In this document: positions 1 through 64,000 of the stretch, one piece after another
Layout: each line of letters opens with the position of its first letter
How positions within the stretch are numbered: position 1 is the stretch's first letter
Origin: a bacterium
GTDB taxonomy: Bacteria; UBA8248
Length of the DNA: 64,000 nt
Direction: 5' to 3'
Assembly (NCBI GenBank): GCA_963692865.2
Contig: OY843592.1
Span: forward strand, 1,280,001 to 1,344,000
The notes under the pieces: generated by a model
Seen by the model: the letters and a program-made list of their open reading frames with translations, nothing else
What the model was told of the DNA's origin: nothing
Databases searched by the model: none
Made by a program: the position numbers and the translations under genes

Positions 1-312
1 AAGGCGGTGCTGCGCTGGAACATGGCGGCGTCTTCGAGCGCGCCCGAGGACGTGAAGGCGAGGCTCCGGGCGCGCCACCCGCGGCGCGTGACGGCGGACG
101 GCTGCGTCGTCATATCGAGCAGCCGCTTCCGCGATCAGGGCCGAAACGTCGCCGACTGCCTCGAGAAACTCCGCGCCGCCCTGGCCGAAGCCTCACTCCC
201 CCCGAAGCCGCGCCGCCCCACGCGCCCCACCCGCGCATCCGCCGAGAAACGCCTCCAGGACAAGCGCGAACGGGGCGAGAAGAAGAAGTTGAGGGGGAAG
301 GTGGGGGAGTGA
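1..312 (+). CDS. arfB: Alternative ribosome rescue peptidyl-tRNA hydrolase ArfB/YaeJ (5'-truncated by window edge)
   Basis: SSSRFRDQGRNVADCLEKL followed by the basic tail PKPRRPTRPTRASAEKRLQDKRERGEKKKLRG typical of ArfB; the GGQ motif would lie upstream of the window. Confidence 0.92.
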   Translation, partial: KAVLRWNMAASSSAPEDVKARLRARHPRRVTADGCVVISSSRFRDQGRNVADCLEKLRAALAEASLPPKPRRPTRPTRASAEKRLQDKRERGEKKKLRGKVGE

Positions 313-342
313 GGGGATGTCTTGCGTATGGTATCCATCAGG

Positions 343-455
343 ATGAACGTGTTCGAGGGATGGGAATGATCCGCGAACTCACGAGCAAAAAACGCACCCG
401 CCTGCTCGGTTACAAGCAGTATCTTTCAATACTGACGGAGGGAACGGAGATATGA
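343..455 (+). pseudogene. C-terminal remnant of a Fic-family protein
   Basis: 360-455 translates to MGMIRELTSKKRTRLLGYKQYLSILTEGTEI*, resembling the Fic/DOC-family C-terminal winged helix (GIxRExTGxxRNRxFxYxxYLxILxEGTE); out of frame with upstream MNVFE; no Fic core present. Confidence 0.6.
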
Positions 456-613
456 GCTTCATCGTATATTAGGTTGCCAAGGACCAATCACCATGATTCT
501 TCATGTCTTGGGGCATAATTTGTATAGCTATTTGGTTCCATGTATTCTTTGAGGGTTTGAATCATATGTTTAGATTCAGCGTTGCTGCCTTTGTGGACGC
601 GATTTAACTTTGG

Positions 614-1696
614 ATGAGCGCTCTTGGAAGGTATGGACCCTTGCTGCAAACTCTCCATCTGAAAGATTTTACTGTCTTTGGCAAAAGCCGGTTAAATTTT
701 TCATCCGGTCTGAATGTCATCATCGGTGAAAACGGGTTGGGGAAAACGCATCTCCTTAAGCTTCCTTACGCGGCTATGGCTGTGAGCGCGGAACTCGGGC
801 AGAATCCTCTTCATTCGCAACCCTCTAAAACGCTTCTTCAGCCACGTATGGCGCAGAAGCTCGTAGATGTTTTTCGAGCTGAGTCCTTGGGCCGTCTGGC
901 GCGCCGCCAGCAAGGTCGAAACCGATGTGAAGTGCGGGTTGGATTTAATAATTCTCGATGGAACATGAATTTCAGTTTCGCCACGAACAGCAAGTCGGAA
1001 GTAGTTGTCGAACGTATTCCATCAGAATGGATCGACAAGGCGCCTGTTTTTCTGCCGACACGAGAACTGCTGGCAATCTACCCGGGTTTCGTTTCACTTT
1101 ATGAGAGTCGTCATCTGGAATTCGAAGAAACTTGGCGGGATACATGCGCATTACTTGGCGCGCCTGCGTTAAGGGGGCCGACGGCCCATAGAATAGCTCA
1201 AGTCTTGAAGCCGCTTGAAGATGAAATGGGCGGCCCAATCGTTTTGGAAAAAACCGGCCGCTTTTATCTCAAACAACCGGGCGTCGGGAACATGGAAATG
1301 TCGCTCGTAGCCGAAGGACACCGCAAACTCGCGATGCTCGCCCGGTTGATCGCAACAGGTTCATTGCTCGACAAAGGTTGTCTGTTCTGGGATGAACCGG
1401 AGAGCAATTTGAATCCGAAGCTGATTCGGGAAGTCGCCTATGCAATCCTCCACGTTTGCAGAAATGGGGTGCAAGTCATCATAGCGACGCACAGTCTTTT
1501 TCTCTTGCGGGAATTGGAGATGTTCTTGAAAAAAGAAGAATTCAAAGAGATTGGGCAACGATACTTTGCAATTGGGAAGAACGACGAGAGTGTCGTTGTT
1601 GAGCAGAGTGAATCCATTGATGATATTGAACCGTTGACGATGTTGGATGAGGAAATCCTGCAATCGGACAGGTTTTTGGAAGAATCGACTGCATGA
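614..1696 (+). CDS. ABC-type ATPase (AAA_15/AAA_21-like), putative defence/TA component
   Basis: Walker A GENGLGKT, signature-like VAEGHRK, Walker B/D-loop LFWDEPESNLNP, H-loop ATHS; AT-richer than host genes. Confidence 0.88.
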   Translation: MSALGRYGPLLQTLHLKDFTVFGKSRLNFSSGLNVIIGENGLGKTHLLKLPYAAMAVSAELGQNPLHSQPSKTLLQPRMAQKLVDVFRAESLGRLARRQQGRNRCEVRVGFNNSRWNMNFSFATNSKSEVVVERIPSEWIDKAPVFLPTRELLAIYPGFVSLYESRHLEFEETWRDTCALLGAPALRGPTAHRIAQVLKPLEDEMGGPIVLEKTGRFYLKQPGVGNMEMSLVAEGHRKLAMLARLIATGSLLDKGCLFWDEPESNLNPKLIREVAYAILHVCRNGVQVIIATHSLFLLRELEMFLKKEEFKEIGQRYFAIGKNDESVVVEQSESIDDIEPLTMLDEEILQSDRFLEESTA

Positions 1697-2217
1697 CGAG
1701 TTTGATAGAGGGTAAACTGACGTTCACGTTCGATGACGACTGTGAAGTCGGAAAATATGATCAATGGTCCTTTCACCAAGAGAGTTTTCAAAGCGCTGCG
1801 GGTGGTTCGAAAGCGATTGACTTTGTGTGCGTCGGCAAAGGTGTGTCTTGGTTGATCGAAGTTACGGACTATCGAAATTACCCGCTCCCGAAACCGAGTT
1901 GTCTGAGCGACGAAGTAGCCAGGAAGGTGCGAGATACTTTAGCCGGGCTGGCGACCGCAGCAACCAATGCCGATGATGTGACTGAGAAGAAAATTGCGCA
2001 ACTCGCCTTGAGTCCAGAGCGGAAGTGGCGGGTGGCGTTGCACCTGGAGCAATCTGATCATCGATCAAAGCTTTGGCGGAAAATGCCCGATTCATCCAAG
2101 CTGTTGATAAAGCTCAGGAAGAGATTGAGATTTGTCGACTCAGGTGCTTACATTGTTAGTACCCAATGCTCATTCCCGGACATAAAATGGAGAGTAAAGG
2201 ATGAGCAAGAGGGTTAG
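1693..2217 (+). CDS. Hypothetical protein, PD-(D/E)xK nuclease-like partner of the ATPase
   Basis: ATGA overlap with ATPase; motif KAIDF-x10-IEVTDY; paralogous to 9594..10100. Confidence 0.65.
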   Translation: MTSLIEGKLTFTFDDDCEVGKYDQWSFHQESFQSAAGGSKAIDFVCVGKGVSWLIEVTDYRNYPLPKPSCLSDEVARKVRDTLAGLATAATNADDVTEKKIAQLALSPERKWRVALHLEQSDHRSKLWRKMPDSSKLLIKLRKRLRFVDSGAYIVSTQCSFPDIKWRVKDEQEG

Positions 2218-2366
2218 CTGCTTGCTCTGCTATTCGGGAAGTGGGTAGGAGTAATAGGGAAATTCAGTTCGGTTTTCCATGGCCTCCTCCACTACTCAAC
2301 CTCCCCCCCCACCCTTGACGGCGAAATCCCCCACCGAACCTTGCGCGGCAAGGACCCCCATTCACG

Positions 2367-2411
2367 AAACGCGCCGAGAAGAAAGAACGCAGGAGGAAGG
2401 TGGAGGGGTAG
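2367..2411 (+). repeat. Degenerate copy of arfB 3' end
   Basis: AAACGCGCCGAGAAGAAAGAACGCAGGAGGAAGGTGGAGGGGTAG = KRAEKKERRRKVEG*, homologous to ERGEKKKLRGKVGE* of arfB. Confidence 0.6.
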
Positions 2412-2513
2412 TCAGGCGCTCGGCGCCTCTGATTGCAGAGTGAGTATTCGTACGGCAGCAAGCCCAGCGACACGCTCGTTGTTGTGATCGGTGAGTGCGA
2501 GGCTCAGCACTCT

Positions 2514-2596
2514 CCACCCGCGCATCCGCCGAGAAACGCCTCCAGGACAAACGCGAACGCGCCGAGAAGAAGAGGTTGAGGGGGAAGGTGGGGTAG
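2514..2596 (+). repeat. Near-identical direct repeat of arfB 3' end (att-like duplication)
   Basis: 2514-2593 aligns to 227-306 without gaps, with 4 mismatches in 80 bp; reads TRASAEKRLQDKRERAEKKRLRGKVG*. Confidence 0.95.
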
Positions 2597-2712
2597 GGGT
2601 GTGTGTTTTTCCTTGATCGATTTGACACGCAACAGGTAGACTCACGCTCCGCCCAGGTTTCTCTTCCGAGTGCGAATTGTGAAAGTACTAGGAAATTTTT
2701 AGGAGTCTACTT

Positions 2713-3684
2713 TTGCCTAATATCCATTGTTTAACCGTTGGGCAGGGAGATTGCACGCTGATTGAACATGGTTCGGGTCGTGTTTCCATGATCGACATTT
2801 GTGGTGGTAACACTGAACGAATAAGTGCTCAATCGCGAACTCACTCGCTTTTAGAGAATGTTAAAGGCAACTTTCGTATGTGCAACTCACCAACGAATCC
2901 GCTGGATTATCTTAAGGAAAACGGCCTCACAAGTATTTGGAGATTCATTTCGACTCACCCTGATATGGATCACCTAGACGGTTTCGACGCTCTTATGAAT
3001 TCGTTTCCTGTACTGAATTTTTGGGATCAAGGTGCAAGAAGAGAGAAACCAGATTTCGCTCGCTCTCCTTTTAAGGAAGCTGATTGGGATAGATACGTCA
3101 AAGTGCGGGATGGTGAAGAAAATGGTACGCGTGTCGTGAAGGTTAAACAGGGTAGCCAATTTAAATATGCAAACCAAGATGACAAATCCGGTCATGGAGA
3201 CTGTATAACCATATGCGCCCCTTCTGATCAGTTGGTTGAAAAATGCAACGACTCTCAAGACTTCAATGATGCTTCTTATATTATTGTCTACAATGCTCGT
3301 GGCGGAAAAATTGTACTGGCTGGAGACGCGGATGATGATGGGTGGAAATGCGCGATTGATAAATACGGGGAACTTCTTAGGGATGTAGGTTTTTTATTGG
3401 CTCCCCATCATGGGAGAGATAGCGATCGTGATCGGTCGTTCCTCGATCACTTAAAACCACGATTTTCGTTGTTAGGATGTGCTCCATCTGAGCATCTCGC
3501 ATACGATGCGTGGAGAAATCGGAATCTAGCGTATGCCACGCAAAATCAATGCGGGAACATTGTTGTAGATGCGGGAGGTGATGATCTCAGTATTTATATC
3601 GAGAATGATACATTTGCAGAAAAAGCTGGAGGAGACACATCAAAAACAAACGAACAAGGTTACTACTTTCTTGGTGCTTTTTAG
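2713..3684 (+). CDS. ComEC/Rec2-type metallo-beta-lactamase-fold hydrolase
   Basis: VGQGDC start motif, STHPDMDHLDG, NDAS, LAGDA, APHHGR; TTG start with AGGAG RBS; low GC. Confidence 0.88.
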   Translation: MPNIHCLTVGQGDCTLIEHGSGRVSMIDICGGNTERISAQSRTHSLLENVKGNFRMCNSPTNPLDYLKENGLTSIWRFISTHPDMDHLDGFDALMNSFPVLNFWDQGARREKPDFARSPFKEADWDRYVKVRDGEENGTRVVKVKQGSQFKYANQDDKSGHGDCITICAPSDQLVEKCNDSQDFNDASYIIVYNARGGKIVLAGDADDDGWKCAIDKYGELLRDVGFLLAPHHGRDSDRDRSFLDHLKPRFSLLGCAPSEHLAYDAWRNRNLAYATQNQCGNIVVDAGGDDLSIYIENDTFAEKAGGDTSKTNEQGYYFLGAF

Positions 3685-3699
3685 TCAGCACAAGTATTC

Positions 3700-4506
3700 T
3701 TAGTAAGGACCCCAACTGTCCGGTCTAAAATTAAAACTGAAGTTACCGTCTCTGCGCGTAGTCAACACGTATCTTGTATCGCCCCGGAAAGGTCCACCCT
3801 TCGCCACTTCGTTGTAGAAATCTGTCGTTTCCTGTGTTTGGAAGCCTTTGTGTTTATCCGAGATAACAACATAGTAAGGTTTGCAGAGACCATGAGCGAA
3901 AATATCCTTACATATTCCGCTCGCGCGGCCGTGGTGTGATGCAAATAGAACTAACACTTCGGATAGTCGGTCTCGAAATGATGGATTCTGTAAAAGTTTC
4001 GACCACCCATCCGCCTCCATGTCCCCTGGGAAGAGGATTGTCTTTCCGTAAACGGAGATAAAAGTTGCCAAACTCAGGTTGTTTTCGTCTTTGAAATCAG
4101 ACGGATAACTGTTACTGAACATTGAAATATTCAGCGATCCGAAATCTACTTCACCAGGGTTTATAAATACATTTTCCAGCTCATAAACCAAACGCCTGAT
4201 TCCTGGGCCCATTCCCTCCTTGGACTTCATGTGACGTATGGCATTTGTTGATACTCTTCCGTTGCGATAAATAAAATTCACATGCACTTTGTCGATAAGA
4301 TTTGGAAATCCACTCACATGATCTTCATCATAATTTGTAACGATTAGAGCTTCAATTTCTCTGATTTGCCTTGCTGCTAAAAAGTTACCAGGCTTCCAAT
4401 CAGTGGTGGAGTTGTGCCCGCAGTCGATCATTACATATCTTCCATCGTCGGTTGTTATAAGTGCACAAGCTCCATGCTCAACATTAAAGACTTCAAGTAG
4501 CATCAC
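3700..4506 (-). CDS. ComEC/Rec2-type metallo-beta-lactamase-fold hydrolase (variant metal motif)
   Basis: NVEHGAC, IDCG, VTNYDEDHVSG, ENNLS, FPGDME, ASHHGR. Confidence 0.85.
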   Translation of the reverse strand: MMLLEVFNVEHGACALITTDDGRYVMIDCGHNSTTDWKPGNFLAARQIREIEALIVTNYDEDHVSGFPNLIDKVHVNFIYRNGRVSTNAIRHMKSKEGMGPGIRRLVYELENVFINPGEVDFGSLNISMFSNSYPSDFKDENNLSLATFISVYGKTILFPGDMEADGWSKLLQNPSFRDRLSEVLVLFASHHGRASGICKDIFAHGLCKPYYVVISDKHKGFQTQETTDFYNEVAKGGPFRGDTRYVLTTRRDGNFSFNFRPDSWGPY

Positions 4507-5218
4507 TCTCCCCGTCGTTGGTATTAGTAGTTGAATATGCGAAAGTGCGTAGCACTTCAGCAGCGAAAGCGCTGTAAAATTTCAGAAATCGGCTGAATAG
4601 ACCGACTGCCAAAATCAAAGCAAAAACCGTCAAATAGCTAGGCCCCAATTCACCATCTTTAGGTGTTTTCCCTAAGAACAGGCAGACCGTGATTAGTGCT
4701 GTGAACGCTACATTCCGGTTTAGGCCATATTGATTTCTAAATATGTCCATCCGCTGTCGAGCGTCTTCGTTCTGTCTTGCAACTGTAAATGCCACTCCAA
4801 ATACTGTTTCAGGATCAGATACGAGTTCATCGACGCTCTTTTTGTTAGCTGCGGCGGCTTTCTGCAGAATTACATCGCGAGTGGCCTTTGGAAGAGGCTC
4901 ATAGTAACGCCCCACTACACACCGGGCTATGAACTTGTCAATTCTTCGCATTGGAGCAGCACCGATCATCAATGCGGTCGGAGGCCGTAGGACACGCCTA
5001 GCGAGCCAGTGTTCAAATAGAATTGAAGCGGGTATGGCGGCAATCTGTCCGGTAAAGTAGGCTATGGCTACAGCCAGCACGATCTCCACGAACGTCCAAT
5101 TCTGGCGAATCATCATGATGCTGTCGTAGAAGACATAATCGACAGCAAAAAGTAGAATAAATCCGTTGGCTAGGTAACCGTAGAAGTCATAGTCTGTAAA
5201 CGGAAACCAATCCTTCAA
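4493..5218 (-). CDS. Hypothetical membrane protein (about 4 TM segments), co-transcribed with the MBL hydrolase
   Basis: Two N-terminal and two C-terminal hydrophobic segments around a soluble loop; 14-nt overlap with the downstream MBL gene; TTG start with GGAG RBS. Confidence 0.78.
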   Translation of the reverse strand: MKDWFPFTDYDFYGYLANGFILLFAVDYVFYDSIMMIRQNWTFVEIVLAVAIAYFTGQIAAIPASILFEHWLARRVLRPPTALMIGAAPMRRIDKFIARCVVGRYYEPLPKATRDVILQKAAAANKKSVDELVSDPETVFGVAFTVARQNEDARQRMDIFRNQYGLNRNVAFTALITVCLFLGKTPKDGELGPSYLTVFALILAVGLFSRFLKFYSAFAAEVLRTFAYSTTNTNDGESDAT

Positions 5219-5411
5219 TTGTTAGCTCCATATTGAACGTGCGAAGGTCTACTAGTTCATGAAAGAAATCTGCGCTTCTCGCACCCCCTATCGACCTAAC
5301 CCCCCGTCGAACCTTGCGCAACGGCAAAAGCGGCTTTCCGCTTGACCTGTTCGATTTCCGAAAGATAGATTTCGCATTATACATGATCGTGCTTATTGGC
5401 ATTCATATTTT

Positions 5412-5435
5412 GTAGGGGCCGTTCGCGAACGGCCC
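5412..5435 (+). repeat. GTAG-type REP palindrome
   Basis: GTAGGGGCCGTTCGCGAACGGCCC; inverted partner at ~5866-5889. Confidence 0.8.
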
Positions 5436-5472
5436 GATTGCTCTTTAGTTGTGAGTTCCGGGAGGAGAGGTA

Positions 5473-5844
5473 TTGGGCGTCGGCTTTGAGGAAATGCTGG
5501 AGCAGATACGCGCCGTCTCCGATTCTGAGTACGAAAAGGGCCGGCATTTCGAGCGGGTGATAAAGAAGTTCTTCACCGAAGACCCGCTTTACCGGGATCG
5601 CTTCTCGAACGTCTGGCTCTGGCCCGAATGGGCGGCGCAGCGGCTTGGTTTCGACGGAAGCGATACCGGAATCGACCTCGTGGCCGAGGAGCGCGAAGGC
5701 GGCTACTGCGCCGTTCAGTGCAAGTGCTACGCGCCCGACACGCGAATCTCGAAGCCGCACCTCGACTCGTTCATCTCCGCCTCCGCCCGCGACCCCTTCA
5801 CCGCCCGCATCGTGAACGGCCAGCCTCCCGCCATCGACCCGTAG
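5473..5844 (+). pseudogene. Internally deleted Type ISP restriction-modification/helicase gene (Mrr-like nuclease N-terminus only)
   Basis: EKGRHFE...VWLWPEW...DTGIDLVA...AVQCKCY...LDSFISAS is the N-terminal nuclease of LlaGI/LlaBIII-like enzymes; ORF only 123 aa. Confidence 0.8.
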
Positions 5845-5865
5845 AAGAATCCGTTTTTCACCACA

Positions 5866-6280
5866 GGGCCGTTCGCGAACGGCCCCTGCAATTGAGGCTT
5901 GGATTGACGGCATTCCGGCGCAGGCCGGAATCCAGAGCCGATGAGGATTAAGATGATCCGGTTTTTCATGTCCGCACCGCTCGGATGGAAAATGCCAAAG
6001 AGCAAAGAAGCAAAGGCAAGGTGAAATGTCCCGCGTGGGACATTTCTGGATTCCGCATTCTCTTCCTCATCGGGCGAGAATGATTGACGGAGTTACGGAC
6101 GAAATCGCAAGGGGTGTAGGGACAGGCCCCCGTGCCTGTCCGATGCCCTGTTCCGCAAACAGGGGGCAGGGCGGGCACAGTCGAGCTTCTCTTTCTCAGG
6201 AAACTCGACGCCCCTACGGACTTCCTCACCCCGGTCGGCTCCATACGCCGAATCACGTAATCGGGACTTTTCCAATACCC
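5866..6280. repeat. Cluster of palindromic repeats and a MITE-like right end
   Basis: REP GGGCCGTTCGCGAACGGCCCCTGC, ATTCCGGCGCAGGCCGGAAT, GTAGGGACAGGCCCCCGTGCCTGTCC; 6221-6280 resembles 33291-33354. Confidence 0.75.
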
Positions 6281-6413
6281 TCTTTATTAAGATTTATGGA
6301 TTAAACCTTAATAACGAAATCCCTTATTAAGCGTTCGCGCAATATAGCTGAAAAATGGACTTCGTTATCAAGTTTTCAGGTTTAAGTCTTGATAACGAAA
6401 TTTCTTGTTAAGC
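6281..6413. repeat. AT-rich imperfect 52-bp direct repeat with internal inverted boxes
   Basis: 6281-6332 and 6362-6413 share TTATYAAG-N15-CTTRATAACGAAAT-N2-CTTRTTAAGC. Confidence 0.75.
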
Positions 6414-6433
6414 TTTGCTGAACGGGAATGGAC

Positions 6434-7315
6434 TCAATACCGCTCCGGCACGAAGGTCTGATCGCTCATGGGGGGGCGCACGTAGGCTTCCTCTGACCGG
6501 CGCGGGGGGAGTTCGACGCGCGCGGGCGTGAGGTCCTCATACGGGATGAGGGAGAGCAGGTGGCTGATGCAGTTGAGCCGCGCGCGGCGCTTCGAGTCCG
6601 CTTCCACCACGTACCAGGGGGCCTGTTTGATGTCGGTGTGGGCGAACATCTCGTCCTTCGCCCTGGAATACTCGACCCAGCGGCTGCGCGACTCCAGATC
6701 CATCGGCGAGAGCTTCCAGCGCCTCGTGGGGTCGGCCAGGCGCGCCTGGAAGCGGCGCTCCTGTTCGGCGTCGCTCACCGAGAACCAGTATTTGATCAGG
6801 ATGACGCCCGAGCGCGCCAGCATCCGCTCGAACGTGGGGCATGAGTGCAGGAACTCGCGGTATTCCGCCTCCGTGCAAAAGCCCATCACCCGCTCCACGC
6901 CCGCGCGGTTGTACCAGGAGCGGTCGAAGAGCGCCATCTCGCCCGCGGCGGGCAGGTGGGCCGCGTAGCGCTGGAAATACCACTGCGTCTGTTCGCGCTC
7001 GGTGGGCGCGGGCAGGGCGACGACGCGGCAGACCCTCGGGTTGAGACTCTGCGTGATGCGCTTGATGACGCCCCCCTTGCCCGCGGCGTCCCGCCCCTCG
7101 AAGATGACGGCGACTTTCAGGCCCTCGCGCCTTATCCACTCCTGGAGCTTCACGAGTTCGACCTGTAGCCTCGCGAGTTCCGCCTCGTACACCTTCTTGG
7201 ACAGCCGCTGGCGCGGCGCCTTTGCGGCGTCTCCCGCACGGGTGAAGGCGGGTGCGCTCTCCTCCGCGCGCCCGGCCTGCGGTTGATCGGTTCGGGGTTC
7301 GGCCTCTTCCGTCAT
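6434..7315 (-). CDS. ppk2: Polyphosphate kinase 2
   Basis: FEGRDAAGKGGVIKRI, FDRSWYNRAGVERVMGFC, WKLSPMD. Confidence 0.96.
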   Translation of the reverse strand: MTEEAEPRTDQPQAGRAEESAPAFTRAGDAAKAPRQRLSKKVYEAELARLQVELVKLQEWIRREGLKVAVIFEGRDAAGKGGVIKRITQSLNPRVCRVVALPAPTEREQTQWYFQRYAAHLPAAGEMALFDRSWYNRAGVERVMGFCTEAEYREFLHSCPTFERMLARSGVILIKYWFSVSDAEQERRFQARLADPTRRWKLSPMDLESRSRWVEYSRAKDEMFAHTDIKQAPWYVVEADSKRRARLNCISHLLSLIPYEDLTPARVELPPRRSEEAYVRPPMSDQTFVPERY

Positions 7316-7321
7316 CCCGGG

Positions 7322-8167
7322 TCATTCCCTGGGGGTGAGGTCGAAGCCGAACCATTCGAGCGAGAGCCGCGAGAGCGTCCCATCCTCGGCCGCGGCGCCG
7401 ATGGCGGCGGAGAACATGTCCGCGAGCGCGCGGTCCTCCCTGCGGACGCCGACGCCGGTTCCCTCGCCCAGCAGACCGCCCGTGAAGCCGGGGCGCAGGA
7501 TTTTCAGCTTTCCCTTCGCTCTCTCGATCAAGGGCTTCAGGTAGGACATTTGGGCCAGGGCGGCGTCCACGCGGCCCCCCAGCAGGGCGCGGTCGAGTTC
7601 CCCCTGGACCTCGAAGGCGCGGATCCGGGCGGCGTCGGCCATGTGGGTTCTCAGGAAAATCTCGAACGTGGTGGCGGCCTGCGCGCCGAGCGTCCTGCCT
7701 GTGAAGGCCTTCCTGAGCGCCGCGACGGCGGCCCTCTCCCCCGCGTCCAGGGCGCCCAGCGTGACCGAGGCGGTCTTCGTCGTGACGCCCGCGAGGGGGC
7801 CGTCGGCCCGGACGGCGAAGGCGGCGGGCGCCGCGGCGTAGGCGCGCGAGAAGGCGATGCGTTTTTTTCGCTTCGCGGTGATCGAGACGCCGGTCATGAT
7901 CGCGTCGAACTCGCCCGCCCGGAGCGCGGCGATCATGCCCCGCCAGAGCCGCGGGATCAGGACGCATTCGACCTTCATGCGCCTGCACAGGTCGGCCGCC
8001 AGGTCGACTTCGAAGCCGACGAGCCGGCCCGAGGCGTCCTTGTCGTTCCAGGGGGGATAGGCCCCCTCCGTGGCGATGCGCACCACGCCGCCCGGCTTCC
8101 AGCCCGCGGCCTGCGCCGCTCCCGTGAGGGCGATGACGACGCCGAGAGCCGCCAGAAACACCTTCAT
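7322..8167 (-). CDS. Polar amino-acid/opine ABC transporter substrate-binding protein (family 3)
   Basis: Signal peptide; IATEGAYPPWN, GFEVDL, DAIMTGVSIT.KR, WFGFD. Confidence 0.9.
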   Translation of the reverse strand: MKVFLAALGVVIALTGAAQAAGWKPGGVVRIATEGAYPPWNDKDASGRLVGFEVDLAADLCRRMKVECVLIPRLWRGMIAALRAGEFDAIMTGVSITAKRKKRIAFSRAYAAAPAAFAVRADGPLAGVTTKTASVTLGALDAGERAAVAALRKAFTGRTLGAQAATTFEIFLRTHMADAARIRAFEVQGELDRALLGGRVDAALAQMSYLKPLIERAKGKLKILRPGFTGGLLGEGTGVGVRREDRALADMFSAAIGAAAEDGTLSRLSLEWFGFDLTPRE

Positions 8168-8574
8168 CGCGCGCCTCCTGTTTCGTGTCGCTGGTCGTTT
8201 CGATTATGAACTTCTCAAGGGGATTCACGCAAGCAAAAAGAGGGGGAGCGTGCGGCGAGGCATTGCGGGTGAGGGCCTTTCTGAGATGGTCTTCAAGGTG
8301 ATATGGGAGTATTTCGAGGCCTCGTAAGCTTCACCGGCTATGGGCCGCTTGTGAGGGTTCGAGATCGCTCGCAAGGGCGGCCCTTGCGCCAAGGGATGCG
8401 CATGTCATAGGGGCCGCTCGCGAGCGGTCCGGTTTCATGTAGTCTGTTTCTCCGCCTTAGAGTATCCGTGCAAGGGCACATAAGTTCTGGTACTATAATT
8501 CCAAAATGTTTCATGGAAGCGTAACGCATTTGCCAGTTCGCAATATCGATGTTGCAGATAGCAAAGGTTCGAAA

Positions 8575-9597
8575 ATGGTTATCACAAGAGTGAAGTTGGA
8601 GCGCTTTACGGCTTTCGAAAACCTTGATTTTAAGGCCTCACCTGGCATCAATGTTCTCATTGGAGCCAATGGAACTGGCAAAACCCATCTAATGAAAGTT
8701 GCCTACGCAGCCTGTGATGTTAGCAAGACCGAAGCAGATTTCGCAGAAAAGCTCATTCGCGTGTTTTTGCCTTCTGAAGGAGCCCCTGGACGGTTAGTCA
8801 AGAGGCGAGCCGTAAGTTCGCAGTGCGCAGTTGCCGTATTTCGTGGGAAGGCGAATATCAGAGCTACCTTTTCAAACCATATCAAGATTCCTAGGTCGAT
8901 TAAAGTTAGGCGCACAAGAGGCTGGATCGATAATCCTGTACAGAGCGTCTACATACCGGTAAAGGAAATGCTTGCGAACGCGCCAGGTTTTCGATCTCTT
9001 TACGGACAACGCGAGATTCATTTTGAGGAAGTTTATTCTGATATTCTTGATCGGGCCTATCGGCCTCTTTTGCGTGGTCCAACAGACCAGAAACGTAAGA
9101 AGGTTCTCCAAATTTTGAAAGATGAATTAGATGGGAAGGTGGATCTAAAGAATGACGAATTCTTCTTCCGAAGCAAACGTGGAAATTTGGAATTCACACT
9201 GCTGGCGGAAGGGTTACGCAAACTTGGACTACTTTGGCTTCTTATTCAAAATGGAACTTTGCTAGAAGGTTCTATTTTATTTTGGGACGAACCAGAAACC
9301 AGCCTCAACCCAAGACTTTTTGGCCCGTTGATTGAGATAGTTCTAGAACTCCAGAGGATGGGCGTGCAAGTTTTTATTGCGACACATGATTACGCGATAC
9401 TTAAAGAGTTGGATCTCCGAGTCAAGAAAGAAGACGAGATAGTTTTTCATTCATTGTATCAGGACAAGGGGAGTGGCGAGATAGAGCATCACTCGACAAA
9501 TGCCTATTTAAGCATTCATCCCAATGCTATCGCCGATGCTTTCACCAGTCTTTATAATCGGGAAGTCGAACGCACTCTAGGGATGCCACAGACATGA
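8575..9597 (+). CDS. ABC-type ATPase (AAA_15/AAA_21-like), paralog of 614..1696
   Basis: GANGTGKT, LAEGLRK, LFWDEPETSLNP, ATHD; start placed at MVITRVKL by alignment with the paralog. Confidence 0.88.
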   Translation: MVITRVKLERFTAFENLDFKASPGINVLIGANGTGKTHLMKVAYAACDVSKTEADFAEKLIRVFLPSEGAPGRLVKRRAVSSQCAVAVFRGKANIRATFSNHIKIPRSIKVRRTRGWIDNPVQSVYIPVKEMLANAPGFRSLYGQREIHFEEVYSDILDRAYRPLLRGPTDQKRKKVLQILKDELDGKVDLKNDEFFFRSKRGNLEFTLLAEGLRKLGLLWLLIQNGTLLEGSILFWDEPETSLNPRLFGPLIEIVLELQRMGVQVFIATHDYAILKELDLRVKKEDEIVFHSLYQDKGSGEIEHHSTNAYLSIHPNAIADAFTSLYNREVERTLGMPQT

Positions 9598-10100
9598 CAG
9601 TGATGACTGAAGGCAATATCAAGATGAATTTTCCGCAATATGCTGATGTCCGGAGATTTGACGGGCCAACGCATAGACTTTCACATTGCAGCATGAAAGC
9701 AATAGATTTCATCGTGGAGTTGACCGATCGAGTACTCTTCATTGAAATCAAGGACCCGCAGGATCCTCAAGCAAACCCCAATAGTAGCAATAAAACTATA
9801 GCGGAATTTCAATCAGGTGAAATGGATGAGATTTTCAAACTAAAGTTTAGGGACTCCTTTATTTATGAATGGGCTTCAGATAATCTTAAGAAAAAACCCA
9901 TCCATTTTTATGTGCTCATTGGCATTGAGACTTTAGATAAAGCTTTGCTTCTTAATAGAACCAATTCCCTCAAGACAAAACTCCCGGTTCGTTCTGTCTC
10001 AGAAGGAATATGGAAGAAACATATTGCCGAGGAATGCTTGGTATTTAACATTGAAACTTGGAACCAGTTCTTGCCAAATTTTCTAGTGTCTCGGATTTAA
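9594..10100 (+). CDS. Hypothetical protein, PD-(D/E)xK nuclease-like partner of the ATPase
   Basis: ATGA overlap; KAIDF-x10-IEIKDP, KFRDS; low GC. Confidence 0.7.
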   Translation: MTVMTEGNIKMNFPQYADVRRFDGPTHRLSHCSMKAIDFIVELTDRVLFIEIKDPQDPQANPNSSNKTIAEFQSGEMDEIFKLKFRDSFIYEWASDNLKKKPIHFYVLIGIETLDKALLLNRTNSLKTKLPVRSVSEGIWKKHIAEECLVFNIETWNQFLPNFLVSRI

Positions 10101-10167
10101 GCTGAGTAAGTACGCATAATTTATTATTGGGTAACCGTATAATTCACGACCCCAGCCCGACCCCCGC

Positions 10168-10854
10168 TCAACCGACTCCTAACCTACCCGCCGCCTCATT
10201 GACCGCGGCTTCGCGCTCGTTCTGGCGCGCGGCGAATGAATCGCGCACTTCGGACACCATCGCCGGGTCGGCCCGTTCGGGAGAGCCCGCATCATATGGA
10301 GGCTTGGGGTCGTACTCCATGCCGAGTTGTATCTTCCGGGCGGCTTCGGTCCCCAATATCTCTCCCGCCACTGTCAGGGCGAAGTCGATGCCGGCCGTGA
10401 CGCCGGCGCCGGTGATCACGTTGCCGTCGACGACCACGCGCTCATTCACGGGCTCGCACCCGAAGGCGGCGAGCATCGAGTGCGACATCCAGTGCGTCGT
10501 CGCCCGCTTGCCCTTTAACAGTCCCGCTGCGCCGAGCACGAGCGACCCGGAGCAAACGGAAGTGACGTAGCGCGCCCCCGCCGCCTGGCGGCGCACGAAG
10601 TCGAGCGTCTCCGCATCGCTTAAGAGCGCGTTCGTGCCCGCGCCGCCCGGCACGCAGATGAGGTCGAGTTGCGGGCAGTCGGCGAACGTCGTGCTCGGCA
10701 GAAGCTCCATGCCGCCGCCCGCCTTGACGGGAGCAAGCGTCTTCCAGACGAGGCGGACGTCCGAGTCGGGGAACTTGGTGAAGACCTCGTACGGGCCGGT
10801 CATGTCGAGCTGGGTGAGATTCGGGAAGAGAAGAAGACCGATCTGGAATCGCAT
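10168..10854 (-). CDS. DJ-1/PfpI family protein (isonitrile hydratase-like)
   Basis: TQLDMTGPYEV, VPGGAG, TSVCSGS catalytic Cys, ATTHW, EYDPKPP. Confidence 0.92.
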   Translation of the reverse strand: MRFQIGLLLFPNLTQLDMTGPYEVFTKFPDSDVRLVWKTLAPVKAGGGMELLPSTTFADCPQLDLICVPGGAGTNALLSDAETLDFVRRQAAGARYVTSVCSGSLVLGAAGLLKGKRATTHWMSHSMLAAFGCEPVNERVVVDGNVITGAGVTAGIDFALTVAGEILGTEAARKIQLGMEYDPKPPYDAGSPERADPAMVSEVRDSFAARQNEREAAVNEAAGRLGVG

Positions 10855-10944
10855 GGCGCCTCGATGCCTCCGCTGTTGGGGTTGGAGGTCAGATTATGGG
10901 CGGCCCGCAGGCGTGTCAAGGTGGGTCAATCGCGACGTATGTAC

Positions 10945-11305
10945 CCTGTAGGGGCGACCCCCGTGGTCGCCCAATTCTGGACAGGCACGGGGGCCTGTCC
11001 CTACGCTACCCTGTATTGCAATGAACCCGTAGGGGCGGTTCGCGAACCGCCCCTGCAAAGCAAGGCGTATACCGGCCGGTTTGGTGTATGGGGTTCTTGA
11101 AAAAGCCCCCCTGACAAGAGGGGTTGGGGGGTTGAACCCGACCGGGGAGGGAGGGTTCACGGCAAGGGCGAAGCCCGCAGGCGAGTTGGTGGGGGGACAT
11201 GCCACAGAAAAAGCTCCCCCCACCGAATCGGCCTTCGCACAAACCGCTCGGCCTCTTCGTCGGGCTTTCCCCTCGGGAAGCCCGACCCTCAAGGGGGGAG
11301 TGTTT
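10945..11305. repeat. REP cluster plus long modular hairpin element
   Basis: Three GTAG/CTAC REPs (10948, 10979, 11030); 11216-11300 is the reverse complement of ~36714-36795. Confidence 0.8.
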
Positions 11306-11422
11306 TATTGGTGCTCTGCAAGGGGGGAGTGAACCGGGTTACGTTCTACTCCTCCGCTCTTCCCACCCCATGCTATACTTCACTCGAACCAACGTCCCCC
11401 GCTCCCTGCATGAAGGCCGCCA

Positions 11423-12637
11423 TTGGAATATCTCTCCTTCGCGTGGAAAAACCGACGCTTTCTGGGGTTCGGCCTTTTGCTCACGTTCTTCTCGTGCTTC
11501 GGGCAGTCCTATTTCATCGCCGTGTTCAACACCGACATCCGCAGCGCCTTCTCGCTCTCGCACGGCGAGTTCGGCCTCGCCTACGGCGTCGCCACCGTAT
11601 CGAGCGCGATGTGCCTCATATGGGCGGGCCGCCTGATCGACAGGACGAGGCTCAAGACTTTCGCCCTGTGCGTCTGCGGGGGACTCATCGCCTCCTGCGT
11701 CCTGATGGCGGCGGCGCCCGTCTTCCCGGCCCTGCTCTTCGCCCTGTTCGCGCTCAGGCTTACGGGCCAGGGGCTGATGGTCCACACCTCGGTGACGAGC
11801 ATCGGGCGGCATTTCACCGCCGAGCGGGGCCGCGCCGTCAGCGTCATTTCGATGGGCGGGCCGTCGGGCCAGGCCGTCATGGCGCTCGTTGCGGTCGCTC
11901 TGGCCGCGTGGCTCGACTGGCGGCAGGTCTGGCTGGTGATGGCGGCGGGTTCGGCCCTCGTCCTGCTCCCTTGCGTCCCCTGGCTGCTGAGAGGGCACAA
12001 AGACGAACACCTGGACTCCGAAAAGCGCGCACAAACGCAGGCTGATTCCGGATCCCGGGGCGACTGGACGAGGCGCGACGTGCTGAAGGACGTGCGCTTC
12101 TACTTCATGATGCCCGTTTTACTCGCGCCCTCCTTCATCGCCACCGGCTTTTTCTTCCACATGGCGCATCTGGTGGATGCGAAGGGGTGGAGCCTCGCCT
12201 TCTTCACGGGCGCGTACACGCTCTACACGGCCTTCTCCATCACGCTGACGCTGCTCGCAGGACCCATCGTCGACCGGATAGGCGCGGTCCGGCTGATTCC
12301 CTGGCATCTCGCGCCCCTGTGCGCCGGGCTTGCGGCGCTGGCGAGTTCGGACCACTGGTCCGCCGCGATTCTCTACATGGGCCTGACGGGGATCACCGTC
12401 GGCGTGCGCATCACCATCGGCGGGGCCGTCTGGGCGGAGATCTACGGGGTGGAGAACCTGGGGGCCATCCGCTCGCTCGCCACCTCGTTCATGGTGGTAT
12501 CCACCGCGCTCTCGCCCGTCGTCTTCGGCTGGATGGTCGATTACGGCGTGAGCGTGGAGAGCATCGCCCTCATGTGCCTGGCATACGCGGCGGGGGCGTC
12601 GGTGCTGAGCGGCGTTTCGATTGGGATGCGGCATTAA
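11423..12637 (+). CDS. MFS transporter
   Basis: About 12 hydrophobic segments; GRLIDR and GPIVDRIG loop motifs; FGQSYFI. Confidence 0.92.
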   Translation: MEYLSFAWKNRRFLGFGLLLTFFSCFGQSYFIAVFNTDIRSAFSLSHGEFGLAYGVATVSSAMCLIWAGRLIDRTRLKTFALCVCGGLIASCVLMAAAPVFPALLFALFALRLTGQGLMVHTSVTSIGRHFTAERGRAVSVISMGGPSGQAVMALVAVALAAWLDWRQVWLVMAAGSALVLLPCVPWLLRGHKDEHLDSEKRAQTQADSGSRGDWTRRDVLKDVRFYFMMPVLLAPSFIATGFFFHMAHLVDAKGWSLAFFTGAYTLYTAFSITLTLLAGPIVDRIGAVRLIPWHLAPLCAGLAALASSDHWSAAILYMGLTGITVGVRITIGGAVWAEIYGVENLGAIRSLATSFMVVSTALSPVVFGWMVDYGVSVESIALMCLAYAAGASVLSGVSIGMRH

Positions 12638-12689
12638 GAAGAAAGGAATTGTGGTTTGTGAGAGAGAATTTTCTTCCGCAGGTCCGCCC

Positions 12690-12827
12690 CTACGCATCGT
12701 CGAGTTCGGCGATCAATTCCTTGACGCCGCCATACGTGCTTAGCCCTTCCCCGGCGCGCGCCTGCCGAATGGCTTCGCGGGTTTCCTCGTTTGGAGTCGG
12801 GGTGCGGGTTATTTCCGTATCGGCCAT
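12690..12827 (-). CDS. 45-aa protein resembling the C-terminal half of a RelB/DinJ antitoxin (orphan or remnant)
   Basis: PNEETREAIRQARAGEGLSTYGGVKELIAEL resembles the DinJ/RelB C-terminus; no RHH N-terminus and no toxin adjacent. Confidence 0.55.
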   Translation of the reverse strand: MADTEITRTPTPNEETREAIRQARAGEGLSTYGGVKELIAELDDA

Positions 12828-12838
12828 ATTGTATACCC

Positions 12839-13150
12839 TCACCGCTCCCTGCGCTTCGGCGGCGCGAAGCGGCGCCGCCAGCTCGCCGTCTGCGAGCGCG
12901 TGATGCGGTAGAGCATGAAGCCGCCTCCCGTCACCGAGACGAGGATGAGCGCGAAGCCTATCGTCATCGCCCGCTGAAACGGCGTGGCGCGCCGGGTTTT
13001 CTCCTGAGCGGAGCCTGCCGCTTTTTCGCCTGCGGCGGGAGGGTTCTCCGGCGGCGGCGCGACGTCGGGCAGCCAGACGAAGGGAATCGCCACCATCCCC
13101 GCCACGAAGAGGATGGGCAGTATCAGGCGCGTGAAATAGAGGCGGAACAC
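12839..13150 (-). CDS. Small hypothetical membrane protein (2 TM)
   Basis: GTG start with GGAGG RBS; two hydrophobic segments separated by a Pro/Ala-rich linker. Confidence 0.6.
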   Translation of the reverse strand: MFRLYFTRLILPILFVAGMVAIPFVWLPDVAPPPENPPAAGEKAAGSAQEKTRRATPFQRAMTIGFALILVSVTGGGFMLYRITRSQTASWRRRFAPPKRRER

Positions 13151-13209
13151 GTTTGATGACCTCCCGTAACGGAATATAAACGGCGAGGGCGCGCGAATCC
13201 ACCCCTCAA

Positions 13210-13487
13210 GGGGTTGTTGATAAAACCTCTCGAAGCCGTGGAGGTGCGATGGTTTTGTAGGGGCGGCCCTCTGTGGCCGCCCGTATCGGAGGCCTCGGAC
13301 AGGCACGGAGGCCTGTCCCTACGGTTGGCGGCGTATTTTCCCTCTTCAGTCGAAACCGGCTTCTCGGGACCCTCGGCGAATTTGGTTTTCGTTCGTCATT
13401 CCGGCTTTCGCCGGAATGACGGCAGTGATCGATTCCGACCGATGAGGGAGGAATCGACTGAGCGGGAAGGGGTTTTACAACAACCCC
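13210..13487. mobile_element. MITE-like element with terminal inverted repeats and REP cargo
   Basis: GGGGTTGTTGATAAAACC ... GGTTTTACAACAACCCC enclosing two GTAG REPs and CGTCATTCCGGCTTTCGCCGGAATGACG. Confidence 0.65.
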
Positions 13488-13648
13488 ACATCCGCCGGGT
13501 GCGGGCCGCATGAAGCGTTTTTGGCCTCATGGGCGCGCGCGGTTTTCGTTTCGCGCGAAATGTGGTGATATGGATTTTCCGTCCATGATGCGAGAGCGCT
13601 TTTATCGTTTTCCCATCTATTTTATCCAGGCGAGGGAGGCGGCGACGG

Positions 13649-14404
13649 ATGAAACGGCCGAGAATCGGAATCACCTGCGACGTGGGCAAGCGGAATTTCC
13701 CCGAAGAACCCAGGGTGCGTCCGCGCCACGTGCTCATGGACGCCTACGTGGAGTCCGTCATCAAGGCGGGCGGCGCGCCCCTGCTCCTGCCCGCGGTGGA
13801 GGATGAGCAGGCGAGCATGTCCCTGCTCTTGGGCATCGACGGCCTCATCATCTCGGGCGGCGGGCACGACATCGACCCCATGCTCTACGGCGAGGAGCGA
13901 TTGCCGGAGTGCAGCCCCACGAACCCCAAGCGCGAGACTTCCGAGATGGCGGCATGCCGGGGGGCGGTGACGCGCGACATGCCCGTGCTCGGCATCTGCG
14001 GCGGCATGCAGGTCATCAACATCGCGGCGGGCGGCTCGCTCTATCAGGACATCCCCTCCCAGGTGCCGGACGCGCTCACGCACCGGCCCGAGAACATGGA
14101 CGAGAACACCTACACCTTCCACGAGATTGAGATAGGCGAGTCCATCCTCGGCGAGATTCTCGGCGAGTCCTCGGTCGTGAACAGCCACCACCACCAGAGC
14201 GCGCGCGAGGTCGGGCCGGGCGTGCGCGTTTCGGCCAGGACCGAAGACGGCGTCATCGAGGCCATCGAGTGCCCCTCGCACCAGTTCGTCGTGGGCGTGC
14301 AGTGGCACCCCGAGTCCATGTCGGCCTACGGCTACGCCGACGCGGACGGGGCGGCGCAGCTCTTCTCCCGCTTCGTGGACGAGGCCCGCATCTTCGCGGA
14401 TTAG
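13649..14404 (+). CDS. Class I glutamine amidotransferase, peptidase C26 (gamma-glutamyl-GABA hydrolase family)
   Basis: PVLGICGGMQ (Cys), VNSHHHQ, GVQWHPE (His-Glu). Confidence 0.92.
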   Translation: MKRPRIGITCDVGKRNFPEEPRVRPRHVLMDAYVESVIKAGGAPLLLPAVEDEQASMSLLLGIDGLIISGGGHDIDPMLYGEERLPECSPTNPKRETSEMAACRGAVTRDMPVLGICGGMQVINIAAGGSLYQDIPSQVPDALTHRPENMDENTYTFHEIEIGESILGEILGESSVVNSHHHQSAREVGPGVRVSARTEDGVIEAIECPSHQFVVGVQWHPESMSAYGYADADGAAQLFSRFVDEARIFAD

Positions 14405-14452
14405 GAAGGTTGAGGCTCACTTATTTCGCATAAACCCTGAGGAACTCTCCTG

Positions 14453-16678
14453 ATGGACAAGCGACTCGACCCCTACCGCTTTGACGTGGGAAGCGCCCGC
14501 GTGGAGCCCGAAGACCCGGTCGTGGCGGGAGCGTTCTTCACCCGGAAGATCGTCTTCACGGCGGGCAAATACGGTGTGGACGAGGGCGCGCAGATACTCG
14601 TCTGCAAGCGGCTCTCGAGCGACATGGAGATCCCCCAGTTCACGGACCCCGCGGCGTCCGGCTACGTGAGCGTCTCCTGCTCGAACCCGGAAGTCGGCTT
14701 GACGCTCAGCTATCAGGAACAGGGCTATATTGATGATTGGCGCTCCGGCGTCGCCGTCCGGGTCGCGCGGGGGTATCTCTGCCAAGGCGATGAGGTAACG
14801 CTCGTCCTGGGCGACACCAGCGGCGGCGGGCCGGGGTTGCGCGCGCAGACGTTCCCCGAGGCGCGCCACACGTTCAAGATCGTGGTGGACACCTTCAACC
14901 GCAAGCATTTCTACGAACTGGAACATGACCCCGAAATCCGCATCGTGGGCGGCGCGCCCGAGACCTGGCATCTCGCGTGCCCCCAGACGCCCGCGCGGGG
15001 AGAGCCGTTCTCCGCCATCGTGCGCGGCGTGGACAGCTGGGGGAACCCGGCGGAGGAATTCACGGGCGAAGTGTCGGTCGGAAAGAGCCGCTCGGGCTGG
15101 CAGGAAGAGGACGCCGTACCGGGGAAGGTGGAATTCTCGGCCGGCGACGGCGGCGTGAAGCGTGTGGGCGGCGCGCGGTTGACGGGCGAGGGGCCTTACC
15201 GCTTGCGCTTGGAAGACCCGGCGGGGCTGGTATCGTTGAGCCCGCCCATTCTGCCCAAAGCCCCGGACGATCCTTATTCGCTATTCTGGGGGGACATCCA
15301 CGGGCAGACGCGCTCCACGGTCGGCACGGGCACGGTGGAGGAGTATTTCCGTTTCGCGCGGGACAAGGCGGGCGTGGACGTCGCCGCGTGGCAGGGCAAC
15401 GATTTCAGGGTCCGCAAGGAGGACTGGGCGGAGGTGGTGCGCGAGTGCAAGGCGTTCAACGAGCCGGGCCGCTTCGTCACGCTCCTGGGCTATGAGTGGT
15501 CGGGCACGCGTTCAGGCGGCGGCGATTACAACATCTACTACGCGGGCGATGCGGGAACCATCCACAGAAGCTCCCATGCGGGCGTGGACGATCTTTCGGA
15601 CGTTCATGAGGACAGGTTTCCTATATCGGCTCTTTGGGACACCTTCCGGGGAAGGAAGGACGTGATGAGCGTCGCCCACGTGGGCGGACGGGCGTGCAAC
15701 CTCGATTTCTTCGATCCCGAATTCGTGCGCCTCGCGGAAATCCACTCCCACCACGGCACCTTCGAGTGGTTCGCGGAAGATGTGCTCGCGCGCGGCTTCC
15801 GCGTCGGCTTCATCGGCGGGAGCGACGACCACACAGGCCGCCAGGGGCTGGTCTACCCGAACCGCCGCTCGAACAACGTCGTCACCTTCGACGTGAAGGG
15901 CGGCCTCATGGGCCTCTACGCCAAGGAACTCACGCGCGAGGCCGTCTGGGAGGCGATGCGCGCGAGGAGAACCTACGCCACGAACGGCGAGCGCATCTAC
16001 TTGAAGACCGCCTGCGGCGATGCCCTCATGGGCGAGGAGGTGGAGACGGGAGGTCCGCCGACGATCCGCGTCGAGGTCCATGGCGCGGCGCCGCTTCTGG
16101 ACGTGGAACTGAAGCGCGGCGCCGAAACCATCCACCGCCATCCGGTGAACGCCCCCGAAGCCGCCGGCCGCGCGCGGCGTATCCGCGTGCAGTGGAGCGG
16201 GGTGACGCAGAAAAGCGGGCGCGACAAGAAGGTCGAATGGCGCGGCGGAATCGCGCTGGATAAGGGCGCGGTGCTCTCGCACACGCCCTACGCGCTCGAT
16301 CAGTACGACGACGCCGTAACCCGCGTATCGAACAAGGTGCTCCGCTTCGCCACGGCGACCTCGGGCGACCCCGACGGCGTGCTCATCGACCTGGACGCCC
16401 CCGCCGACGCCCGCCTTTCCTTTTTTAGCAACGTCAAGAGTTTCACCCTGCCCCTCGGCGAGATAACGGCGGAACCTACCATCATCGAAGCCGGCGGCGT
16501 GAACATCCGGGTTCTCGTCGCCGAAGTCGGCGCGACCCTCAAGGACTGGAGCGCGCGCTTTCAGTTCACCGACGAGGACGCCTCCACCGATGCCGTGAAC
16601 CCCTACTGGGTGCGCGTCTTACAGGTCGACGGCGGCCAGGCCTGGTCGAGTCCGGTGTATGTGAAGAGGGTGGGGTGA
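14453..16678 (+). CDS. DUF3604/PHP-like metallohydrolase
   Basis: FWGDIHGQT, GYEWS, AHVGGR, EIHSHHG, GGSDDH, RRTYATNGERI, C-terminal WSSPVY. Confidence 0.8.
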   Translation: MDKRLDPYRFDVGSARVEPEDPVVAGAFFTRKIVFTAGKYGVDEGAQILVCKRLSSDMEIPQFTDPAASGYVSVSCSNPEVGLTLSYQEQGYIDDWRSGVAVRVARGYLCQGDEVTLVLGDTSGGGPGLRAQTFPEARHTFKIVVDTFNRKHFYELEHDPEIRIVGGAPETWHLACPQTPARGEPFSAIVRGVDSWGNPAEEFTGEVSVGKSRSGWQEEDAVPGKVEFSAGDGGVKRVGGARLTGEGPYRLRLEDPAGLVSLSPPILPKAPDDPYSLFWGDIHGQTRSTVGTGTVEEYFRFARDKAGVDVAAWQGNDFRVRKEDWAEVVRECKAFNEPGRFVTLLGYEWSGTRSGGGDYNIYYAGDAGTIHRSSHAGVDDLSDVHEDRFPISALWDTFRGRKDVMSVAHVGGRACNLDFFDPEFVRLAEIHSHHGTFEWFAEDVLARGFRVGFIGGSDDHTGRQGLVYPNRRSNNVVTFDVKGGLMGLYAKELTREAVWEAMRARRTYATNGERIYLKTACGDALMGEEVETGGPPTIRVEVHGAAPLLDVELKRGAETIHRHPVNAPEAAGRARRIRVQWSGVTQKSGRDKKVEWRGGIALDKGAVLSHTPYALDQYDDAVTRVSNKVLRFATATSGDPDGVLIDLDAPADARLSFFSNVKSFTLPLGEITAEPTIIEAGGVNIRVLVAEVGATLKDWSARFQFTDEDASTDAVNPYWVRVLQVDGGQAWSSPVYVKRVG

Positions 16679-16744
16679 GGGGGTTTCGTTTGACCCGCGG
16701 GAATCACCAAACCCTTCCTGAACGGTTGGCAATACATCGCTTTT

Positions 16745-17110
16745 CGGAGTTGTTGAAAAATCCCCTACTCAGTCGGAATTGACCACCGCCGTCATTCCGG
16801 CGAACGCCGGAATCCAGAGCAGACGGGAATGTCGAATCGCAGGACGACCAGGAAAAACGAAAAAGCAAAAAAGACAAATACAAAAGCAAAGTCCCTGGAT
16901 TCCGGCATGCGCCGGAATGACGACCAAAAACCGCGTTTGGCGTAGGGACAACCCCCTGTGGTTGTCCCCCCTGTTATTCTCCATGAGGACAGGCACAGGG
17001 GCCTGTCCCTACGGGTAGCCGCAATGATTTCGCATGGGAGAACCTATGTGTTCTCCCATGCGGATTCGGGCGTCTTGAATCCGGGCGGACACGCAGGTCC
17101 GCCCCGACAC
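16745..17110. repeat. Intergenic repeat cluster
   Basis: GTTGTTGAAAAA end; paired ATTCCGGC-N4-GCCGGAAT palindromes (16790-16922); GTAG REP pair 16942-17012; hairpin GCATGGGAGAAC...GTTCTCCCATGC. Confidence 0.8.
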
Positions 17111-17207
17111 CCCCAAGTTTGACTCCCCATCCCTTTTGACCTCATGCCCTCCTTCTCATACACTCCCGCGCGTTTGTTCGTTCATGCTTTATTCAGGAGC
17201 GTAATAC

Positions 17208-18266
17208 GTGAAAATCGGCATCATCGGCCCGGCCGCCGCGGGCAAGACGACGCTGTTCAACGCGCTCACGGGCGGCGCGGCCACAACGGGGGGGTACGGC
17301 GCGGCGCGGGTGAACGTAGGCGCGGCGGCGGTGGCGGACGAGCGTGTGGACGCCCTGAGCAATGTCTTCAAGCCGAAAAAGACGACTTATGCGGGCGTCA
17401 ACTTCGTGGATGCGCCGGGCGTGGGCGATGCAGGCGCTTCGCGGAACGCCGAGGCCATCCCGCAGGCGCTGGAGGGCGCGGACGCGCTCCTGGTCGTCGT
17501 GCGCGCCTTCGAGGACGCGGGCGTTCCGCATCCAAAGGAGAGTGTCGACCCCGCGCGCGATCTGGCGGACGTGCGCTTCGATCTTCTTCTGCGCGACCTC
17601 GCCGTCGTCGAGCGGCGGGTGGAGCGGCTCGAACGCCTGGTGAAACTGAAACGCGACCCCGCCGAAGCAGCCGAGTTCGCGCTCCTGGGCCGCATCCGAG
17701 AGGCGCTGGAGGACAGCCGTCCGGTCCGATCAATGGAGCTGGGTGAAGAAGAAACGCGTATTATTAAAGGCTTCGGCTTTCTCTCCGCCAAGCCGCTCCT
17801 CGTGGTCGTGAACGTCGACGAGGATCAGCTGGAGGAGGCGGACGCTTTCGCGAAGCTGAACGGCGAGACGCCCGTCGCCCTGGCCGCGAAGCTCGAAGAA
17901 GAACTCGCCCAACTGCCCGCTGATGAGAGGGCTGCGTTTCTCGCGGATTACGCGCTGGAATCCTCGGCGCTGGATAAGGTAATTCAGGCGTCGTTCAACC
18001 TGCTCAATCTCCGCTGTTTCTTCACCGTGGGGAAAGACGAGGTGCGCGCCTGGCCGGTCCGCGCGGGCACGGTCGCCCTCCACGCGGCGGGGACGATTCA
18101 TTCCGACTTGGAGCGCGGCTTCATCCGCGCGGAGGTGATATCGTTCCCCGACTTCATGGCGGCGGGCTCGCTCGCCGCGGCGCGGGAGAGGGGAACGCTC
18201 CGGCTCGAGGGCAAGGACTACGTCGTCAAGGACGGCGACATCTTCCACGTGCGGTTCAACGTGTAG
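17208..18266 (+). CDS. YchF-like P-loop NTPase with C-terminal DUF933/TGS domain (divergent)
   Basis: DERVDAL...PKKTTYA, FVDAPG, VVRAFED, AAGTIHSDLERGFIRAEV, EGKDYVVKDGD.FHVRFNV; atypical G1 GPAAAGKT. Confidence 0.88.
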   Translation: MKIGIIGPAAAGKTTLFNALTGGAATTGGYGAARVNVGAAAVADERVDALSNVFKPKKTTYAGVNFVDAPGVGDAGASRNAEAIPQALEGADALLVVVRAFEDAGVPHPKESVDPARDLADVRFDLLLRDLAVVERRVERLERLVKLKRDPAEAAEFALLGRIREALEDSRPVRSMELGEEETRIIKGFGFLSAKPLLVVVNVDEDQLEEADAFAKLNGETPVALAAKLEEELAQLPADERAAFLADYALESSALDKVIQASFNLLNLRCFFTVGKDEVRAWPVRAGTVALHAAGTIHSDLERGFIRAEVISFPDFMAAGSLAAARERGTLRLEGKDYVVKDGDIFHVRFNV

Positions 18267-18274
18267 CGGGTGGG

Positions 18275-18605
18275 GTTGTTGTAGGGGCGGACCCATGTGT
18301 CCGCCCGCCTTTCGTTTTGCCCGCGGATGAATCCATGCGAAGGCAAAAGGCGGGCGGTTCTCGAACCGCCCCTACGGGCGAAACCCGCAACCGCGGATTA
18401 CCGTCATTCCGGCGTCAACCACGACCAGGGCGGGAGAGAATGCGGAGTCCGCAAGCGGCGAGGGGCGATACGTCCAGGTATTTCATTCCGTCTTTGTCGA
18501 GGCATGAATCAAAGCGAAAAGTAAAAAATCAAAATGGATTCCGGCTTTCGCCGGAATGACGGAGGAGGGCGGTCCGCAGGGGGACAGGTCGCGACCTGTC
18601 CCTAC
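18275..18605. repeat. Intergenic repeat cluster between convergent genes
   Basis: GTAGGGGCGGACCCATGTGTCCGCCC, GGGCGGTTCTCGAACCGCCCCTAC, dRS3-like pair 18402-18561, GGGACAGGTCGCGACCTGTCCCTAC. Confidence 0.8.
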
Positions 18606-18609
18606 AGGC

Positions 18610-19707
18610 TCATCCCCTGGCCCCCTCCAAAGCCGCGAGGATTCTCTCCCTCGCCTCCCGGTGCTCCTCACATCCGACGACTTCGAGCATCTCCTTGCGC
18701 CAGTTCGGGCGGCAGTAGCTTTCCTTGAGCCTGCGTATCCGGTCCGATGACGCTTCTTCCTGCGCCGGGGATATGTCGCCGTCCCGGATGGCCCGCGCAA
18801 CCCCATCGACCGCTCGTTCCTGCGCGTCTTCTGAATGACAGATGAGGGCGATGTCGGCTCCTGCGAGGATGCTTTGAAGCGCGGCCTCTGCGGGGTCGTC
18901 TATCGCGCCCATGTCCAGATCGTCGGTGACGGCGACGCCCCGGAAGCCGAGTGCACCGCGCAGAATCTCCTGGAGAAAAATAGAGGACATGCTCGCGGGT
19001 GCCGTCTCGTCTATTGCTTCGAATACGGCGTGGGCCGCCATGACGCAGGCGGGAGGCGCGCGGCGGATGAGATGCCGGAAGGGCTCCAGTTCGCGCGCTC
19101 TCAAGTCATCGAGCGTGAGGCTGGAAGTCGGCAGCACGTCGTGGGGGTCAGGCGCCATGTCCCCGATGCCGGGGAAATGCTTGGCGCACGCGGCGACGCC
19201 CGTTTCTTGTAAGCCTTGCGCTGCGGCTTCGCCCATTCGAGCGACGACCTCTGGAGTCGCCCCGTATGCGCGATCGCCGATGACGGCGCACTCGGAGTTC
19301 GTGAGTATGTCCACGACGGGGGCGAAGTTCATATTCACGCCGACCGCTTCGAGTTCCGCCCCGGTGATCCTTGCTGCTTCCCGGGCGAGGGCGGGGCCGC
19401 CCGCGGCGCCGAATCCCCGCGCCGCCGGAAAGATCGTGAAGTCGGCAGACAGCCTGCTCACGCGCCCGCCTTCCTGATCTATTCCCACGAGGAGGGGAGC
19501 TTCGAGCGGGGAGGCGAGGGCGGCAGTTTGCAAGGAGGCGATGAGCGCCCCTGTCTGCGCGGCAGATTCGATGTTTCGCTGGAACAGGATGACGCCGCCG
19601 ATTCTGCCCGCGCGAACGCGCTTGATGAGAGAGGCCGGGGCGACCGTGCCCTCGAAACCGGCCATGATGCGCCGACCGGCCCGGACCTCGGGCGCCTGCT
19701 CGTTCAT
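18610..19707 (-). CDS. nagZ: Beta-N-acetylhexosaminidase (GH3)
   Basis: IDQEGGRVSRL, NFAPVVD, KHFPGIGDxxxDPH, TDDLDMGA. Confidence 0.92.
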   Translation of the reverse strand: MNEQAPEVRAGRRIMAGFEGTVAPASLIKRVRAGRIGGVILFQRNIESAAQTGALIASLQTAALASPLEAPLLVGIDQEGGRVSRLSADFTIFPAARGFGAAGGPALAREAARITGAELEAVGVNMNFAPVVDILTNSECAVIGDRAYGATPEVVARMGEAAAQGLQETGVAACAKHFPGIGDMAPDPHDVLPTSSLTLDDLRARELEPFRHLIRRAPPACVMAAHAVFEAIDETAPASMSSIFLQEILRGALGFRGVAVTDDLDMGAIDDPAEAALQSILAGADIALICHSEDAQERAVDGVARAIRDGDISPAQEEASSDRIRRLKESYCRPNWRKEMLEVVGCEEHREARERILAALEGARG

Positions 19708-19714
19708 TCGCGCC

Positions 19715-20407
19715 CTAGCCTTCGCGCATCCGCGTGATGACGAAAGGCTCCGCCATCGTTAGGCCCGCCGCACGGCCTGCGTCTTCGAGCCGCTGGTGGG
19801 CGCGCTTCTCGAAAGCCTCGGGGTTTTTGATCTGGCACTTGTGCGCGCACACCGCGCGGACTTTCACGTCGAAGGTCTCCGCGATGTCCACGAAAAAATT
19901 CGGCTCGCGCGTGTTGAGATAGAGGAGGTTCTTTGTGTGGTGCGCTTCTATCCCTGCGTAGGTGAGTTCGGGCAGGAAATGGTGGTCCCGCGCGTAGACC
20001 ACCGCCTTGAACGTGGCGTGGCCGATGGCCTGGTGGTCGGGGTGCTGGTAGTAGGTGCGCCAGGGGTCGTGGGTCAGGATGGTGTCGGGCTTGAAGTGGC
20101 GGATCAGGAAGGCGATCTGGTTCCTGAACGCGCGCGTGTCCTCGAGTTCCCCGTCGCGGTGGCGCAGGAAGATGGTCTCCTTGACGCCCAGTATGCGGGA
20201 GGCTTCGAGCTGTTCCGCCTCGCGTATCCCGGCGAGGTCGAAGGGGCTGACATCGTCCTTCGTGCCCTTGTCCCCGTTCGTGCAGACGACCGTCCGAACC
20301 GTCGCGCCCTCCCGCGTCCATCGGGCGATGCTGCCCCCCGCGGACAGTTCCGCATCGTCGGGGTGGGCGACGACGACGAGTATGTTTCTGAATTCCGTGT
20401 GACTCAA
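19715..20407 (-). CDS. PIG-L family N-acetylglucosaminyl deacetylase (MshB/BshB-like)
   Basis: AHPDDAEL, TNGDKG, REAEQ, HPDH. Confidence 0.9.
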   Translation of the reverse strand: MSHTEFRNILVVVAHPDDAELSAGGSIARWTREGATVRTVVCTNGDKGTKDDVSPFDLAGIREAEQLEASRILGVKETIFLRHRDGELEDTRAFRNQIAFLIRHFKPDTILTHDPWRTYYQHPDHQAIGHATFKAVVYARDHHFLPELTYAGIEAHHTKNLLYLNTREPNFFVDIAETFDVKVRAVCAHKCQIKNPEAFEKRAHQRLEDAGRAAGLTMAEPFVITRMREG

Positions 20408-20425
20408 TTCTGGTTCCTTCCGTGT

Positions 20426-21730
20426 TTATGAAGCGTGGGGTGAAGAAAGCGCGGCCCCCTGACGCAGGCGCGCCCAGATATCGAGTTCCGCCTCCGCAAC
20501 CCGCGCCCAGGCGAACGATTCCGCCCATTGGGTGGTTTTGCGGTTGGGGCGTTCGCAGGGTTTTTCCAGCAGTTGGAGCATCTTCCGCGCGTAGGCGTTC
20601 GTGTCGCCGTCCGCGATGAGGTGGCCGCTTTTGCCCTCGCGCACCGCTTGCGATATGCCGCCCACTTCGAAGGCCAGCGTGTTCAGCCCGCACGCGGCCG
20701 CCTCGACCGCCGTCATGCCGAAGCTCTCATAGCGCGAGGGCAGGGCGAAGACGTCGGCCGCGGAATAATAGAGCGGCAAATCTTCCTGCGGCTTGGCTCC
20801 TGTGAGGAGCAGGCTCTCCGCCACGCCGAGCCTTTGCGCGAGCTCTTCCAATCGCGCGACTTCGGCTCCCTGCGCGGGGGAGGCGAAATCCGCTGCGCGA
20901 TAGCCGTCATCGTCTCTCATCGCGCCCTCTCTTGTTTCGCCGCCAATGTGCAGGAGGCGCGCATCGAGTCCGGGGCGTTCCTTGCGCATGAGGGCGAAGG
21001 CCTCGACGAGGCGGTCGAGTCCCTTCACGCGCTCGATGCGGCCCACGCTCAGGACGTATGCGAGATCGGGCTCTAAGCCCAGCCGCGCGCGCGCCTCGCT
21101 CTTCGGATGGGGCCTGAACCGCTCCAGGTCCACACCGCAGGGGACGACGTGGACTTCCACCCCGCCCGATATCTCGTCAATCGCGCGCGCCTCGGCGGGC
21201 GATGAAGCGAGAAGCGCGTCCGCCGACCTCATGAGGCCGGGTTCGGTGCTGAGCCGCATGTCGGACTCGCGCCTGGTGTCTCCAGGGAGCGCGTCGTTCT
21301 TGAGGGCGGCCAGCGTGTGGAAGCGAATAGAGAGGGGAACGCCCCACGTTTTGGCGAGAATCTCGCCCGCAAGGCCCGAGAGCCAGTAGTGCGCGGAAAC
21401 GCCGTCGTAGGAGATTCCGTGTTCCTCCCCGAAGGCGAGAATGCCCTCGGCGAAGGCGTCCGCCCATTCGACTTGCGCGTCCTTGTCGAGTCTTTCTTGG
21501 GGCCCCGCCTCTATACGGATGAGGCGCGCGCCGTCGGCGATAAGGACTTCTCCCGCGGCCGAAGCCGATTCCAGGCGGGTGAAGACGTCCGCACGGACGC
21601 CCAGGCTCGCGAGCGCCTTCGCGATCTCGCGGGCGTAGACGTTCATCCCGCCCGTGAAGTCTCCTCCCAGGGGGGCGAGGGGGTCGGTGTGCATCGAGAG
21701 GATGGCGAGGCGGGGCGATTCCGTGCTCAT
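20426..21730 (-). CDS. GT4 glycosyltransferase, MshA-like
   Basis: SMHTDPL..LGGDFTGGMNVY, HYWLSG, FHTLA, GRIERVKG, PSRYESFG match D-inositol-3-phosphate glycosyltransferase-type motifs. Confidence 0.88.
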   Translation of the reverse strand: MSTESPRLAILSMHTDPLAPLGGDFTGGMNVYAREIAKALASLGVRADVFTRLESASAAGEVLIADGARLIRIEAGPQERLDKDAQVEWADAFAEGILAFGEEHGISYDGVSAHYWLSGLAGEILAKTWGVPLSIRFHTLAALKNDALPGDTRRESDMRLSTEPGLMRSADALLASSPAEARAIDEISGGVEVHVVPCGVDLERFRPHPKSEARARLGLEPDLAYVLSVGRIERVKGLDRLVEAFALMRKERPGLDARLLHIGGETREGAMRDDDGYRAADFASPAQGAEVARLEELAQRLGVAESLLLTGAKPQEDLPLYYSAADVFALPSRYESFGMTAVEAAACGLNTLAFEVGGISQAVREGKSGHLIADGDTNAYARKMLQLLEKPCERPNRKTTQWAESFAWARVAEAELDIWARLRQGAALSSPHAS

Positions 21731-22746
21731 CGCGCGCTCCTCTCGATCCGCACGCGCATCACGCGCTCCTCGCGCGCGCCGAAGCGGTACTTGTAGGCCT
21801 CATCGCCCCTCAAGAGGTCGAAGGACGCGCGGCCTGCCTGAATCGCTTCCTCCACGTTGTGGGCGAGCAGCACCAGGCCCGCGCTCAGTTCGTGCTCCAC
21901 AGGGTCGAAGCCCGAGTTGTAGAGATAGATTCTCTCGCCGTAGTCGAACGAGAGATTGGCAGCGACGGGATGGCCGTCCACGCGCATGACGCTCAATTCC
22001 AGACAGCCGAGTTCGAGCATCGCCCGGGTCATGTCCTCGAAGAATGATCTTCTGTCGGCGTTCCAGAAATCCGCCTTCTCCTGCTGGCTCAGCGCGTGGA
22101 GGGCGATGAAATCCTCCAGATCGGATGCGAGCGCGTCCGCCGACTCGGTCCGCTCGTATTCCAGCCCCGCCTCCATGTTGGCCTTGCGAATCTTGCGCCT
22201 CAGGTCGCGCTCGTCCCTGGGCGCGAGCATCCCGGTGTATTCATCCCACGAACCGGGAAGCGGGATGACGGGGCAGACTTCTTCTTCCGAGACCGAGGCG
22301 GCCCCTCCCGTCAACTCCTCGATAGCCGCGACCGTGGGGGAGGCTTCGGGAATCCCGCGCAGGGAGAGTTCGCGCCAACCAGGAGCGTCCGGCTCGTCGA
22401 GGGCGGCGAGAACCGCCCGCCAGCAGGCGAGGTGCGCTCCGTCCGCGGCGATGATGTCGAGGTAGTCCGAGAGGTCGTCCCCTCCCGTCAGGCGCAACCG
22501 CCCGCCCTCGCTCAGCACGAAGGGCGCCACGCCCGCGAGCGCGCCCGCCTCGTCGCGCAGGGCGTAGACGCGAAGCTCGCCCGCGCCGAAGTTCCGCCAC
22601 CACGCGGCGTGCCACGCGGGGTCGTAGAAAGGGTGCGCGTGGGCGGAGCGGGCCATCAGCGCGCGCCATTCGGCCTCTAAATCCGTGAACGCCTCGGGCG
22701 ACGTGAAGGCTTCTATCTGCAGCGAGGAGCATGAACTTTGCGACAT
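21727..22746 (-). CDS. GNAT-superfamily protein (CelD/BcsL, Acetyltransf_6-like)
   Basis: LSDYLD, LPGSWDEY, LYNSGFDP, FDLLRGDEAYKYRFGA. Confidence 0.88.
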   Translation of the reverse strand: MSQSSCSSLQIEAFTSPEAFTDLEAEWRALMARSAHAHPFYDPAWHAAWWRNFGAGELRVYALRDEAGALAGVAPFVLSEGGRLRLTGGDDLSDYLDIIAADGAHLACWRAVLAALDEPDAPGWRELSLRGIPEASPTVAAIEELTGGAASVSEEEVCPVIPLPGSWDEYTGMLAPRDERDLRRKIRKANMEAGLEYERTESADALASDLEDFIALHALSQQEKADFWNADRRSFFEDMTRAMLELGCLELSVMRVDGHPVAANLSFDYGERIYLYNSGFDPVEHELSAGLVLLAHNVEEAIQAGRASFDLLRGDEAYKYRFGAREERVMRVRIERSAR

Positions 22747-22797
22747 CGGGATTCCTTCGCATCCATCGCGCCTGTGGGCGCGCGTTGATTTCGTCCG

Positions 22798-23391
22798 CTA
22801 CGCGAGCTCCAGCCCGACGAACGTGGCCGTCGGGTGTCCCTCCAGGGGGTCAGAGAGGTCCGAGCGGCTGAAGACGAAAAACCGGTTGTGGTAGAGCGTC
22901 TGAAACTGGATGAAGCCCGCCTTGTCCACGCCGCGCCTGGAAGCCGTGTTGCCCGCCTCGACGAAGATGAGAGAGCGCGCGAGGCCCAGCTTTTCCCCGT
23001 ATTCCAGCGCGCGCCTCAGTACGGCGGGATAGAGGTTCCTCCCCCGCCAGGGCTCCAGGGTGAAGGCGTCGTATAGATAGATTTCCTTGGGTCCGGGCTT
23101 CACGGCCTTGTCGATCTCCTCCACGCCCACCACGCCGCGCGCGCCCCAGATGTAGCTCACCGCCTTGCCGTCCTCGAGCGCGACGAAACACTTCTCGCCC
23201 CGCTCGAAGCGCCTCCCCGTCAGGCGCTCGCCCTGCACGTCGGTGATGAGCCGGCGATTCTCCGACGCGCCGTCGAGGATGACGTGCTCCACCTCGATTC
23301 TCGCCTCGCTCGGCGGTACTGCTTCGGTGTGCGGGAAATCGTACAGGCAAAGCTCCACCGACGTGAGGAATATCGATTTCAGGAAATCCAA
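22798..23391 (-). CDS. GNAT family N-acetyltransferase
   Basis: LYDAFTLEPWRGRNL acetyl-CoA loop; NTASRRGVDKAGF. Confidence 0.85.
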   Translation of the reverse strand: MDFLKSIFLTSVELCLYDFPHTEAVPPSEARIEVEHVILDGASENRRLITDVQGERLTGRRFERGEKCFVALEDGKAVSYIWGARGVVGVEEIDKAVKPGPKEIYLYDAFTLEPWRGRNLYPAVLRRALEYGEKLGLARSLIFVEAGNTASRRGVDKAGFIQFQTLYHNRFFVFSRSDLSDPLEGHPTATFVGLELA

Positions 23392-23406
23392 AAGGGGATG
23401 ACTCCT

Positions 23407-24423
23407 TTATGCGAGAAACGCTTCGAGGAAAGGCTCGAGCAATGCGCGGAGGCGGGCCAGATCTCTCCTCTTTTCGAAATGCCCTAGCACCATCCTGGCG
23501 GTATGCGGAATGCTCGCCAGATAGCGATCCGCCCCCCGCGCCGTCTTCTGATAGGCGAAGGTGCCGATGGCCTTCAGGTTTCGCTGTATGGCTGTCCCGC
23601 GCAGGGCGCGTTCGTATTCTTCTTTATCCGAGAAGAGGCGGTGGCCGCAAGTCTCCCAGTAGCGGGCGATGAGGTAATACCGCGCGGAGTCCCCGAGGTC
23701 AACGTAGCTGTCATAGACCAAAGACGCCGGATCGTAGGTGGCCGGCCCCATGCGCGCGTCCTGAAAATCGATTGCGATCACCGCATCGTCCAGAACCATC
23801 AGGTTCCTGCCGTGGTAGTCGCGGTGCGTGAGGCGGAAGGGAATCCGGCAGATTTCCTCGCACAACGAGCGGAACGCCGCATCCAGCGCGCGCACATCCG
23901 TCTCCATCCCGAGGAGGCTCTCGAAGGCGTATTTTCGCGTGTGGTGGAGTTCGTTCGTGAAAAATTCGGCGTCGAAGCGCCGCGTGAGGGCGAGCCTGCC
24001 GCCCGCGGACGCGCTCGGAGCTTCCTGCATGGCGGCCATCATCTCCATGGCGGCGTCGTAATGCGGCCCTGCTTCCTCCCATCCGCCGCGCCGCCATGCG
24101 TCTTCGAGCGATTCATCGCCGCAGTCTTCCAGCAGGATGACGCCCGCCTCCCCGTCCACCCCGAAAATCTCGGGAACCCTGACGCCGATCTCCTTGAAAT
24201 GCGCCTGCACGTCGATGAAGGGGAGCGTCTCTCGGCTGAACGGCTCCGGGGTGATCATACCGACCGAACTTGGGCGTGCGCCCTCTGCGTGGATGAACCG
24301 GACGTAATCGCGCGTCGAGGCGTCGCCCGCAAGCGGGGTCATGTACGACACGCCGGCGCCGAAGCAATCGCGCGCCAGGGCCGTCAAGCGCTCGTGCGCC
24401 TGCTCGGTGAGGCTCGCCTTCAT
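23407..24423 (-). CDS. APH-family kinase, AmgK-like anomeric MurNAc/GlcNAc kinase
   Basis: LAGDASTRDY, LLEDCGD, THRDYHGRNLM, IDFQDARMGP..YD, QRNLKAIGTF; start placed at MKASL (4-nt overlap with the upstream gene). Confidence 0.85.
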   Translation of the reverse strand: MKASLTEQAHERLTALARDCFGAGVSYMTPLAGDASTRDYVRFIHAEGARPSSVGMITPEPFSRETLPFIDVQAHFKEIGVRVPEIFGVDGEAGVILLEDCGDESLEDAWRRGGWEEAGPHYDAAMEMMAAMQEAPSASAGGRLALTRRFDAEFFTNELHHTRKYAFESLLGMETDVRALDAAFRSLCEEICRIPFRLTHRDYHGRNLMVLDDAVIAIDFQDARMGPATYDPASLVYDSYVDLGDSARYYLIARYWETCGHRLFSDKEEYERALRGTAIQRNLKAIGTFAYQKTARGADRYLASIPHTARMVLGHFEKRRDLARLRALLEPFLEAFLA

Positions 24424-25271
24424 GCGGGACTCGGCTTGATCTGTGAGGTGAGCGCCCGCATGGCGCGTGTTGCGGCGGCCAGCGTCCTGGCGTAGGGCTC
24501 GTCTTTTCTTCTGAGTTCGAGCGCGAGCGATCCCGAATAGCCGCAGGCGTCGAGCGTCGTGAAGAAAGAAGGCCACTCGAACGCGCCCTCTCCGGGTATC
24601 AGGTGCGCGTCGCTTCGGCCGTCGTTGTCGTGCAGATGCGTCGCGGCGCAAAACGGCGCGAGGCGCTCGACCCCGCCCGGCGCGTTTTCCCCCTCGGTGA
24701 TGAGGGCGTGGCCGGTGTCGATGCAGGTTTTGAGCCTCGGGTGGCCGATGCGGGAGACGAAATCAGCCAGAGGTTCGGCGCGGCCCAGGGCGGAGGGGAT
24801 GTTCTCGATCGCGATGACGGCATCTGACTCATCCGCCACGGGGAGAAGCCGCGCGATGCTCGCTTCCAGCGCCTCGCAGGTGTCCTCATCTCCCGCTTCG
24901 CCCGGCGCGCTCGGGTGGATCACGGCGACCCTCGCGCCCAGGGGGCGGAAGGCGCGCAGGGCTTGAATCGTTTTATCGATCGCCGCCTCGCGGGCGTCCT
25001 TATCGGGAGCGGCGAGGGAGAGCCAGCGCCCTTGTCTCGCCTCGGCGAGATCCGCATAAAAAGGCGCATGGAAGGTGGATGTCGAGAGGGAGAGGTCGGA
25101 CACCCAGCCCTTGAGGTTTTCAAGTCTTTCCTTATCGTTCACGTCGAAATGGGGCGTCATCGCCCACAACTCGATTTTATCGAATCCGGCGTCGGCCGCT
25201 GCTCTTAAATGCTCGAAGCGGAGCGGTTCATAGGCGAACAGATGCGCAGATAGGGCGAGATCGGGTGTCAA
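24420..25271 (-). CDS. Sugar phosphate isomerase/epimerase (xylose isomerase-like TIM barrel)
   Basis: FHAPF, VIHP, AIENI, CIDTGHA, THLHDNDG..DAHL.PGEG, LEL; TTG start inferred. Confidence 0.85.
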   Translation of the reverse strand: MTPDLALSAHLFAYEPLRFEHLRAAADAGFDKIELWAMTPHFDVNDKERLENLKGWVSDLSLSTSTFHAPFYADLAEARQGRWLSLAAPDKDAREAAIDKTIQALRAFRPLGARVAVIHPSAPGEAGDEDTCEALEASIARLLPVADESDAVIAIENIPSALGRAEPLADFVSRIGHPRLKTCIDTGHALITEGENAPGGVERLAPFCAATHLHDNDGRSDAHLIPGEGAFEWPSFFTTLDACGYSGSLALELRRKDEPYARTLAAATRAMRALTSQIKPSPA

Positions 25272-25364
25272 GGGTTTTCCTTCGTTCAGGGGGCGGTGAA
25301 GCGCGCTTGATGGGAGCCGATTATACGCTCCCTGAGATGAGAGCGGCAACGCGGAGCCGGAGGC

Positions 25365-25525
25365 GGGGTTGTTGAGAAAGCCCGAAGAGGGAGAGTTTGC
25401 CGTCATTCCGGCTTTCGCCGGAATGACGGTGTTGGTCAGTTCCGAGCGACGCGGACTTTTTCAACAACCCCCTCAAGGGGGGAGTGAATTTCGGTGCGCT
25501 CCTTTTGGGCTTCTTCGACAACCTC
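25365..25525. mobile_element. Short MITE-like element with palindromic cargo
   Basis: GGGGTTGTTGAGAAAG ... CTTTTTCAACAACCCC (25365-25471) enclosing palindrome 25401-25428, followed by CCCCCTCAAGGGGGG. Confidence 0.65.
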
Positions 25526-25565
25526 ATGCGCGCTGTTCACAAGACGAAAAACCGCCTTGAGCCTG

Positions 25566-25612
25566 TTGACAAGGGGGCCTGCGGGCTGATACTGGTCATA
25601 CCATCTGACCAG
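25566..25612 (+). promoter_or_regulatory. Sigma70 promoter overlapped by a FadR/GntR-type operator
   Basis: TTGACA (25566)-16 nt-GATACT (25588); palindrome CTGGTCA-TACCATC-TGACCAG (25592-25612) containing TGGTCATACCA, upstream of a FadR-family gene. Confidence 0.75.
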
Positions 25613-25700
25613 GAAGTTTTCAGATTGATTAAACAGTGATTATCCCCGTGTGGTTTCACCTCTTCGCTCGGGATGGTTTGCGTCCCCAGGAGGCGGTTTC

Positions 25701-26435
25701 TTGCTCAGGCCGGTGAGAAAAACGAGGCTCTATGAAGACGTGGTGGAGCAGATCCAGCAGCTCATCCGCACGCGCAAGCTCACGCCCGGCGACAGGCTGC
25801 CCTCTGAGCGCGAACTCGCGGCGACGCTCGGCATCGGGCGGCCTTCGGTGCGCGAAGCCCTGCGCGCGCTCGACACCACGGGCCTCATCGAGGTGAGGAG
25901 CGGGCAGGGCGCTTTTCTCAGAAACCTCACGGTGGACCCTTATCTCGCCACGGTGCGCGAGAGCCTCGCGTTTCTGCTCGACGTGAAGGAAGACACCCTC
26001 CTCGAACTCTGGGAGGTGCGCCAGGGGCTGGAGGAGCAGATCGCGCGCCTGACGGCGGAGCGCAGAACCGAAGCGCAGATCGAAAGCCTGCGCGGCCATA
26101 CCGAGGAGATGCGAAAGCGCATCGACAGGCCCGAGGCCTTCGTGCGCGCGGGCGTCGCCTGGCACCGCGCGCTGTGCGAGGCGGCGGAGAACGCCGTCTT
26201 GCGGACGGTGTGGGAGGCCATCGCAGGGTTGATTGAGAAGAGCCAGCGCAAGATCATCGGAACGCCCGGCCAGCCGGACGAGGCGCTTCTTCAGCACGAG
26301 AAGCTGTTGGCTGCGGTCGAGGCGGGCGAGCCCGAATGCGCCGCGCTCGCCATGCGCGAGCACATGGCGGCCGAGGGCGCGCGGCTCAAAGAAGCGCTGG
26401 CCGTATCACGAAACGGAAGCAGGCTGCGCGTCTGA
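25701..26435 (+). CDS. FadR/GntR family transcriptional regulator
   Basis: PGDRLPSERELA..LGIGRPSVREAL HTH, FCD domain; TTG start after AGGAGG. Confidence 0.93.
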   Translation: MLRPVRKTRLYEDVVEQIQQLIRTRKLTPGDRLPSERELAATLGIGRPSVREALRALDTTGLIEVRSGQGAFLRNLTVDPYLATVRESLAFLLDVKEDTLLELWEVRQGLEEQIARLTAERRTEAQIESLRGHTEEMRKRIDRPEAFVRAGVAWHRALCEAAENAVLRTVWEAIAGLIEKSQRKIIGTPGQPDEALLQHEKLLAAVEAGEPECAALAMREHMAAEGARLKEALAVSRNGSRLRV

Positions 26436-26528
26436 GTGGGCGCGCTTTATGGTTGCCGGAACTACCGGATTTTTTTCGTGACGTTTTTTTGAACGCTTCA
26501 CCCCTTTTTCCGCATAGGAGGAATCTTG

Positions 26529-27878
26529 ATGGTGGAAATGAGCAAACAAGGCATGCCGATGGACTTTTTGCAGAAAGAGCACTACCAGTCCCCCCGGCGC
26601 GTCTTCAGCCAGACGGGCAGCGATTGGCAGCGCCGCGTCGACTTCGACCAGATGCGCAAGGACAGGCTCGCCCGCGCCAAGGCGATGATGGAAAAGCACG
26701 ACATGGACGCCATCATCATGTACAAGGGCGAGAACATCCGCTACACCGCGTCGGTCTTCCAGGGCAACTGGAAGAACAACATCTTCATCCGCTACGCCGT
26801 GCTCTGCAGGGGAGCCGAGACGCCGGTGCTCTTCGAGACGGCGGGTTCCGACTATGAGTGCGCCAAGATCGACGCGCCCTGGCTCGAGGGCAACATCCGC
26901 CCCGCCATCACCTGGAAGTGGTCCGAGACCGCCGAGCAGATGATGGTGAACCGCATGGCGGATTCGGTCATCGACGTTCTCAAGGAGAACAACATTCCGC
27001 TGAACGGGCGGATCGGCATCGACATCATGGACATGCAGGCCTACAGCGCCTTCACCGAGAAGGGCGTGAACCTGGTGAACGCGTGGCCGGCGATGAGCGA
27101 GGCGCGCGTCATCAAGACGCCCGAGGAGATCGAGTGCCTCAAGATCAGCTCCACCATCGGCGACACCTGCATGTGGAAGATCAGGAACGAATGGCTCAAG
27201 CCCGGCATCCGCGAGTGCGACCTCACCGCGTGGGTGAACAACCTGCTCTATGAAGAGGGCTTCGACTTCGTCTACGACATCATCGTCGCCTCGGGCGGCA
27301 ACACCAGCCCCTACCGCCGCTGGCACACCGACAAGATGATCCGGGACGGCGACCTCGTCGTCGTCGACATCAACGCCATCGGTCCGGGCGGCTACTTCGT
27401 CGACTACGTGCGCTGCTTCAAGTGCGGCGGCGGCTGGACGAAGAAGGAAAAAGAGCTCTACCGGGAGGTCTACGACACGATGTACGCGGGCATGACCCAG
27501 CTCGTGCCGGGCAAGACGTCCAAGGACGTGGCCGAGCAGTTCCCCGTCTACGCAGACGACAGGTACGGCACCGTGACGCTCCAGCAGTTCGCGCACTCCA
27601 TCGGCCTGGACCTCTATGAGGGCATGTGGATCAGCCGCGCCTACAGCCTCGATTACCCGGTGGAGATCAAGGAGAACATGTACTTCGCCATCGAGACGTT
27701 CGCCGGCCATCCGGGCCTCCCCCAGACGGTGCGCCTGGAAGAGAACGTGCTCGTCGGCCCCGACGGCCCCGTCGTCTTCACGGGCTCCTCGCACTACGAC
27801 GAGTGCATCGAGGATTCGCCCTACTTCGACTTCTCGGCGAAGTCGCGCGGCGAGCCCCGCTTCGAGCTGCCCGAGTAG
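26529..27878 (+). CDS. M24 (Xaa-Pro peptidase/creatinase fold) metallohydrolase
   Basis: NIRY, ARVIKTPEEI, metal ligands VVD..GYFVD..AHSIGL..IET..RLEE. Confidence 0.88.
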   Translation: MVEMSKQGMPMDFLQKEHYQSPRRVFSQTGSDWQRRVDFDQMRKDRLARAKAMMEKHDMDAIIMYKGENIRYTASVFQGNWKNNIFIRYAVLCRGAETPVLFETAGSDYECAKIDAPWLEGNIRPAITWKWSETAEQMMVNRMADSVIDVLKENNIPLNGRIGIDIMDMQAYSAFTEKGVNLVNAWPAMSEARVIKTPEEIECLKISSTIGDTCMWKIRNEWLKPGIRECDLTAWVNNLLYEEGFDFVYDIIVASGGNTSPYRRWHTDKMIRDGDLVVVDINAIGPGGYFVDYVRCFKCGGGWTKKEKELYREVYDTMYAGMTQLVPGKTSKDVAEQFPVYADDRYGTVTLQQFAHSIGLDLYEGMWISRAYSLDYPVEIKENMYFAIETFAGHPGLPQTVRLEENVLVGPDGPVVFTGSSHYDECIEDSPYFDFSAKSRGEPRFELPE

Positions 27879-27993
27879 CGCTTACAAGCCTCCCGTCCGT
27901 GTCCCCGCCGCCTGGGGCGCGGGCGGGAGCGTCTTTCAAATTCGCGATGCAGGGGAAATCGCCTCCCGAAAAGGCGAATAGGAGAATCATGAG

Positions 27994-29214
27994 ATGAGCG
28001 AACCCTGGAACACCGATATGTGGTTCACCAGCCCGTGGAACTTCGAGGGCGAGGTGACCTCCAATATCAAGTTCGACCCCAACCCCAAGATCCACGACGT
28101 GACGCTCCGGGACGGCGAGCAGCAGGCGGGCGTCATGTTCAACAAGGACGAGAAGATCCGTATCGCCGAAGCCCTGGCCGAGACGGGCGTGCACCGCATC
28201 GAGGCCGGCATGCCGGTGGTCTCGCCGTCTGACGAGGCGGCGATCCGCGAGATCGTCAAACGCCTCGAAGGCACGGACACCGAGGTGTTCAGCTTCGCGC
28301 GCTGCATGGCGGACGACGTGAAGCGCTCCGCCGACACGGGCGTCAAGGGCGTCGTGATGGAAGTGCCCAGTTCCACGCACATGATCGAGCGCGCCTACAA
28401 GTGGGAGCTCGACAAGGCCATCGACACCTCCGTCAAGGCCACGCAGGTGGCGAAGGAATGCGGCCTCTACACCGTGTTCTTCCCCATCGATTTCTCCCGC
28501 GCCCCGCTCGACTGGGTGCTGGGCCTGCTCAAGAAGGTGGCGACCGAGGGCCATATGGACGCGCTGGCGATCGTGGACACGTTCGGCGTGCTCAGCCCCC
28601 ACACCGTGCCCTACGTCATCAAGAAGATGCGCGAGGTCTTCCCGGACGAGCCATTCGAGCCCCATTTCCACGACGACTACGGGATGGGCGTCGCCAACAC
28701 GCTGATGGCGATGGCCGAAGGCTGCCAGGTGGCGCAGACTTCCGTGAGCGGCATCGGCGAGCGCGCGGGCAACGCGGCGTACGAGGAACTCGCCCTCGCC
28801 ATGCTCACCATGTACGACGTGGATATGGGCCTCAAGACCGAGAAATTCACCGAGGTGTCCAGGCTCGTGCAGGAATGCGGTCGCATCAGCCTCGCGCCCA
28901 ACCGCTGCGTGGTGGGCGACAACCTCTACGACATCGAGAGCGGAATCATCGTGAGCTGGCTCAAGAACTGCGAGAAGGACTTCCCGACCGAACTCGTGCC
29001 CTTCCGCGCCGGCCTCGTCGGCCAGAGCGAACCGGAACCCGTCATCGGCAAGGGAAGCGGTATCGACTCCATCAACCTCTTCCTGGAGCAGTTGGGCATC
29101 ACGGCCTCGGAAGAAGAGAAAATGGCGCTCCTGATGGACGTGAAGGAGAAATCCCTGAGCCTCCATCGCCTCCTCACGATGGACGAGTTCAAGGAGCTGG
29201 CGGGCGCGAAGTAG
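27994..29214 (+). CDS. DRE-TIM metallolyase (homocitrate/isopropylmalate/citramalate synthase-like, no regulatory domain)
   Basis: DVTLRDGEQ, IEAG, DTFG, HFHDDYG, GIGERAGNA, ESG. Confidence 0.88.
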   Translation: MSEPWNTDMWFTSPWNFEGEVTSNIKFDPNPKIHDVTLRDGEQQAGVMFNKDEKIRIAEALAETGVHRIEAGMPVVSPSDEAAIREIVKRLEGTDTEVFSFARCMADDVKRSADTGVKGVVMEVPSSTHMIERAYKWELDKAIDTSVKATQVAKECGLYTVFFPIDFSRAPLDWVLGLLKKVATEGHMDALAIVDTFGVLSPHTVPYVIKKMREVFPDEPFEPHFHDDYGMGVANTLMAMAEGCQVAQTSVSGIGERAGNAAYEELALAMLTMYDVDMGLKTEKFTEVSRLVQECGRISLAPNRCVVGDNLYDIESGIIVSWLKNCEKDFPTELVPFRAGLVGQSEPEPVIGKGSGIDSINLFLEQLGITASEEEKMALLMDVKEKSLSLHRLLTMDEFKELAGAK

Positions 29215-29270
29215 ATATTACCGCGTAGAAGCGGGTTGGTATTTGGCCCGCGCACGGCAGAAGTAAAATG

Positions 29271-29301
29271 AAAGGGCGGCTCGCGAGGGCCGCCCTTTTT
29301 T
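29271..29301 (+). terminator. Rho-independent terminator
   Basis: AAAGGGCGGC-loop-GCCGCCC-TTTTTT downstream of the operon. Confidence 0.85.
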
Positions 29302-29340
29302 GTGCAGGTTCCCGTCGGAGACCAGGAACACACGCTATCC

Positions 29341-29890
29341 GGGGTTGTTGGAGAAGACCTTATTTCCTGATTCGGTGTATAGAGCCGACCGGGAAGGAAG
29401 GGTTCGACGCGAGGGGGTGTAGCCGGACAACCCCTCCTCGGGTTTGTCCGGCCCTCCGTGGTTGTCCTTTTGTAGGATGGTTACAATCAGGACAGGCACG
29501 GAGGCCTGTCCCTACATACCCTCTACTTGCAAGGCCGTATGTGGGGTTTTTCAAAAGCCCCTTGAGGGTCGGGCACAATCAACGAGAGAGGAATTTCACT
29601 CCCCCCCCCTTGAGGGGGCTGTTGAAAAATCCCTCGACGCAGGAAAACCACCGTCATTCCGGCGAAAGCCGGAATCCATTTTACGCCTTTTGCCTTTCGT
29701 CGGGTTTCTCGCGCCTCGGCGGGGAATGAAACGCCGTCATTCATTCATCCGCATCCGCAAATGGATTCCGGCTTTCGCCGGAATGACGAACGAAAATCAA
29801 ATTCGTCGTGGGCCCCGAGAAGTCGGTTCCGACCGAAGAGGGAGGAACCGCCGCCTACCGTAGGGACAGGTCGCGACCTGTCCCTACCAG
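29341..29890. repeat. MITE-like element (29341-29561) and repeat cluster
   Basis: GGGGTTGTTGGAGAAGACC ... GGTTTTTCAAAAGCCCC; dRS3-like pair 29652-29788; perfect palindrome GTAGGGACAGGTCGCGACCTGTCCCTAC. Confidence 0.75.
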
Positions 29891-30011
29891 GGCATCGCGG
29901 TTGAGTTCACATTCCCCGGCGCGCATTTTCCGGGCGATGGACTTATAGCGTCGTCTTTTTTATCATTTCCGCATCAAACAGATTTCGACTCCCCGCACCG
30001 GAGGATTCCCC

Positions 30012-30734
30012 ATGACGGACTGGAAGAAAAAACTCGGCTTCATCGTTCCATCCTGGAACACGGTGATGGAGTACGAATGCCAGCGCATGGCGCCTGCGGG
30101 CGTTTCGGTCCACTTCACGCGCATCGCCCATACGGACGATGAGGAGGAAACCCTCCTGCACATGATAGAGGTGGTGCCCGAACTCGCCGACTTGCTCGGC
30201 CACGCGAGCCTGGACGCCATCTGCTTCGGCTGTACGGGTGGCAGCTTCGTGCGCCCGGGCATGGATGAGGACATCATGGCGGTCATCGAGGAGCGGACGG
30301 GCATACCCGCCACCACGACCTCCACCGCCCTCACCGAGGCCATGCGCGAGATGGGCGTCGCCAGGGTGGCGCTCGCCTCGCCCTATCCCCAGTGGCTGAA
30401 CGACAGGCTCACGACATTCCTCAAGGACAAGGGAATCGAGGTGGTGGCCGAGCGGGGCCGGAACGTCGAGTGCCCCGCCTTCCTGCCGCCCGAGAACTCC
30501 GAAGCCCTGGCGCGCGAGGTGGACTGCGCGGAGGCCGACGGCATCTTCATCAGTTGCACGAACTTCCGCTCGCTCGAATCGGTGGACGCCCTCGAAGCCG
30601 CGCTCGGAAAACCCGTGCTCACGAGCAACACCACGGCCATGTGGCACACGCTGAGAAAAGCGGGATTCGATGGAGAAGCCACCGCAGGCGGCGTACTGAT
30701 GCGCGAACATCTGGCGCCCGCTCGTCGCGCCTAG
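30012..30734 (+). CDS. Maleate cis-trans isomerase / Asp-Glu racemase family protein
   Basis: GFIVPSWNTVMEYE, FGCTGGS, SPY, FISCTNF (two catalytic Cys), PVLTSN. Confidence 0.9.
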   Translation: MTDWKKKLGFIVPSWNTVMEYECQRMAPAGVSVHFTRIAHTDDEEETLLHMIEVVPELADLLGHASLDAICFGCTGGSFVRPGMDEDIMAVIEERTGIPATTTSTALTEAMREMGVARVALASPYPQWLNDRLTTFLKDKGIEVVAERGRNVECPAFLPPENSEALAREVDCAEADGIFISCTNFRSLESVDALEAALGKPVLTSNTTAMWHTLRKAGFDGEATAGGVLMREHLAPARRA

Positions 30735-30741
30735 ATCCGCT

Positions 30742-31905
30742 ATGACCGACAGGAGCCGCCGTGGCCAGGGGTGGGTGACGGAGGAGTTCTACAAGGTACA
30801 CGACGTCTACGCTTTCCGCTCGGTGATGTACGTGGAGTGGGGCTTCCGGCCCGCCGACGTACGGCGGACGACCGAGCGCATCAAGACGCCGGGCCAGGCG
30901 CCCAAGGAGTGGGCGCGCACCGCCGCCCAGGAAGAAGCCCTCGCGCGCGAAGCGGAAGCCGCCGGCCACCGTGAATCGGCGGCGGAGTTCTACCACCGCG
31001 CGGCGCTGTATTACGGCCCCGCCTGCGGCGTCATCCACAAGAACACTGCGCAAAAGCTCGAACTCTACGCGAAGATGATCGCCTGCTACGAGAAGTTCAT
31101 CGAGCTTTTCGATGAAGCGCCCGTCGAGCGGGTGGAGATTCCCTTCGAGAACGGGAAGACGATTCCGGGCATCCTGCAGACCGTGCCGGGCGTGCCGAAT
31201 GCGCCTTGCGTCGTCATCGTGCCGGGGATGGACACCATCAAGGAGTTCCTGCCGAACCCCTACCACAACCACTTCCGGCGGCGCGGCCTCGCCACGCTCA
31301 GCATCGACGGCCCCGGCCAGGGGGAGAGCAACACGCGCGAGACCTGGGTGACGCTGGACAACTTTGAGCGCGCGGGCTCCGCCGCCATCGACTATCTCGA
31401 ACCCCGCCCCGAGGTGGACGCCGGTAAAATCGGCCTTTACGGCTGGAGCATGGGCAGCTACTGGGGGCCGCGGGTGGCGGCGCACGATTCGCGTCTCAAG
31501 GCCTGCGTGGGCGCGATGGGCGTCTACCTCCAGAAAGACTCGATTTTCAAACACGGAAAGCCCGCCTACCGCGCGAACTACAAGTACATGTCCAACATCC
31601 ATGACGAGGATGAGTTCGACGCCATGGCCGAACAGATGACGCTGGAGCATATCGCCGGCGACATTAAGTGTCCCACTCTGCTCGCGATGGGCGAGTTCGA
31701 CGAGCTTTGTCCGCTCGAGGACGCCGAGCGGCTCTTCGACCTCCTGGGCGGCCCGAAAGAGCTTTGGGTCTATGAGAACGAGGCCCACACGATGGGCGGT
31801 CGCTTGCCCGATTTCTATCTCATGGTGGCCGACTGGCTGCGCGACGCCATTGAGGGCCGTTTCGGCCCCGACCACGCCGTGCGCCGCTTCTTCGAGGCGC
31901 GCTGA
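30742..31905 (+). CDS. Alpha/beta hydrolase (FrsA / 2,6-dihydroxypseudooxynicotine hydrolase-like)
   Basis: PGMDTIKE, DGPGQGE, nucleophile GWSMG, GEFD, H near C-terminus. Confidence 0.85.
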   Translation: MTDRSRRGQGWVTEEFYKVHDVYAFRSVMYVEWGFRPADVRRTTERIKTPGQAPKEWARTAAQEEALAREAEAAGHRESAAEFYHRAALYYGPACGVIHKNTAQKLELYAKMIACYEKFIELFDEAPVERVEIPFENGKTIPGILQTVPGVPNAPCVVIVPGMDTIKEFLPNPYHNHFRRRGLATLSIDGPGQGESNTRETWVTLDNFERAGSAAIDYLEPRPEVDAGKIGLYGWSMGSYWGPRVAAHDSRLKACVGAMGVYLQKDSIFKHGKPAYRANYKYMSNIHDEDEFDAMAEQMTLEHIAGDIKCPTLLAMGEFDELCPLEDAERLFDLLGGPKELWVYENEAHTMGGRLPDFYLMVADWLRDAIEGRFGPDHAVRRFFEAR

Positions 31906-31983
31906 GTACGCGATTATCCCTTCACGCCGCCGCCCGGCGGTGTTTCCGAAAATTTCACTAGATTTTCCAAGAGGACCCAACCA

Positions 31984-32712
31984 ATGAGCCTGAGAGACAT
32001 CGTGCAAGAATCGGATACGAAAGCGGGCCGTGCGTTCGATTCCGTCATACTCGTCCTGATTATCTCCTCGATTATCACGGTGACTTTCGAGACGCTGCCC
32101 GACCTATCGCCTGCTGCGAAGCGGGCGTTCTATATTTTCGAGGCGGTTAGTGTCGTTCTGTTCACCATCGAGTACGTTCTGCGCATCGTGACTGCGCCGA
32201 AGGTCAGGAGTTACATCTGCAGCTTTCACGGCATCATCGACTTGATCGCCATTCTCCCGTTTTACCTTTCCGCTGGATTCGGTCTGCTTGCCGGAATCGA
32301 TCTTCGCGCTGTCCGCGCATTTCGCTTGTTCCGAGTATTCCGTCTGTTCAAACTTGCGCGATTCGACGGCGCAATGGCGAGATTCGGCAAAGCGATTTCC
32401 CACGCCAAAGAAGAAATAATGATCTTCCTGTTCGCCACGATGATACTTCTCTATCTTTCGGCGGTCGGCATCTACTATTTCGAACACGAGGCTCAACCCG
32501 AGGATTTCGGTTCCATCATCCACAGCTTGTGGTGGGCCCTGATTACGCTCACGACGGTGGGCTACGGAGACGCCTATCCCGTAACAGTGGGAGGAAAGCT
32601 GTTCACGTCCATCATTTTGATATGCGGCCTTGGCGTCGTAGCCATACCGGCGGGGATTGTCGCCTCGGCGTTATCGAAAGTCGTGAGAAATGAAGAACGG
32701 CGAGCGGCATGA
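31984..32712 (+). CDS. Voltage-gated potassium channel (6TM)
   Basis: S4 RAVRAFRLFRVFRLFK; pore WWALITLTTVGYGD. Confidence 0.95.
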   Translation: MSLRDIVQESDTKAGRAFDSVILVLIISSIITVTFETLPDLSPAAKRAFYIFEAVSVVLFTIEYVLRIVTAPKVRSYICSFHGIIDLIAILPFYLSAGFGLLAGIDLRAVRAFRLFRVFRLFKLARFDGAMARFGKAISHAKEEIMIFLFATMILLYLSAVGIYYFEHEAQPEDFGSIIHSLWWALITLTTVGYGDAYPVTVGGKLFTSIILICGLGVVAIPAGIVASALSKVVRNEERRAA

Positions 32713-32765
32713 CGTTGCTCCTGCGCTCATGCTGTTTCCTGTTTTCCGGTTCATTTCGCCCAAAT

Positions 32766-33400
32766 GGGGGTTGTTGAAAAAGTCCCGATGCAAGAGCGTT
32801 CGTGTCTTTTGTAGGGGTGTCGAACTTCCCGAAGAGGGAAGTTCGAGCGTGTCCGCCCTTTGGGATCATCTGCCTCATCATCCCGTTATATGGCGGAGAC
32901 ATAAAATCGGGCGGACACGCAGGTCCGCCCCTACGGTCGCCATTCGATGGGGGATGTGTAGGGGTCGCCGTCGGGATTGACCCACCGCACGGTATAGGGT
33001 TTCGCAGAACGCTTGACGCCCTCATCCCGAGTAGGCGCCCCGAACCCTCATCCTGAGTAGGCGCATAAGCGCCGTATCGAAGGATGGGAGGGCATTTCTC
33101 CGGCGGGCGCGAAATTCGCCCTTCGATACGCCGCCTTCGGCGGCTACTCAGGGTGAGGCGGAGCGGCGGGCTGTGCAGGGATCGTCGGTCGGGATTGCGG
33201 TTGTAGGGACAACCCTCCGTGGTTGTCCTTTTGCAGGACGGCGACAATGAGGACAGGCACAGAGGCCTGTCCCTACCCCCCCGTGCGTCGTTTCCTCCCC
33301 CCTGTCGGCTGCATACGCCGAATCACGGGGAATCAGGACTTTTTCAACACCCCCCTCAAGGGGGGAGTGGTTCCCTTCCATTCTGGCTTATTCAACAGCC
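32766..33400. mobile_element. MITE-like composite element filled with several palindrome families
   Basis: GGGGGTTGTTGAAAAAGTCC ... GGACTTTTTCAACACCCC (to ~33354); contains GTAG REPs and CTCATCCTGAG...TCGAAGG hairpins. Confidence 0.7.
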
Positions 33401-33515
33401 TCAAAGGAAGGGCATTCCCCAATCGCGCTTTTCCTGATCGTCGCAATGCCGTATTCTTGGGCCTTTACGATTCCCATTTTCCAGAAATGTAACCTCATGT
33501 TCGACGGAGAAATTC

Positions 33516-34544
33516 ATGAAAGCGGCTTTGCTTGAAAAAACGCGCGTGATGAGCGTGGGCGAGCAGCCGGACCCCGGCCTGCCCGCCGACCACGCGCTGG
33601 TGCGGGTGGCGACTTCGGCCATCTGCGGCACCGACGTATCCATCTGGGCGGGGAAGATGCCCGCGAGGATTCCCTTGATTCCGGGCCATGAGTGCACGGG
33701 CACGGTGGAGCAGGTCGGCGAGAGCGTGACGCGTCTGAAAGTCGGCGACCGGGTGGTGCTGAACCCCCTTTCGAGTTGCGGAACGTGCTTTTACTGCGTG
33801 CGCGGGCTGACGAACATCTGCCTGCACGGGGGACTCAGGGGCCGCGAGGTGCCCGGCACCTTCGCCGAGTACATCGCCGTTCGCGAGACCGAAGCCTTCG
33901 CATTTCCCGATCATGTGAGTTTCGCGGCGGCGACGAATTTCGTGGGCCTCTACACGGTCGTCTACAGCCAGAGAAAAGCGCCCTACGTCGCGGGCGCGCG
34001 CGTGGCCGTCCTAGGGCAGGGGAGCAGCGGCCTGCTCCACACGCAGCTGGCGAAAGTCTCGGGCGCAGCGTCCGTCATCGCCGTCACGAGGAGCAAGTGG
34101 AAGCTCGAGGTGGCGAAAGAGATGGGTGCGGATGAAATCGTTCCCGCCGGCGAGGTGGATCCCGTCGAGGCCGTGCGCGAGCTCACCGACGGCCTGGGGG
34201 CGGACATCGTCATCGAGACGGCGGGCGCCGCCGAGACCATGGTGCAGGCCTACGACATGGCGCGGCCCGGCGGCGCGATTCTCCAGTTCGGCATCGGGCC
34301 GGCGCAGGTCGCCGGGGTGCCGGGCCAGGCATATTACTTCAAGGATCTCACCGTCATCGGCTCGCGCGCGGGCCTGCCGGAGGATTTCGAGAGCGCCATC
34401 CGCCTGGTGGCGACCGGGCAAATCGACCTGGAGCCCCTCGTGACCCACCACTTCGCGCTCGACGACATCCAGACGGGCTTCGAGTTCGTCGACTCAGGGG
34501 GAGACGGCGGCACGCTCCGGGCGGTGATCGATATCGCGAACTGA
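33516..34544 (+). CDS. Zinc-dependent alcohol dehydrogenase (MDR family)
   Basis: ICGTD, PGHE, CGTCFYC-x7-C, GQGSSG. Confidence 0.93.
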   Translation: MKAALLEKTRVMSVGEQPDPGLPADHALVRVATSAICGTDVSIWAGKMPARIPLIPGHECTGTVEQVGESVTRLKVGDRVVLNPLSSCGTCFYCVRGLTNICLHGGLRGREVPGTFAEYIAVRETEAFAFPDHVSFAAATNFVGLYTVVYSQRKAPYVAGARVAVLGQGSSGLLHTQLAKVSGAASVIAVTRSKWKLEVAKEMGADEIVPAGEVDPVEAVRELTDGLGADIVIETAGAAETMVQAYDMARPGGAILQFGIGPAQVAGVPGQAYYFKDLTVIGSRAGLPEDFESAIRLVATGQIDLEPLVTHHFALDDIQTGFEFVDSGGDGGTLRAVIDIAN

Positions 34545-34793
34545 TTCGCGCCGAAGCGCGCGGGCGGGGTTGTTGTCGCAGGGGACGTCGCCTTTACCCC
34601 TGTGGCAAGGGGGCCGGGTTGGTTTGGTAGGCCAGACTTATATGTCTGACATATCATGCGGCCCGTTCGGAGGCGGCGTGAAAAATCCGGGTCGCATGTA
34701 TGTGTGGGGCGATCCCGAGGAGGGAGCGCCACCTACAAGCCCCCTCCTCATTCAACGGCCCCCGCTTCGCTCCTGCAAACAAAGGAGGTCGTC

Positions 34794-35666
34794 ATGGCTT
34801 TTGAACATCCCTACATTCGAATCGCCAATGTGACGCCCGAGAAACTCGACGAGAAAGAGGGCTGGAACGTCTCCGATTTCCGGGTCGTCGTCAGCGGTAA
34901 GGAGGGCTCCTCCTCCATCATGTACCACGCCGCGCTGGCCCCCGGCGATCGCATCCACAGGCACCGCTACGAGAACTGCCAGATGCAGTATTACGTCGTG
35001 AGCGGCCACGGCCTGGCCGGAGCGGGGGAGGATCGCGCCGAGGTGCACGCGGGCCACTTCCACCTGATTCCCAAGGGCGTGGAGCACTGGCTCGTGAACC
35101 TGGGCCGGCACGATCCCCTGGTCATCATCGGGTTCTACGACCGCGTTCCCTATCTGAAGGACACGGGCCGCGTCCATCTCGGCGATATCACCGAGGCCGA
35201 CATCACCGCCCCGCGCACGCTGAGCGCCGCCGCTCTCAAGCATCCCCTCGTGCACAACGACGAGGTTCCCCACGTCAAGGTGTCGAAGGAAGAAGGCTGG
35301 ACGCAGGATTACTTCAACGAACCGCTCAACCGCAGCGTCGGCGCGGGTTCGTGCTGGATGCAGGGCTACTTCGGTCCCCACACCGTTCACATGAAGCACC
35401 GCCACAACAACTGCGAGGAGATTTGCTACATCCTGAAGGGCCGCGGTCTGGCGGGCATCGGGAACGATCGCGGGGAGGTGTTCGCAGGCGACGTCAACTA
35501 CATCCCCGCCGGAGCGGAGCACTGGCTCGCGAACATCGACGACACCGAAGACCTCTCCGCACCCGGCTGGTACATCGGCGTCGGCGGTCTGGATGAGAGC
35601 GGCTTCGAGTACCTGGGGCCGGTGACCGATGAGGACCTGAAACAGCGAACGGGCGTGGTCGAATAG
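34794..35666 (+). CDS. Bicupin protein
   Basis: Two cupin repeats (HRHRY..CQMQYY / KHRHNNCEEICY; IP.G.EHWL.N); AAGGAGG RBS. Confidence 0.88.
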   Translation: MAFEHPYIRIANVTPEKLDEKEGWNVSDFRVVVSGKEGSSSIMYHAALAPGDRIHRHRYENCQMQYYVVSGHGLAGAGEDRAEVHAGHFHLIPKGVEHWLVNLGRHDPLVIIGFYDRVPYLKDTGRVHLGDITEADITAPRTLSAAALKHPLVHNDEVPHVKVSKEEGWTQDYFNEPLNRSVGAGSCWMQGYFGPHTVHMKHRHNNCEEICYILKGRGLAGIGNDRGEVFAGDVNYIPAGAEHWLANIDDTEDLSAPGWYIGVGGLDESGFEYLGPVTDEDLKQRTGVVE

Positions 35667-35719
35667 GCCCCATGATCATCTTATTTTGACAAGAGCAACC
35701 ATTTTGTGAGGGATATTTT

Positions 35720-36577
35720 ATGCCGCTTCAATACCCCCTGGTGCATGTCGACGACGTAACGCCCGAGAAGATGGAGGAGAAGGAAGGCTGGGCGATCTCC
35801 GAGTTCCGGCTGCCCATCACGGGCGCGCACGGAAGCTCGACGACGGCCTTTCACTCCATCTTCCGGCCCGGCTCCACGCACGCGAAGCACTCACATTCCG
35901 AGTGCGAGGAAATCGCGGTCTACTTGAAGGGCCACGGCGTGGTCGGACAGGGCGAGGAGCGCGCCGAGGTGCGCGAGGGCCACTGCCGCCTCATGCCGAA
36001 AGGCTCGACGCATTTCTTCTATAACGAGACGAAAGACGAGGAGGCGATGGTGGTCGGCTTCTACCTCGGCGCGCCGAGCGTGGCGGGCACGGGCTATGAA
36101 TTTTGCGGCGACGTAACGCAAGCCGATCTCGACATGCCGCGCGAGGGCATTACCGACGGCATCCTGGTGCATCTGGACGACGTAAGACCCGAGAACATGA
36201 ACGAGGGGGAGGGCTGGTCGATCACCGACTTCAGGCTCCCCATCGGGCGGCGCAACGGTAGCGACACGACGCTGTTCCGCGCGCGCTTTTTTCCGAGCGC
36301 GGTGCACAAGAAGCACAGGCACGACAACTGCGAGGAAATCTACTACATCATCAGCGGCCACGGCCTGGCGGGGGCGGGTCCGGACCGCGTCGAGGTGCGC
36401 GGCGGGCACTTCCACTACATCCCCAGGGGGGTGGAGCACTGGCTCCACAACCTGAGCGATACCGATCCCATCGAGGCGGTGGGGATTTATATCGGAAGCG
36501 GGAGCGTGGAGGAGACCGGCTACGTCTACATGGGCGACGTGACCGAAGAGGACATCAAGGCGCGCACGCCGCTCTAG
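35720..36577 (+). CDS. Bicupin protein, paralog of the upstream gene
   Basis: KHSHSECEEI and KHRHDNCEEIYY cupin motifs; repeated LVH.DDV.PE.M...EGW.I..FRLPI. Confidence 0.88.
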   Translation: MPLQYPLVHVDDVTPEKMEEKEGWAISEFRLPITGAHGSSTTAFHSIFRPGSTHAKHSHSECEEIAVYLKGHGVVGQGEERAEVREGHCRLMPKGSTHFFYNETKDEEAMVVGFYLGAPSVAGTGYEFCGDVTQADLDMPREGITDGILVHLDDVRPENMNEGEGWSITDFRLPIGRRNGSDTTLFRARFFPSAVHKKHRHDNCEEIYYIISGHGLAGAGPDRVEVRGGHFHYIPRGVEHWLHNLSDTDPIEAVGIYIGSGSVEETGYVYMGDVTEEDIKARTPL

Positions 36578-36589
36578 GGATGTGGAAAA

Positions 36590-37095
36590 AGACCCCCGAG
36601 GAGGGACATGTAGGGGTTGCCCAAAAAGCTCCCCTGACGAGGGCCTGTTGAAAAAGCCCCGCTCTCGTGATTCGGCGCATGTTGGCCGACCGAGGAGGGT
36701 GGAAACAATCATTCCCCCCTTGAGGGTCGGGCTTCCCGAGGGGAAAGCCCGACGAAGAGGCCGAGCCCTTAGGCGAAGGCCGATTCGGTGGGGGGACATG
36801 CCACAGAAAAAAACTCCCTCACCTCACCGTCGGTCTTCCCCGAGAGAGACCGGCCCTCAAGGGGGAGTGATTTCTCTCTCGTCGGTCGTGCAAACCTCGT
36901 TCATCGGACTTTTTCAACAGCCCCGGCAAGGGGCGGGGGTTTTGTAAGGGCGGACACGCAGGTCCGCCCCTACGGGATCATCGTGGATCGCGTCGATACC
37001 TCATTGGCCGGGACTTCTTCAACGCCCTCATATGCGCCCCTGCAAAACCAACCTCCCCGCCCCTTCCCCGGAAGGGATTTTTCGACAACCCAACG
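36590..37095. mobile_element. MITE-like element (36641-36924) with modular hairpin and REPs
   Basis: GGGCCTGTTGAAAAAG ... CTTTTTCAACAGCCCC; internal CCCCCCTTGAGGG...CCCTCAAGGGGG; REP GGGCGGACACGCAGGTCCGCCCCTAC. Confidence 0.7.
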
Positions 37096-37231
37096 GCGCT
37101 GCCTGCGGGTCCAATACGCGAAGCGGGCGGCCGCGCGCATATTCCGTTTGCCTTTCGGGCGCGCCGTGATATGCTTGCGGGGCGTATGGGAGTTGTGGTC
37201 GTACCGACATTAAAAATAACGGAGCGAAACC

Positions 37232-37780
37232 ATGAAGATAAACGAGGCGGCGGCGGATAAAGTCAAGGAAATCATGGAGCAAAACGGCGGCGGTTTCGCC
37301 GGAATCCTGATCAGCTTCGAGGGCGGCTACAAGCTCGACCTGGTGCGGGACGAGGATGCGGACCAGTACATCCGCGTGGAGAATCCCCTGCTGGGTGTCT
37401 TCGCCTCGCCCGAGCACGTCGATAGAGCAGAAAAGGCCCAGATCGAGTTCGTCACCGAAGGCCCCACGAGCGGCTTCAAGGTGACGCGCGAGATGACCGA
37501 CGGCGATATGTCTCTCCTGGAGCAGATTCAGGAGATCATCGACACGGAGATCAACCCGGCCGTCGCGTCCCACGGCGGCGTCATCAACCTGCTGGACGTG
37601 GAGGAGAAGCGCGTTTTCGTGCAGATGGGCGGCGGCTGCGCGGGCTGCGGCATGGCGGACGTGACGCTCAAGTCAGGCGTCGAGGCCAGGCTTCAGCAAC
37701 TAGACCCCGAGATTCAGGTGGTCGATACCACCGACCACGCGGCGGGCACGAACCCCTACTACGCGCCGACGAAGAAATAG
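37232..37780 (+). CDS. nfuA: NfuA-like Fe-S cluster carrier
   Basis: Degenerate A-type N-domain; INPAVASHGG, GGGCAGCG, DTTDHAAGTNPYY. Confidence 0.88.
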   Translation: MKINEAAADKVKEIMEQNGGGFAGILISFEGGYKLDLVRDEDADQYIRVENPLLGVFASPEHVDRAEKAQIEFVTEGPTSGFKVTREMTDGDMSLLEQIQEIIDTEINPAVASHGGVINLLDVEEKRVFVQMGGGCAGCGMADVTLKSGVEARLQQLDPEIQVVDTTDHAAGTNPYYAPTKK

Positions 37781-37799
37781 TTTTTCTCGCTCGATCATG

Positions 37800-37831
37800 A
37801 AGGGCCGGCCGAAAGGCCGGCCTTTTTGTTT
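37800..37831. terminator. Rho-independent terminator between convergent genes
   Basis: GGCCGGCC-GAAA-GGCCGGCC-TTTTTGTTT. Confidence 0.85.
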
Positions 37832-37833
37832 GG

Positions 37834-39087
37834 CTATTCCCCGATATCGAACCCGAGTTTCGCGTGTGCTGTGCGCAGGGCGGACTCCACCTCTTCGGGC
37901 CGCTCCCCCTTGGCGAAGATGAAACCCAGGTATCTCTCTCCTTCCGGCAGCGGAACGACGCGGCCTCCGATGTGGATGGATATGTCGACCTCCACGATTC
38001 CGGGCACGGCCATGGCCTCCTCTTTGCCCTCGACCCCCTTCAGAACTCCCGCGCCGGGGATGGGAATCATCATGACGCCGGAAGCCTTTTTCTCGCGCTC
38101 CAATGATGGGGGCGCGACGCCCAGGGCTTGGGAGAGGATGAGGCATTCGAGCGACGCGCCGCCGCCGAACTCGAGCGCGCCTGAGCATTTCCCGCCGATG
38201 GCGCGGCTCGCCACGTCGATCACATGGATTTCGCCCGCGTCGTTGATTCTCAGTTCCGCGTGTAGGGGCCCCTCGCGCAGGCGGATGGCGTGGGCGGCGC
38301 GTATGGTTTCTTCACGGATTTTCTCTTGCATATCATCAGGAAGCCTGGAGGGCGTGACGTAGATGGTCTCCTCGAAAAAGGGGCCTTCCAAAGGATCCGG
38401 CTTGTCGAAGATGGCGAGAATGTGCGCCTCGCCGCGCACGACGAGGCCCTCCACCGCCACCTCGACGCCTTCGAGATAATCTTCCACCAGGATCATCTGC
38501 GCTTCCGCCCCGCCGCGCGCGATGGCCTCGGGGTCTTCCAATATCGCGCCGATACGGCGGTAGGCCTCAGAGAATTCAGCCGGGTCGTTCGCGCGAATCA
38601 CGCCCCGGCTCGCGGCGAGAAAGGTGGGTTTCAGCACACAGGGGTAGCTGATGCTTCCGGCGATTTCCTCCGGTTCCTCCTGTGCTGAGACCAGACGGAA
38701 CGAGGGCGAGGGCAGGCCTTCTTCCGAGAGCACCTTTCTCAGTTCGTATTTGCTCCGCGTCGTGCGGGAGGCCTCCACGGGGTGGTAAGGCAGCCCCAGC
38801 GCTTCGGCGGCCATCGCGCCCAGGATGAGCGTGTCGTCGTCCACCGGAGCGACCGCGTCGATGGGAAACTCCCTTGCGAACGATTGTATCGAGGCCGCGC
38901 CCGCTTCGGGTTCGTTGTAATCGAGCGTGATGGAGCCGCCCGGGTTCAGTTCGGCCAGCAGGTCGGGCCGGTCGGTTCCCACCGTGACGCGGACGCCCAT
39001 CTCCTGAGCCGCCGCCATGTAGGCGGAGGCGCGGTAGGTGGCCGTCGTCATGAGCAGGAGAACGCGCCTCCCGTCTTCAGGTGGCAT
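37834..39087 (-). CDS. ATP-grasp domain protein
   Basis: YPCVLKP..LAASRGVIRA, LVEDYL.G.EVAVEG, FDKPDPL.GPFFEETIY, HAELR. Confidence 0.9.
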   Translation of the reverse strand: MPPEDGRRVLLLMTTATYRASAYMAAAQEMGVRVTVGTDRPDLLAELNPGGSITLDYNEPEAGAASIQSFAREFPIDAVAPVDDDTLILGAMAAEALGLPYHPVEASRTTRSKYELRKVLSEEGLPSPSFRLVSAQEEPEEIAGSISYPCVLKPTFLAASRGVIRANDPAEFSEAYRRIGAILEDPEAIARGGAEAQMILVEDYLEGVEVAVEGLVVRGEAHILAIFDKPDPLEGPFFEETIYVTPSRLPDDMQEKIREETIRAAHAIRLREGPLHAELRINDAGEIHVIDVASRAIGGKCSGALEFGGGASLECLILSQALGVAPPSLEREKKASGVMMIPIPGAGVLKGVEGKEEAMAVPGIVEVDISIHIGGRVVPLPEGERYLGFIFAKGERPEEVESALRTAHAKLGFDIGE

Positions 39088-39856
39088 ACCATCCGCCGTC
39101 GACAAGGAGCGACGTGCCCGTGACGAGGCTGCTCGCCTCGGAAGCGAGGAAGATGGCCGGCCCCACCAGTTCGCTCATCTGCCCGAAGCGGCCCATGGGC
39201 GTTCTCTCGCAGATGGCGTCGTAGATGAGTTCGTCCTCCTGCAGGGAGGCGGTGAGTTCCGTTTCGATGAAGGTGGGGCAGATGGCGTTCACCTGGATGT
39301 TGTCCGTCGCGTACTCGCGGGCGAAAACGCGCGTCAGGCCGATGAGACCGCTCTTCGAGGACGTATAAGGCCCGTAGCATTGCTGACGGGGGTTTCTGAA
39401 AACGGACCATCCCATCAGGGAGGAGATGTTGATCACCTTGCCGCCGCCCGCTTTTTTCATCTCCTCGCCCGCGCGCCGCGTGATGAAGAAGATGCTCTTG
39501 AGATTGAGGTCGAGGATCCTGTCCCAGTCCGCCTCGCTGATGTCCCAGAGCGTTTTCCGCACGTTCGTGCCCGCGTTGTTCACCAGGATGGTGAGGCCGC
39601 CGAGTGCGGCGGCGGCTTCCACCACCATGCGCTCGGCGGATTCCATGTCGGTCACGTCGGCCTGGATGAGCGCGCACTTGCGGCCCATGTTCTCGATGGC
39701 TTCTTTCGCTTCGCCGGCGGGTTCGATGTCGATGTCCGCGATGACGACGTCCGCGCCCGCTGCTGCGAAGCCCTCGGCCAGCGTGCGCCCGATGCCGCGC
39801 GCGGCGCCCGTTACGAGCGCCTTTGCGCCGCTCAGATCGAAAAGGGATTGGCTCAT
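39077..39856 (-). CDS. Short-chain dehydrogenase/reductase
   Basis: TGAARGIG, NNAG, YTSSK, DGG. Confidence 0.93.
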   Translation of the reverse strand: MSQSLFDLSGAKALVTGAARGIGRTLAEGFAAAGADVVIADIDIEPAGEAKEAIENMGRKCALIQADVTDMESAERMVVEAAAALGGLTILVNNAGTNVRKTLWDISEADWDRILDLNLKSIFFITRRAGEEMKKAGGGKVINISSLMGWSVFRNPRQQCYGPYTSSKSGLIGLTRVFAREYATDNIQVNAICPTFIETELTASLQEDELIYDAICERTPMGRFGQMSELVGPAIFLASEASSLVTGTSLLVDGGWYAT

Positions 39857-40042
39857 GGGTGGTTCTCCTTTTGAGGGGTGTCGGGTTTTTCCCGATTCTC
39901 TCCACCGGGGCGTTCCGGGTCAATGGGCGCGGGGCCTTCTCGTTGGCCTCTGGGGGAGAGTGTGATAATCAGTAGAGAGACTTTCTCGAATTTTTTTCGT
40001 GCTCGCATGAGAGTGGTTTTTTCGCTTTCACAGGAGTGGACG

Positions 40043-41692
40043 ATGGCTAAGCCCAAGGATAACGGCGCGAAAAAAGAGCGCCCCGTCCGCGAGGCGGCCT
40101 ACAACTCGGGCAAGCCCGTGCCCGTGGTCTATGGGCCCGATGCGCCGGATGCCGCGTACCGGGAAAAGATAGGCTTACCGGGAGAATACCCCTACACGCG
40201 GGGCATCTACCCCACGATGTACCGGGGCTCGCTTTGGACGATGCGCCAGTACGCGGGTTTTTCCACCTCGGCGGACACCAACGCGCGGTTCCACTTTCTG
40301 CTCGGAAACGGCCAGACGGGCCTCTCGATGGCCTACGATCTCCCCACGCAGCTCGGTCTGGATTCTGACGACGAAGCCGCGCAGGACGACGTGGGCCGTT
40401 TGGGCGTCGCCGTGGACACAGCCGAGGACATGGCGGACGTTTTTGACGGTATACCGCTCGACAGGGTGAGCGTCTCGCACACCATCAACTCGACCGCCGC
40501 CATCATCCAGGCGTTCTGGCTCATCGCCGCCGAGCGGCAGGGGGTCGCGCTGGAGAAGCTGCGCGGCACCTTTCAGAACGACATGCTCAAGGAATACATC
40601 GGCCGGGGCACGTGGATATTCCCCCCGAGACCCTCCATGCGCCTCGTGGCGGACATCATCGAGTACAACGCGAAGCGCTGCCCGCGCGTGAACGCCGTCA
40701 GCGTATCAGCCACCCACATCGCCGAAACGGGCGCCACTCTCGCGCAGGACGTCGCCTTCCCGATCCTGAACGCGCTGGCCTACATCCGGGAACTCACCGG
40801 GCGCGGCCTCCACGTGGACGACTTCGTGCCCACGATGTCGTTTCACCTCTCGGTCGGCGGCGGCGTAGGGCCGTTCAACCTGCTCGAATCGGTCGGCAAG
40901 CTGCGCGCGGCGCGGCGCATCTGGGCGCGCACGATGAAGGATGAATACGGCGCGAAAAACCCCAGGACCATGCAGCTCAAATTCTCGACCGGCAACTGCG
41001 GCAGCCGCATGGCGGCGCGCGAACCGCTCAACAACATCGTGCGCCAGACGCTCTACACCCTGGCCGCCGTGCTGGGCGGCACGCGCTCGGTCAACATGGC
41101 GTGTTTCGACGAGGCCTTCGAGATTCCCTCGGACGAGTCCATCCGCACGGCGCTCAGAATCCAGCAGGTCATCGCGCACGAGAGCGGCGTGGCCGACACC
41201 GTGGATCCGCTGGCTGGCGGCTATGCGCTGGAGGCCGTGACGGATCAGGTGGAAGAGGAGATTCAGGCCATCGTGGACGATTACGAATCGCGCGGCGGAA
41301 TCGTCCCCTTCATCGAGAGCGGGGAGATTCAAAGGCTTCTCGCTAGGCAGGCCTACGAGCACCAGCGCAAGATCGCCTCGGGCGAGCAGGTGTGGGTGGG
41401 GGTGAACAGGTTCACCTCAGAAGATGAAGACCGCATGAGCGCGGGCGAGGGCCTCTACGAGGCGGACGATTCCGTGCTCGAAAAACAAATGGAGCGCCTC
41501 GCGCGGGTGAAGGCCGCCCGCGATGCGGGCGAGGTGGCTGATCAACTGGAAAAGCTGGCGAGTGCGTGCGAGTCGAAGGAGAACCTCGTGCCTTATCTCA
41601 TGGACGCCGCCCGCGCGCGCCTCACGGTGGGGGAGATGACCGGGGTGATGCGCGGCGCGTTCGGCGCCTACGTGGAGCCGTCGGTCGTTTGA
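40043..41692 (+). CDS. B12-dependent acyl-CoA mutase, substrate-binding (large) subunit, methylmalonyl-CoA mutase family
   Basis: PGEYPYTRG.YPTMY, WTMRQYAGF, DLPTQ.G.DSD, QNDMLKEY, DPLAG; AGGAG RBS. Confidence 0.93.
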   Translation: MAKPKDNGAKKERPVREAAYNSGKPVPVVYGPDAPDAAYREKIGLPGEYPYTRGIYPTMYRGSLWTMRQYAGFSTSADTNARFHFLLGNGQTGLSMAYDLPTQLGLDSDDEAAQDDVGRLGVAVDTAEDMADVFDGIPLDRVSVSHTINSTAAIIQAFWLIAAERQGVALEKLRGTFQNDMLKEYIGRGTWIFPPRPSMRLVADIIEYNAKRCPRVNAVSVSATHIAETGATLAQDVAFPILNALAYIRELTGRGLHVDDFVPTMSFHLSVGGGVGPFNLLESVGKLRAARRIWARTMKDEYGAKNPRTMQLKFSTGNCGSRMAAREPLNNIVRQTLYTLAAVLGGTRSVNMACFDEAFEIPSDESIRTALRIQQVIAHESGVADTVDPLAGGYALEAVTDQVEEEIQAIVDDYESRGGIVPFIESGEIQRLLARQAYEHQRKIASGEQVWVGVNRFTSEDEDRMSAGEGLYEADDSVLEKQMERLARVKAARDAGEVADQLEKLASACESKENLVPYLMDAARARLTVGEMTGVMRGAFGAYVEPSVV

Positions 41693-42105
41693 TGGCGAAC
41701 GGGACCAAGCGCATACGGGTGCTGATGGCGAAGCCGGGCCTCGACGGGCACGACCGCGGGGTCAAGGTCATCATCCACGCGCTGAGAGACGCAGGCATGG
41801 AGGTGATCTACTCAGGCCTCAGGCAGACGGTCGAGCAGATCGTCTCCGTCGCGATTCAGGAGAACGTGGACGTGATCGGCCTGAGCATCCTCTCGGGTTC
41901 CTACATGGGGATCGCGCGCAGGCTCATGGCGAGAATCAGGGAAGAGGAACTCGATGATTGCCTCGTCATTCTGGGCGGGAACATCCTGGAGCGCGACGTG
42001 GCGGGGCTGAAATCCTTAGGAATAGCCGAAGTGTTCAACCACCATGCGGAGATGGCCGAAGTCGTCTCCTACATCAGGAACAACGCGGCAGCCGGCGCGG
42101 CCTGA
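41692..42105 (+). CDS. Cobalamin-binding (small) subunit of acyl-CoA mutase
   Basis: KPGLDGHDRG (DxHxxG), GLSILSG, LGG. Confidence 0.95.
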   Translation: MANGTKRIRVLMAKPGLDGHDRGVKVIIHALRDAGMEVIYSGLRQTVEQIVSVAIQENVDVIGLSILSGSYMGIARRLMARIREEELDDCLVILGGNILERDVAGLKSLGIAEVFNHHAEMAEVVSYIRNNAAAGAA

Positions 42106-42136
42106 CGGCGGCGCATCTATCGTGGGGGAGTCAGTT

Positions 42137-43330
42137 TTGGAAAAGCCGCTGGAGGGCGTGCGCATACTCGATCTTTCCGCCCTGCTCGCAGGCCCTTACG
42201 GCAGCATGGTGCTGGCCGATCTGGGCGCGGACGTCATCAAGATAGAGGCGCCGGGCAGGGGCGACCTCGTCCGCACCATGCCCCCGCACTACGTCGGCGA
42301 GACGAGCGCCTACTTCATCGCGCTCAACAGGAACAAGCGGGGTATTTTCCTGAACTTGAAGGACGAGGAGGGCTACCGCGTCTTCTGCGAGATGGTGAAG
42401 CGCTCCGACGTCGTTTACGACAACTACCGCCCCGGCGTCCTGGAGCGGCTCGGCGCGGACTACGAAACGCTTAAAGTAGTGAACCCGCGCATCATCAGCG
42501 CCTCCGTCACCGGCTACGGCCTCACAGGCCCCCAGAAGGACAAGCCCGCGCTCGACCTCATCATCCAGGGGCGCGGCGGCATCATGAGCTTCACCGGCGA
42601 GCCGGGCAGGCCGCCCGTGCGCCTGGGCGTTCCCATGGGGGACATGGGAGGCGGCCTGTTCGCCGCTCACGGCATTCTGGCGGCGCTCTACAAGCGCGAG
42701 CGGACGGGCGTCGGCCAGAAGGTGGACGTTTCGCTCCTCGACAGCCAGTTGTACCTCGCGAGCTACCGCGCGCAGTACTACCTGACGGCGGGCGACGTGG
42801 CGGAGCCGATGGGCACGGGCCACGCCTCCGCCGTTCCCATCGGCGCGTACCAGTGCGGCGACGGCAAGTGGCTCGTGCTCGACGCCATACTGGATCATTT
42901 CTTCGAGAGCCTCTGCGACGCGCTGGGCCATCCCGAGTGGAGGGACGACCCGAGGATGAAGGATCGCCCCACCCGCCTCGATAACCGCGAATACGTGGAC
43001 GCCAAACTCTCGGAAGTCTACAAGACGAACACCGCCGCGCACTGGATAGAGCGAATCGATGCGCACGGCGTGCCCTGCGGGCCGATTCAGACCATCGACG
43101 AGGCGCTGAACGACCCCCAGACGCGCTCGCGCGAGATGGTCGTGGAGATGACGCACCCCGAACTCGGCGATATGAACACGTTCAACACGCCCATCAAGAT
43201 GGAGGGCACGTGGGGCTCCACTCCCGCGCCGCCTCCCCTGATGGGTGAGCACACCGAAGAGGTGCTCAGGGAAGTGCTCGATCTGGGCGATGCGGAAATC
43301 GAAAGGTTAAAAGCGCGCAAGGCGATTTGA
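42137..43330 (+). CDS. Family III CoA-transferase (CaiB/BaiF)
   Basis: LAGPY..LADLGADVIKIE, NRNKR, NYRPG, catalytic Asp in PMGDMGGG. Confidence 0.93.
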   Translation: MEKPLEGVRILDLSALLAGPYGSMVLADLGADVIKIEAPGRGDLVRTMPPHYVGETSAYFIALNRNKRGIFLNLKDEEGYRVFCEMVKRSDVVYDNYRPGVLERLGADYETLKVVNPRIISASVTGYGLTGPQKDKPALDLIIQGRGGIMSFTGEPGRPPVRLGVPMGDMGGGLFAAHGILAALYKRERTGVGQKVDVSLLDSQLYLASYRAQYYLTAGDVAEPMGTGHASAVPIGAYQCGDGKWLVLDAILDHFFESLCDALGHPEWRDDPRMKDRPTRLDNREYVDAKLSEVYKTNTAAHWIERIDAHGVPCGPIQTIDEALNDPQTRSREMVVEMTHPELGDMNTFNTPIKMEGTWGSTPAPPPLMGEHTEEVLREVLDLGDAEIERLKARKAI

Positions 43331-43341
43331 GGGGGCTTGTC

Positions 43342-44130
43342 ATGTTCCATGACAAGAAGGCTTTCGTGTTCGACCTGGAAGGGGTTTTCTTCGCGGGAGA
43401 CGAGGTGATGCCCGGCGGATCGGAGTTGATGCGGGCCGTCAAGGCGAGGAACCTCCCCCATCGCTTCATCACGAACATCAGCCGCAGTACGGCGGCGGAG
43501 ATTCGCGCCCACATGGCGGGTATCGGCCTGGACCCGGGGGAGAACCTCATCGTGGCCGCGCTGGACCGGGTCGGCTCGTTTTTGAGGAAGAACTTCGGAT
43601 CGGGCAGAGCGTACGTGCTGGGGACGGATTCGCTGAAACGCGCGGTCGCGTCGGGCGGTTTCCAGATTTTGGGGCATGACGAGGAAGATAGGGCCGACGT
43701 CGTGCTCGTCGGGCTGGATGAAGCACTTACCTACGAGACGCTGAGCGCGGCAGCGCGTGCGGTGAGCCGGGGCGCGCGTTTCGTCGCCATGAACCCCGAC
43801 GTGCGCCTGCCGAGGGAGGACGGTTCGTTTTCACTCGGCGGGGGCGCCATCATGGCGTCCGTGCGGGCGGCGGCGGGCCGGGAGCCGGTGTTTTTCGGAA
43901 AGCCCGAGCCTTTCCTGTTCGAAGAAGCGCTGGAGGAGCTGGGCGTGGAGGCGCGCCACGCCGTCATGGTGGGGGACAACCTGAGGACGGACATCGCGGG
44001 CGGCCAGAGGGTGGGAATGGCCACCGTGTGGGTGAACCGCTGGGGCGTGATTGCCGGGGACCCGGATGTGACGGCGGACCTGGAAGTCAAGACGCTCGAT
44101 GAACTGATGCCGCATCTTCCGGGCGGCTAG
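43342..44130 (+). CDS. HAD-IIA hydrolase (NagD-like)
   Basis: FDLEGV, ITN, MNPD, GKP, MVGDNL.TDI.GG. Confidence 0.88.
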   Translation: MFHDKKAFVFDLEGVFFAGDEVMPGGSELMRAVKARNLPHRFITNISRSTAAEIRAHMAGIGLDPGENLIVAALDRVGSFLRKNFGSGRAYVLGTDSLKRAVASGGFQILGHDEEDRADVVLVGLDEALTYETLSAAARAVSRGARFVAMNPDVRLPREDGSFSLGGGAIMASVRAAAGREPVFFGKPEPFLFEEALEELGVEARHAVMVGDNLRTDIAGGQRVGMATVWVNRWGVIAGDPDVTADLEVKTLDELMPHLPGG

Positions 44131-44153
44131 GATTTTGAGATAGAGAGGACGAC

Positions 44154-44909
44154 ATGGCGCTGGTGGAATACGAGGTGAGGGACAAGCTGGCCTGCATCAC
44201 GCTGAACAGGCCGGAGAAGATGAACGCCATCAACCACGAGATGAGCGAGCGCATCTTCGCGCTGTTCGACGAGATGGAGCGCGACCCCGGCGTGTGGGGC
44301 TGCCTGATCACGGGGAACGGAAAGGCCTTTTCGAGCGGGCACGACCTCACCGAACCGCCGCCCGAAGATAGGGAAGTCAAACCCGTCTCGGACCTCTATC
44401 AGGTCATCATGGAGTTGTACAAGCCCTGCTTCGCGGCGATCAACGGGTTCTGCCTGGCGGGCGGGGCGGGCATCGCGCTTTCCTGCGACGTGCGCGTGAT
44501 GGCCGAGGAAACGCAACTCGGCTGGCCCCAGGTCGTGCGCGGCATCTCCTCCGTCAGCGGGCCGATTCTCCTGGCGAAGCTGCTGCCCTTCAATCTCGCG
44601 CACTATCACCTGTTCACCGGCGAGCCCATCGACGCGGAGACCGCGCTGAGGCTCGGCCTCGTGAACAAGGTGGTTCCCAGGGAGAACGTCTTAGAGGAGA
44701 CCGAGAAGATCGCGCGACGGGTGCTGGCGAATGCGCCTTTGGCGGTGCGCGCCATCAAGGAGATCACCGTCCGCGCGCGCGACATGACGATGGAAGACGC
44801 CCTGCGCTTCGGCGACGTGATCCTGAAACGCCTCCTCGAGACCGAGGACGCCGAAGAGGGCGTACGGGCCTTCAAGGAGAAGCGGCCACCGAATTTCAAG
44901 GGAAGGTAA
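44154..44909 (+). CDS. Enoyl-CoA hydratase/isomerase (crotonase) family protein
   Basis: TLNRPEKMNAI, AFSSGHDL, AAINGFCLAGG, EGVRAFKEKR.P.FKG. Confidence 0.92.
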   Translation: MALVEYEVRDKLACITLNRPEKMNAINHEMSERIFALFDEMERDPGVWGCLITGNGKAFSSGHDLTEPPPEDREVKPVSDLYQVIMELYKPCFAAINGFCLAGGAGIALSCDVRVMAEETQLGWPQVVRGISSVSGPILLAKLLPFNLAHYHLFTGEPIDAETALRLGLVNKVVPRENVLEETEKIARRVLANAPLAVRAIKEITVRARDMTMEDALRFGDVILKRLLETEDAEEGVRAFKEKRPPNFKGR

Positions 44910-44942
44910 GGTATGGGGGGCCATGTCGTCCATACATATTCC

Positions 44943-45018
44943 GTAGGGACAGGCCCCCGCGCCTGTCCTCATGAGAAACAACCACAGGGGCAGGACAACC
45001 CAAAAGGGTTGTCCCTAC
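44943..45018. repeat. Inverted REP pair
   Basis: GTAGGGACAGGCCCCCGCGCCTGTCC ... GGACAACCCAAAAGGGTTGTCCCTAC. Confidence 0.8.
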
Positions 45019-45129
45019 ATTCCTTCGGGGTCACCCTGTTTGTCCCGCACCCGCCTTGCGCGCTTGAGCGAGTCGTTGCATAACGAATTCTCCTGATTCT
45101 TCGCTCCTTGCACATGAAAGGAGGCCGCG

Positions 45130-46290
45130 GTGGATTTCGACCTCACCGACTCTCAGCGCGATATCCGGCAAAAGGCCCGTGAAATCGCCACGAACCAGAT
45201 AGCGCATAAGGCGGCGCATTGGGACGAGACCGAGGAATACCCCTGGGAGAACGCGCGAATCCTGGCCGAGGCCGGCTTCATGGGCATGAACATCCCGGAG
45301 GAATTCGGCGGACCCGAGCGCCCGCTCATCGAGGCCGTCCTGGTGGTCGAGGAGATGGCGAAGGTATGCGGCATCACGGGGCGCATCGTGGTGGACAGCA
45401 ACATGGGCGTGGTGGGGGCGATCATCAAATACGGAACCGAGGCGCAGAAGAAAAAATATCTGCCCATGGTGTTGAACGGCGATAAGCCCGCCATCGTCAT
45501 CACAGAGCCCGAGGCGGGGAGCGCCGCCACCGACATGACGACGCGGGCCGTGCTCGACGGCGATGAATATATCCTGAACGGCAAGAAGAAATGGATTACC
45601 GGCGCGGGCGTCTCCCACATCAACCTCGTGTTCGCCCGCGTGGTGCACGGCGGGGACGAGCAGGGAATCGGCGCGCTGATCGTGGAGTTGGGGGCGGAGG
45701 GTTTCCGCATCGGAGAGCGCAACTACATGATGGGCTTGCGGGGAATCCCCGAGAGCGAGGAGATTTTCGAGAACTGCCGCGTGCCGCAGGAAAACCTGGT
45801 GGCGGTGGGCTTCGGCCGCCTGATGGCCGCCTACAACGCGCAGCGCGTGGGAGCCGGCACGGTGGCCTTGGGACTCGCCGAGGGCGCCTTTGCGCAGGCG
45901 GTGGAATACGCAAAAAAACGCCACCAGTTCGGCCGCCCGATATCCGAATTCCAGGGGCTTCAGTGGATTCTGGCGGATGCGCGCATACAGCTCGACGCCG
46001 CGCGGCTCCTGCTCCACCGGGCGGCGGTGCAGGAAGACCCGAAGACGGGCTTTCCCGACATGCACCTCGCGGCGGTCGCCAAGACGTTTTCGGCGGAAGC
46101 CTCGATCAGGGTGACGAACGACGCGCTCCAGATTTTCGGAGCCGCGGGCTATTCGCGCGATCTGCCTATCGAGCGCATGGCGCGCGACGTGCGGATGTTC
46201 ACCATCGGCGGCGGCACCACCCAGGCGCAGCGAAACGTGATCGCCTCGGGTATTTTCGGGAGAAAATTCTCGCAGCGGCGGGGAGAGTGA
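45130..46290 (+). CDS. Acyl-CoA dehydrogenase-fold protein, 3-sulfinopropionyl-CoA desulfinase-like
   Basis: GRIVVDSNMG, GDKPAIVITEP.AGS, LMAAYNAQRVGAGTVA, RDVRMFTIGGGT; no catalytic Glu at either ACAD position. Confidence 0.8.
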   Translation: MDFDLTDSQRDIRQKAREIATNQIAHKAAHWDETEEYPWENARILAEAGFMGMNIPEEFGGPERPLIEAVLVVEEMAKVCGITGRIVVDSNMGVVGAIIKYGTEAQKKKYLPMVLNGDKPAIVITEPEAGSAATDMTTRAVLDGDEYILNGKKKWITGAGVSHINLVFARVVHGGDEQGIGALIVELGAEGFRIGERNYMMGLRGIPESEEIFENCRVPQENLVAVGFGRLMAAYNAQRVGAGTVALGLAEGAFAQAVEYAKKRHQFGRPISEFQGLQWILADARIQLDAARLLLHRAAVQEDPKTGFPDMHLAAVAKTFSAEASIRVTNDALQIFGAAGYSRDLPIERMARDVRMFTIGGGTTQAQRNVIASGIFGRKFSQRRGE

Positions 46291-46400
46291 GGATATCCAG
46301 ATAGTGAGCGTATAGCGGATTTGCCCCGCGTCCGCTTGGCTTTTGGGGCTGGAACCTCCCTTGGGGAGTAGATAAACGCTGGCCGTATTGCAAAGGAAAG

Positions 46401-46745
46401 GTGATGGCTATCTTTACGTTGCAGGAAGCCCGCGATCTTCTGCCGCGGGTCAAGGAAGTGACGCAGCACTACCACGACGTCGTCGAGGAGTTGCGCGAAG
46501 AGTTGGAAAGCCCTGAAGGGTCGGACGATATCAAGCGCATCGAGGGACTCATGAACGACGCGGTCGGCGAGTGGGTGAAGGCCGTCAGAAACTTGGGCGT
46601 GGAAGTCAAAGGCTTGTGGCTGGCGGATTTCGATTCAGGAGACGGCTATTACTACTGCTGGAAACTCGGCGAGGACGACATCGAACATTTCCACGGCTAC
46701 GAAGCGGGGTTCGCAGGCCGCCGTCCCATTTCGTTGCTGGAGTAA
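46401..46745 (+). CDS. DUF2203 family protein
   Basis: FTLQEA..LLP.V, GVEVKGLWLADF, YYCWKLGE..I.HFH....GFAGRRPI. Confidence 0.85.
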   Translation: MMAIFTLQEARDLLPRVKEVTQHYHDVVEELREELESPEGSDDIKRIEGLMNDAVGEWVKAVRNLGVEVKGLWLADFDSGDGYYYCWKLGEDDIEHFHGYEAGFAGRRPISLLE

Positions 46746-46792
46746 GACAAGATATTTCTGACCGACGGAACCGCTCCCGCAGATGATTCCCC

Positions 46793-48016
46793 CTAGCCGT
46801 ATTGCAGGATCATGCCCGTCAGGCCCAGTTCGATGCAGCCGGCCACCTCGATGCAGCGAGAGTTCGCAGGCGGCATGACCACGCCGGTGATGCCCTCCCG
46901 GTAGAACCGCTCGAAAGGATAGCGCCGCGCGATGGAGCGGCCCCCCACGAGCCGCATCGCGTGCTGCACCACCTTGGCGCAGACCTCACACGAGACGTAT
47001 TTCGACTGCATGACGGTCTTCACCGTGTCCTGGTTCGCCATGCCGTCTCCCTGTTCCTTTACGTGACTCGCCTCGTAAAGCAGCATCCGCGCGGCCCTGA
47101 GTTCCGAGCTCAACTCGCCGATGTTGCTCTGGTACATCTCGTTGTGGCTCAAGGGTTCGGGGTTGGGCGGGTACTGCGTCGTCCGCACGTACTCCGCCAG
47201 ATGATTGTAGGCGCCTTCCGCGATGCCTAGATAGGCGGCGGAGAAGCCCAGGTGGAACATGGTGATGTCGATTTTCCCCAGCGCGCCGATGAAGTTCTCG
47301 CCCCCGAGGATGTCCTCGTTCGGCACGAAGGTGTCCTCGAAGATGATGTCGTCGCTCGCCGTTCCCCGCATCGACATGGTGTCCCACACCACCTTCACGG
47401 ATGAACCCGCGTAATCCTTGTGGAGCACGGCGGTCATGATGGCCTCGGCGGCGGTCTTTTTCCCCTCCAGGAACCCGGTCGTGAAGTAATAGTCGGCGTG
47501 CTCGCCTATCGAGGCGGAAATCTTCCTGCCGCTCAGCCGGTAGCCGCCCTCGACGGGAGAGAAGATGGTCTTGAGCGTCACGAGGTGCCGGAAGCTCATG
47601 CCGCGCTCCGCCGTGACGGAGGAGAACAGCTTGCCGTTCTCCACGATGTCTGGGAGCACGCGCTTTTTCTGCTCCTCGTTCGCGAGGGCGAAGAACAGGC
47701 TCACGCAGGTCTGGTGCATGTTCCAGGTCAGCGCGGTGGAAGCGCACGCCTTGCCCAGTTCGGCGAGCGCCATGTTGTAGGTGAGGGAATTGGCGCCCGA
47801 ACCGCCCCATTCCTCGGGGATGCACAGGGCGTTCAGGCCCGCGTCGACGAGCAGCTTGTAGTTCTCGGTGGGGAAGCGGCCCTCGCGGTCTATCTCGGCC
47901 GCAAGTTCTTCCATCTGGGGCGCGAGGGCTTTGATTTTGTCGATGATTTCCTTGTCGTATTTCAGATCCATGAGTGTTTCATAAGACTCACTCGCCGCGG
48001 TTGTGGGACCCATCAT
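46793..48016 (-). CDS. Acyl-CoA dehydrogenase-fold flavoprotein (atypical; flavin monooxygenase-like branch)
   Basis: DREGRFP, CASTAL.WNMH, LSGRK, WDTMSMRGTASDD, ERFYRE; AGGAGG RBS. Confidence 0.85.
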   Translation of the reverse strand: MMGPTTAASESYETLMDLKYDKEIIDKIKALAPQMEELAAEIDREGRFPTENYKLLVDAGLNALCIPEEWGGSGANSLTYNMALAELGKACASTALTWNMHQTCVSLFFALANEEQKKRVLPDIVENGKLFSSVTAERGMSFRHLVTLKTIFSPVEGGYRLSGRKISASIGEHADYYFTTGFLEGKKTAAEAIMTAVLHKDYAGSSVKVVWDTMSMRGTASDDIIFEDTFVPNEDILGGENFIGALGKIDITMFHLGFSAAYLGIAEGAYNHLAEYVRTTQYPPNPEPLSHNEMYQSNIGELSSELRAARMLLYEASHVKEQGDGMANQDTVKTVMQSKYVSCEVCAKVVQHAMRLVGGRSIARRYPFERFYREGITGVVMPPANSRCIEVAGCIELGLTGMILQYG

Positions 48017-48386
48017 CTTTCCTCCTGTTCATCGAGGCGAATAGCGTCGGCCTCGACATCAGACGGCAATTCGAATCAGGGGTCGAGCGGGAGGACATGC
48101 CCGACGCATCTCGTGTTCAACTCATCGCAATCTCCATCCATTGACGTTCCTGACCGTCCTGCTCCACCGGCTCGATTTTGAGAGGCGAACGCGCCGTATG
48201 GCGAAAGGCGCACCACTCCACTAGGGGCAGACGGCCATCATACCAGATACCTCTCCGAGTTTGACATCGCTTCTTCGAGGCATGTAATCTCCGCTGGGTT
48301 TTCATACTTTAACCCATTGAGATAATTCTTGCACCAGCCGTGAATTGGTTTTGGTTTCGTTGCTCGTGTTTTTCGGGAGATTTTCC

Positions 48387-49388
48387 ATGCCTCCCCGCAT
48401 ACTCGTCTCCACCACGCCGTTCGGTGAGATCGACCCCAAGCCCGTCGAGATGCTTGAAAGCGCAGGGGTGGAGTACGTGCGCAACACGCTGGGCAAACGC
48501 CCGAACGAGGATGAATTCGCCGAAATGATTCGCGATGGTTTCGACGCCGTCATCGCGGGTCTGGAGCCCTTCACGCCGAGAATACTGGATTTGGCTGCCG
48601 GGCTGCGGTTCATATCGCGCGCCACGGTGGGTCTCGAGACGGTGGATTTGAACGCCGCGCGCGAGAGAAACATTCTCGTGGCGAACACGCCCGGGGCCAA
48701 CTCGGAAGCCGTGGCGGAACTGACGCTCAGCCACCTGCTCACGCTCCTGCGCGGCGTGCATCGCTCGCACAACGCGCTCCTGCGCGGCGAGTGGCTCCAG
48801 TTCATGGGCCGCACGCTCGATGAGATTACCCTGGGCGTCATCGGCGTGGGCCGCATCGGCAAGCGGGTGATCCGCCACGTATCGGGCTTCGGCGCCAGGA
48901 TCATCGCGAACGATCTCGCGCCCGATCTGGAATTCGGCGAGCGCTACGGCGTGGAATGGACCGAAAAGGAAGAAATCTACCGGCGCGCCGACGCCGTCTC
49001 CCTCCACGTTCCCGCCACGCCGAAGACGATTCACATGGTGGGTGAAGACGAGATCGCGATGATGAAAAAAGGCGCGTTCCTCATCAACACGGCGCGCGGC
49101 GTCGTCGTGGACGATGAGGCGCTGGCGCGCGCGCTTCGCTCGGGCCGGCTGGGGGGCGCAGGCATAGACGTTTTTCCCGAAGAACCCTACCGGGGCGTCC
49201 TGACGGAAGCGCCCAACTGCATTCTCACCGCGCACCTGGGCGCGCGGGCGCGCTCCTCTCGACTGCAGATGGAACTGGACGCGACGGAAAACGTCCTGTG
49301 CTTTCTGGCGGGCGAGCCGGTTCCGGGCCTCGTGCCGGATGAGGAATATGAGATGCAGCGCATCATCACCGCCGACGCGAACGCCTGA
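48387..49388 (+). CDS. D-2-hydroxyacid dehydrogenase (phosphoglycerate dehydrogenase-like)
   Basis: NTPGANSEAVAE, GVGRIG, LINTARG, DVFPEEP, TAHLG. Confidence 0.92.
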   Translation: MPPRILVSTTPFGEIDPKPVEMLESAGVEYVRNTLGKRPNEDEFAEMIRDGFDAVIAGLEPFTPRILDLAAGLRFISRATVGLETVDLNAARERNILVANTPGANSEAVAELTLSHLLTLLRGVHRSHNALLRGEWLQFMGRTLDEITLGVIGVGRIGKRVIRHVSGFGARIIANDLAPDLEFGERYGVEWTEKEEIYRRADAVSLHVPATPKTIHMVGEDEIAMMKKGAFLINTARGVVVDDEALARALRSGRLGGAGIDVFPEEPYRGVLTEAPNCILTAHLGARARSSRLQMELDATENVLCFLAGEPVPGLVPDEEYEMQRIITADANA

Positions 49389-49426
49389 ACCGGGAATTAT
49401 ATCCTCCCAAACTTTGGAGTCATTCG

Positions 49427-50191
49427 ATGCCCAAGACACCTGATTATTTCGCGGGAAAAACCCTCATCGTCACCGGCGCGGCCAGCGGCATCGGCAAGGA
49501 GACCTCGCTCATTTTCGGGCGCGAAGGGGCCAACGTCTTCTGCGCGGACCTGGACGAGGAAGGCGCCGCCGAGGTCGCCGAGCGCGTTACGGAAAACGGC
49601 GGCCGGGGCGTTCACATGAAGGCGGACGTCACCTCGCGCGAGGAGGCGTTCGCCATGACGAGGCGCGCAAAGGAGCGTTTCGGCCGCGTCGATTTTTCGC
49701 TCAACTCCGCGGGGGCGGCTCTCAGGCGTTCAGATTTCTTAGGCATCGAAGACGACCTTTGGGAGCGGACGTTCGATTTGAACGTCAAGGGCGTTTTCTA
49801 CTGCATGCAGGCCGCGATTCCCGAAATGCTCGAAAACGGCGGAGGCGTCATCGTCAACATCGGGAGCATGGCGCACAAGCGCGGAGGCCCCGGCCACTCG
49901 GTGCACTACGCGGCGGCGAAGGGTGCGGTGGTGACGATGAGCATGGGTGTGGGCCGCGAGTTCGCGGACAGGGGCATCCGGTGCATGTCCATATCGCCGG
50001 GGCCCATCGACACGCCGTTTCACGACGTCTCCTCGGAGGCGCTCAAGGAGTCGATGCGCGCTCAGATACCGATGGGCCGCTTCGGCACGCCGGAGGAGAT
50101 CGGCGAGCTGGTGCTGTTCATGTGCTCGGATGCGTGCGCGTTCATGACGGCGGACACCGTGTACGTGAACGGCGGCGGGGGCTGGAAGTAG
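49427..50191 (+). CDS. Short-chain dehydrogenase/reductase
   Basis: TGAASGIG, NSAG, YAAAK, PGPIDT. Confidence 0.93.
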   Translation: MPKTPDYFAGKTLIVTGAASGIGKETSLIFGREGANVFCADLDEEGAAEVAERVTENGGRGVHMKADVTSREEAFAMTRRAKERFGRVDFSLNSAGAALRRSDFLGIEDDLWERTFDLNVKGVFYCMQAAIPEMLENGGGVIVNIGSMAHKRGGPGHSVHYAAAKGAVVTMSMGVGREFADRGIRCMSISPGPIDTPFHDVSSEALKESMRAQIPMGRFGTPEEIGELVLFMCSDACAFMTADTVYVNGGGGWK

Positions 50192-50202
50192 GGCGCGCTA
50201 GG

Positions 50203-50427
50203 TCATCTTCTCGAAAACAGGTTCAAGAGCAGCGTCAGCACGATGCTGATGACGATGCAGGTCACCACCGGGAAGGAAAAACTCCAGTTCTTGCCGCGCA
50301 GGTGAATGTCGCCCGGCAGTTTTCCCAGAAACGGAATCTTGGGCGCAACCAGAAATATCACTCCCAAGACCATCAGGACCGCGCCGAGCAGAATCAGCGT
50401 TTTCCCGAAACCGCCGAAAGGCTCCAT
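50203..50427 (-). CDS. DUF2905 family small membrane protein
   Basis: LGKLPGDI......FSFPVVTCIVISIVLT, commonly found next to ruvB. Confidence 0.88.
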   Translation of the reverse strand: MEPFGGFGKTLILLGAVLMVLGVIFLVAPKIPFLGKLPGDIHLRGKNWSFSFPVVTCIVISIVLTLLLNLFSRR

Positions 50428-50442
50428 CTGCGTTCTTTCCTT

Positions 50443-51507
50443 TTAAGGGGATGTCTCGGTTTCTTCATCCTTCGCGGCGCCCTCCCAAAGCTCCCGCTGG
50501 GCCCCTTTTGGCAGCGCGGCGCCAAGGTGTGAATACGCCGCCGAGGGCGCACGCCTGCCGCCGCGCGTCCTCTGCACGAAGCCCGCCCGCAGCAGGAACG
50601 GCTCCACCATGTCCACGAGGGTGTCCGTCTCCTCGTTCATGGTGGCGGCGATGGCCTCCACCCCCACCGGACCGCCGCCGTACTGGTCGATGATCGTCCT
50701 CAGATACTTCCTGTCCAGCCCGTCGAGACCCAGTTCGTCCACGCCCTCCATGGCGAGCGCCTCGCGCGTCTTGGAGAGGCTGATGGCGCCGTCGCCGCGC
50801 GCCTGGCAGTAATCGCGCGTCCAGAGCAGGAGCCGGTTCGCCGTGCGCGGCGTGCCCCGGCTTCTCCGGGCGAGTTCGCTCGCAGCTTCTTCTTCGATAG
50901 GGGCTTCGAGGCGAGCCGCGCTCCTCAGGAGTATCTGCACGAGCTCGTCTTCTGAATAAAAATCCACGTGGTAGACGAGATAGAAGCGCTCCCTCAAGGC
51001 GGCGGTCAGGGCGCCGGGGCGCGTCGTGGCGCCCACGGCCGTGAATATCTTGAGCGGGAAGTTGATGGTGCGGGCCATGGGGCCTCGGTCGACGACGAAG
51101 TCCACGCGGTAGTCCTCCATCGCGGGGTAGAGGAATTCCTCGACCGCGCTGGGCATCCGGTGGATCTCGTCGATGAAGAGCACGTCGCCCTGCGTGAGGC
51201 CCGTGAGGATTCCCATGAGGTCCGCGGGCCTCGATAGAGAGGGGCCGGAGGTCTTGACGAGGCGCGTTCCCATCTCTTCGGAGATGATGTGTGAAAGCGT
51301 GGTTTTCCCCAGACCCGGCGGCCCGTGGAAGAGAATGTGGCCCAGGGGTTCGTTCCTCTTGCGCGAGGCTTCGAGCGCAATCCGCAGCTTGGCCACGAGA
51401 TCGGTCTGGCCCACGTATTCTTCGAGCCTCGAGGGTCTGAGCGAGGTGAAGGTTTGCTCCTCCGCCGGACTCGCCGCCTTGGCGCTCACGCGCCGCTCGA
51501 TGACCAT
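50443..51507 (-). CDS. ruvB: Holliday junction branch migration helicase RuvB
   Basis: LRP..L.EYVGQ, GPPGLGKTT, FIDEIHR, SRGTPR, GGPVG, EPFL. Confidence 0.98.
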   Translation of the reverse strand: MVIERRVSAKAASPAEEQTFTSLRPSRLEEYVGQTDLVAKLRIALEASRKRNEPLGHILFHGPPGLGKTTLSHIISEEMGTRLVKTSGPSLSRPADLMGILTGLTQGDVLFIDEIHRMPSAVEEFLYPAMEDYRVDFVVDRGPMARTINFPLKIFTAVGATTRPGALTAALRERFYLVYHVDFYSEDELVQILLRSAARLEAPIEEEAASELARRSRGTPRTANRLLLWTRDYCQARGDGAISLSKTREALAMEGVDELGLDGLDRKYLRTIIDQYGGGPVGVEAIAATMNEETDTLVDMVEPFLLRAGFVQRTRGGRRAPSAAYSHLGAALPKGAQRELWEGAAKDEETETSP

Positions 51508-51517
51508 GGTTTTCTCC

Positions 51518-52153
51518 CTACCGGCTCAGCCGGAACACTTCCTGCAGGATGGCCTCGGCCTCCGCCTCCGCGCCCAGGGCGGCGACGGCGCGCTCCACGA
51601 GGTTCTCCGCCTCGGGCGTCCGGTAGCCCAACTGCCCCACCAGCACGGCCATGACGTCCCCGTGCAGGGGCGCGGCGTCTTGACGCTCGGCGGGCGGCGG
51701 CGCGAGGTCTCCCGTGAGGTGAAGCTCCGCAATCTCCTCTCTGAGGGTGGAGATCACCTGCTCGGCCTTCTTCCTGCCGATGCCGGGCAGTTTCGTGAGG
51801 AGCGTGGCGTTCGCCGCCGCGATGGCTTCCGCAATCTGGAGGGGAGGCAGGCCCATCGCCCGCACCCCGCTTTTGGGGCTGATGCCGGGCACCTTGATGA
51901 AAGAGAGGAAAAACGCCCTCTCTTCCGCCGAGAGGAACCCCACCAGCCGGGGCAGGAGCTGGCCCGTGGCCACGTTTCCCTCCAGGTAATGATGGGTGTG
52001 GAGTTCCACCGCCTCGCGCGCGCCCATGAGGGCTTGCAACTCATGCACCGCGTATCCGCCCACCTGGATTTCGTAGGCGAGCCCGGTCGGCGTCTTCAGG
52101 ATGACGCATTCGTCCTGGACGTCGATGATCTCGCCCGATATCCGGCGGATCAT
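51518..52153 (-). CDS. ruvA: Holliday junction binding protein RuvA
   Basis: MIRRISG, GLAYEI, HhH motifs VPGISPK and LPGIGRKKA, C-terminal QLGY; lies between ruvC and ruvB. Confidence 0.92.
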   Translation of the reverse strand: MIRRISGEIIDVQDECVILKTPTGLAYEIQVGGYAVHELQALMGAREAVELHTHHYLEGNVATGQLLPRLVGFLSAEERAFFLSFIKVPGISPKSGVRAMGLPPLQIAEAIAAANATLLTKLPGIGRKKAEQVISTLREEIAELHLTGDLAPPPAERQDAAPLHGDVMAVLVGQLGYRTPEAENLVERAVAALGAEAEAEAILQEVFRLSR

Positions 52154-52683
52154 GCGCCGCTCCCGACCGCCTGCTCTCGCCTCAAGTGGCTGCGGTCGAT
52201 GTGGCAATACGCGGCGGCGATGGCGTCGGCCACGTCGGCGGGTTCGGGCAAATCGTGCAGTCTGAGTCGTTGCCGGACCATGTGCTGCACCTGCGCCTTC
52301 GTGGCGCGTCCGGCGCCGACGAGCGATTTCTTGATCTCCGTGGCCGCGTAGCTGGCCACGGGCACGCGCGCCTGCGACGCGGCGAGGAAGATTACGCCCC
52401 GCGCGTGCCCCATGATGATGGAGGTGCGGGGGTGCTTGTAGTGGCTGTAGAGGTTCTCCACCGCCATGACGTGGGGTTCGTTCGTCTCGATGATGTGGGC
52501 GAGGTCCTTGTGCAACTCGTAGAGTCGCTTCTCGATGGGCGCGCTCGAATCGTTTTTGAGTATGCCGCCGTCCACCAGGCGCGGTTCGTATTCGCCTTCA
52601 TCGAGGCGCAGGACGGCGTAGCCCGTCACGCCAAGGCCGGGGTCCACGCCCAGAACGCGGAATGTGCCTGCGGATTGCGTCAA
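52150..52683 (-). CDS. ruvC: Holliday junction resolvase RuvC
   Basis: LGVDPG...TGY, AVE, GHARGV, G.GRATKAQV, DVADA. Confidence 0.96.
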   Translation of the reverse strand: MTQSAGTFRVLGVDPGLGVTGYAVLRLDEGEYEPRLVDGGILKNDSSAPIEKRLYELHKDLAHIIETNEPHVMAVENLYSHYKHPRTSIIMGHARGVIFLAASQARVPVASYAATEIKKSLVGAGRATKAQVQHMVRQRLRLHDLPEPADVADAIAAAYCHIDRSHLRREQAVGSGA

Positions 52684-52714
52684 AAGAAAACCCCACGGGC
52701 GGTGGGTCGTTCGT

Positions 52715-53464
52715 TTATACGGATGCCTCCGCCATCTGTTCTTCTGAAATGTCGAAGTTCGCGTAGACGTTCTGCACGTCGTCGTTGTCCTCGAGCGCCT
52801 CCATGAGGCGAAGCATCTGTTCCGCCTGTTTTCCCTCGAGTTTCACCGTCGATTTGGGCAGCATGGCGAGCTCTGCCGATTCCGTCGGTATCCCGCTGTT
52901 CTCGATCGCCTCGCGCACGGACTCGAACGCATCGGGCGGGGTGTGTATCTCGAAGAAATCATCGGTGGATTCGAAGTCCTCCGCTCCCGTTTCGAGCGCG
53001 AGTTCCATGAGCGTATCCTCGTCCACGCTCTCCCGGGAGACGAGGAACAGGCCCTTTTTCTCGAAGTTCCACGCCACGGCGTTCGGCTCCGCCATGGTGC
53101 CGTTGTTCTTCGTCAGGATGTGGCGGATTTCCGCACCCGTGCGGTTGCGGTTGTCGGTGAGCACCGCGATGAGAATCGCCACCCCGTTGGGGCCGTAGCC
53201 CTCGTAGGCGCATTCCTCGTAGTTCACGCCTTCGAGCTCGCCCGTTCCCTTGGCGATGGCGCGCGTGATGTTCTCCTGGGGCATGTTGGCCCCTTTCGCC
53301 GTCTGGATGGCCGTGCGCAAGCGGGGGTTGCCGTCGGGGTCTCCCCCGCCGAGCCGGGCCGCGATGGTGATTTCCTTGATGAGTTTGGTGAAAATCTTGC
53401 CGCGCTTGGCGTCGAGCGCGCCTTTTTTCCGCTTGATGGTGCTCCATTTGGAATGACCGGACAT
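52715..53464 (-). CDS. yebC: YebC/PmpR family protein
   Basis: [36 protein letters not shown]. Confidence 0.97.
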
Positions 53465-53705
53465 GACGGGTACTCCTGCGATTCACCTGCGGTGGATTCT
53501 ATCCCTCTCCATCCGAAGGACATTCGTCTTCACGAGGCATTCTGACTATAATTTCTAGCATGGGGGGCGGTGGGAGTAAAGACTCGGGCCTGCCGGGCGC
53601 GGTCTCGAAAAGCCCCGCGTGGACACCTCGGCGACGGGGTGATATTTTTCCGCCGGACGTTTCCGGGGAGGATGGGTTCTGAGTTCTCGAAAAACAGTGT
53701 CTTCC

Positions 53706-54668
53706 ATGAATCCTGTCGAGAGAGGCGCGCGGACGCTTCGGATCGAAGCCGAGGCGCTCGCGGGGCTCATCGAACGGCTGGATGAAGGGTTCATCCGGGC
53801 GGTCGAAATCGTCTTGGGGTGCAAGGGAAAGGTCGCGGTGACCGGCATGGGCAAGAGCGGGCTGATCGGGCAGAAGATTTCCGCCACGCTTGCGAGCACG
53901 GGCGCGCCGTCTTATTTCCTTCACCCCGCCGAGGGCGTTCACGGCGATCTGGGCATGGTGACGAAAGACGACGCCGTCGTCGCGCTCTCCTACAGCGGCG
54001 AGACGGACGAGGTGGTGCGCATCCTGCCCGTCTTCGCCCGTCTGGGGGCGCCGCTCATCGCCATCACCGGGGCCGAGAATTCCACCCTCTGGCGCGCGGC
54101 GCAGGCCGTGCTGAACATTCACGTAAAAGAAGAAGCCTGCCCGATTCAACTCGCTCCCACGGCGAGCAGCACCGCCGCCTTGGCGATGGGCGATGCGCTG
54201 GCGATGGCCGTTCTGGAGGCGCGGGGGTTTCAGCCCGAGGATTTCGCGCGCTTCCATCCCGGCGGGGTTCTGGGGAAGAAGCTCATTCGCGTGAAAGAGT
54301 TGATGGTTACGGGCGGCGACGTCCCGCGCGTGGACGAGGCGGCTTCCCTGGCTCAGGTCGTGCGCGAGATGAGCGCCAAGAGGCTGGGGATGACGTGCGT
54401 GGCGGGTCCGGGTCAGGAGTTGCGCGGCGTCATCACGGACGGGGACTTGAGGCGCGCGATGGAGAAGATTGGTGAGTTGCCCGGGCTTACGGCGAAAGAA
54501 CTAATGACGGCCGCTCCAAAGACCATCGACGAAGACGAAATGGCCGCCGCCGCGGTTCAGATGATGGAGGCGAGCGCCATTACGTGCCTGGCGGTCACCG
54601 AAGGCCCGGATGGACGCCTGGCGGGCGTGTTGCACTTACACCACCTGCTGCGCGCGGGCGTGGTGTAG
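53706..54668 (+). CDS. kdsD: Arabinose-5-phosphate isomerase (KpsF/GutQ family)
   Basis: TGMGKSG, HPAEGVHGDLG, SYSGET, APTAS, FHPGG, two CBS domains. Confidence 0.93.
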   Translation: MNPVERGARTLRIEAEALAGLIERLDEGFIRAVEIVLGCKGKVAVTGMGKSGLIGQKISATLASTGAPSYFLHPAEGVHGDLGMVTKDDAVVALSYSGETDEVVRILPVFARLGAPLIAITGAENSTLWRAAQAVLNIHVKEEACPIQLAPTASSTAALAMGDALAMAVLEARGFQPEDFARFHPGGVLGKKLIRVKELMVTGGDVPRVDEAASLAQVVREMSAKRLGMTCVAGPGQELRGVITDGDLRRAMEKIGELPGLTAKELMTAAPKTIDEDEMAAAAVQMMEASAITCLAVTEGPDGRLAGVLHLHHLLRAGVV

Positions 54669-54725
54669 ATTTTCCCCTTAGACTGATTCCTCCGAACCGC
54701 CCAGGCGCAGCGTCGGCTCTTCGAC

Positions 54726-55469
54726 TCATTTCCACCCCGAAGGCCCGAAAATCAGCAAAGCGAGCGCTGCGGCTATCATCAGCAACAGGCCGACCGTGAA
54801 GCCCAGAGCGGGCGGGATGCGCCCGCGCAACAATCTTCCCAGCAGGAATCCGGCGACGGCGGGCAGAATCGATACGGCGGAGCGCGCCGACTCGAAGGCC
54901 CCCAGCGCGCCCGAGCCGCTCAGCACCGCTATCTGAACGCTCGCGAACACCAGTGCGCCGGTGTAGGTGAGCCGCATCATCCGGGCGCGGCCCGCGCCCG
55001 TACTGTCGAGATACATGATGCTGACGGGATTGCCCGCGTAGGAAAAGCCGCTCAGGCCGCCTGCGAAGAATCCGGCCAGATAGGTGAAGAAAGTCTCGTC
55101 GCGCATGTCGAGCTGGATTCTCTGGCGCGAGATGCTGTAGACGGCGAACAGCAGCACCAGGACGCCCACCGACCACTTGAGGAACGTGGGGGGGCTGGAT
55201 ATGAGCACCAGCACGCCCACGGCGGCGCCCGCCGCGCCCGCGCCCAGGAAGGGCATGAGGCGTTTGAGCGAAGGGGCGGGAACGCCGCCTCCGATTGCGC
55301 GAATCGCCACCAGGATGAGGTTCGGAATCGAAAGGGTGAGCACGGAATCACGCACCCCGATGAGCGCGCCCAGCGCGGGCGTGGCCAGGAGGCCGAAGTC
55401 TATCCCCGCGGCGCCCTCCAGAAACGCCGCGGCGAAGACGAGAAGCGTGATATCCCAGGTAGGCCACAT
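54726..55469 (-). CDS. TSUP (TauE/SafE) family exporter
   Basis: About 8 TM segments; G..G.DFGLLATP, AGFFAGGLSG. Confidence 0.82.
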   Translation of the reverse strand: MWPTWDITLLVFAAAFLEGAAGIDFGLLATPALGALIGVRDSVLTLSIPNLILVAIRAIGGGVPAPSLKRLMPFLGAGAAGAAVGVLVLISSPPTFLKWSVGVLVLLFAVYSISRQRIQLDMRDETFFTYLAGFFAGGLSGFSYAGNPVSIMYLDSTGAGRARMMRLTYTGALVFASVQIAVLSGSGALGAFESARSAVSILPAVAGFLLGRLLRGRIPPALGFTVGLLLMIAAALALLIFGPSGWK

Positions 55470-55487
55470 CGGCTCGGGCGTATCCGG

Positions 55488-56486
55488 CTAGAGGTTCAGC
55501 AGGCGCTGGATGTTCTTGTGCGATACGTTTTCGTATTCTTCCCGGCTCAGTCCCGCTCGCCCGAGCGTTTCGACCGCTTCGGTGTCCGTCATGTCGTAGG
55601 GCAGGTCCGTGCCCAGCACGACCCGGTCTCCCCCCATGACGTCCACCAGAAATCGCACGACGGGCGGGTGGAACACCAGCATGTCCAGATAGAAGTTCGA
55701 GCGAAGATATTCCAGCGGCGGGCGCGATATGTTCTTGCACTCGGGCCGCACCTTCCAGCCGTGGGCGAAGCGCCCGACCAGATAGGGCGCGGTTCCCCCG
55801 CCGTGCAGGAAGATGAAGGTGAGGTTCGGCAGCCTGTCGAATATGCCGGAGAAGATGAGCCGGCCGATGCTGTTCGCGCTCTCCGTCGGGAATCCGACCA
55901 GGTTGAACAGGTGATATTCCTTCATCTGCGCTGCGCCCGCCGGGTTGGCCGGATGAACGATGATGGGGGCGTTCATGCCCGCCGCCGCCTCGTAGATGGG
56001 ATAGAAACGCTCATCGTCGAGGTAGCGCCCGTTCACGTTCGTGCTCAGAAATCCGCCCTTGAGCCCCAGTTTGTTGACACAGCGTTCGAGCTCCTTCACC
56101 GAGAGGTCGGCGTTCTGCGCGGGGAGCGACGCCAGGCCGTGGAATTTCGTGGGGTGTTTCTCGATGATGGCGGCGTAGGCGTCGTTTGCCGCCTGGCAGA
56201 GTTCATCGGCAAGGCCGTCGTCGGCCCAGTAGACGCCCGGGTTCGATGAGAAGGAGAGGATGTTCATGTCCAGGTTCATCTCGGCCATGGTCTTGAGCCT
56301 CAAGTCCACGTTGGTGAAAGGCTCGATGGGCGGGTGCATCATGCCCTTGATGTCAACGATGCGCTCGCCTTCCGCGTTCGTGGTGAGGCGGACGCCGTAG
56401 CGCGGACCCTCTTTCTCCAGGATTTCAAAGTATTCGTCCGGGTATATGTGGCAATGAGCGTCGATGTGCATTCTTATCGTCTCCAT
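55488..56486 (-). CDS. Amidohydrolase family 2 protein (ACMSD-like decarboxylase)
   Basis: IDAHCH, IVHP, HGGG..PYL.GR, GTDLPY. Confidence 0.9.
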   Translation of the reverse strand: METIRMHIDAHCHIYPDEYFEILEKEGPRYGVRLTTNAEGERIVDIKGMMHPPIEPFTNVDLRLKTMAEMNLDMNILSFSSNPGVYWADDGLADELCQAANDAYAAIIEKHPTKFHGLASLPAQNADLSVKELERCVNKLGLKGGFLSTNVNGRYLDDERFYPIYEAAAGMNAPIIVHPANPAGAAQMKEYHLFNLVGFPTESANSIGRLIFSGIFDRLPNLTFIFLHGGGTAPYLVGRFAHGWKVRPECKNISRPPLEYLRSNFYLDMLVFHPPVVRFLVDVMGGDRVVLGTDLPYDMTDTEAVETLGRAGLSREEYENVSHKNIQRLLNL

Positions 56487-56566
56487 GAAGGGAAAAGCCG
56501 AACCGGATTGTTAGCACCCGCGAACGAGGGGTGTCAATGATGAGGCTTAATCAAACCGATGAAGCA

Positions 56567-56720
56567 AGGGGTTGTTGAAATACCCGGCACTTGAACAAAC
56601 GCGTTCTGCTCGTTTTGCATACCGCTGTGTCTACCTCACCCTGAGTAGCCGCCGAAGGCGGCGTATCGAAGGGTCGCTCCCTCGATACGGCGCGTGAGCG
56701 CGCCTACTCGGGATGAGGGT
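56567..56720. repeat. MITE-like end and CTCAYCCTGAG hairpin repeat
   Basis: GGGGTTGTTGAAA; CCTCACCCTGAGTAGCCGCCGAAGGCGGCGTATCGAAGGG...CTACTCGGGATGAGGG matches the element at ~33019-33160. Confidence 0.75.
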
Positions 56721-56850
56721 GGGATTACGGGAATGGGCGACGAACGAGTTGCAAGCAATTTTCCCTTAAAGGGGCATTTAAAAAAAACCGGCAAGGGTGG
56801 GATTTGCGCGGTGGGCTCTGAAGATTTCTACATCGTCAATGGCTGAAAAT

Positions 56851-57627
56851 TCAAGGTTTGCCGGCCCGGATGGTCGCGCTCGCCAGTTCAGGCGTGACGT
56901 AGGGTTTTCGGCCGATGATCTCCACTTGGGCGAAACCGGCCTCGCGCAGGCCGGCGACGTAAGCATCCTCGCCGATGGCGCCCGCGATGCACGCGCACCA
57001 ATCCGCGATGGAGGCATCTCCGGGCGACTCGGTGGTTTCGTCTCCCGCCGCGATGCCCGCCCGGATGACGTCCGACACCACGAAGCGCCCGCCCGGGCGC
57101 AGCACGCGAAACGATTCGTGGAACACGGCCGGTTTGTCCGGCGAGAGGTTGATGACGCAGTTGCTGATGACGATGTCGACCGAGGCGTCTTCAATCGGCA
57201 TGTTCTCCATCTCGCCCTTTCTGAACGAGACGTTCGCGGCGCCCATGGTTTGTCTGTTCCGCTCCGCCTTCTCCAGCATGGCGTCCGTCATGTCGAGGCC
57301 GATGACGCTCCCCTCCGGCCCCACCTCCTTCGCGGCGAGAAAACAATCCAGCCCCGCGCCCGAGCCCAGATCCAGCACCGTTTCGCCCGGTTGGGGATGC
57401 GCGTCCAGGATCGGGTTTCCGCAACCCGCGTTCGCGCTCAGGACGTCCGGAGGAAGCTCCCCCACGGCATCTTCCGCATAGCCGATGCTCTCGACGTTCT
57501 CCACCCCCATGGGCATCTCGGCGTCCGCCTCTCCGCAGCAGGAAACCTCGCCTGCGGCGACTTTCGCATAGAGTTCCCGAACGGCGTTTTTGATGCTTCC
57601 CGCATCGTCGCAGCATTCAGCGGACAT
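56851..57627 (-). CDS. arsM: Arsenite S-adenosylmethionine methyltransferase-like protein
   Basis: SCCG, AGCGNP, LDLGSGAGLD, ISNCVINL.PDK, WCACIAGA. Confidence 0.85.
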   Translation of the reverse strand: MSAECCDDAGSIKNAVRELYAKVAAGEVSCCGEADAEMPMGVENVESIGYAEDAVGELPPDVLSANAGCGNPILDAHPQPGETVLDLGSGAGLDCFLAAKEVGPEGSVIGLDMTDAMLEKAERNRQTMGAANVSFRKGEMENMPIEDASVDIVISNCVINLSPDKPAVFHESFRVLRPGGRFVVSDVIRAGIAAGDETTESPGDASIADWCACIAGAIGEDAYVAGLREAGFAQVEIIGRKPYVTPELASATIRAGKP

Positions 57628-57734
57628 GGGTGGAATCTCCTCGTCGGTGGTACTGGGGTTTTGCAGATAAATGTCCCGAACGCGTACAGGATAGCAAGGC
57701 CGGGGGAGTGAAGGGAAGGGGGGCGACATGGAGA

Positions 57735-58005
57735 TTGTAGGGACAACCCTTTCGGGTTGTCCTGCCTCTTGTGGTTATCCCTAGTCAGGACAGGCGCGGG
57801 GGTCAGCCCTGACTGAGTGGGGGGGTGTGGGACTTCATTGGTTTTGCTTCGTCGCTTTTGTTCGTCATTCCGGCGCATGCCGGAATCCAGGGTTTCGCCT
57901 TTCGTTTTTTGTCTTCATTGCCCGATCCACCAAAGAGGGGATGAAATGCCGCAATGTGTCCACCCCCATCTGTTCTGGATTCCGGCATGCGCCGGAATGA
58001 CGAAC
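57735..58005. repeat. Intergenic repeat cluster
   Basis: GTAGGGACAACCCTTTCGGGTTGTCC; dRS3-like pair 57863-58002. Confidence 0.8.
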
Positions 58006-58174
58006 CAAGAGCGCGCGCCAGTATTGACCGGCTGCAGGGAAACGCACTGGCCGTTCCATGCGAAACCAAAATCACGGCCAGAGAGTCACGGTTCACCGCT
58101 GCGGGTTGCGGGAAAATCGCTTCCGTGCAACTTTGGAGCCGAGCCGCCCCTAATCCTCTTTCATGCGTCGAGTG

Positions 58175-60907
58175 ATGAGCGAAGAGAAGAAACGAATCTA
58201 TCTCATCGACGGCTCGGGCTACATGTTCCGGGCCTATTACGGCACGATGCGCCAGCGTCTTTCGAACTCGAAGGGCGTGCCCACGGGCGGCACGCTGGCC
58301 TTCGCCCGAATGCTCCTGAAAGTGATTCGCGAGCGCGCGCCGGAATACGTCGCCATCGCCTTCGACCGCCCCGAACCCACGTTCCGCCACGAACTCTACC
58401 CAGCCTACAAGGGAAACCGCGACGCGGCGCCCGAGGACCTGGTCGAGCAAATCCCCTACATGCACCGCGTGGTCGAGGTGCTGCGCATTCCGCTACTCGT
58501 GCAGGTCGGGGCCGAGGCGGACGACATCATCGGCACGCTGGCCGCGCGCGCCGAGGCGGAGGATTTCGAGGTCGTTCTGGTCACGGCGGACAAGGATTTC
58601 GCCCAGCTTGTCTCGGAAAACGTGCGCATCTGGGACCCGATGAAGGACGCGGAGATGGGTCCTGCGGAGATCGAGGCGAAATGGGGCGTGCCGCCGGAGA
58701 AATTCGTGGATATACAAGCGCTCATGGGCGATTCGACGGACAACATCCCCGGCGTGCCGGGCATCGGGGAGAAAACCGCCGTCGCCCTCATCCAGCAGTT
58801 CGGCGGACTCGACCAAGTGCTCGCATCCACCGATCAGATAAAACGCCCCAAGCAGCGGGAGAACATCGAGGAAAACGTCGATATGGCGCGCCTCTCGCGA
58901 GAGCTTTGCACCATCAAGCGCGACCTCGTTCTCGAGGGAGACCTGGAATCCTGCCGTCTGGGAGACGCCGACGTCGAGGCGGGCAGAAAACTCTTCGTCG
59001 AGGAACTGGAATTCAAGAACATCATGGAGCAGCTTCCCGGATACAGCGCGGAAGACGCCGAAGAAACCGCGCCCGAAGAAGCGGCCCCATCAGCCGAAGA
59101 GGAGGAGCGTGACTATCACATTATCCGCACTGCCGAAGAACTCGCGTCGATGATCGCGGAACTGGAATCTGCGGGGTGCTTCGCGTTCGATCTGGAGACC
59201 ACCTCGCTCGATCCCATGAAGGCGCGCATCGTAGGCTTCAGCTTCTCCGCCGCTGCGGGCCGCGCGTTCTATGTCCCGGTGGGGCATGAGACGATGGATT
59301 CGGGCCCCCAGCTTCCGCTCGAAGACGTGCTCGCTGAAGCCTCACCGCTCCTGAGATCACCCGAGGTCGAGAAAATCGGCCAGAACATCAAGTACGACAT
59401 CGCCGTGCTCAAAGAGGCCGGTCTCGACGTTCGCGGCCCCTTGTTCGACACCATGCTCGCCTCCTACCTCCTGCTTTCGAGCCGCAGGAGCCACGGGATG
59501 GACCATCTGGCGCAGGAGTATTTCGGGGTGACGACCATCAAATACGCCGATCTGTGCGGCAAGGGCGCCAAGGAGATCCCCTTCTCCCACGTGCCCATCG
59601 AGGCGGCGGCCCCCTACGCCTGCCAGGACGCCGACATCACGTACCGCCTGGCCGCCGAGATGGCCCCGCAACTCGAAAACGACGGCCTCATAAAGCTATT
59701 CGAGGAACTCGAAGTCCCTCTCCTGCGCGTCCTGCTCAATATGGAGCGCGCGGGCATCCGGCTGGACAGGGAGTTCCTGCGCAACATGGGCAAGGAACTC
59801 GAAGCGCGCCTCGATAAGATGACGAGCGATATCCACGGGTTGGCCGGCGGGGAGTTCAACATCAACTCCACCCAGCAGTTGCGCGTCATCCTGTTCGAAA
59901 AGCTGAACCTGCCCGTCATCAAGCGAACGAAAACGGGGCCATCCACGGACATCGACACGCTGGAGAGGCTTGCGCCTCAGCACCCCCTGCCCCAGGAGAT
60001 TCTGAACTTCAGGCAGCTCTCGAAGCTCAAGAGCACCTACGTGGACACCCTGCCCGAACTGGTGAACACGCAGACGGGCCGCATCCACGCCCGCTTCAAC
60101 CAGACGGTCGCCGCCACGGGCCGCCTGAGCGGTTCGGACCCCAATCTTCAGAACATCCCCATCCGCACGGATCTGGGCCGCCAGATACGCCGGGCCTTCC
60201 TGCCCGAGGAGGGGTGGAAGCTCCTCTCGGCGGACTACAGCCAGATTGAACTGAGGGTGCTGGCCCATTTCACGAACGACCCGGCTCTCGTCGACGCCTT
60301 CGCCAAGGGGGAGGACATCCACGCCACGACCGCCTCGGCCGTCTACGGCGTGCCGCTCGAAGGTGTCGACTCCGAGATGCGCCGCGTCGCCAAGGCGGTG
60401 AACTTCGGGATCATCTACGGGCAGGGGGCCTTCGGCCTCTCCCAGACCATCGGCATCCCGCAGTCCGAGGCGCGTTCTTTCATCGACACCTATTTCGAGC
60501 GCTTCGCCGCCGTGCCCGCCTTCGTGGATGAGACCATCGAGAACGGCAGATCGAGCGGCTACGTCTCCACCATCATGGGCCGGCGCAGGTATCTGCCCGA
60601 TCTGAACAGCCGGAACCGCAACGCGAAAAACGCCGCCGAGCGGACGGCGGTGAACTCCGTCATCCAGGGAAGCGCCGCCGACATCATCAAGCTCGCGATG
60701 ATTGCCATCGCAGACCGCCTGAAGAGAGAAGAGAGAGAAGCGCGCATGCTCGTGCAGGTGCACGATGAGCTCCTGTTCGAGATACCGCCCGCGGAAATCG
60801 AAGCCGTGGCCGCCCTCGTCGCCGGGGAGATGCGCGGCGCGATGCCCCTGCACGTTCCGCTCGACGTGGACGTGAGCACGGGCGAGAACTGGGGCGAGCT
60901 CAAGTAG
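58175..60907 (+). CDS. polA: DNA polymerase I
   Basis: 5'-3' exo LIDGS..FRAYY; 3'-5' exo FDLET; pol motifs ADYSQIELR, KAVNFGIIYG, QVHDEL. Confidence 0.98.
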   Translation: MSEEKKRIYLIDGSGYMFRAYYGTMRQRLSNSKGVPTGGTLAFARMLLKVIRERAPEYVAIAFDRPEPTFRHELYPAYKGNRDAAPEDLVEQIPYMHRVVEVLRIPLLVQVGAEADDIIGTLAARAEAEDFEVVLVTADKDFAQLVSENVRIWDPMKDAEMGPAEIEAKWGVPPEKFVDIQALMGDSTDNIPGVPGIGEKTAVALIQQFGGLDQVLASTDQIKRPKQRENIEENVDMARLSRELCTIKRDLVLEGDLESCRLGDADVEAGRKLFVEELEFKNIMEQLPGYSAEDAEETAPEEAAPSAEEEERDYHIIRTAEELASMIAELESAGCFAFDLETTSLDPMKARIVGFSFSAAAGRAFYVPVGHETMDSGPQLPLEDVLAEASPLLRSPEVEKIGQNIKYDIAVLKEAGLDVRGPLFDTMLASYLLLSSRRSHGMDHLAQEYFGVTTIKYADLCGKGAKEIPFSHVPIEAAAPYACQDADITYRLAAEMAPQLENDGLIKLFEELEVPLLRVLLNMERAGIRLDREFLRNMGKELEARLDKMTSDIHGLAGGEFNINSTQQLRVILFEKLNLPVIKRTKTGPSTDIDTLERLAPQHPLPQEILNFRQLSKLKSTYVDTLPELVNTQTGRIHARFNQTVAATGRLSGSDPNLQNIPIRTDLGRQIRRAFLPEEGWKLLSADYSQIELRVLAHFTNDPALVDAFAKGEDIHATTASAVYGVPLEGVDSEMRRVAKAVNFGIIYGQGAFGLSQTIGIPQSEARSFIDTYFERFAAVPAFVDETIENGRSSGYVSTIMGRRRYLPDLNSRNRNAKNAAERTAVNSVIQGSAADIIKLAMIAIADRLKREEREARMLVQVHDELLFEIPPAEIEAVAALVAGEMRGAMPLHVPLDVDVSTGENWGELK

Positions 60908-60925
60908 CGGAGGCGCGCGTTCGGC

Positions 60926-61588
60926 ATGTCCAACCTCTACGCGGTCGGCGATATCCACGGCCAGATCCACATGCTCGAAGCACTGGTGGAGCGCGCGCCC
61001 TTCCAGGAGGACGATGAGATCGTCTTTCTCGGCGATTACATCGACCGGGGGCGGGATTCCAGGGCCGTGGTCGATTTGCTCATCCGCTTCAAGCGCGAGT
61101 ATCCCAATACCGTGTTCCTGCGCGGCAACCACGAGGACATGCTCCTCGATTACCTCGCAGGCGGCGGGAGCTATCATCCGGGCGTCTACGTGATGAACGG
61201 CGGCGACGCGACGCTGGAAAACTACCGCGATTCGAGCGGCGACGTTCGGCTGCCGCCCGAGCATCTGAAGTTTTTCGACTCGCTCGAGTGGATTCATGTG
61301 AGCCGCGGGTTCATCTTCGTGCATGCGGGCCTGAAGCCGGGCGTTCCCATCGACCGCCAGGACCCGATGGATATGGTCTGGATACGCGAGGAGTTTCTCC
61401 ATGCGGCATACGATTTCGGCGGGCCCGTCGTTTTCGGACACACCCCGGGATGGGAGATGAAGAACGAACTCCCCTTTTACCTGGGTATCGACACGGCCGC
61501 CGTAATGGGCGGGCGCCTGACCTGCGTGCAACTCGCCGAGGGCGAGATCGTGAACTGCCACCAGGTTTCCTCGCAGGAAGTGGAATAA
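60926..61588 (+). CDS. Calcineurin-like metallophosphoesterase (Ser/Thr phosphatase, PphA-like)
   Basis: GDIHG, GDYIDRG, RGNHE, VHAG, FGHT, IDT. Confidence 0.93.
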   Translation: MSNLYAVGDIHGQIHMLEALVERAPFQEDDEIVFLGDYIDRGRDSRAVVDLLIRFKREYPNTVFLRGNHEDMLLDYLAGGGSYHPGVYVMNGGDATLENYRDSSGDVRLPPEHLKFFDSLEWIHVSRGFIFVHAGLKPGVPIDRQDPMDMVWIREEFLHAAYDFGGPVVFGHTPGWEMKNELPFYLGIDTAAVMGGRLTCVQLAEGEIVNCHQVSSQEVE

Positions 61589-61600
61589 GCCGGCCCGCTC

Positions 61601-63886
61601 GTGAAGCGAAAACAAAACGTGATTCCAGACGAGGAGAAAATAATCGGCCTGATCGCGAAAGAGGACAGGCCGATGGCCGTGCGCGAACTCGTGCGCCTGC
61701 TCGAAGTGCGCGCAAACGCCCGGCCCGCGCTCAGGAAGCGCCTGCGCGCCATGGCGGAAGCGGGCGCGCTCGTCCGCGTTCGCGGGCGCTACTCGACGCC
61801 GGGTTCCCTCTCCATCCATCAGGGCGTTTTCCGGGGGCACGCGCAGGGCTACGGGTTCGTCGTCCCAAACCAAACTGGTGGTAAAGAAAAATCTCCCGAC
61901 ATCATGATCAAGAAAACCCGGACGCGCGGCGCGATGGACGGCGATACGGTCTCCGCCCGGGTGGAGAAGGTTCACCCCGACGGGAGGCGGGAGGGGAGCG
62001 TGATCGACGTGATCGAGCGCGCGCACCGCACCCTGGTGGGCAGGCTCTGCGTGGAGGGCCGGAGCGCGTGGGTGGAGCCCCAGGGAGAGCGCATCCCGCA
62101 CCTCGTGGTGCTGGGCGCGGGGAGTCGGGAAGGAGCCAGGCGCGGCGAATGGGTGGAAGTCGAAATCACCCGCTATCCGACCCAGAAAGAACCGGCCAAG
62201 GGGCGCGTTCTGCGTTCATTCGGCTATCCCGAAGACCCCGCCGCCGAGGGACGGATGGTGCTCGCCAAGCACGGGATACGCGAGGATTTCCCCCCAAAAG
62301 TTCTGGAGGAAGAGAAAAGCCTCTACCCGCCGGGGGAGGACGACCCCTTCCCGGAAGGGGTGGAGGATTTGAGGGAGCTTTGCGCGTTCACGGTCGATCC
62401 TTTCGACGCGAGGGACCGCGACGACGCCGTCTCGATAGAAAAACTTCGAAGTGGCTGCCGCCTCGGCGTGCACGTCGCCGACGTGGGCCATTACGTGAAA
62501 GGGGGCGGCGCCATAGACAAGGAGGCCCTCGCGCGCGGCGTGAGCGTCTACCTGCCGGACAGGGCGGCGCCCATGCTGCCGCCGCGCCTGACGGGCGAGG
62601 TGTGCTCCCTCAGCGAGAAAGCCGTCCGGCGGACCCTGAGCGTCTTCATCGACTTCGACCGTTACGGGAACCGGACGGGGGTGCGGCTCACCTTCGCGCG
62701 GATTCGCTCGCGCGCGTCCTTGACCTATCGAGGCGCCGCGGCCGTTCTGGAGGGCGGGGAGATTCTCCAGGAGGGCGAGGCGGAAAGCGCACGCGCGCTC
62801 GAAGAACCGCTCCGGGAACTCTCGGCCCTTGCGGACAAGCTTCATGCGGAGCGCATGCGTCGGGGCGGCCTCGACTTCGATCTGCCCGAAGCGCGGGTGC
62901 TGCTCGATGGGGAGGGAATGCCCGTGAACATTGCGCGCGCCCCGAGAACCTCCGCCCACCGGCTCATCGAGGAGTGCATGCTGGCGGCGAACCGGGCGGT
63001 GGCGGAATACCTCGCCGAGGCGGGCGGGGCTTCCGTCTTCCGCGTCCATGAGGCGCCGGCGGAGGAGAACCTGGAAGGCTTGCGGGCGATTCTCTCCAGA
63101 CTGGGCGTGAAGGCGCCGCGTATTGAGGCGCTCAAGCGCCCCGGCGGGCTTCAGGAGGTATTCGACGCCGTGAGCGGTTCGGACGTGGAGCGCTACGTGA
63201 ACCTCGCCGCGCTCAGAAGCATGAAACTCGCGCGCTATGAGGCCGCGCCCGCCCTCCACTTCGGCCTGGGCTTCGAGCGCTACACGCACTTCACCTCGCC
63301 CATCCGCCGCTATGCGGACCTTTGCGTCCACAGAAGGCTCGCGCGGCTCATGCGCGGCGACGCCGGAAAGCCGCAGGCGAAACCGCTCGCCGCCCTTTGC
63401 CGCGATATTTCAGAGAGAGACCGGACGGCGGAGGCCGCCTCGCGCGAGATGGTCGATTTCATGAAGGCGCTCTTCATGCGCGATAAAGTCGGAGAGCGCT
63501 TTCGGGGCCACGTCTCGGGCGTCGCGAACTTCGGGATATTCGTCGAGCTGGAAGATATATACGTTGAGGGCATGGTCCCCCTCGAATTCATGACGGACGA
63601 TTACTACGCCTTCATTCCCGAGGAGCACGCGGTTCTGGGCCGCAGGACGGGCCGGAGGTTCCGTTTGGGCGACCCCGTCACCGTGCGGGTGGAGGGCGTG
63701 GATCTGGCGTCGCGGCGCGTTACGCTCCAGCTGATGGCGGGCGGCACGAGAGAGTTGGTCGGCGATGCGGCGCAGTCGCGCCGCGCGAGTCTCACCGACC
63801 GCCGACGCCCTGAGAGAAAGAAACTCTCAAGTCCACGGCGCAGGAAGAGGGGGAAGGCGGGGCCCCGGCGGGGCAGACGCCGCTGA
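61601..63886 (+). CDS. rnr: Ribonuclease R
   Basis: GYGFV CSD, TVDP.DARDRDDA, LIEECML.AN, HFGL...YTHFTSPIRRYAD, S1 domain, basic tail. Confidence 0.96.
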   Translation: MKRKQNVIPDEEKIIGLIAKEDRPMAVRELVRLLEVRANARPALRKRLRAMAEAGALVRVRGRYSTPGSLSIHQGVFRGHAQGYGFVVPNQTGGKEKSPDIMIKKTRTRGAMDGDTVSARVEKVHPDGRREGSVIDVIERAHRTLVGRLCVEGRSAWVEPQGERIPHLVVLGAGSREGARRGEWVEVEITRYPTQKEPAKGRVLRSFGYPEDPAAEGRMVLAKHGIREDFPPKVLEEEKSLYPPGEDDPFPEGVEDLRELCAFTVDPFDARDRDDAVSIEKLRSGCRLGVHVADVGHYVKGGGAIDKEALARGVSVYLPDRAAPMLPPRLTGEVCSLSEKAVRRTLSVFIDFDRYGNRTGVRLTFARIRSRASLTYRGAAAVLEGGEILQEGEAESARALEEPLRELSALADKLHAERMRRGGLDFDLPEARVLLDGEGMPVNIARAPRTSAHRLIEECMLAANRAVAEYLAEAGGASVFRVHEAPAEENLEGLRAILSRLGVKAPRIEALKRPGGLQEVFDAVSGSDVERYVNLAALRSMKLARYEAAPALHFGLGFERYTHFTSPIRRYADLCVHRRLARLMRGDAGKPQAKPLAALCRDISERDRTAEAASREMVDFMKALFMRDKVGERFRGHVSGVANFGIFVELEDIYVEGMVPLEFMTDDYYAFIPEEHAVLGRRTGRRFRLGDPVTVRVEGVDLASRRVTLQLMAGGTRELVGDAAQSRRASLTDRRRPERKKLSSPRRRKRGKAGPRRGRRR

Positions 63887-63896
63887 GGCTCTGATG

Positions 63897-64000
63897 CGGG
63901 GTTGTTGAATAAACCCCGGAAAGGGGTTGTTGCCCCCCAATCGAGAGTGTTCACCGTCATTCCGGCGAAAGCCGGAATCCATTTTTACGCTTTTTGCCTT
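63897..64000. repeat. MITE-like end and dRS3-like palindrome (runs off window)
   Basis: GGGGTTGTTGAATAAACCCC; CCGTCATTCCGGCGAAAGCCGGAATCCATTTTTACGC nearly identical to 29651-29697. Confidence 0.8.

What the first reader, a model, noticed from the sequence alone, without database searches (positions are those of the whole stretch)
18610..25271. Operon fusing peptidoglycan-sugar recycling with a mycothiol-like biosynthetic set lacking MshC
Seen: seven tightly packed minus-strand genes (two 4-nt overlaps, other gaps about 50 bp or less): TIM-barrel isomerase, AmgK-like kinase, GNAT, CelD/BcsL-type GNAT, MshA-like GT4, PIG-L deacetylase, NagZ. Known: mycothiol needs MshA (GlcNAc transfer), MshB (PIG-L deacetylase), MshC (Cys ligase) and MshD (GNAT). 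NagZ and AmgK yield GlcNAc/MurNAc-1-P, and some tandem-GNAT folds (FemABX) transfer amino acids from aminoacyl-tRNA. The genome carries kdsD, so it is probably a diderm non-actinobacterium. Inference: a pathway to a new glucosamine-based thiol or glycoconjugate, fed by recycled GlcNAc, in which the long GNAT could replace MshC and the short GNAT MshD.
Basis: partly seen in the sequence, partly recalled or inferred. Interest (0 to 1): 0.72.

Follow-up and report, generated by a model that had tools for sequence, protein, structure and literature searches.

The report
Mycothiol-like operon with Fem-type transferase
A conserved seven-gene operon in a nitrite-oxidiser-related (Nitrospinota) bacterium looks like a pathway for a mycothiol-type sugar-inositol compound in which the usual cysteine-ligase and acetylase are replaced by two unrelated enzymes, one resembling cell-wall enzymes that take amino acids from charged tRNA.

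Summary
The seven minus-strand genes are real and form one operon, in the same order across a Nitrospinota genus, family and order. The widest conserved core is short GNAT, long GNAT, MshA-like GT4 and often PIG-L. It recurs in Chloroflexota, Tectomicrobia/Entotheonella and Thermodesulfobacteriota records.

- No MshC, MshD, BshC, BshA, GshA or GshB reaches its cut-off in this genome. MshC is over cut-off in 0 of 41 relatives.
- An inositol-phosphate synthase is present. In one MAG it sits directly upstream of long GNAT–GT4–PIG-L.
- The GT4 is closest to Corynebacterium MshA and keeps its published UDP and inositol-phosphate contact residues.
- The long GNAT model (pLDDT 91) is closest to FemX, MprF and other aminoacyl-tRNA-dependent transferases, not to acetyl-CoA tandem GNATs.

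Two further mycothiol-type genes lie on the same contig. One is a near-cut-off S-(hydroxymethyl)mycothiol dehydrogenase (489 bits, cut-off 513). The other is an MshB/Mca-like amidase.

Cautions:
- Every mycothiol-family score is below its cut-off.
- The operon's PIG-L is closer to archaeal chitobiose deacetylases than to MshB.
- The kinase is only distantly AmgK-like, and no MurU is over cut-off.
- tRNA use, the amino acid and the product are inferred.

Verdict: a new variant of a known kind, worth testing at the bench.

The parts
25320..25349 (-). sigma-70-like promoter site upstream of the first gene
   Evidence: TTGCCG-18-TATAAT, 10 of 12 matches. This is a consensus match only. It lies inside the longest-ORF version of the TIM gene, which favours the TTG start at 25271.
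24420..25271 (-). Xylose-isomerase-like TIM barrel (AP_endonuc_2); role unassigned (isomerase/epimerase or phosphoesterase)
   Evidence: PF01261 at 134 bits. Best NCBIfam hit is CbiR phosphodiesterase at 49 bits (cut-off 105), then FrlC epimerase. Best PDB hits are MJ1311 and ketose 3-epimerases. Homologue alignments begin at residues 13-51 of the long ORF. Present in 20 of 80 related loci.
23407..24423 (-). APH-fold kinase, distantly AmgK-like (candidate sugar 1-kinase)
   Evidence: PF01636 at 69.9 bits. AmgK models score 102.7 and 73.3 bits against cut-offs of 550 and 500. Best PDB hit is 3csv, 'aminoglycoside phosphotransferase', at 88 bits. The start overlaps the TIM stop as ATGA. Present in 21 of 80 loci.
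22798..23391 (-). Short single-domain GNAT, candidate acetyl-CoA N-acetyltransferase (MshD-like role)
   Evidence: PF00583 at 29.5 bits. The model has pLDDT 92.8. Foldseek hits are acetyl-CoA GNATs, including MshD 1ozp at rank 8 and 2c27 at rank 15. Invariant residues include R116, G117, N148, S151 and G159-F160. It sits next to the long GNAT in 28 of 80 loci.
21727..22746 (-). Long double-GNAT protein (PF13480), Fem-type fold; candidate aminoacyl transferase acting on the glucosamine amine
   Evidence: PF13480 at 112 bits. The model has pLDDT 91.2. Foldseek puts FemX first (TM 0.68-0.69), then MprF and Sbb17/Sba18. A profile search of the PDB finds only FemX, weakly (E 0.035-0.17). W27, W49, G88, D94, G290, G314, E316 and K319 are invariant and Y318 nearly so.
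20426..21730 (-). MshA-like GT4 glycosyltransferase (candidate UDP-GlcNAc:inositol-phosphate GlcNAc transferase)
   Evidence: TIGR03449 at 305 bits (cut-off 462.5), against BshA at 86 bits. Best PDB hit is C. glutamicum MshA at 194 bits, then the sucrose-phosphate synthase Tll1590 at 180 bits. MshA residues G23, H133, R231, K236, E316, F318 and E324 are identical and L320 is M.
19715..20407 (-). PIG-L/LmbE-family de-N-acetylase
   Evidence: PF02585 at 117.5 bits. BshB1 model 108.8 bits (cut-off 182.5) and MshB model 54.7 bits. Best PDB hit is archaeal diacetylchitobiose deacetylase at 126 bits, with BshB at 55 and MshB at 45. AHPDD and HPDH motifs are in the translation (their meaning is recalled).
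18610..19707 (-). NagZ-type GH3 beta-N-acetylhexosaminidase (peripheral member)
   Evidence: PF00933 at 250.6 bits. NF003740 at 242.7 bits, over the cut-off of 207. Present in 18 of 80 loci.
18538..18557 (-). terminator-like hairpin after NagZ; a copy of a repeated palindrome
   Evidence: Listed. The same 20-mer also lies at 25405-25424, just upstream of the operon, and has 11 copies in the window against 0 expected.
25650..26435 (+). divergent GntR/FCD regulator (possible regulator; membership uncertain)
   Evidence: PF00392 and PF07729. It keeps this position beside the operon in 14 of 80 loci.

Best explanation
The operon encodes a cytoplasmic pathway to an N-substituted glucosaminyl-inositol, that is, a mycothiol-type metabolite.

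Proposed steps:
1. Ino1, encoded elsewhere on the same contig, makes inositol-3-phosphate.
2. The MshA-like GT4 transfers GlcNAc from UDP-GlcNAc to it.
3. The PIG-L enzyme removes the N-acetyl group, exposing the glucosamine amine.
4. The long, Fem-type double GNAT acylates that amine, most likely with an amino acid taken from aminoacyl-tRNA. This would stand in for the ATP-dependent ligase MshC.
5. The short GNAT N-acetylates the new amino group with acetyl-CoA. This would stand in for MshD.

The amino acid is most likely cysteine, which would give mycothiol or a close analogue.

The kinase, the TIM barrel and NagZ are lineage-specific accessories. NagZ and the kinase probably supply GlcNAc-1-P. 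The TIM barrel may act on the inositol or phosphate part.

What is shown: the gene families, the operon structure, the conservation, the absence of MshC/MshD/BshC, the presence of Ino1, the Fem-type fold, and the MscR-like and Mca-like genes.

What is inferred: every substrate, the use of tRNA, the amino acid and the thiol.
For: 1. Operon and conservation.
- The full seven-gene set occurs in 18 of 80 related genome loci.
- GT4 lies directly after the long GNAT in 38 of 80 loci. The short GNAT is present in 28 of 80 and PIG-L in 24 of 80.
- GT4 follows the long GNAT in 14 of 77 metagenome loci.
- The order is kept in relatives at 31-49% identity.
- In a Chloroflexi class sample, 18 of the 35 genomes with both genes have them adjacent, and 5 have the long GNAT-GT4-PIG-L triad.

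2. GT4.
- Its best family is MshA at 305 bits, against BshA at 86 bits.
- Its best PDB hit is CgMshA.
- The UDP residues R231, K236, E316, F318 and E324 and the inositol-phosphate residues G23 and H133 named in PMC12182360 (passages) are identical in the alignment. L320 is M.

3. Inositol phosphate.
- Ino1 is in the genome: PF01658 at 128.8 bits, and TIGR03450 is its best family at 433 bits.
- It stands alone, with no lipid or DIP genes beside it.
- In locus L049 an Ino1 gene lies directly upstream of long GNAT-GT4-PIG-L.
- In the Chloroflexi sample, MshA-like and Ino1 co-occur: 30, 9, 8 and 14 genomes in the four cells.

4. Missing canonical steps.
- MshC: only one CysRS-like hit at 288 bits against a cut-off of 485. 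It is over cut-off in 0 of 41 relatives and in 0 of 18 carriers from other phyla.
- MshD scores 38.5 bits against a cut-off of 163.
- BshC gives no match, and BshA is below cut-off.
- GshA PF04262 gives no match.
- Only a YbdK-type ligase and RimK were found, not GshB.

5. Long GNAT.
- Foldseek gives FemX TM 0.68-0.69, MprF/aa-PG synthases 0.53-0.62 and the aminoacyl-tRNA-dependent Sbb17/Sba18 (bound to an amino sugar) 0.58-0.62.
- Acetyl-CoA tandem GNATs score lower: VipF 0.39, GlcN N-acetyltransferase 0.44, 2wpw 0.51.
- The only PDB profile hits are FemX.
- Orthologues P0057 and P0044 reach the FemAB and FemAB_like cut-offs.
- Y318-K319 near the C-terminus is invariant or nearly so. It resembles the Phe328-Lys329 of DhpH-C, whose Lys329 is described as analogous to the catalytic Lys305 of FemX (PMC12945691, passages).
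- R183, R184 and K185 are invariant on a helix.

6. Short GNAT. Its fold matches acetyl-CoA GNATs, including MshD.

7. Independent mycothiol-type genes on the same contig.
- A Zn-ADH scores 489 bits on S-(hydroxymethyl)mycothiol dehydrogenase (cut-off 513). The next best family is the GSH-dependent enzyme at 286 bits.
- Such a gene is found in 26 of 41 relatives, and 25 of those 26 also carry the long GNAT. It is missing from 7 of the 8 genomes without the long GNAT.
- Among the 14 control genomes only Corynebacterium matches at E<=1e-100.
- A second PIG-L protein scores 196 bits on Mca and 190 bits on MshB. Its best PDB hit is M. tuberculosis MshB.
Against: - No mycothiol-family model reaches its curated cut-off: MshA 305 against 462, Ino1 433 against 638, MscR 489 against 513, Mca 196 against 277.
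- The GT4 is almost as close to a sucrose-phosphate synthase (180 bits) as to MshA (194 bits) in the PDB. The acceptor could therefore be another phosphorylated sugar.
- The operon's PIG-L is nearest to archaeal diacetylchitobiose deacetylases (126 bits), not to MshB (45 bits) or BshB (55 bits).
- No mycothione reductase is over cut-off. The best hits are lipoamide dehydrogenase and an FAD oxidoreductase.
- The MscR-like gene was found in 0 of 61 Chloroflexi genomes although 44 carry the long GNAT. It is also missing from 8 of the 33 Nitrospinota relatives that carry the long GNAT.
- Long GNAT and Ino1 are only weakly associated in Chloroflexi: 29, 15, 9 and 8.
- Ino1 is adjacent in only 1 of 80 genome loci and in 0 of the 80 metagenome loci, 77 of which showed the long GNAT. 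It is also present in 6 of the 8 relatives that lack the long GNAT.
- The window's own long GNAT matches only PF13480, not FemAB.
- No residue-level structural alignment to FemX was available, so the K319/K305 equivalence is unproven. An invariant S288-x-G290 could still serve CoA binding.
- Another PF13480 protein, BspF, carries an acyl-transferase name in NCBIfam.
- Some carriers from other phyla have two or three CysRS-family matches, the best at 318-372 bits. Most hits of 318 bits or more come from such genomes, but two come from genomes with one match (G120 at 348.7, G041 at 320.2). One of them might be an MshC-like ligase.
- Related genomes are not independent, and MAG incompleteness blurs all absences.
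Confidence: 0.45

Rival explanations
1. The same sugar core, GlcN linked to inositol or another polyol, is made, but the product is not a thiol. The long GNAT attaches a non-cysteine amino acid or an acyl group from acyl-CoA. The result would be a compatible solute, a signalling molecule or another soluble glycoconjugate.
For: - Nothing in the sequences fixes the donor or the amino acid.
- S288-x-G290 is invariant in the second GNAT domain.
- The window protein matches only PF13480.
- No disulfide reductase of the mycothione type is over cut-off.
- The MscR-like gene was not found in 0 of... rather, it was found in none of the 61 Chloroflexi genomes, 44 of which carry the long GNAT.
Against: - The fold ranks aminoacyl-tRNA transferases well above acetyl-CoA tandem GNATs.
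- A second, acetyl-CoA-type GNAT is conserved beside the long one. That fits 'add an amino acid, then cap it'.
- MscR-like and Mca/MshB-like genes track the operon in Nitrospinota.
- No other low-molecular-weight thiol pathway is complete.
Confidence: 0.25
2. The GT4 acts like a sucrose-phosphate-synthase-type enzyme on a phosphorylated sugar that is not inositol phosphate, perhaps one made by the TIM barrel and the kinase. The operon would then build a GlcN-containing disaccharide derivative.
For: - The PDB scores are close: MshA 194 bits, SPS Tll1590 180 bits.
- A TIM barrel resembling ketose epimerases and a sugar-kinase-like APH protein open the operon.
- Ino1 is seldom adjacent, in 1 of 80 genome loci.
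Against: - The NCBIfam score for MshA (305 bits) is far above the sucrose-phosphate synthase models (78 bits and below).
- The TIM barrel and the kinase are missing from most carriers outside Nitrospinota.
- L049 has Ino1 directly upstream.
- MshA-like and Ino1 co-occur in the Chloroflexi sample.
Confidence: 0.13
3. The module modifies a membrane lipid. The GT4 and PIG-L would act as PIG-A and PIG-L do on phosphatidylinositol or another lipid, and the long GNAT would aminoacylate the head group as MprF does.
For: - The fold matches of the long GNAT include MprF and aa-PG synthases at TM 0.53-0.62.
- PIG-A is described as most like MshA (PMC12182360, passages).
- There is a weak GT4 hit to a GlcNAc-phosphatidylglycerol synthase model at 63.5 bits against a cut-off of 480.
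Against: - No gene for a membrane protein, flippase or lipid synthase was recognised in the operon or in the conserved cores.
- Ino1 has no CDP-alcohol transferase beside it.
- FemX, which has a soluble substrate, scores higher than MprF.
- Transmembrane segments were not formally predicted.
Confidence: 0.07
4. The unit is mainly a cell-wall-sugar or chitobiose salvage operon (NagZ, a chitobiose-type deacetylase and an anomeric kinase). The GT4 and GNAT genes would be unrelated passengers, or the unit would be an aminoglycoside-like secondary-metabolite cluster.
For: - NagZ is over its cut-off.
- The PIG-L is closest to diacetylchitobiose deacetylase.
- The kinase's best families are the AmgK models.
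- GT4 plus PIG-L deacetylase is also the paromamine logic of aminoglycoside pathways (recalled, not from a call).
Against: - The part conserved across phyla is short GNAT-long GNAT-GT4-PIG-L. NagZ and the kinase are the least conserved members.
- AmgK and MurU are far below their cut-offs.
- The operon has native G+C and a fixed place beside YchF across a family, unlike a secondary-metabolite island.
- No cyclitol synthase, aminotransferase or dehydrogenase is among the seven genes.
Confidence: 0.05

Closest known systems
Mycothiol biosynthesis of Actinobacteria (Ino1, MshA, MshA2, MshB, MshC, MshD)
   Same: - An Ino1 is present.
- The GT4 has MshA as its best family and best structure, with the UDP and inositol-phosphate contact residues conserved.
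- A PIG-L deacetylase lies next to it.
- An N-acetyltransferase is in the operon.
- MscR-like and MshB/Mca-like genes lie elsewhere in the genome.

   Different: - There is no MshC and no tandem-GNAT MshD.
- Their places would be taken by a Fem-type double GNAT and a single-domain GNAT.
- The operon's deacetylase is not MshB-like.
- All scores are below the equivalog cut-offs.
- The host is a Nitrospinota bacterium, not an actinobacterium.
- The genes are clustered in one operon, whereas the actinobacterial msh genes are scattered as I recall.
FemX/FemABX and other aminoacyl-tRNA-dependent GNAT-fold transferases (MprF C-domain, Orf11/Sba18 of streptothricin-type pathways, DhpH-C, PacB, VlmA)
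   Same: - The double-GNAT fold has the Fem-type domain arrangement (TM 0.68-0.69 to FemX).
- An aromatic-Lys pair lies near the C-terminus.
- There is a basic helix.
- Orf11/Sba18 offers a precedent: glycine is transferred from Gly-tRNA to the amine of an amino sugar.

   Different: - Sequence identity to these proteins is 13-15%.
- The window protein falls in PF13480, not in FemAB.
- The presumed acceptor, a GlcN-glycoside, and the cofactor-biosynthesis context are not described for this family in the papers I could search.
Bacillithiol biosynthesis (BshA, BshB, BshC)
   Same: The logic is GT4, then a PIG-L deacetylase, then addition of cysteine. The operon's PIG-L scores best on the BshB1 model in NCBIfam (108.8 bits).
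   Different: - BshA scores 86 bits against a cut-off of 274, and BshB1 is below its cut-off of 182.5.
- BshC gives no match.
- The GT4 is much closer to MshA.
Peptidoglycan-sugar recycling NagZ-AmgK-MurU
   Same: NagZ is a true family member, and the kinase's best families are the AmgK models.
   Different: - The kinase scores 103 bits against a cut-off of 550.
- The best MurU score in the genome is 126 bits against a cut-off of 250.
- These genes are accessories of the conserved core.

Membership tests
Mycothiol pathway | MshA: GT4 that reaches the TIGR03449 equivalog cut-off (462.5 bits) | tested here: not met
   305.1 bits. It is the best family by a wide margin.
Mycothiol pathway | MshA substrate-contact residues: UDP R231, K236, E316, F318, L320, E324; inositol-phosphate G23, H133 | tested here: met
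   All are identical in the phmmer alignment to CgMshA except L320, which is M. The residue list comes from PMC12182360 (passages). K78, Y110, T134 and R154 are also identical, but their role is recalled, not seen in a call.
Mycothiol pathway | MshB deacetylase (TIGR03445, cut-off 224 bits) | tested here: not met
   The operon's PIG-L scores 54.7 bits. A second PIG-L at G000:C1:2018393-2019112 scores 190.2 bits, and its best PDB hit is Mtb MshB.
Mycothiol pathway | MshC cysteine ligase (TIGR03447, cut-off 485 bits) | tested here: not met
   There is one CysRS-like hit at 287.6 bits. MshC is over cut-off in 0 of 41 relatives.
Mycothiol pathway | MshD tandem-GNAT mycothiol synthase (TIGR03448, cut-off 163 bits) | tested here: not met
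   The best hit scores 38.5 bits.
Mycothiol pathway | Inositol-3-phosphate synthase present | tested here: met
   PF01658 scores 128.8 bits, over its cut-off. TIGR03450 scores 433 bits, below its cut-off of 638.
Mycothiol pathway | Product is AcCys-GlcN-inositol | not testable with these tools
   This needs thiol chemistry or LC-MS.
Fem-type aminoacyl-tRNA-dependent transferases | Two GNAT domains in the Fem arrangement | tested here: met
   The model has pLDDT 91.2. Foldseek ranks 1-7 are FemX, with TMq 0.68-0.69 for W. viridescens FemX.
Fem-type aminoacyl-tRNA-dependent transferases | Sequence membership in FemAB (PF02388) or FemAB_like (PF04339) | tested here: not met
   The window protein matches PF13480 only. 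Orthologue P0057 reaches FemAB (24.5 bits, cut-off 24) and P0044 reaches FemAB_like (29.9 bits, cut-off 27).
Fem-type aminoacyl-tRNA-dependent transferases | Catalytic lysine (FemX Lys305) with a preceding aromatic residue | tested here: inconclusive
   K319 is invariant and Y318 is conserved in at least 90% of 29 sequences. The equivalence to Lys305 is inferred from position only, because no residue-level structural alignment was available.
Fem-type aminoacyl-tRNA-dependent transferases | Uses aminoacyl-tRNA as donor | not testable with these tools
   This needs an enzyme assay with and without RNase.
Bacillithiol pathway | BshA, BshB and BshC over their cut-offs | tested here: not met
   The window's GT4 scores 86.3 bits on BshA and the best BshA hit in the genome is 91.5 bits, against a cut-off of 273.7. 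BshB1 scores 108.8 bits against 182.5. BshC gives no match.
NagZ-AmgK-MurU recycling | NagZ, AmgK and MurU equivalogs | tested here: not met
   NagZ is met (242.7 bits, cut-off 207). AmgK scores 102.7 bits against 550. MurU's best score is 126 bits against 250.

The most novel reading that the evidence does not exclude
Nitrospinota, and with them many Chloroflexota, Tectomicrobia and others, make mycothiol or a close cysteinyl-glucosaminyl-inositol thiol as their redox buffer. They would do so by a route in which a Fem-type transferase takes cysteine from Cys-tRNA in place of the MshC ligase, and a single-domain GNAT replaces MshD. That would take mycothiol-type thiols far outside the Actinobacteria. 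It would also add cofactor biosynthesis to the uses of aminoacyl-tRNA.
Probability: 0.3. Interest if true: 0.85.

Novelty: new variant of a known kind. Interest (0 to 1): 0.72.

Why it matters
As far as I recall, mycothiol is treated as a thiol specific to Actinobacteria. The low-molecular-weight thiol of Nitrospinota, which include the main marine nitrite oxidisers, is not described in the papers I could search.

This genome shows no complete glutathione, bacillithiol or canonical mycothiol pathway. It does carry an MshA-like and deacetylase core, an Ino1, a near-cut-off mycothiol-dependent formaldehyde dehydrogenase and an MshB/Mca-like amidase.

If the Fem-type enzyme ligates cysteine from tRNA, it would be a non-orthologous replacement of MshC. 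MshC is itself a CysRS relative. It would also be a new role for aminoacyl-tRNA in cofactor synthesis.

The module is widespread. It occurs in 44 of 61 sampled genomes of one Chloroflexi class and in several hundred genome and metagenome loci. The prediction can be tested directly with four genes and standard thiol labelling.

Tried and rejected
- Residue-level link between the long GNAT and FemX. A profile of 13 sequences found nothing in the PDB at E<=1. A C-terminal sub-alignment found only chance hits. Orthologue P0057 gave only a weak FemA hit outside the catalytic region. The K319/K305 equivalence therefore stays an inference.
- The Vetting 2008 MshA paper could not be opened under the PMC id I tried. 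A five-term residue search was useless. The residue list was taken from another paper instead.
- Literature. 'nitrospina' with 'mycothiol' gave 3 papers, 2 of which I read in passages. Both mentions concern other organisms. 'nitrospina' with 'bacillithiol' gave 0. 'PF13480' and 'Acetyltransf_6' gave 1 paper each, neither biochemical. 'mycothiol', 'Chloroflexi', 'MshC', 'MshA' gave 2 papers from their listing, apparently unrelated. 'mycothiol', 'aminoacyl-tRNA', 'FemX' gave 5 papers. I checked one in passages, and none appears to describe this system. Supplementary files were not consulted.
- Neighbours of lone long-GNAT genes in Anaerolineae are PP2C, FHA, radical SAM, MobA-like, class-V aminotransferase and CoaE. 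I treated them as lineage synteny, not pathway members.
- The ESM Atlas gave nothing beyond 'APH' for the kinase.
- Earlier scan notes: nothing by place or by sequence.
- The M24 peptidases beside the operon and beside the MscR-like gene are only 23% identical, so no link is claimed.
- No Rfam family or tRNA was found in the window.

Full report
**Observation**

The region holds seven minus-strand genes.

| Gene | Coordinates | Family evidence |
|---|---|---|
| TIM barrel | 24420-25271 (longest ORF to 25406) | AP_endonuc_2 |
| Kinase | 23407-24423 | APH fold; best NCBIfam hit AmgK, 102.7 bits against a cut-off of 550 |
| Short GNAT | 22798-23391 | PF00583 |
| Long GNAT | 21727-22746 | PF13480 |
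| GT4 | 20426-21730 | MshA model 305 bits, cut-off 462.5; BshA 86 bits |
| PIG-L | 19715-20407 | BshB1 108.8 bits, MshB 54.7 bits |
| NagZ | 18610-19707 | 242.7 bits, over the cut-off of 207 |

The two 4-nt overlaps are at 24420-24423 (ATGA) and at 21727-21730. The other gaps are 15, 51, 18 and 7 nt. The ORF 19704-20693 is a wrong-frame ORF over the PIG-L gene.

A promoter-like site at 25349-25320 and a terminator-like hairpin at 18557-18538 bracket the unit. YchF is convergent. A GntR/FCD gene is divergent and is followed by an M24 peptidase and an HMGL-like gene. G+C matches the flanks.

**Organism and conservation**

The window is G000:C1:1280001-1344000. The genome is 4.15 Mb in 8 contigs, 97.4% complete with 6.7% contamination. 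The nearest public records are titled Nitrospinota or Nitrospinaceae MAGs.

- The long GNAT is found in 33 of 41 genomes: G000 plus 40 relatives. That includes 22 of 22 in the genus.
- In 13 fetched relatives the order TIM-kinase-short GNAT-long GNAT-GT4-PIG-L-NagZ is kept within the family and order. A five-gene core, kinase to PIG-L, is kept in a sister family. Two small genomes keep long GNAT-GT4-PIG-L only.
- Among 80 genome loci found with a long-GNAT alignment, the counts on the same strand are GT4 38, short GNAT 28, PIG-L 24, kinase 21, TIM 20, NagZ 18 and all seven 18.
- The loci with GT4 include records titled Entotheonella/Tectomicrobia, Thermodesulfobacteriota, Dehalococcoidia, Anaerolineae, Desulfarculaceae and one 'Gammaproteobacteria' MAG.
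- In 80 metagenome loci, 77 showed the long GNAT and 14 of those had GT4 next to it.

I also sampled 61 genomes of one Chloroflexi class.

- 44 carry the long GNAT and 39 carry an MshA-like GT4 at 245-424 bits.
- The two co-occur: 35 genomes have both, 9 have only the long GNAT, 4 have only the GT4 and 13 have neither.
- The genes are adjacent in 18 of the 35 genomes with both.
- Five genomes have the long GNAT-GT4-PIG-L triad, and their adjacent PIG-L is the best-scoring homologue of the window's.
- Kinship inflates any statistic on these counts, and MAG gaps blur absences.

**The sugar core**

The GT4's best solved relative is C. glutamicum MshA at 194 bits. A cyanobacterial sucrose-phosphate synthase follows at 180 bits.

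A 2025 paper lists the MshA contacts (PMC12182360, passages). They are R231, K236, E316, F318, L320 and E324 for UDP, and G23 and H133 for inositol phosphate. In the alignment all are identical in the window protein except L320, which is M. Four further residues that I recall as phosphate ligands (K78, Y110, T134, R154) are also identical. That role is from memory.

The genome encodes a free-standing inositol-3-phosphate synthase. Ino1 is found in 37 of the 41 genomes, including 6 of the 8 without the long GNAT, so it is not specific to the operon.

In locus L049 an Ino1 gene sits directly before long GNAT-GT4-PIG-L and is followed by unrelated genes. This is the only such case in 160 loci. 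In the Chloroflexi sample, MshA-like and Ino1 co-occur (30, 9, 8 and 14 genomes). Long GNAT and Ino1 co-occur only weakly (29, 15, 9 and 8).

The PIG-L protein carries the AHPDD and HPDH motifs. Its nearest solved relatives are archaeal diacetylchitobiose deacetylases at 126 bits. BshB scores 55 bits and MshB 45 bits. I read it as a deacetylase of a terminal GlcNAc whose aglycone cannot be told from sequence.

**The two GNATs**

The long GNAT folds with high confidence (pLDDT 91.2). Foldseek ranks the matches as follows.

- W. viridescens FemX comes first, with TM 0.68-0.69.
- S. aureus FemX, MprF and aa-PG synthases score 0.53-0.63.
- The aminoacyl-tRNA-dependent peptide synthases Sbb17/Sba18, solved with the amino sugar streptothrisamine, score 0.58-0.62.
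- Acetyl-CoA tandem GNATs score 0.39-0.51.
- MshD is not in the first 50.

A 29-sequence profile finds only FemX in the PDB, and weakly (E 0.035-0.17). Two orthologues pass the FemAB or FemAB_like cut-offs, but the window protein itself does not.

K319 is invariant and Y318 nearly so. E316, G314 and, nearly invariant, R313 lie just before them. A 2026 review describes Lys305 as the catalytic residue of FemX. It describes Phe328-Lys329 as essential in DhpH-C. It also reports that Orf11 transfers glycine from Gly-tRNA to streptothrisamine (PMC12945691, passages). That last reaction is a precedent for aminoacylating an amino-sugar amine. I could not obtain a residue-level superposition, so the match of K319 to Lys305 is an inference.

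The short GNAT (pLDDT 92.8) resembles acetyl-CoA GNATs. MshD appears among them at ranks 8 and 15. Its conserved residues are listed.

**Other thiol pathways**

| Enzyme | Result |
|---|---|
| MshC | One CysRS-like match at 288 bits; over cut-off in 0 of 41 relatives and in 0 of 18 carriers from other phyla |
| MshD | 38.5 bits |
| BshC | No match |
| BshA | At most 91.5 bits |
| GshA (PF04262) | No match |
| GCS2 protein | A YbdK-type carboxylate-amine ligase |
| GshB-like hit | It is RimK |
| Mycothione reductase | Not over cut-off |

Some Dehalococcoidia-like carriers have two or three CysRS-family matches, the best at 318-372 bits, which I could not classify.

**Independent mycothiol-type genes**

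Two further genes lie on the same contig as the window.

- A Zn-dependent alcohol dehydrogenase scores 489 bits on the S-(hydroxymethyl)mycothiol dehydrogenase model (cut-off 513). The glutathione-dependent family scores 286 bits.
- Among the 41 genomes, 26 have such a gene at 481-507 bits. Of these, 25 also have the long GNAT. Seven of the 8 genomes without the long GNAT lack it. The exception is an 87%-complete MAG.
- None of the 61 Chloroflexi genomes has this gene.
- A second PIG-L protein aligns over the whole Mca model at 196 bits and over MshB at 190 bits. Its best solved relative is M. tuberculosis MshB. It occurs in 30 of the 41 genomes.

**Accessory genes**

The kinase's only solved relative is an uncharacterised 'aminoglycoside phosphotransferase'. 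MurU is not over cut-off, but GlmU-type uridylyltransferases are present. GlcNAc-1-P could therefore still reach UDP-GlcNAc.

The TIM barrel is nearest to MJ1311, to ketose 3-epimerases and, in NCBIfam, to the phosphodiesterase CbiR. Its role is open. A phosphatase acting on GlcNAc-inositol-phosphate is one speculative possibility.

**Reading**

The best-supported account is a mycothiol-type pathway in which a Fem-type transferase and a small GNAT replace MshC and MshD. My estimates are:

- about 0.65 that the core is GlcN-inositol;
- about 0.5 that the long GNAT uses aminoacyl-tRNA;
- about 0.3-0.35 that the product is a cysteine thiol.

The rivals are a non-thiol conjugate, another phosphorylated acceptor, a lipid head-group modification, and a salvage or secondary-metabolite operon.

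I found no description of this system in the searchable library.

Noticed in passing
window 5912-63978 (11 sites, e.g. 13398-13417, 18538-18557, 25405-25424, 29656-29675, 29765-29784, 63959-63978): A 20-nt perfect palindrome, ATTCCGGCGAAAGCCGGAAT, recurs 11 times with up to 2 mismatches against 0 expected. The copies are often in inverted pairs about 100 nt apart, and they flank the operon on both sides. It looks like a REP-type intergenic repeat.
   Followed up: partly
window 1-6000 and 8001-10000: Two stretches have G+C of 0.48-0.52 against about 0.64 elsewhere. They may be foreign or mobile DNA. No tRNA or Rfam family lies in the window.
   Followed up: no
G000:C1:2545373-2546437 (locus L221 6359-7453): A near-cut-off S-(hydroxymethyl)mycothiol dehydrogenase homologue. 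Its neighbours are a divergent M24 peptidase, a YCII protein and a large FAD/FeS oxidase. An M24 peptidase also sits beside the operon, but the two are only 23% identical.
   Followed up: partly
G000:C1:2018387-2019235 (locus L222): A second PIG-L-family gene of the long MshB/Mca type, present in 30 of the 41 genomes (G000 plus relatives). Its neighbours were not examined.
   Followed up: partly
G042:C1:4703950-4705172; G019:C1:1824768-1825769; G041:C1:1876225-1877247: Several relatives carry apparently broken copies. The MshA-like gene of one Chloroflexi genome is split into two frames. Long-GNAT genes have one in-frame TGA or TAA in three genomes. These may be sequencing errors in long-read assemblies or pseudogenes.
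   Followed up: no
G110, G111, G112, G113, G114, G115, G043 (carriers from other phyla): These genomes have two or three CysRS-family matches each. The best scores are 298-372 bits on the MshC model, which has a cut-off of 485. One copy might be a divergent MshC-like ligase.
   Followed up: no
window 14453-16678: A 741-aa protein with only a partial DUF3604 match lies upstream of YchF.
   Followed up: no
Anaerolineae loci L058-L104: Where the long GNAT stands without GT4, its neighbourhood is still conserved. It holds a 750-aa protein of no Pfam family on the opposite strand (34 loci), then PP2C, FHA, radical SAM, a MobA-like NTP transferase and a class-V aminotransferase.
   Followed up: partly

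What the first reader, a model, noticed from the sequence alone, without database searches (positions are those of the whole stretch)
40043..46290. B12 mutase operon linked to a sulfinopropionyl-CoA desulfinase-like gene: candidate new organosulfur pathway
Seen: split mutase, family III CoA-transferase, HAD, crotonase, then a co-oriented ACAD-fold gene. That gene has Arg85 (GRIVV), Gln238 (YNAQRVG) and MFTIGGGT, with no catalytic Glu. Known (recalled): 3-sulfinopropionyl-CoA desulfinase is an ACAD-fold enzyme with Arg84/Gln246 and works with a family III succinyl-CoA:3-sulfinopropionate CoA-transferase; 3-sulfinopropionate is a succinate analogue. Inference: either the mutase regenerates succinyl-CoA from the propionyl-CoA product, or, given its altered pocket, it rearranges a branched sulfino/sulfo-acyl-CoA (methylmalonyl analogue) into the linear desulfinase substrate. 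The latter would be a new B12 reaction.
Basis: partly seen in the sequence, partly recalled or inferred. Interest (0 to 1): 0.78.

Follow-up and report, generated by a model that had tools for sequence, protein, structure and literature searches.

The report
B12 mutase cassette beside a desulfinase

Summary
Observation confirmed. On the + strand, 40043-46290 encodes a split MCM-family mutase, a class III CoA-transferase, a HAD-IIA hydrolase, a crotonase and an ACAD-fold protein with the desulfinase signature.

The ACAD-fold protein is a close relative of 3-sulfinopropionyl-CoA desulfinase. It scores 551.7 bits on NF042439 (cut-off 600; next family 347.6). It lies in an uncharacterised sister clade of the characterised proteobacterial type.

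The mutase belongs to a discrete, widespread, unstudied clade. It keeps the carboxylate-binding Tyr and Arg, but three pocket motifs differ from the canonical ones.

Its conserved partners are the B12 subunit and the CoA-transferase. This holds in 8 of 8 metagenome loci. 0 of 7 Thermodesulfobacteriota genomes carrying such a mutase have a desulfinase.

Mutase-desulfinase adjacency is confined to one genus, where each gene also occurs without the other. ECH, Acd and the genes down to RuvB fill a variable region that one other genus (G039) lacks.

A canonical MCM lies elsewhere in the genome.

Verdict: two juxtaposed modules. A B12 rearrangement of a sulfino-acyl-CoA is unsupported. The cassette's substrate is the open question.

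The parts
37834..39105 (-). ATP-grasp (L-amino-acid-ligase type) gene, transcribed divergently from the cassette and syntenic with it across the family.
   Evidence: PF13535 123.6 bits and LAL_C2. Present beside the cassette in L089, L095, L096, L097 and L112.
39077..39856 (-). SDR oxidoreductase, divergent neighbour of the mutase.
   Evidence: PF13561 207.8 bits. 70-75% identical and adjacent in other genera.
40043..41692 (+). Large (substrate-binding) subunit of a split acyl-CoA mutase from a distinct clade. It has SATH/STGN/NMAC where canonical enzymes have SGYH/HxQT/HTN.
   Evidence: PF01642 578 bits. Best solved match is HCM 4r3u, 453.9 bits. Signature table.
41692..42105 (+). Small B12-binding subunit of the mutase, translationally coupled to the large subunit (TGATG).
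   Evidence: PF02310 78 bits; TIGR00640 126.9 bits. Junction read.
42122..43330 (+). Class III (CaiB/BaiF) CoA-transferase, the conserved partner of this mutase clade.
   Evidence: PF02515 441 bits. Closest solved structure is succinate-hydroxymethylglutarate CoA-transferase, 289 bits. Follows mutS in 8 of 8 loci at 55-58% mutase identity.
43342..44130 (+). HAD-IIA (NagD/YutF-like) hydrolase. It is the last gene of the unit conserved within the bacterial family. Its role is unknown.
   Evidence: TIGR01460 144 bits. YutF 131 bits. Follows the CoA-transferase in L089, L097 and L098 and lies near it in L095.
44154..44909 (+). Crotonase-family enoyl-CoA hydratase. It is a genus-specific addition that is decaying in some relatives.
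   Evidence: PF00378 177.7 bits. Only a fragment remains in G024 and remnants in G022; absent in G034 and in other genera.
44910..45129 (.). Structured spacer with two GC-rich hairpins. Its length varies between close relatives, and one relative carries an IS element here. A conserved block of about 40 nt lies just upstream of Acd.
   Evidence: Fold of -64.6 kcal/mol, z -4.12. Alignment of relatives. A 404-aa transposase-like ORF sits in the same spacer of G025 (my reading of its translation, no family search). The simple promoter and terminator scan flagged nothing here.
45130..46290 (+). ACAD-fold protein of the 3-sulfinopropionyl-CoA desulfinase family (sister clade). [quoted passage not shown]
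   Evidence: NF042439 551.7 bits. 5af7 421.5 bits. Arg85, Gln238 and GGG. Tree.
46401..46745 (+). DUF2203 protein, part of the genus-specific block.
   Evidence: PF09969 84.8 bits.
46793..48016 (-). Divergent ACAD-fold protein (type-2 C-terminal domain). It is convergent with Acd and also lies beside Acd in G022 and G037.
   Evidence: Weak matches to AcrC (161 bits), SfnB (120) and DszC (114).
48345..50191 (+). D-2-hydroxyacid dehydrogenase (48345-49388) and an SDR (49427-50191). They end the variable block in front of RuvB (50443-51507, minus strand).
   Evidence: In G039 the cassette's HAD gene is followed directly by RuvA and YebC.

Best explanation
Two independent catabolic modules lie side by side.

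Module A (40043-44130) is a self-contained cassette.
- A class III CoA-transferase activates a dicarboxylic acid.
- A split adenosylcobalamin mutase then rearranges its carbon skeleton.
- The mutase keeps the MCM residues that hold a free carboxylate (the Tyr of TMY, the Arg of IGRGTW) and the catalytic His.
- Three bulky pocket residues are replaced by small ones: Tyr to Thr, Gln to Gly and Asn to Ala.
- I therefore infer a 2-substituted succinyl-CoA to substituted malonyl-CoA interconversion, of the IaaGH or ethylmalonyl-CoA mutase kind.
- The transferase would pass CoA from the product to the next substrate molecule, so the cassette needs no other dedicated enzyme.

Module B (45130-46290) is a 3-sulfinopropionyl-CoA desulfinase. 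It sits behind its own structured spacer and probably has its own promoter (inferred; no promoter was found). It releases sulfite and propionyl-CoA.
- 3-Sulfinopropionate would come from a thiol dioxygenase encoded elsewhere.
- It would be activated by one of the genome's roughly 18 class III transferases or by succinyl-CoA synthetase.
- Propionyl-CoA would go through the carboxylase and the canonical MCM encoded elsewhere.

Shown: gene identities, signatures and the distribution of linkage. Inferred: substrates, CoA recycling and separate transcription.
For: Independence of the two modules:
- mutL, mutS and the CoA-transferase are conserved in 7 genomes of 4 other genera of the family, none with an adjacent Acd.
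- The same trio is found in 8 of 8 metagenome loci at 55-58% mutase identity.
- It is also found in 5 of 7 Thermodesulfobacteriota loci. 0 of those 7 genomes has an Acd-family match at E<=1e-100. The same search gives 8.9e-166 for the real gene and 7e-86 for the next ACAD in the own genome.
- G024 keeps Acd but lacks mutL, mutS and the CoA-transferase. G034 keeps the cassette but lacks ECH, Acd and ACAD2.
- G039 goes straight from HAD to RuvA and YebC.
- G025 has an IS element in the ECH-Acd spacer. The spacer folds with z -4.1.

Mutase:
- The three-site signature is present in 37 of 37 relatives at >=52% identity and in 0 of 60 at <=49%.
- The own genome also has a canonical-signature MCM, an HCM-signature paralogue and a third type.
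- Precedent: the class III transferase IaaL works with the B12 mutase IaaGH on phenylsuccinyl- and benzylmalonyl-CoA (PMC8360864; discussion and passages read).
- Distant cassettes carry a TAXI-TRAP transporter and a PrpB-like lyase.

Desulfinase:
-.
- The pathway is described in PMC5373536 and PMC6370202 (passages read).
- The genome has a CDO-family gene (38.3 bits), four sulfite-oxidase-family genes and a carboxyltransferase.
Against: - In 16 of 22 other genomes of the genus, the cassette and Acd sit 2.8-5.0 kb apart on one strand. Co-regulation or substrate sharing in this genus is therefore not excluded.
- 3-Sulfinopropionate is a succinate analogue that a dicarboxylate CoA-transferase might accept.
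- An earlier scan note (e1-3186127) reports a cassette of this kind near a desulfinase in an unrelated genome. That would be a second adjacency, which I could not inspect.
- Acd scores below NCBI's equivalog cut-off (551.7 against 600), and no member of its sister clade has been assayed.
- The simple scan found no promoter or terminator in the spacer, and no RNA data exist.
- The roles I assign to the mutase pocket residues rest on recalled MCM structural literature, not on a paper I could read.
- No IaaG or ECM sequence was available for comparison.
Confidence: 0.6

Rival explanations
1. A 3-sulfinopropionate cycle within this genus.
- The cassette CoA-transferase acts as succinyl-CoA:3-sulfinopropionate transferase.
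- Acd releases sulfite.
- Propionyl-CoA is carboxylated.
- The cassette mutase, working as an MCM, regenerates succinyl-CoA.
For: - The cassette and Acd are adjacent on one strand in 16 of 22 other genomes of the genus.
- The mutase keeps the Tyr, Arg and His needed for methylmalonyl-CoA.
- A canonical-signature MCM lies within 10 kb of Acd in 5 of 77 distant loci. Linking propionyl-CoA disposal to Acd therefore has precedent.
- The closest solved transferase uses succinyl-CoA.
Against: - The genome already has a canonical-signature MCM at C1:1426k.
- The cassette clade has three non-canonical pocket motifs.
- The cassette occurs without Acd in 5 family genomes and in 7 of 7 Thermodesulfobacteriota genomes.
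- G024 keeps Acd after losing the mutase and the transferase.
- The window transferase is only the fifth-best own-genome match to canonical Acd-adjacent transferases.
Confidence: 0.12
2. A new B12 reaction. The mutase would rearrange a branched sulfino- or sulfo-acyl-CoA, such as 2-sulfinopropionyl-CoA, into 3-sulfinopropionyl-CoA for Acd.
For: - Adjacency within the genus.
- The non-canonical pocket.
- A sulfinate could in principle occupy the carboxylate site held by the retained Arg and Tyr (inference).
Against: - The same pocket signature is found in 37 of 37 clade members. These include lineages with no Acd in the genome and family genomes without Acd.
- The changed residues are not the ones that hold the acid group (recalled structure knowledge).
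- I know of no natural source of 2-sulfinopropionate.
- The distant cassettes sit with dicarboxylate or tricarboxylate transporters and a PrpB-like lyase.
Confidence: 0.03
3. An IaaL/IaaGH/IaaF-like pathway.
- The transferase and mutase make a substituted malonyl-CoA.
- The Glu-less ACAD, with its GGG motif, decarboxylates it oxidatively to an enoyl-CoA.
- The crotonase hydrates that enoyl-CoA.
For: - The gene content parallels IaaL, IaaGH and IaaF.
- IaaF orthologues carry GGG in place of YEG, as this protein does (PMC8360864).
- A crotonase sits between the cassette and the ACAD.
Against: - The paper describes IaaF as an isolated branch separate from the desulfinase branch. The window protein sits firmly in the desulfinase family (421.5 bits to 5af7, 551.7 bits on NF042439).
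- GGG is the norm in that family, in 155 of 157 members. These include proteobacterial members next to a canonical transferase, so the motif does not discriminate.
- Arg85 and Gln238 are invariant.
- ECH and Acd are not conserved with the cassette.
Confidence: 0.05
4. The cassette is only a variant methylmalonyl-CoA mutase unit for interconverting succinate and propionate or methylmalonate. This would be the logic of the E. coli Sbm operon (recalled), with no new substrate.
For: - The carboxylate-binding Tyr and Arg, the His and the FDEA Glu are retained.
- The transferase is related to succinyl-CoA-dependent dicarboxylate transferases.
- The PrpB-like lyase in distant cassettes would yield succinate.
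Against: - The three-site change is fixed across the whole clade while canonical MCMs keep their motifs.
- A canonical MCM coexists in this genome.
Confidence: 0.2

Closest known systems
3-Sulfinopropionyl-CoA desulfinase Acd/AcdA of Advenella mimigardefordensis DPN7 and Variovorax paradoxus TBEA6 (PDB 5af7/5ahs; NCBIfam NF042439)
   Same: - ACAD fold.
- Arg and Gln at the aligned positions.
- Catalytic Glu replaced (xGG).
- By far the best family and structure match.
- A crotonase neighbour also occurs in the TBEA6 cluster (PMC6370202).
   Different: - Scores 551.7 bits, below the 600-bit cut-off. Six proteobacterial-type homologues score 663-682.
- Falls in a sister clade (23 rows, support 95) apart from the 71-row clade that holds every member with a nearby transferase.
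- GGG instead of AGG.
- No adjacent mdo and no orthologous act.
IaaGH benzylmalonyl-/phenylsuccinyl-CoA mutase with the class III transferase IaaL (Aromatoleum aromaticum; PMC8360864)
   Same: A B12 acyl-CoA mutase is paired with a class III CoA-transferase that acts on a substituted succinate. The carboxylate is retained and room is needed for a bulky substituent.
   Different: - No Iaa sequence was available, so relatedness is untested.
- The cassette loci lack the other iaa genes.
- The substrate here is unknown.
Methylmalonyl-CoA mutase (P. shermanii 1req, human 2xij)
   Same: - Same Pfam family.
- Tyr, Arg, His and the FDEA Glu are retained.
- DxHxxG B12 motif.
   Different: - Split subunits.
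- SATH, STGN and NMAC where MCM has SGYH, HxQT and HTN.
- A 5-residue insertion.
- A canonical paralogue exists in the same genome.
2-Hydroxyisobutyryl-CoA mutase HcmAB (PDB 4r3u)
   Same: Best solved-structure match (453.9 bits). Same split architecture.
   Different: HCM has RQIAGF, DFDMPT and AQKEY where the window has RQYAGF, AYDLPT and GRGTW. The window enzyme therefore keeps the carboxylate ligands that HCM lacks. A separate HCM-signature paralogue lies at C1:2483k.
Ethylmalonyl-CoA mutase and alkylmalonyl-CoA mutases of warhead biosynthesis (Erb 2008, citation only; PMC5719088, passages read)
   Same: Mutases that retain the carboxylate and accept a larger alkyl group.
   Different: Those enzymes work with crotonyl-CoA carboxylase/reductase, not with a CoA-transferase.

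Membership tests
3-Sulfinopropionyl-CoA desulfinase (NF042439 equivalog) | ACAD three-domain fold | tested here: met
   PF02771, PF02770 and PF00441 all matched.
3-Sulfinopropionyl-CoA desulfinase (NF042439 equivalog) | The catalytic Glu of the YEG motif is absent | tested here: met
   The window has IGGGT where 5af7 has IAGGT. 155 of 157 family members have GGG and 2 have AGG.
3-Sulfinopropionyl-CoA desulfinase (NF042439 equivalog) | Arg84 and Gln246 of AcdDPN7 (roles recalled; the structure paper is not held) | tested here: met
   Arg85 and Gln238 align with them. Both are invariant in 157 of 157 members.
3-Sulfinopropionyl-CoA desulfinase (NF042439 equivalog) | Score at or above the curated cut-off (600 bits) | tested here: not met
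   551.7 bits. Sister-clade relatives score 536.7-574.1 and proteobacterial-type homologues 663-682.
3-Sulfinopropionyl-CoA desulfinase (NF042439 equivalog) | Gene context act-acd-mdo | tested here: not met
   The nearby transferase belongs to the mutase cassette. No CDO-family gene lies beside Acd; the genome's only hit is at C1:847650.
3-Sulfinopropionyl-CoA desulfinase (NF042439 equivalog) | Sulfite release from 3-sulfinopropionyl-CoA without FAD redox turnover | not testable with these tools
   Needs an enzyme assay.
Adenosylcobalamin acyl-CoA mutase (PF01642 plus PF02310) | Substrate barrel domain plus a B12-binding domain with DxHxxG | tested here: met
   578 and 78 bits. DGHDRG in mutS.
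Canonical methylmalonyl-CoA mutase | Pocket motifs TMY, the Arg in R-x-T-[YW], SGYH, HxQT and HTN (residue roles recalled) | tested here: not met
   Tyr, Arg and His are kept, but the window has SATH, STGN and NMAC. 60 of 60 relatives at <=49% identity keep GYH and HxQT.
2-Hydroxyisobutyryl-CoA mutase / isobutyryl-CoA mutase | Loss of the carboxylate ligands: Ile or Phe for Tyr89, Gln for Arg207, and Asp117 in HCM (roles recalled) | tested here: not met
   The window has RQYAGF and GRGTW where HCM has RQIAGF and AQKEY.
IaaGH-type arylsuccinyl-CoA mutase | Sequence membership in the IaaG/IaaH clade and an iaa operon context | tested here: inconclusive
   No IaaG or IaaH sequence was obtainable. 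Apart from the transferase, no iaa-like neighbours were seen in 15 distant cassette loci.
[quoted passage not shown] | Orthology to the transferase encoded directly upstream of canonical acd | tested here: not met
   36-40% identity to six such transferases. It ranks fifth in the own genome, and the best match is C1:1615387-1616520 at 40-46%.

The most novel reading that the evidence does not exclude
The mutase clade marked by Thr, Gly and Ala at three pocket positions, together with its dedicated class III CoA-transferase, may catalyse a carbon-skeleton rearrangement not yet described. The substrate would be a bulky 2-substituted succinate or malonate, handled in a two-enzyme cycle that is neutral in CoA. 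In this genus the neighbouring crotonase and desulfinase may have been recruited to process a sulfur-bearing product of that cycle.
Probability: 0.3. Interest if true: 0.65.

Novelty: new variant of a known kind. Interest (0 to 1): 0.4.

Why it matters
Few substrate specificities of acyl-CoA mutases are known: MCM, ECM, ICM/IcmF, HCM, PCM and IaaGH (list recalled). Each new one has opened a pathway or an engineering route.

This locus belongs to a discrete, widespread clade with a fixed three-site pocket change and a dedicated CoA-transferase. It was found in this bacterial family, in 7 of 301 Thermodesulfobacteriota genomes and in many metagenome contigs. My paper searches found no description of it.

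The desulfinase-like gene extends the known sulfite-releasing enzyme into a sister clade. Source labels for that clade include Nitrospinae, Tectomicrobia and SAR324. This bears on who degrades 3-mercaptopropionate-derived sulfur.

The headline claim, a B12 reaction on a sulfino-acyl-CoA, is not supported.

Tried and rejected
- RNA evidence for co-transcription: no RNA holder was listed for 40043-46290, and no reads were laid.
- Rfam: no family matched in the whole window.
- Simple promoter and terminator scan: nothing in the ECH-Acd spacer.
- Papers not held:
  - Erb 2008.
  - Kurteva-Yaneva 2015.
  - Schürmann 2015 and 2013.
  - Residue roles in MCM, HCM and Acd are therefore recalled.
- A search for Tyr89/Arg207/His244/Tyr243 papers gave nothing useful.
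- PMC11599936 gave no pocket description in its main text. Its supplementary figure on first-shell residues could not be seen.
- My first regular-expression motif count for Acd failed. An alignment-based count replaced it.
- ThDP enzyme link: G037 has a ThDP enzyme beside Acd. The window's genome has only 28-33% identical paralogues, and these lie elsewhere, so the link was dropped for this locus.
- Own-scan look-ups by place and by sequence returned nothing.
- Structure prediction was not run. The tools return no coordinates from which a pocket could be measured.

Full report
**What is there**

The + strand of 40043-46290 carries six intact genes.
- mutL, 40043-41692: PF01642, 578 bits.
- mutS, 41692-42105: B12-binding domain with a DGHDRG motif. 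Its start overlaps the mutL stop as TGATG.
- A class III CoA-transferase: likely GTG start at 42122, PF02515, 441 bits.
- A HAD-IIA hydrolase: likely ATG start at 43342.
- A crotonase, 44154-44909.
- An ACAD-fold gene, 45130-46290, after a 220-nt spacer.

An SDR and an ATP-grasp ligase are transcribed divergently upstream. DUF2203, a second divergent ACAD-fold gene, a 2-hydroxyacid dehydrogenase, an SDR and then RuvB and RuvA follow downstream.

**The ACAD-fold gene**

Its best NCBIfam match is the 3-sulfinopropanoyl-CoA desulfinase equivalog NF042439, at 551.7 bits. The cut-off is 600, and the next family (AcrC) scores 347.6. Its best solved relative is the Advenella desulfinase 5af7, at 421.5 bits against 285.4 for the next chain. 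Arg85, Gln238 and the Glu-less IGGGT align with that enzyme's GRITV, YNAQRVG and IAGGT.

I aligned 157 family members. Arg and Gln are invariant in all of them. 155 carry GGG and 2 carry AGG. The GGG motif, which benzylmalonyl-CoA dehydrogenase IaaF also has (PMC8360864), therefore does not discriminate.

Six proteobacterial-type homologues score 663-682 bits. The window protein and four relatives of its own and the basal branches score 536.7-574.1.

A FastTree of 109 rows places the window protein in a 23-row clade with support 95. This clade is separate from a 71-row clade with support 100. The larger clade holds all 16 members that have a class III transferase within about 3 kb; in 14 of them it lies directly upstream.

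The gene is thus a member of the desulfinase family in the broad sense. It belongs to an unassayed sister branch.

The genome offers the rest of the known route described in PMC5373536 and PMC6370202 (passages read):
- a weak CDO-family hit (38.3 bits);
- four sulfite-oxidase-family genes;
- a carboxyltransferase at C1:1618414;
- a canonical MCM.

**The mutase**

The genome has four PF01642 genes. By motif they are as follows.
- One at C1:1426k is canonical MCM.
- One at C1:2483k has the HCM signature.
- One at C1:3212k is a third type.
- The window copy is the most divergent, at 577.9 bits.

Compared with human MCM and HCM, the window enzyme keeps several residues. These are the TMY Tyr, RQYAGF, the Arg of IGRGTW, the His and FDEA. 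It has SATH for SGYH, STGN for HCQT and NMAC for HTNS, plus a 5-residue insertion.

From recalled MCM structural work, the kept residues hold the substrate carboxylate and the thioester. The changed ones line the pocket around the migrating carbon and the adenosyl group. In each case a large side chain becomes a small one.

This signature defines a clade. It is present in 37 of 37 relatives at >=52% identity. It is absent from all 60 relatives at <=49% identity, which keep GYH and H-x-Q-T.

**What travels with what**

Within the class (51 genomes):
- The orthologous mutase (>=69% identity) occurs in 20 of 22 other genomes of the genus and in 7 genomes of 4 other genera.
- Acd occurs in 19 of 22 genomes of the genus and in 2 genomes outside it.
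- In the genus, the two lie 2.8-5.0 kb apart in 16 of 22 genomes.
- Two more genomes have them on different small contigs.
- G034 and G028 have the cassette without Acd. In G028 the contig ends right after the transferase.
- G024 has Acd without the mutase. G020 has neither.

Locus maps show the following.
- G024 lacks mutL, mutS and the transferase but keeps HAD, an ECH fragment and Acd.
- G022 has only ECH remnants.
- G034 has a DNA methylase in place of ECH, Acd and ACAD2.

Outside the genus:
- mutL, mutS, the transferase and HAD, with the divergent SDR and ATP-grasp genes, are conserved.
- In G039 the HAD gene is followed directly by RuvA and YebC. Its Acd is of the proteobacterial type and lies 2.9 Mb away.
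- In G037 the Acd sits on another contig behind an amidase and an ABC transporter, beside a ThDP enzyme and the ACAD2 orthologue.

ECH to SDR_dn is therefore a variable block inserted between the cassette and ruvB.

**Further afield**

Of 80 genome loci found with an Acd alignment, 3 are close relatives of the window (93-95% identical Acd) with the full cluster. Of the other 77, none has a cassette-type mutase. Five have a mutase within 10 kb. In each of the five, every pocket motif that my patterns matched was canonical. HxQT matched in four and SGYH in two, one locus showing both.

Of the metagenome loci found with the mutase alignment, all 8 at 55-58% identity with enough downstream sequence have mutS followed by a transferase. 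That transferase is 53-56% identical to the window's.

In a sample of 301 Thermodesulfobacteriota genomes, 7 have the cassette mutase. None of the 7 has an Acd-family match at E<=1e-100. In the own genome this threshold separates the real gene (8.9e-166) from the next ACAD (7e-86).

In 6 of 15 distant cassette loci, the trio is followed by a small unknown protein and a TAXI-TRAP binding protein. Four of these also have the fused membrane component, and three have a PrpB-like lyase (332.6 bits; cut-off 354.4). This points to uptake and processing of a di- or tricarboxylic acid.

**The spacer**

The spacer 44910-45129 folds into two GC-rich hairpins (-64.6 kcal/mol, z -4.12). Its length and content differ between close relatives. 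A conserved block lies just upstream of Acd. In G025 the spacer holds a 404-aa ORF that I judge transposase-like from its translation; no family search was run on it.

The simple scans found no sigma-70 promoter or T-tailed terminator there. No RNA data are available. Separate transcription is therefore inferred, not shown.

**The transferase**

Its closest solved relative is succinate-hydroxymethylglutarate CoA-transferase (289 bits). NCBIfam places it equally near the oxalate, glutarate and mesaconate transferases, all below their cut-offs.

Against six transferases encoded directly upstream of canonical acd genes it is 36-40% identical. It ranks fifth among about 18 paralogues in the genome.

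**Reading**

The simplest account is two modules.

Module A is a cassette in which a dicarboxylate CoA-transferase and a carboxylate-retaining mutase with an enlarged pocket interconvert a substituted succinyl-CoA and a substituted malonyl-CoA. The only characterised parallel I found is IaaL with IaaGH (PMC8360864). I propose, as inference, that the transferase recycles CoA from product to substrate. That would explain why nothing else is universally conserved with the pair.

Module B is a desulfinase with the known chemistry.

The rivals cannot be excluded without enzymology. They are a genus-specific 3-sulfinopropionate cycle, a sulfino-acyl-CoA mutase, an IaaF-like decarboxylating dehydrogenase and a plain MCM variant. 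The distribution data argue against the first three.

That is a lead that the adjacency may recur. It is not independent support.

Noticed in passing
G000 C1:1426200-1427732, C1:2483259-2484803 and C1:3212332-3213864 (outside the window): The genome has four acyl-CoA mutase large subunits with different pocket signatures. One is canonical MCM and one has the HCM signature (RQIAGF, DFDMPT, AQKEF). A third, undescribed type has AGAH, GVVC and FTCA at the three sites. The fourth is the window copy.
   Followed up: partly
window 46793-48016 (minus strand): A divergent ACAD-fold protein with weak matches to SfnB and DszC-type sulfur oxygenases as well as to AcrC. It is convergent with Acd and also lies beside Acd in G022 and G037. 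It may be the desulfinase's real partner.
   Followed up: partly
L093 (G037) 9367-14194: In another genus, the sister-clade Acd sits between an amidase with an Opp-type ABC transporter and a ThDP-dependent enzyme. This echoes an earlier scan note on a thiamine-enzyme partner of desulfinases.
   Followed up: partly
L105, L106, L187, L190, L191 and L192: Distant cassettes form a recurrent operon: mutL, mutS, a class III transferase, an unknown 137-143 aa protein, a TAXI-TRAP transporter and a PrpB-like lyase.
   Followed up: partly
window 614-2217 and 8506-10100: Two low-GC islands (47-52% GC against about 64% elsewhere). Each encodes an AAA_21/AAA_15 ATPase (360 and 363 aa) followed by a small ORF with no family match (174 and 168 aa). 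They look like duplicated defence-type gene pairs.
   Followed up: no
L095 (G013) 4288-5859: In one genus, a 523-aa FAD_binding_2 flavoprotein (fumarate-reductase-like) is inserted between the cassette's transferase and its HAD gene.
   Followed up: no
G000 C1:1615387-1616520 and C1:1618414-1619874: The own-genome class III transferase most similar to canonical Acd-adjacent transferases (40-46% identity) lies about 2 kb from the genome's only carboxyltransferase (PCC-beta-like) gene.
   Followed up: no
window 34656-36577: Two adjacent bicupin genes with no NCBIfam match. They are syntenic with the cassette in several genera.
   Followed up: no
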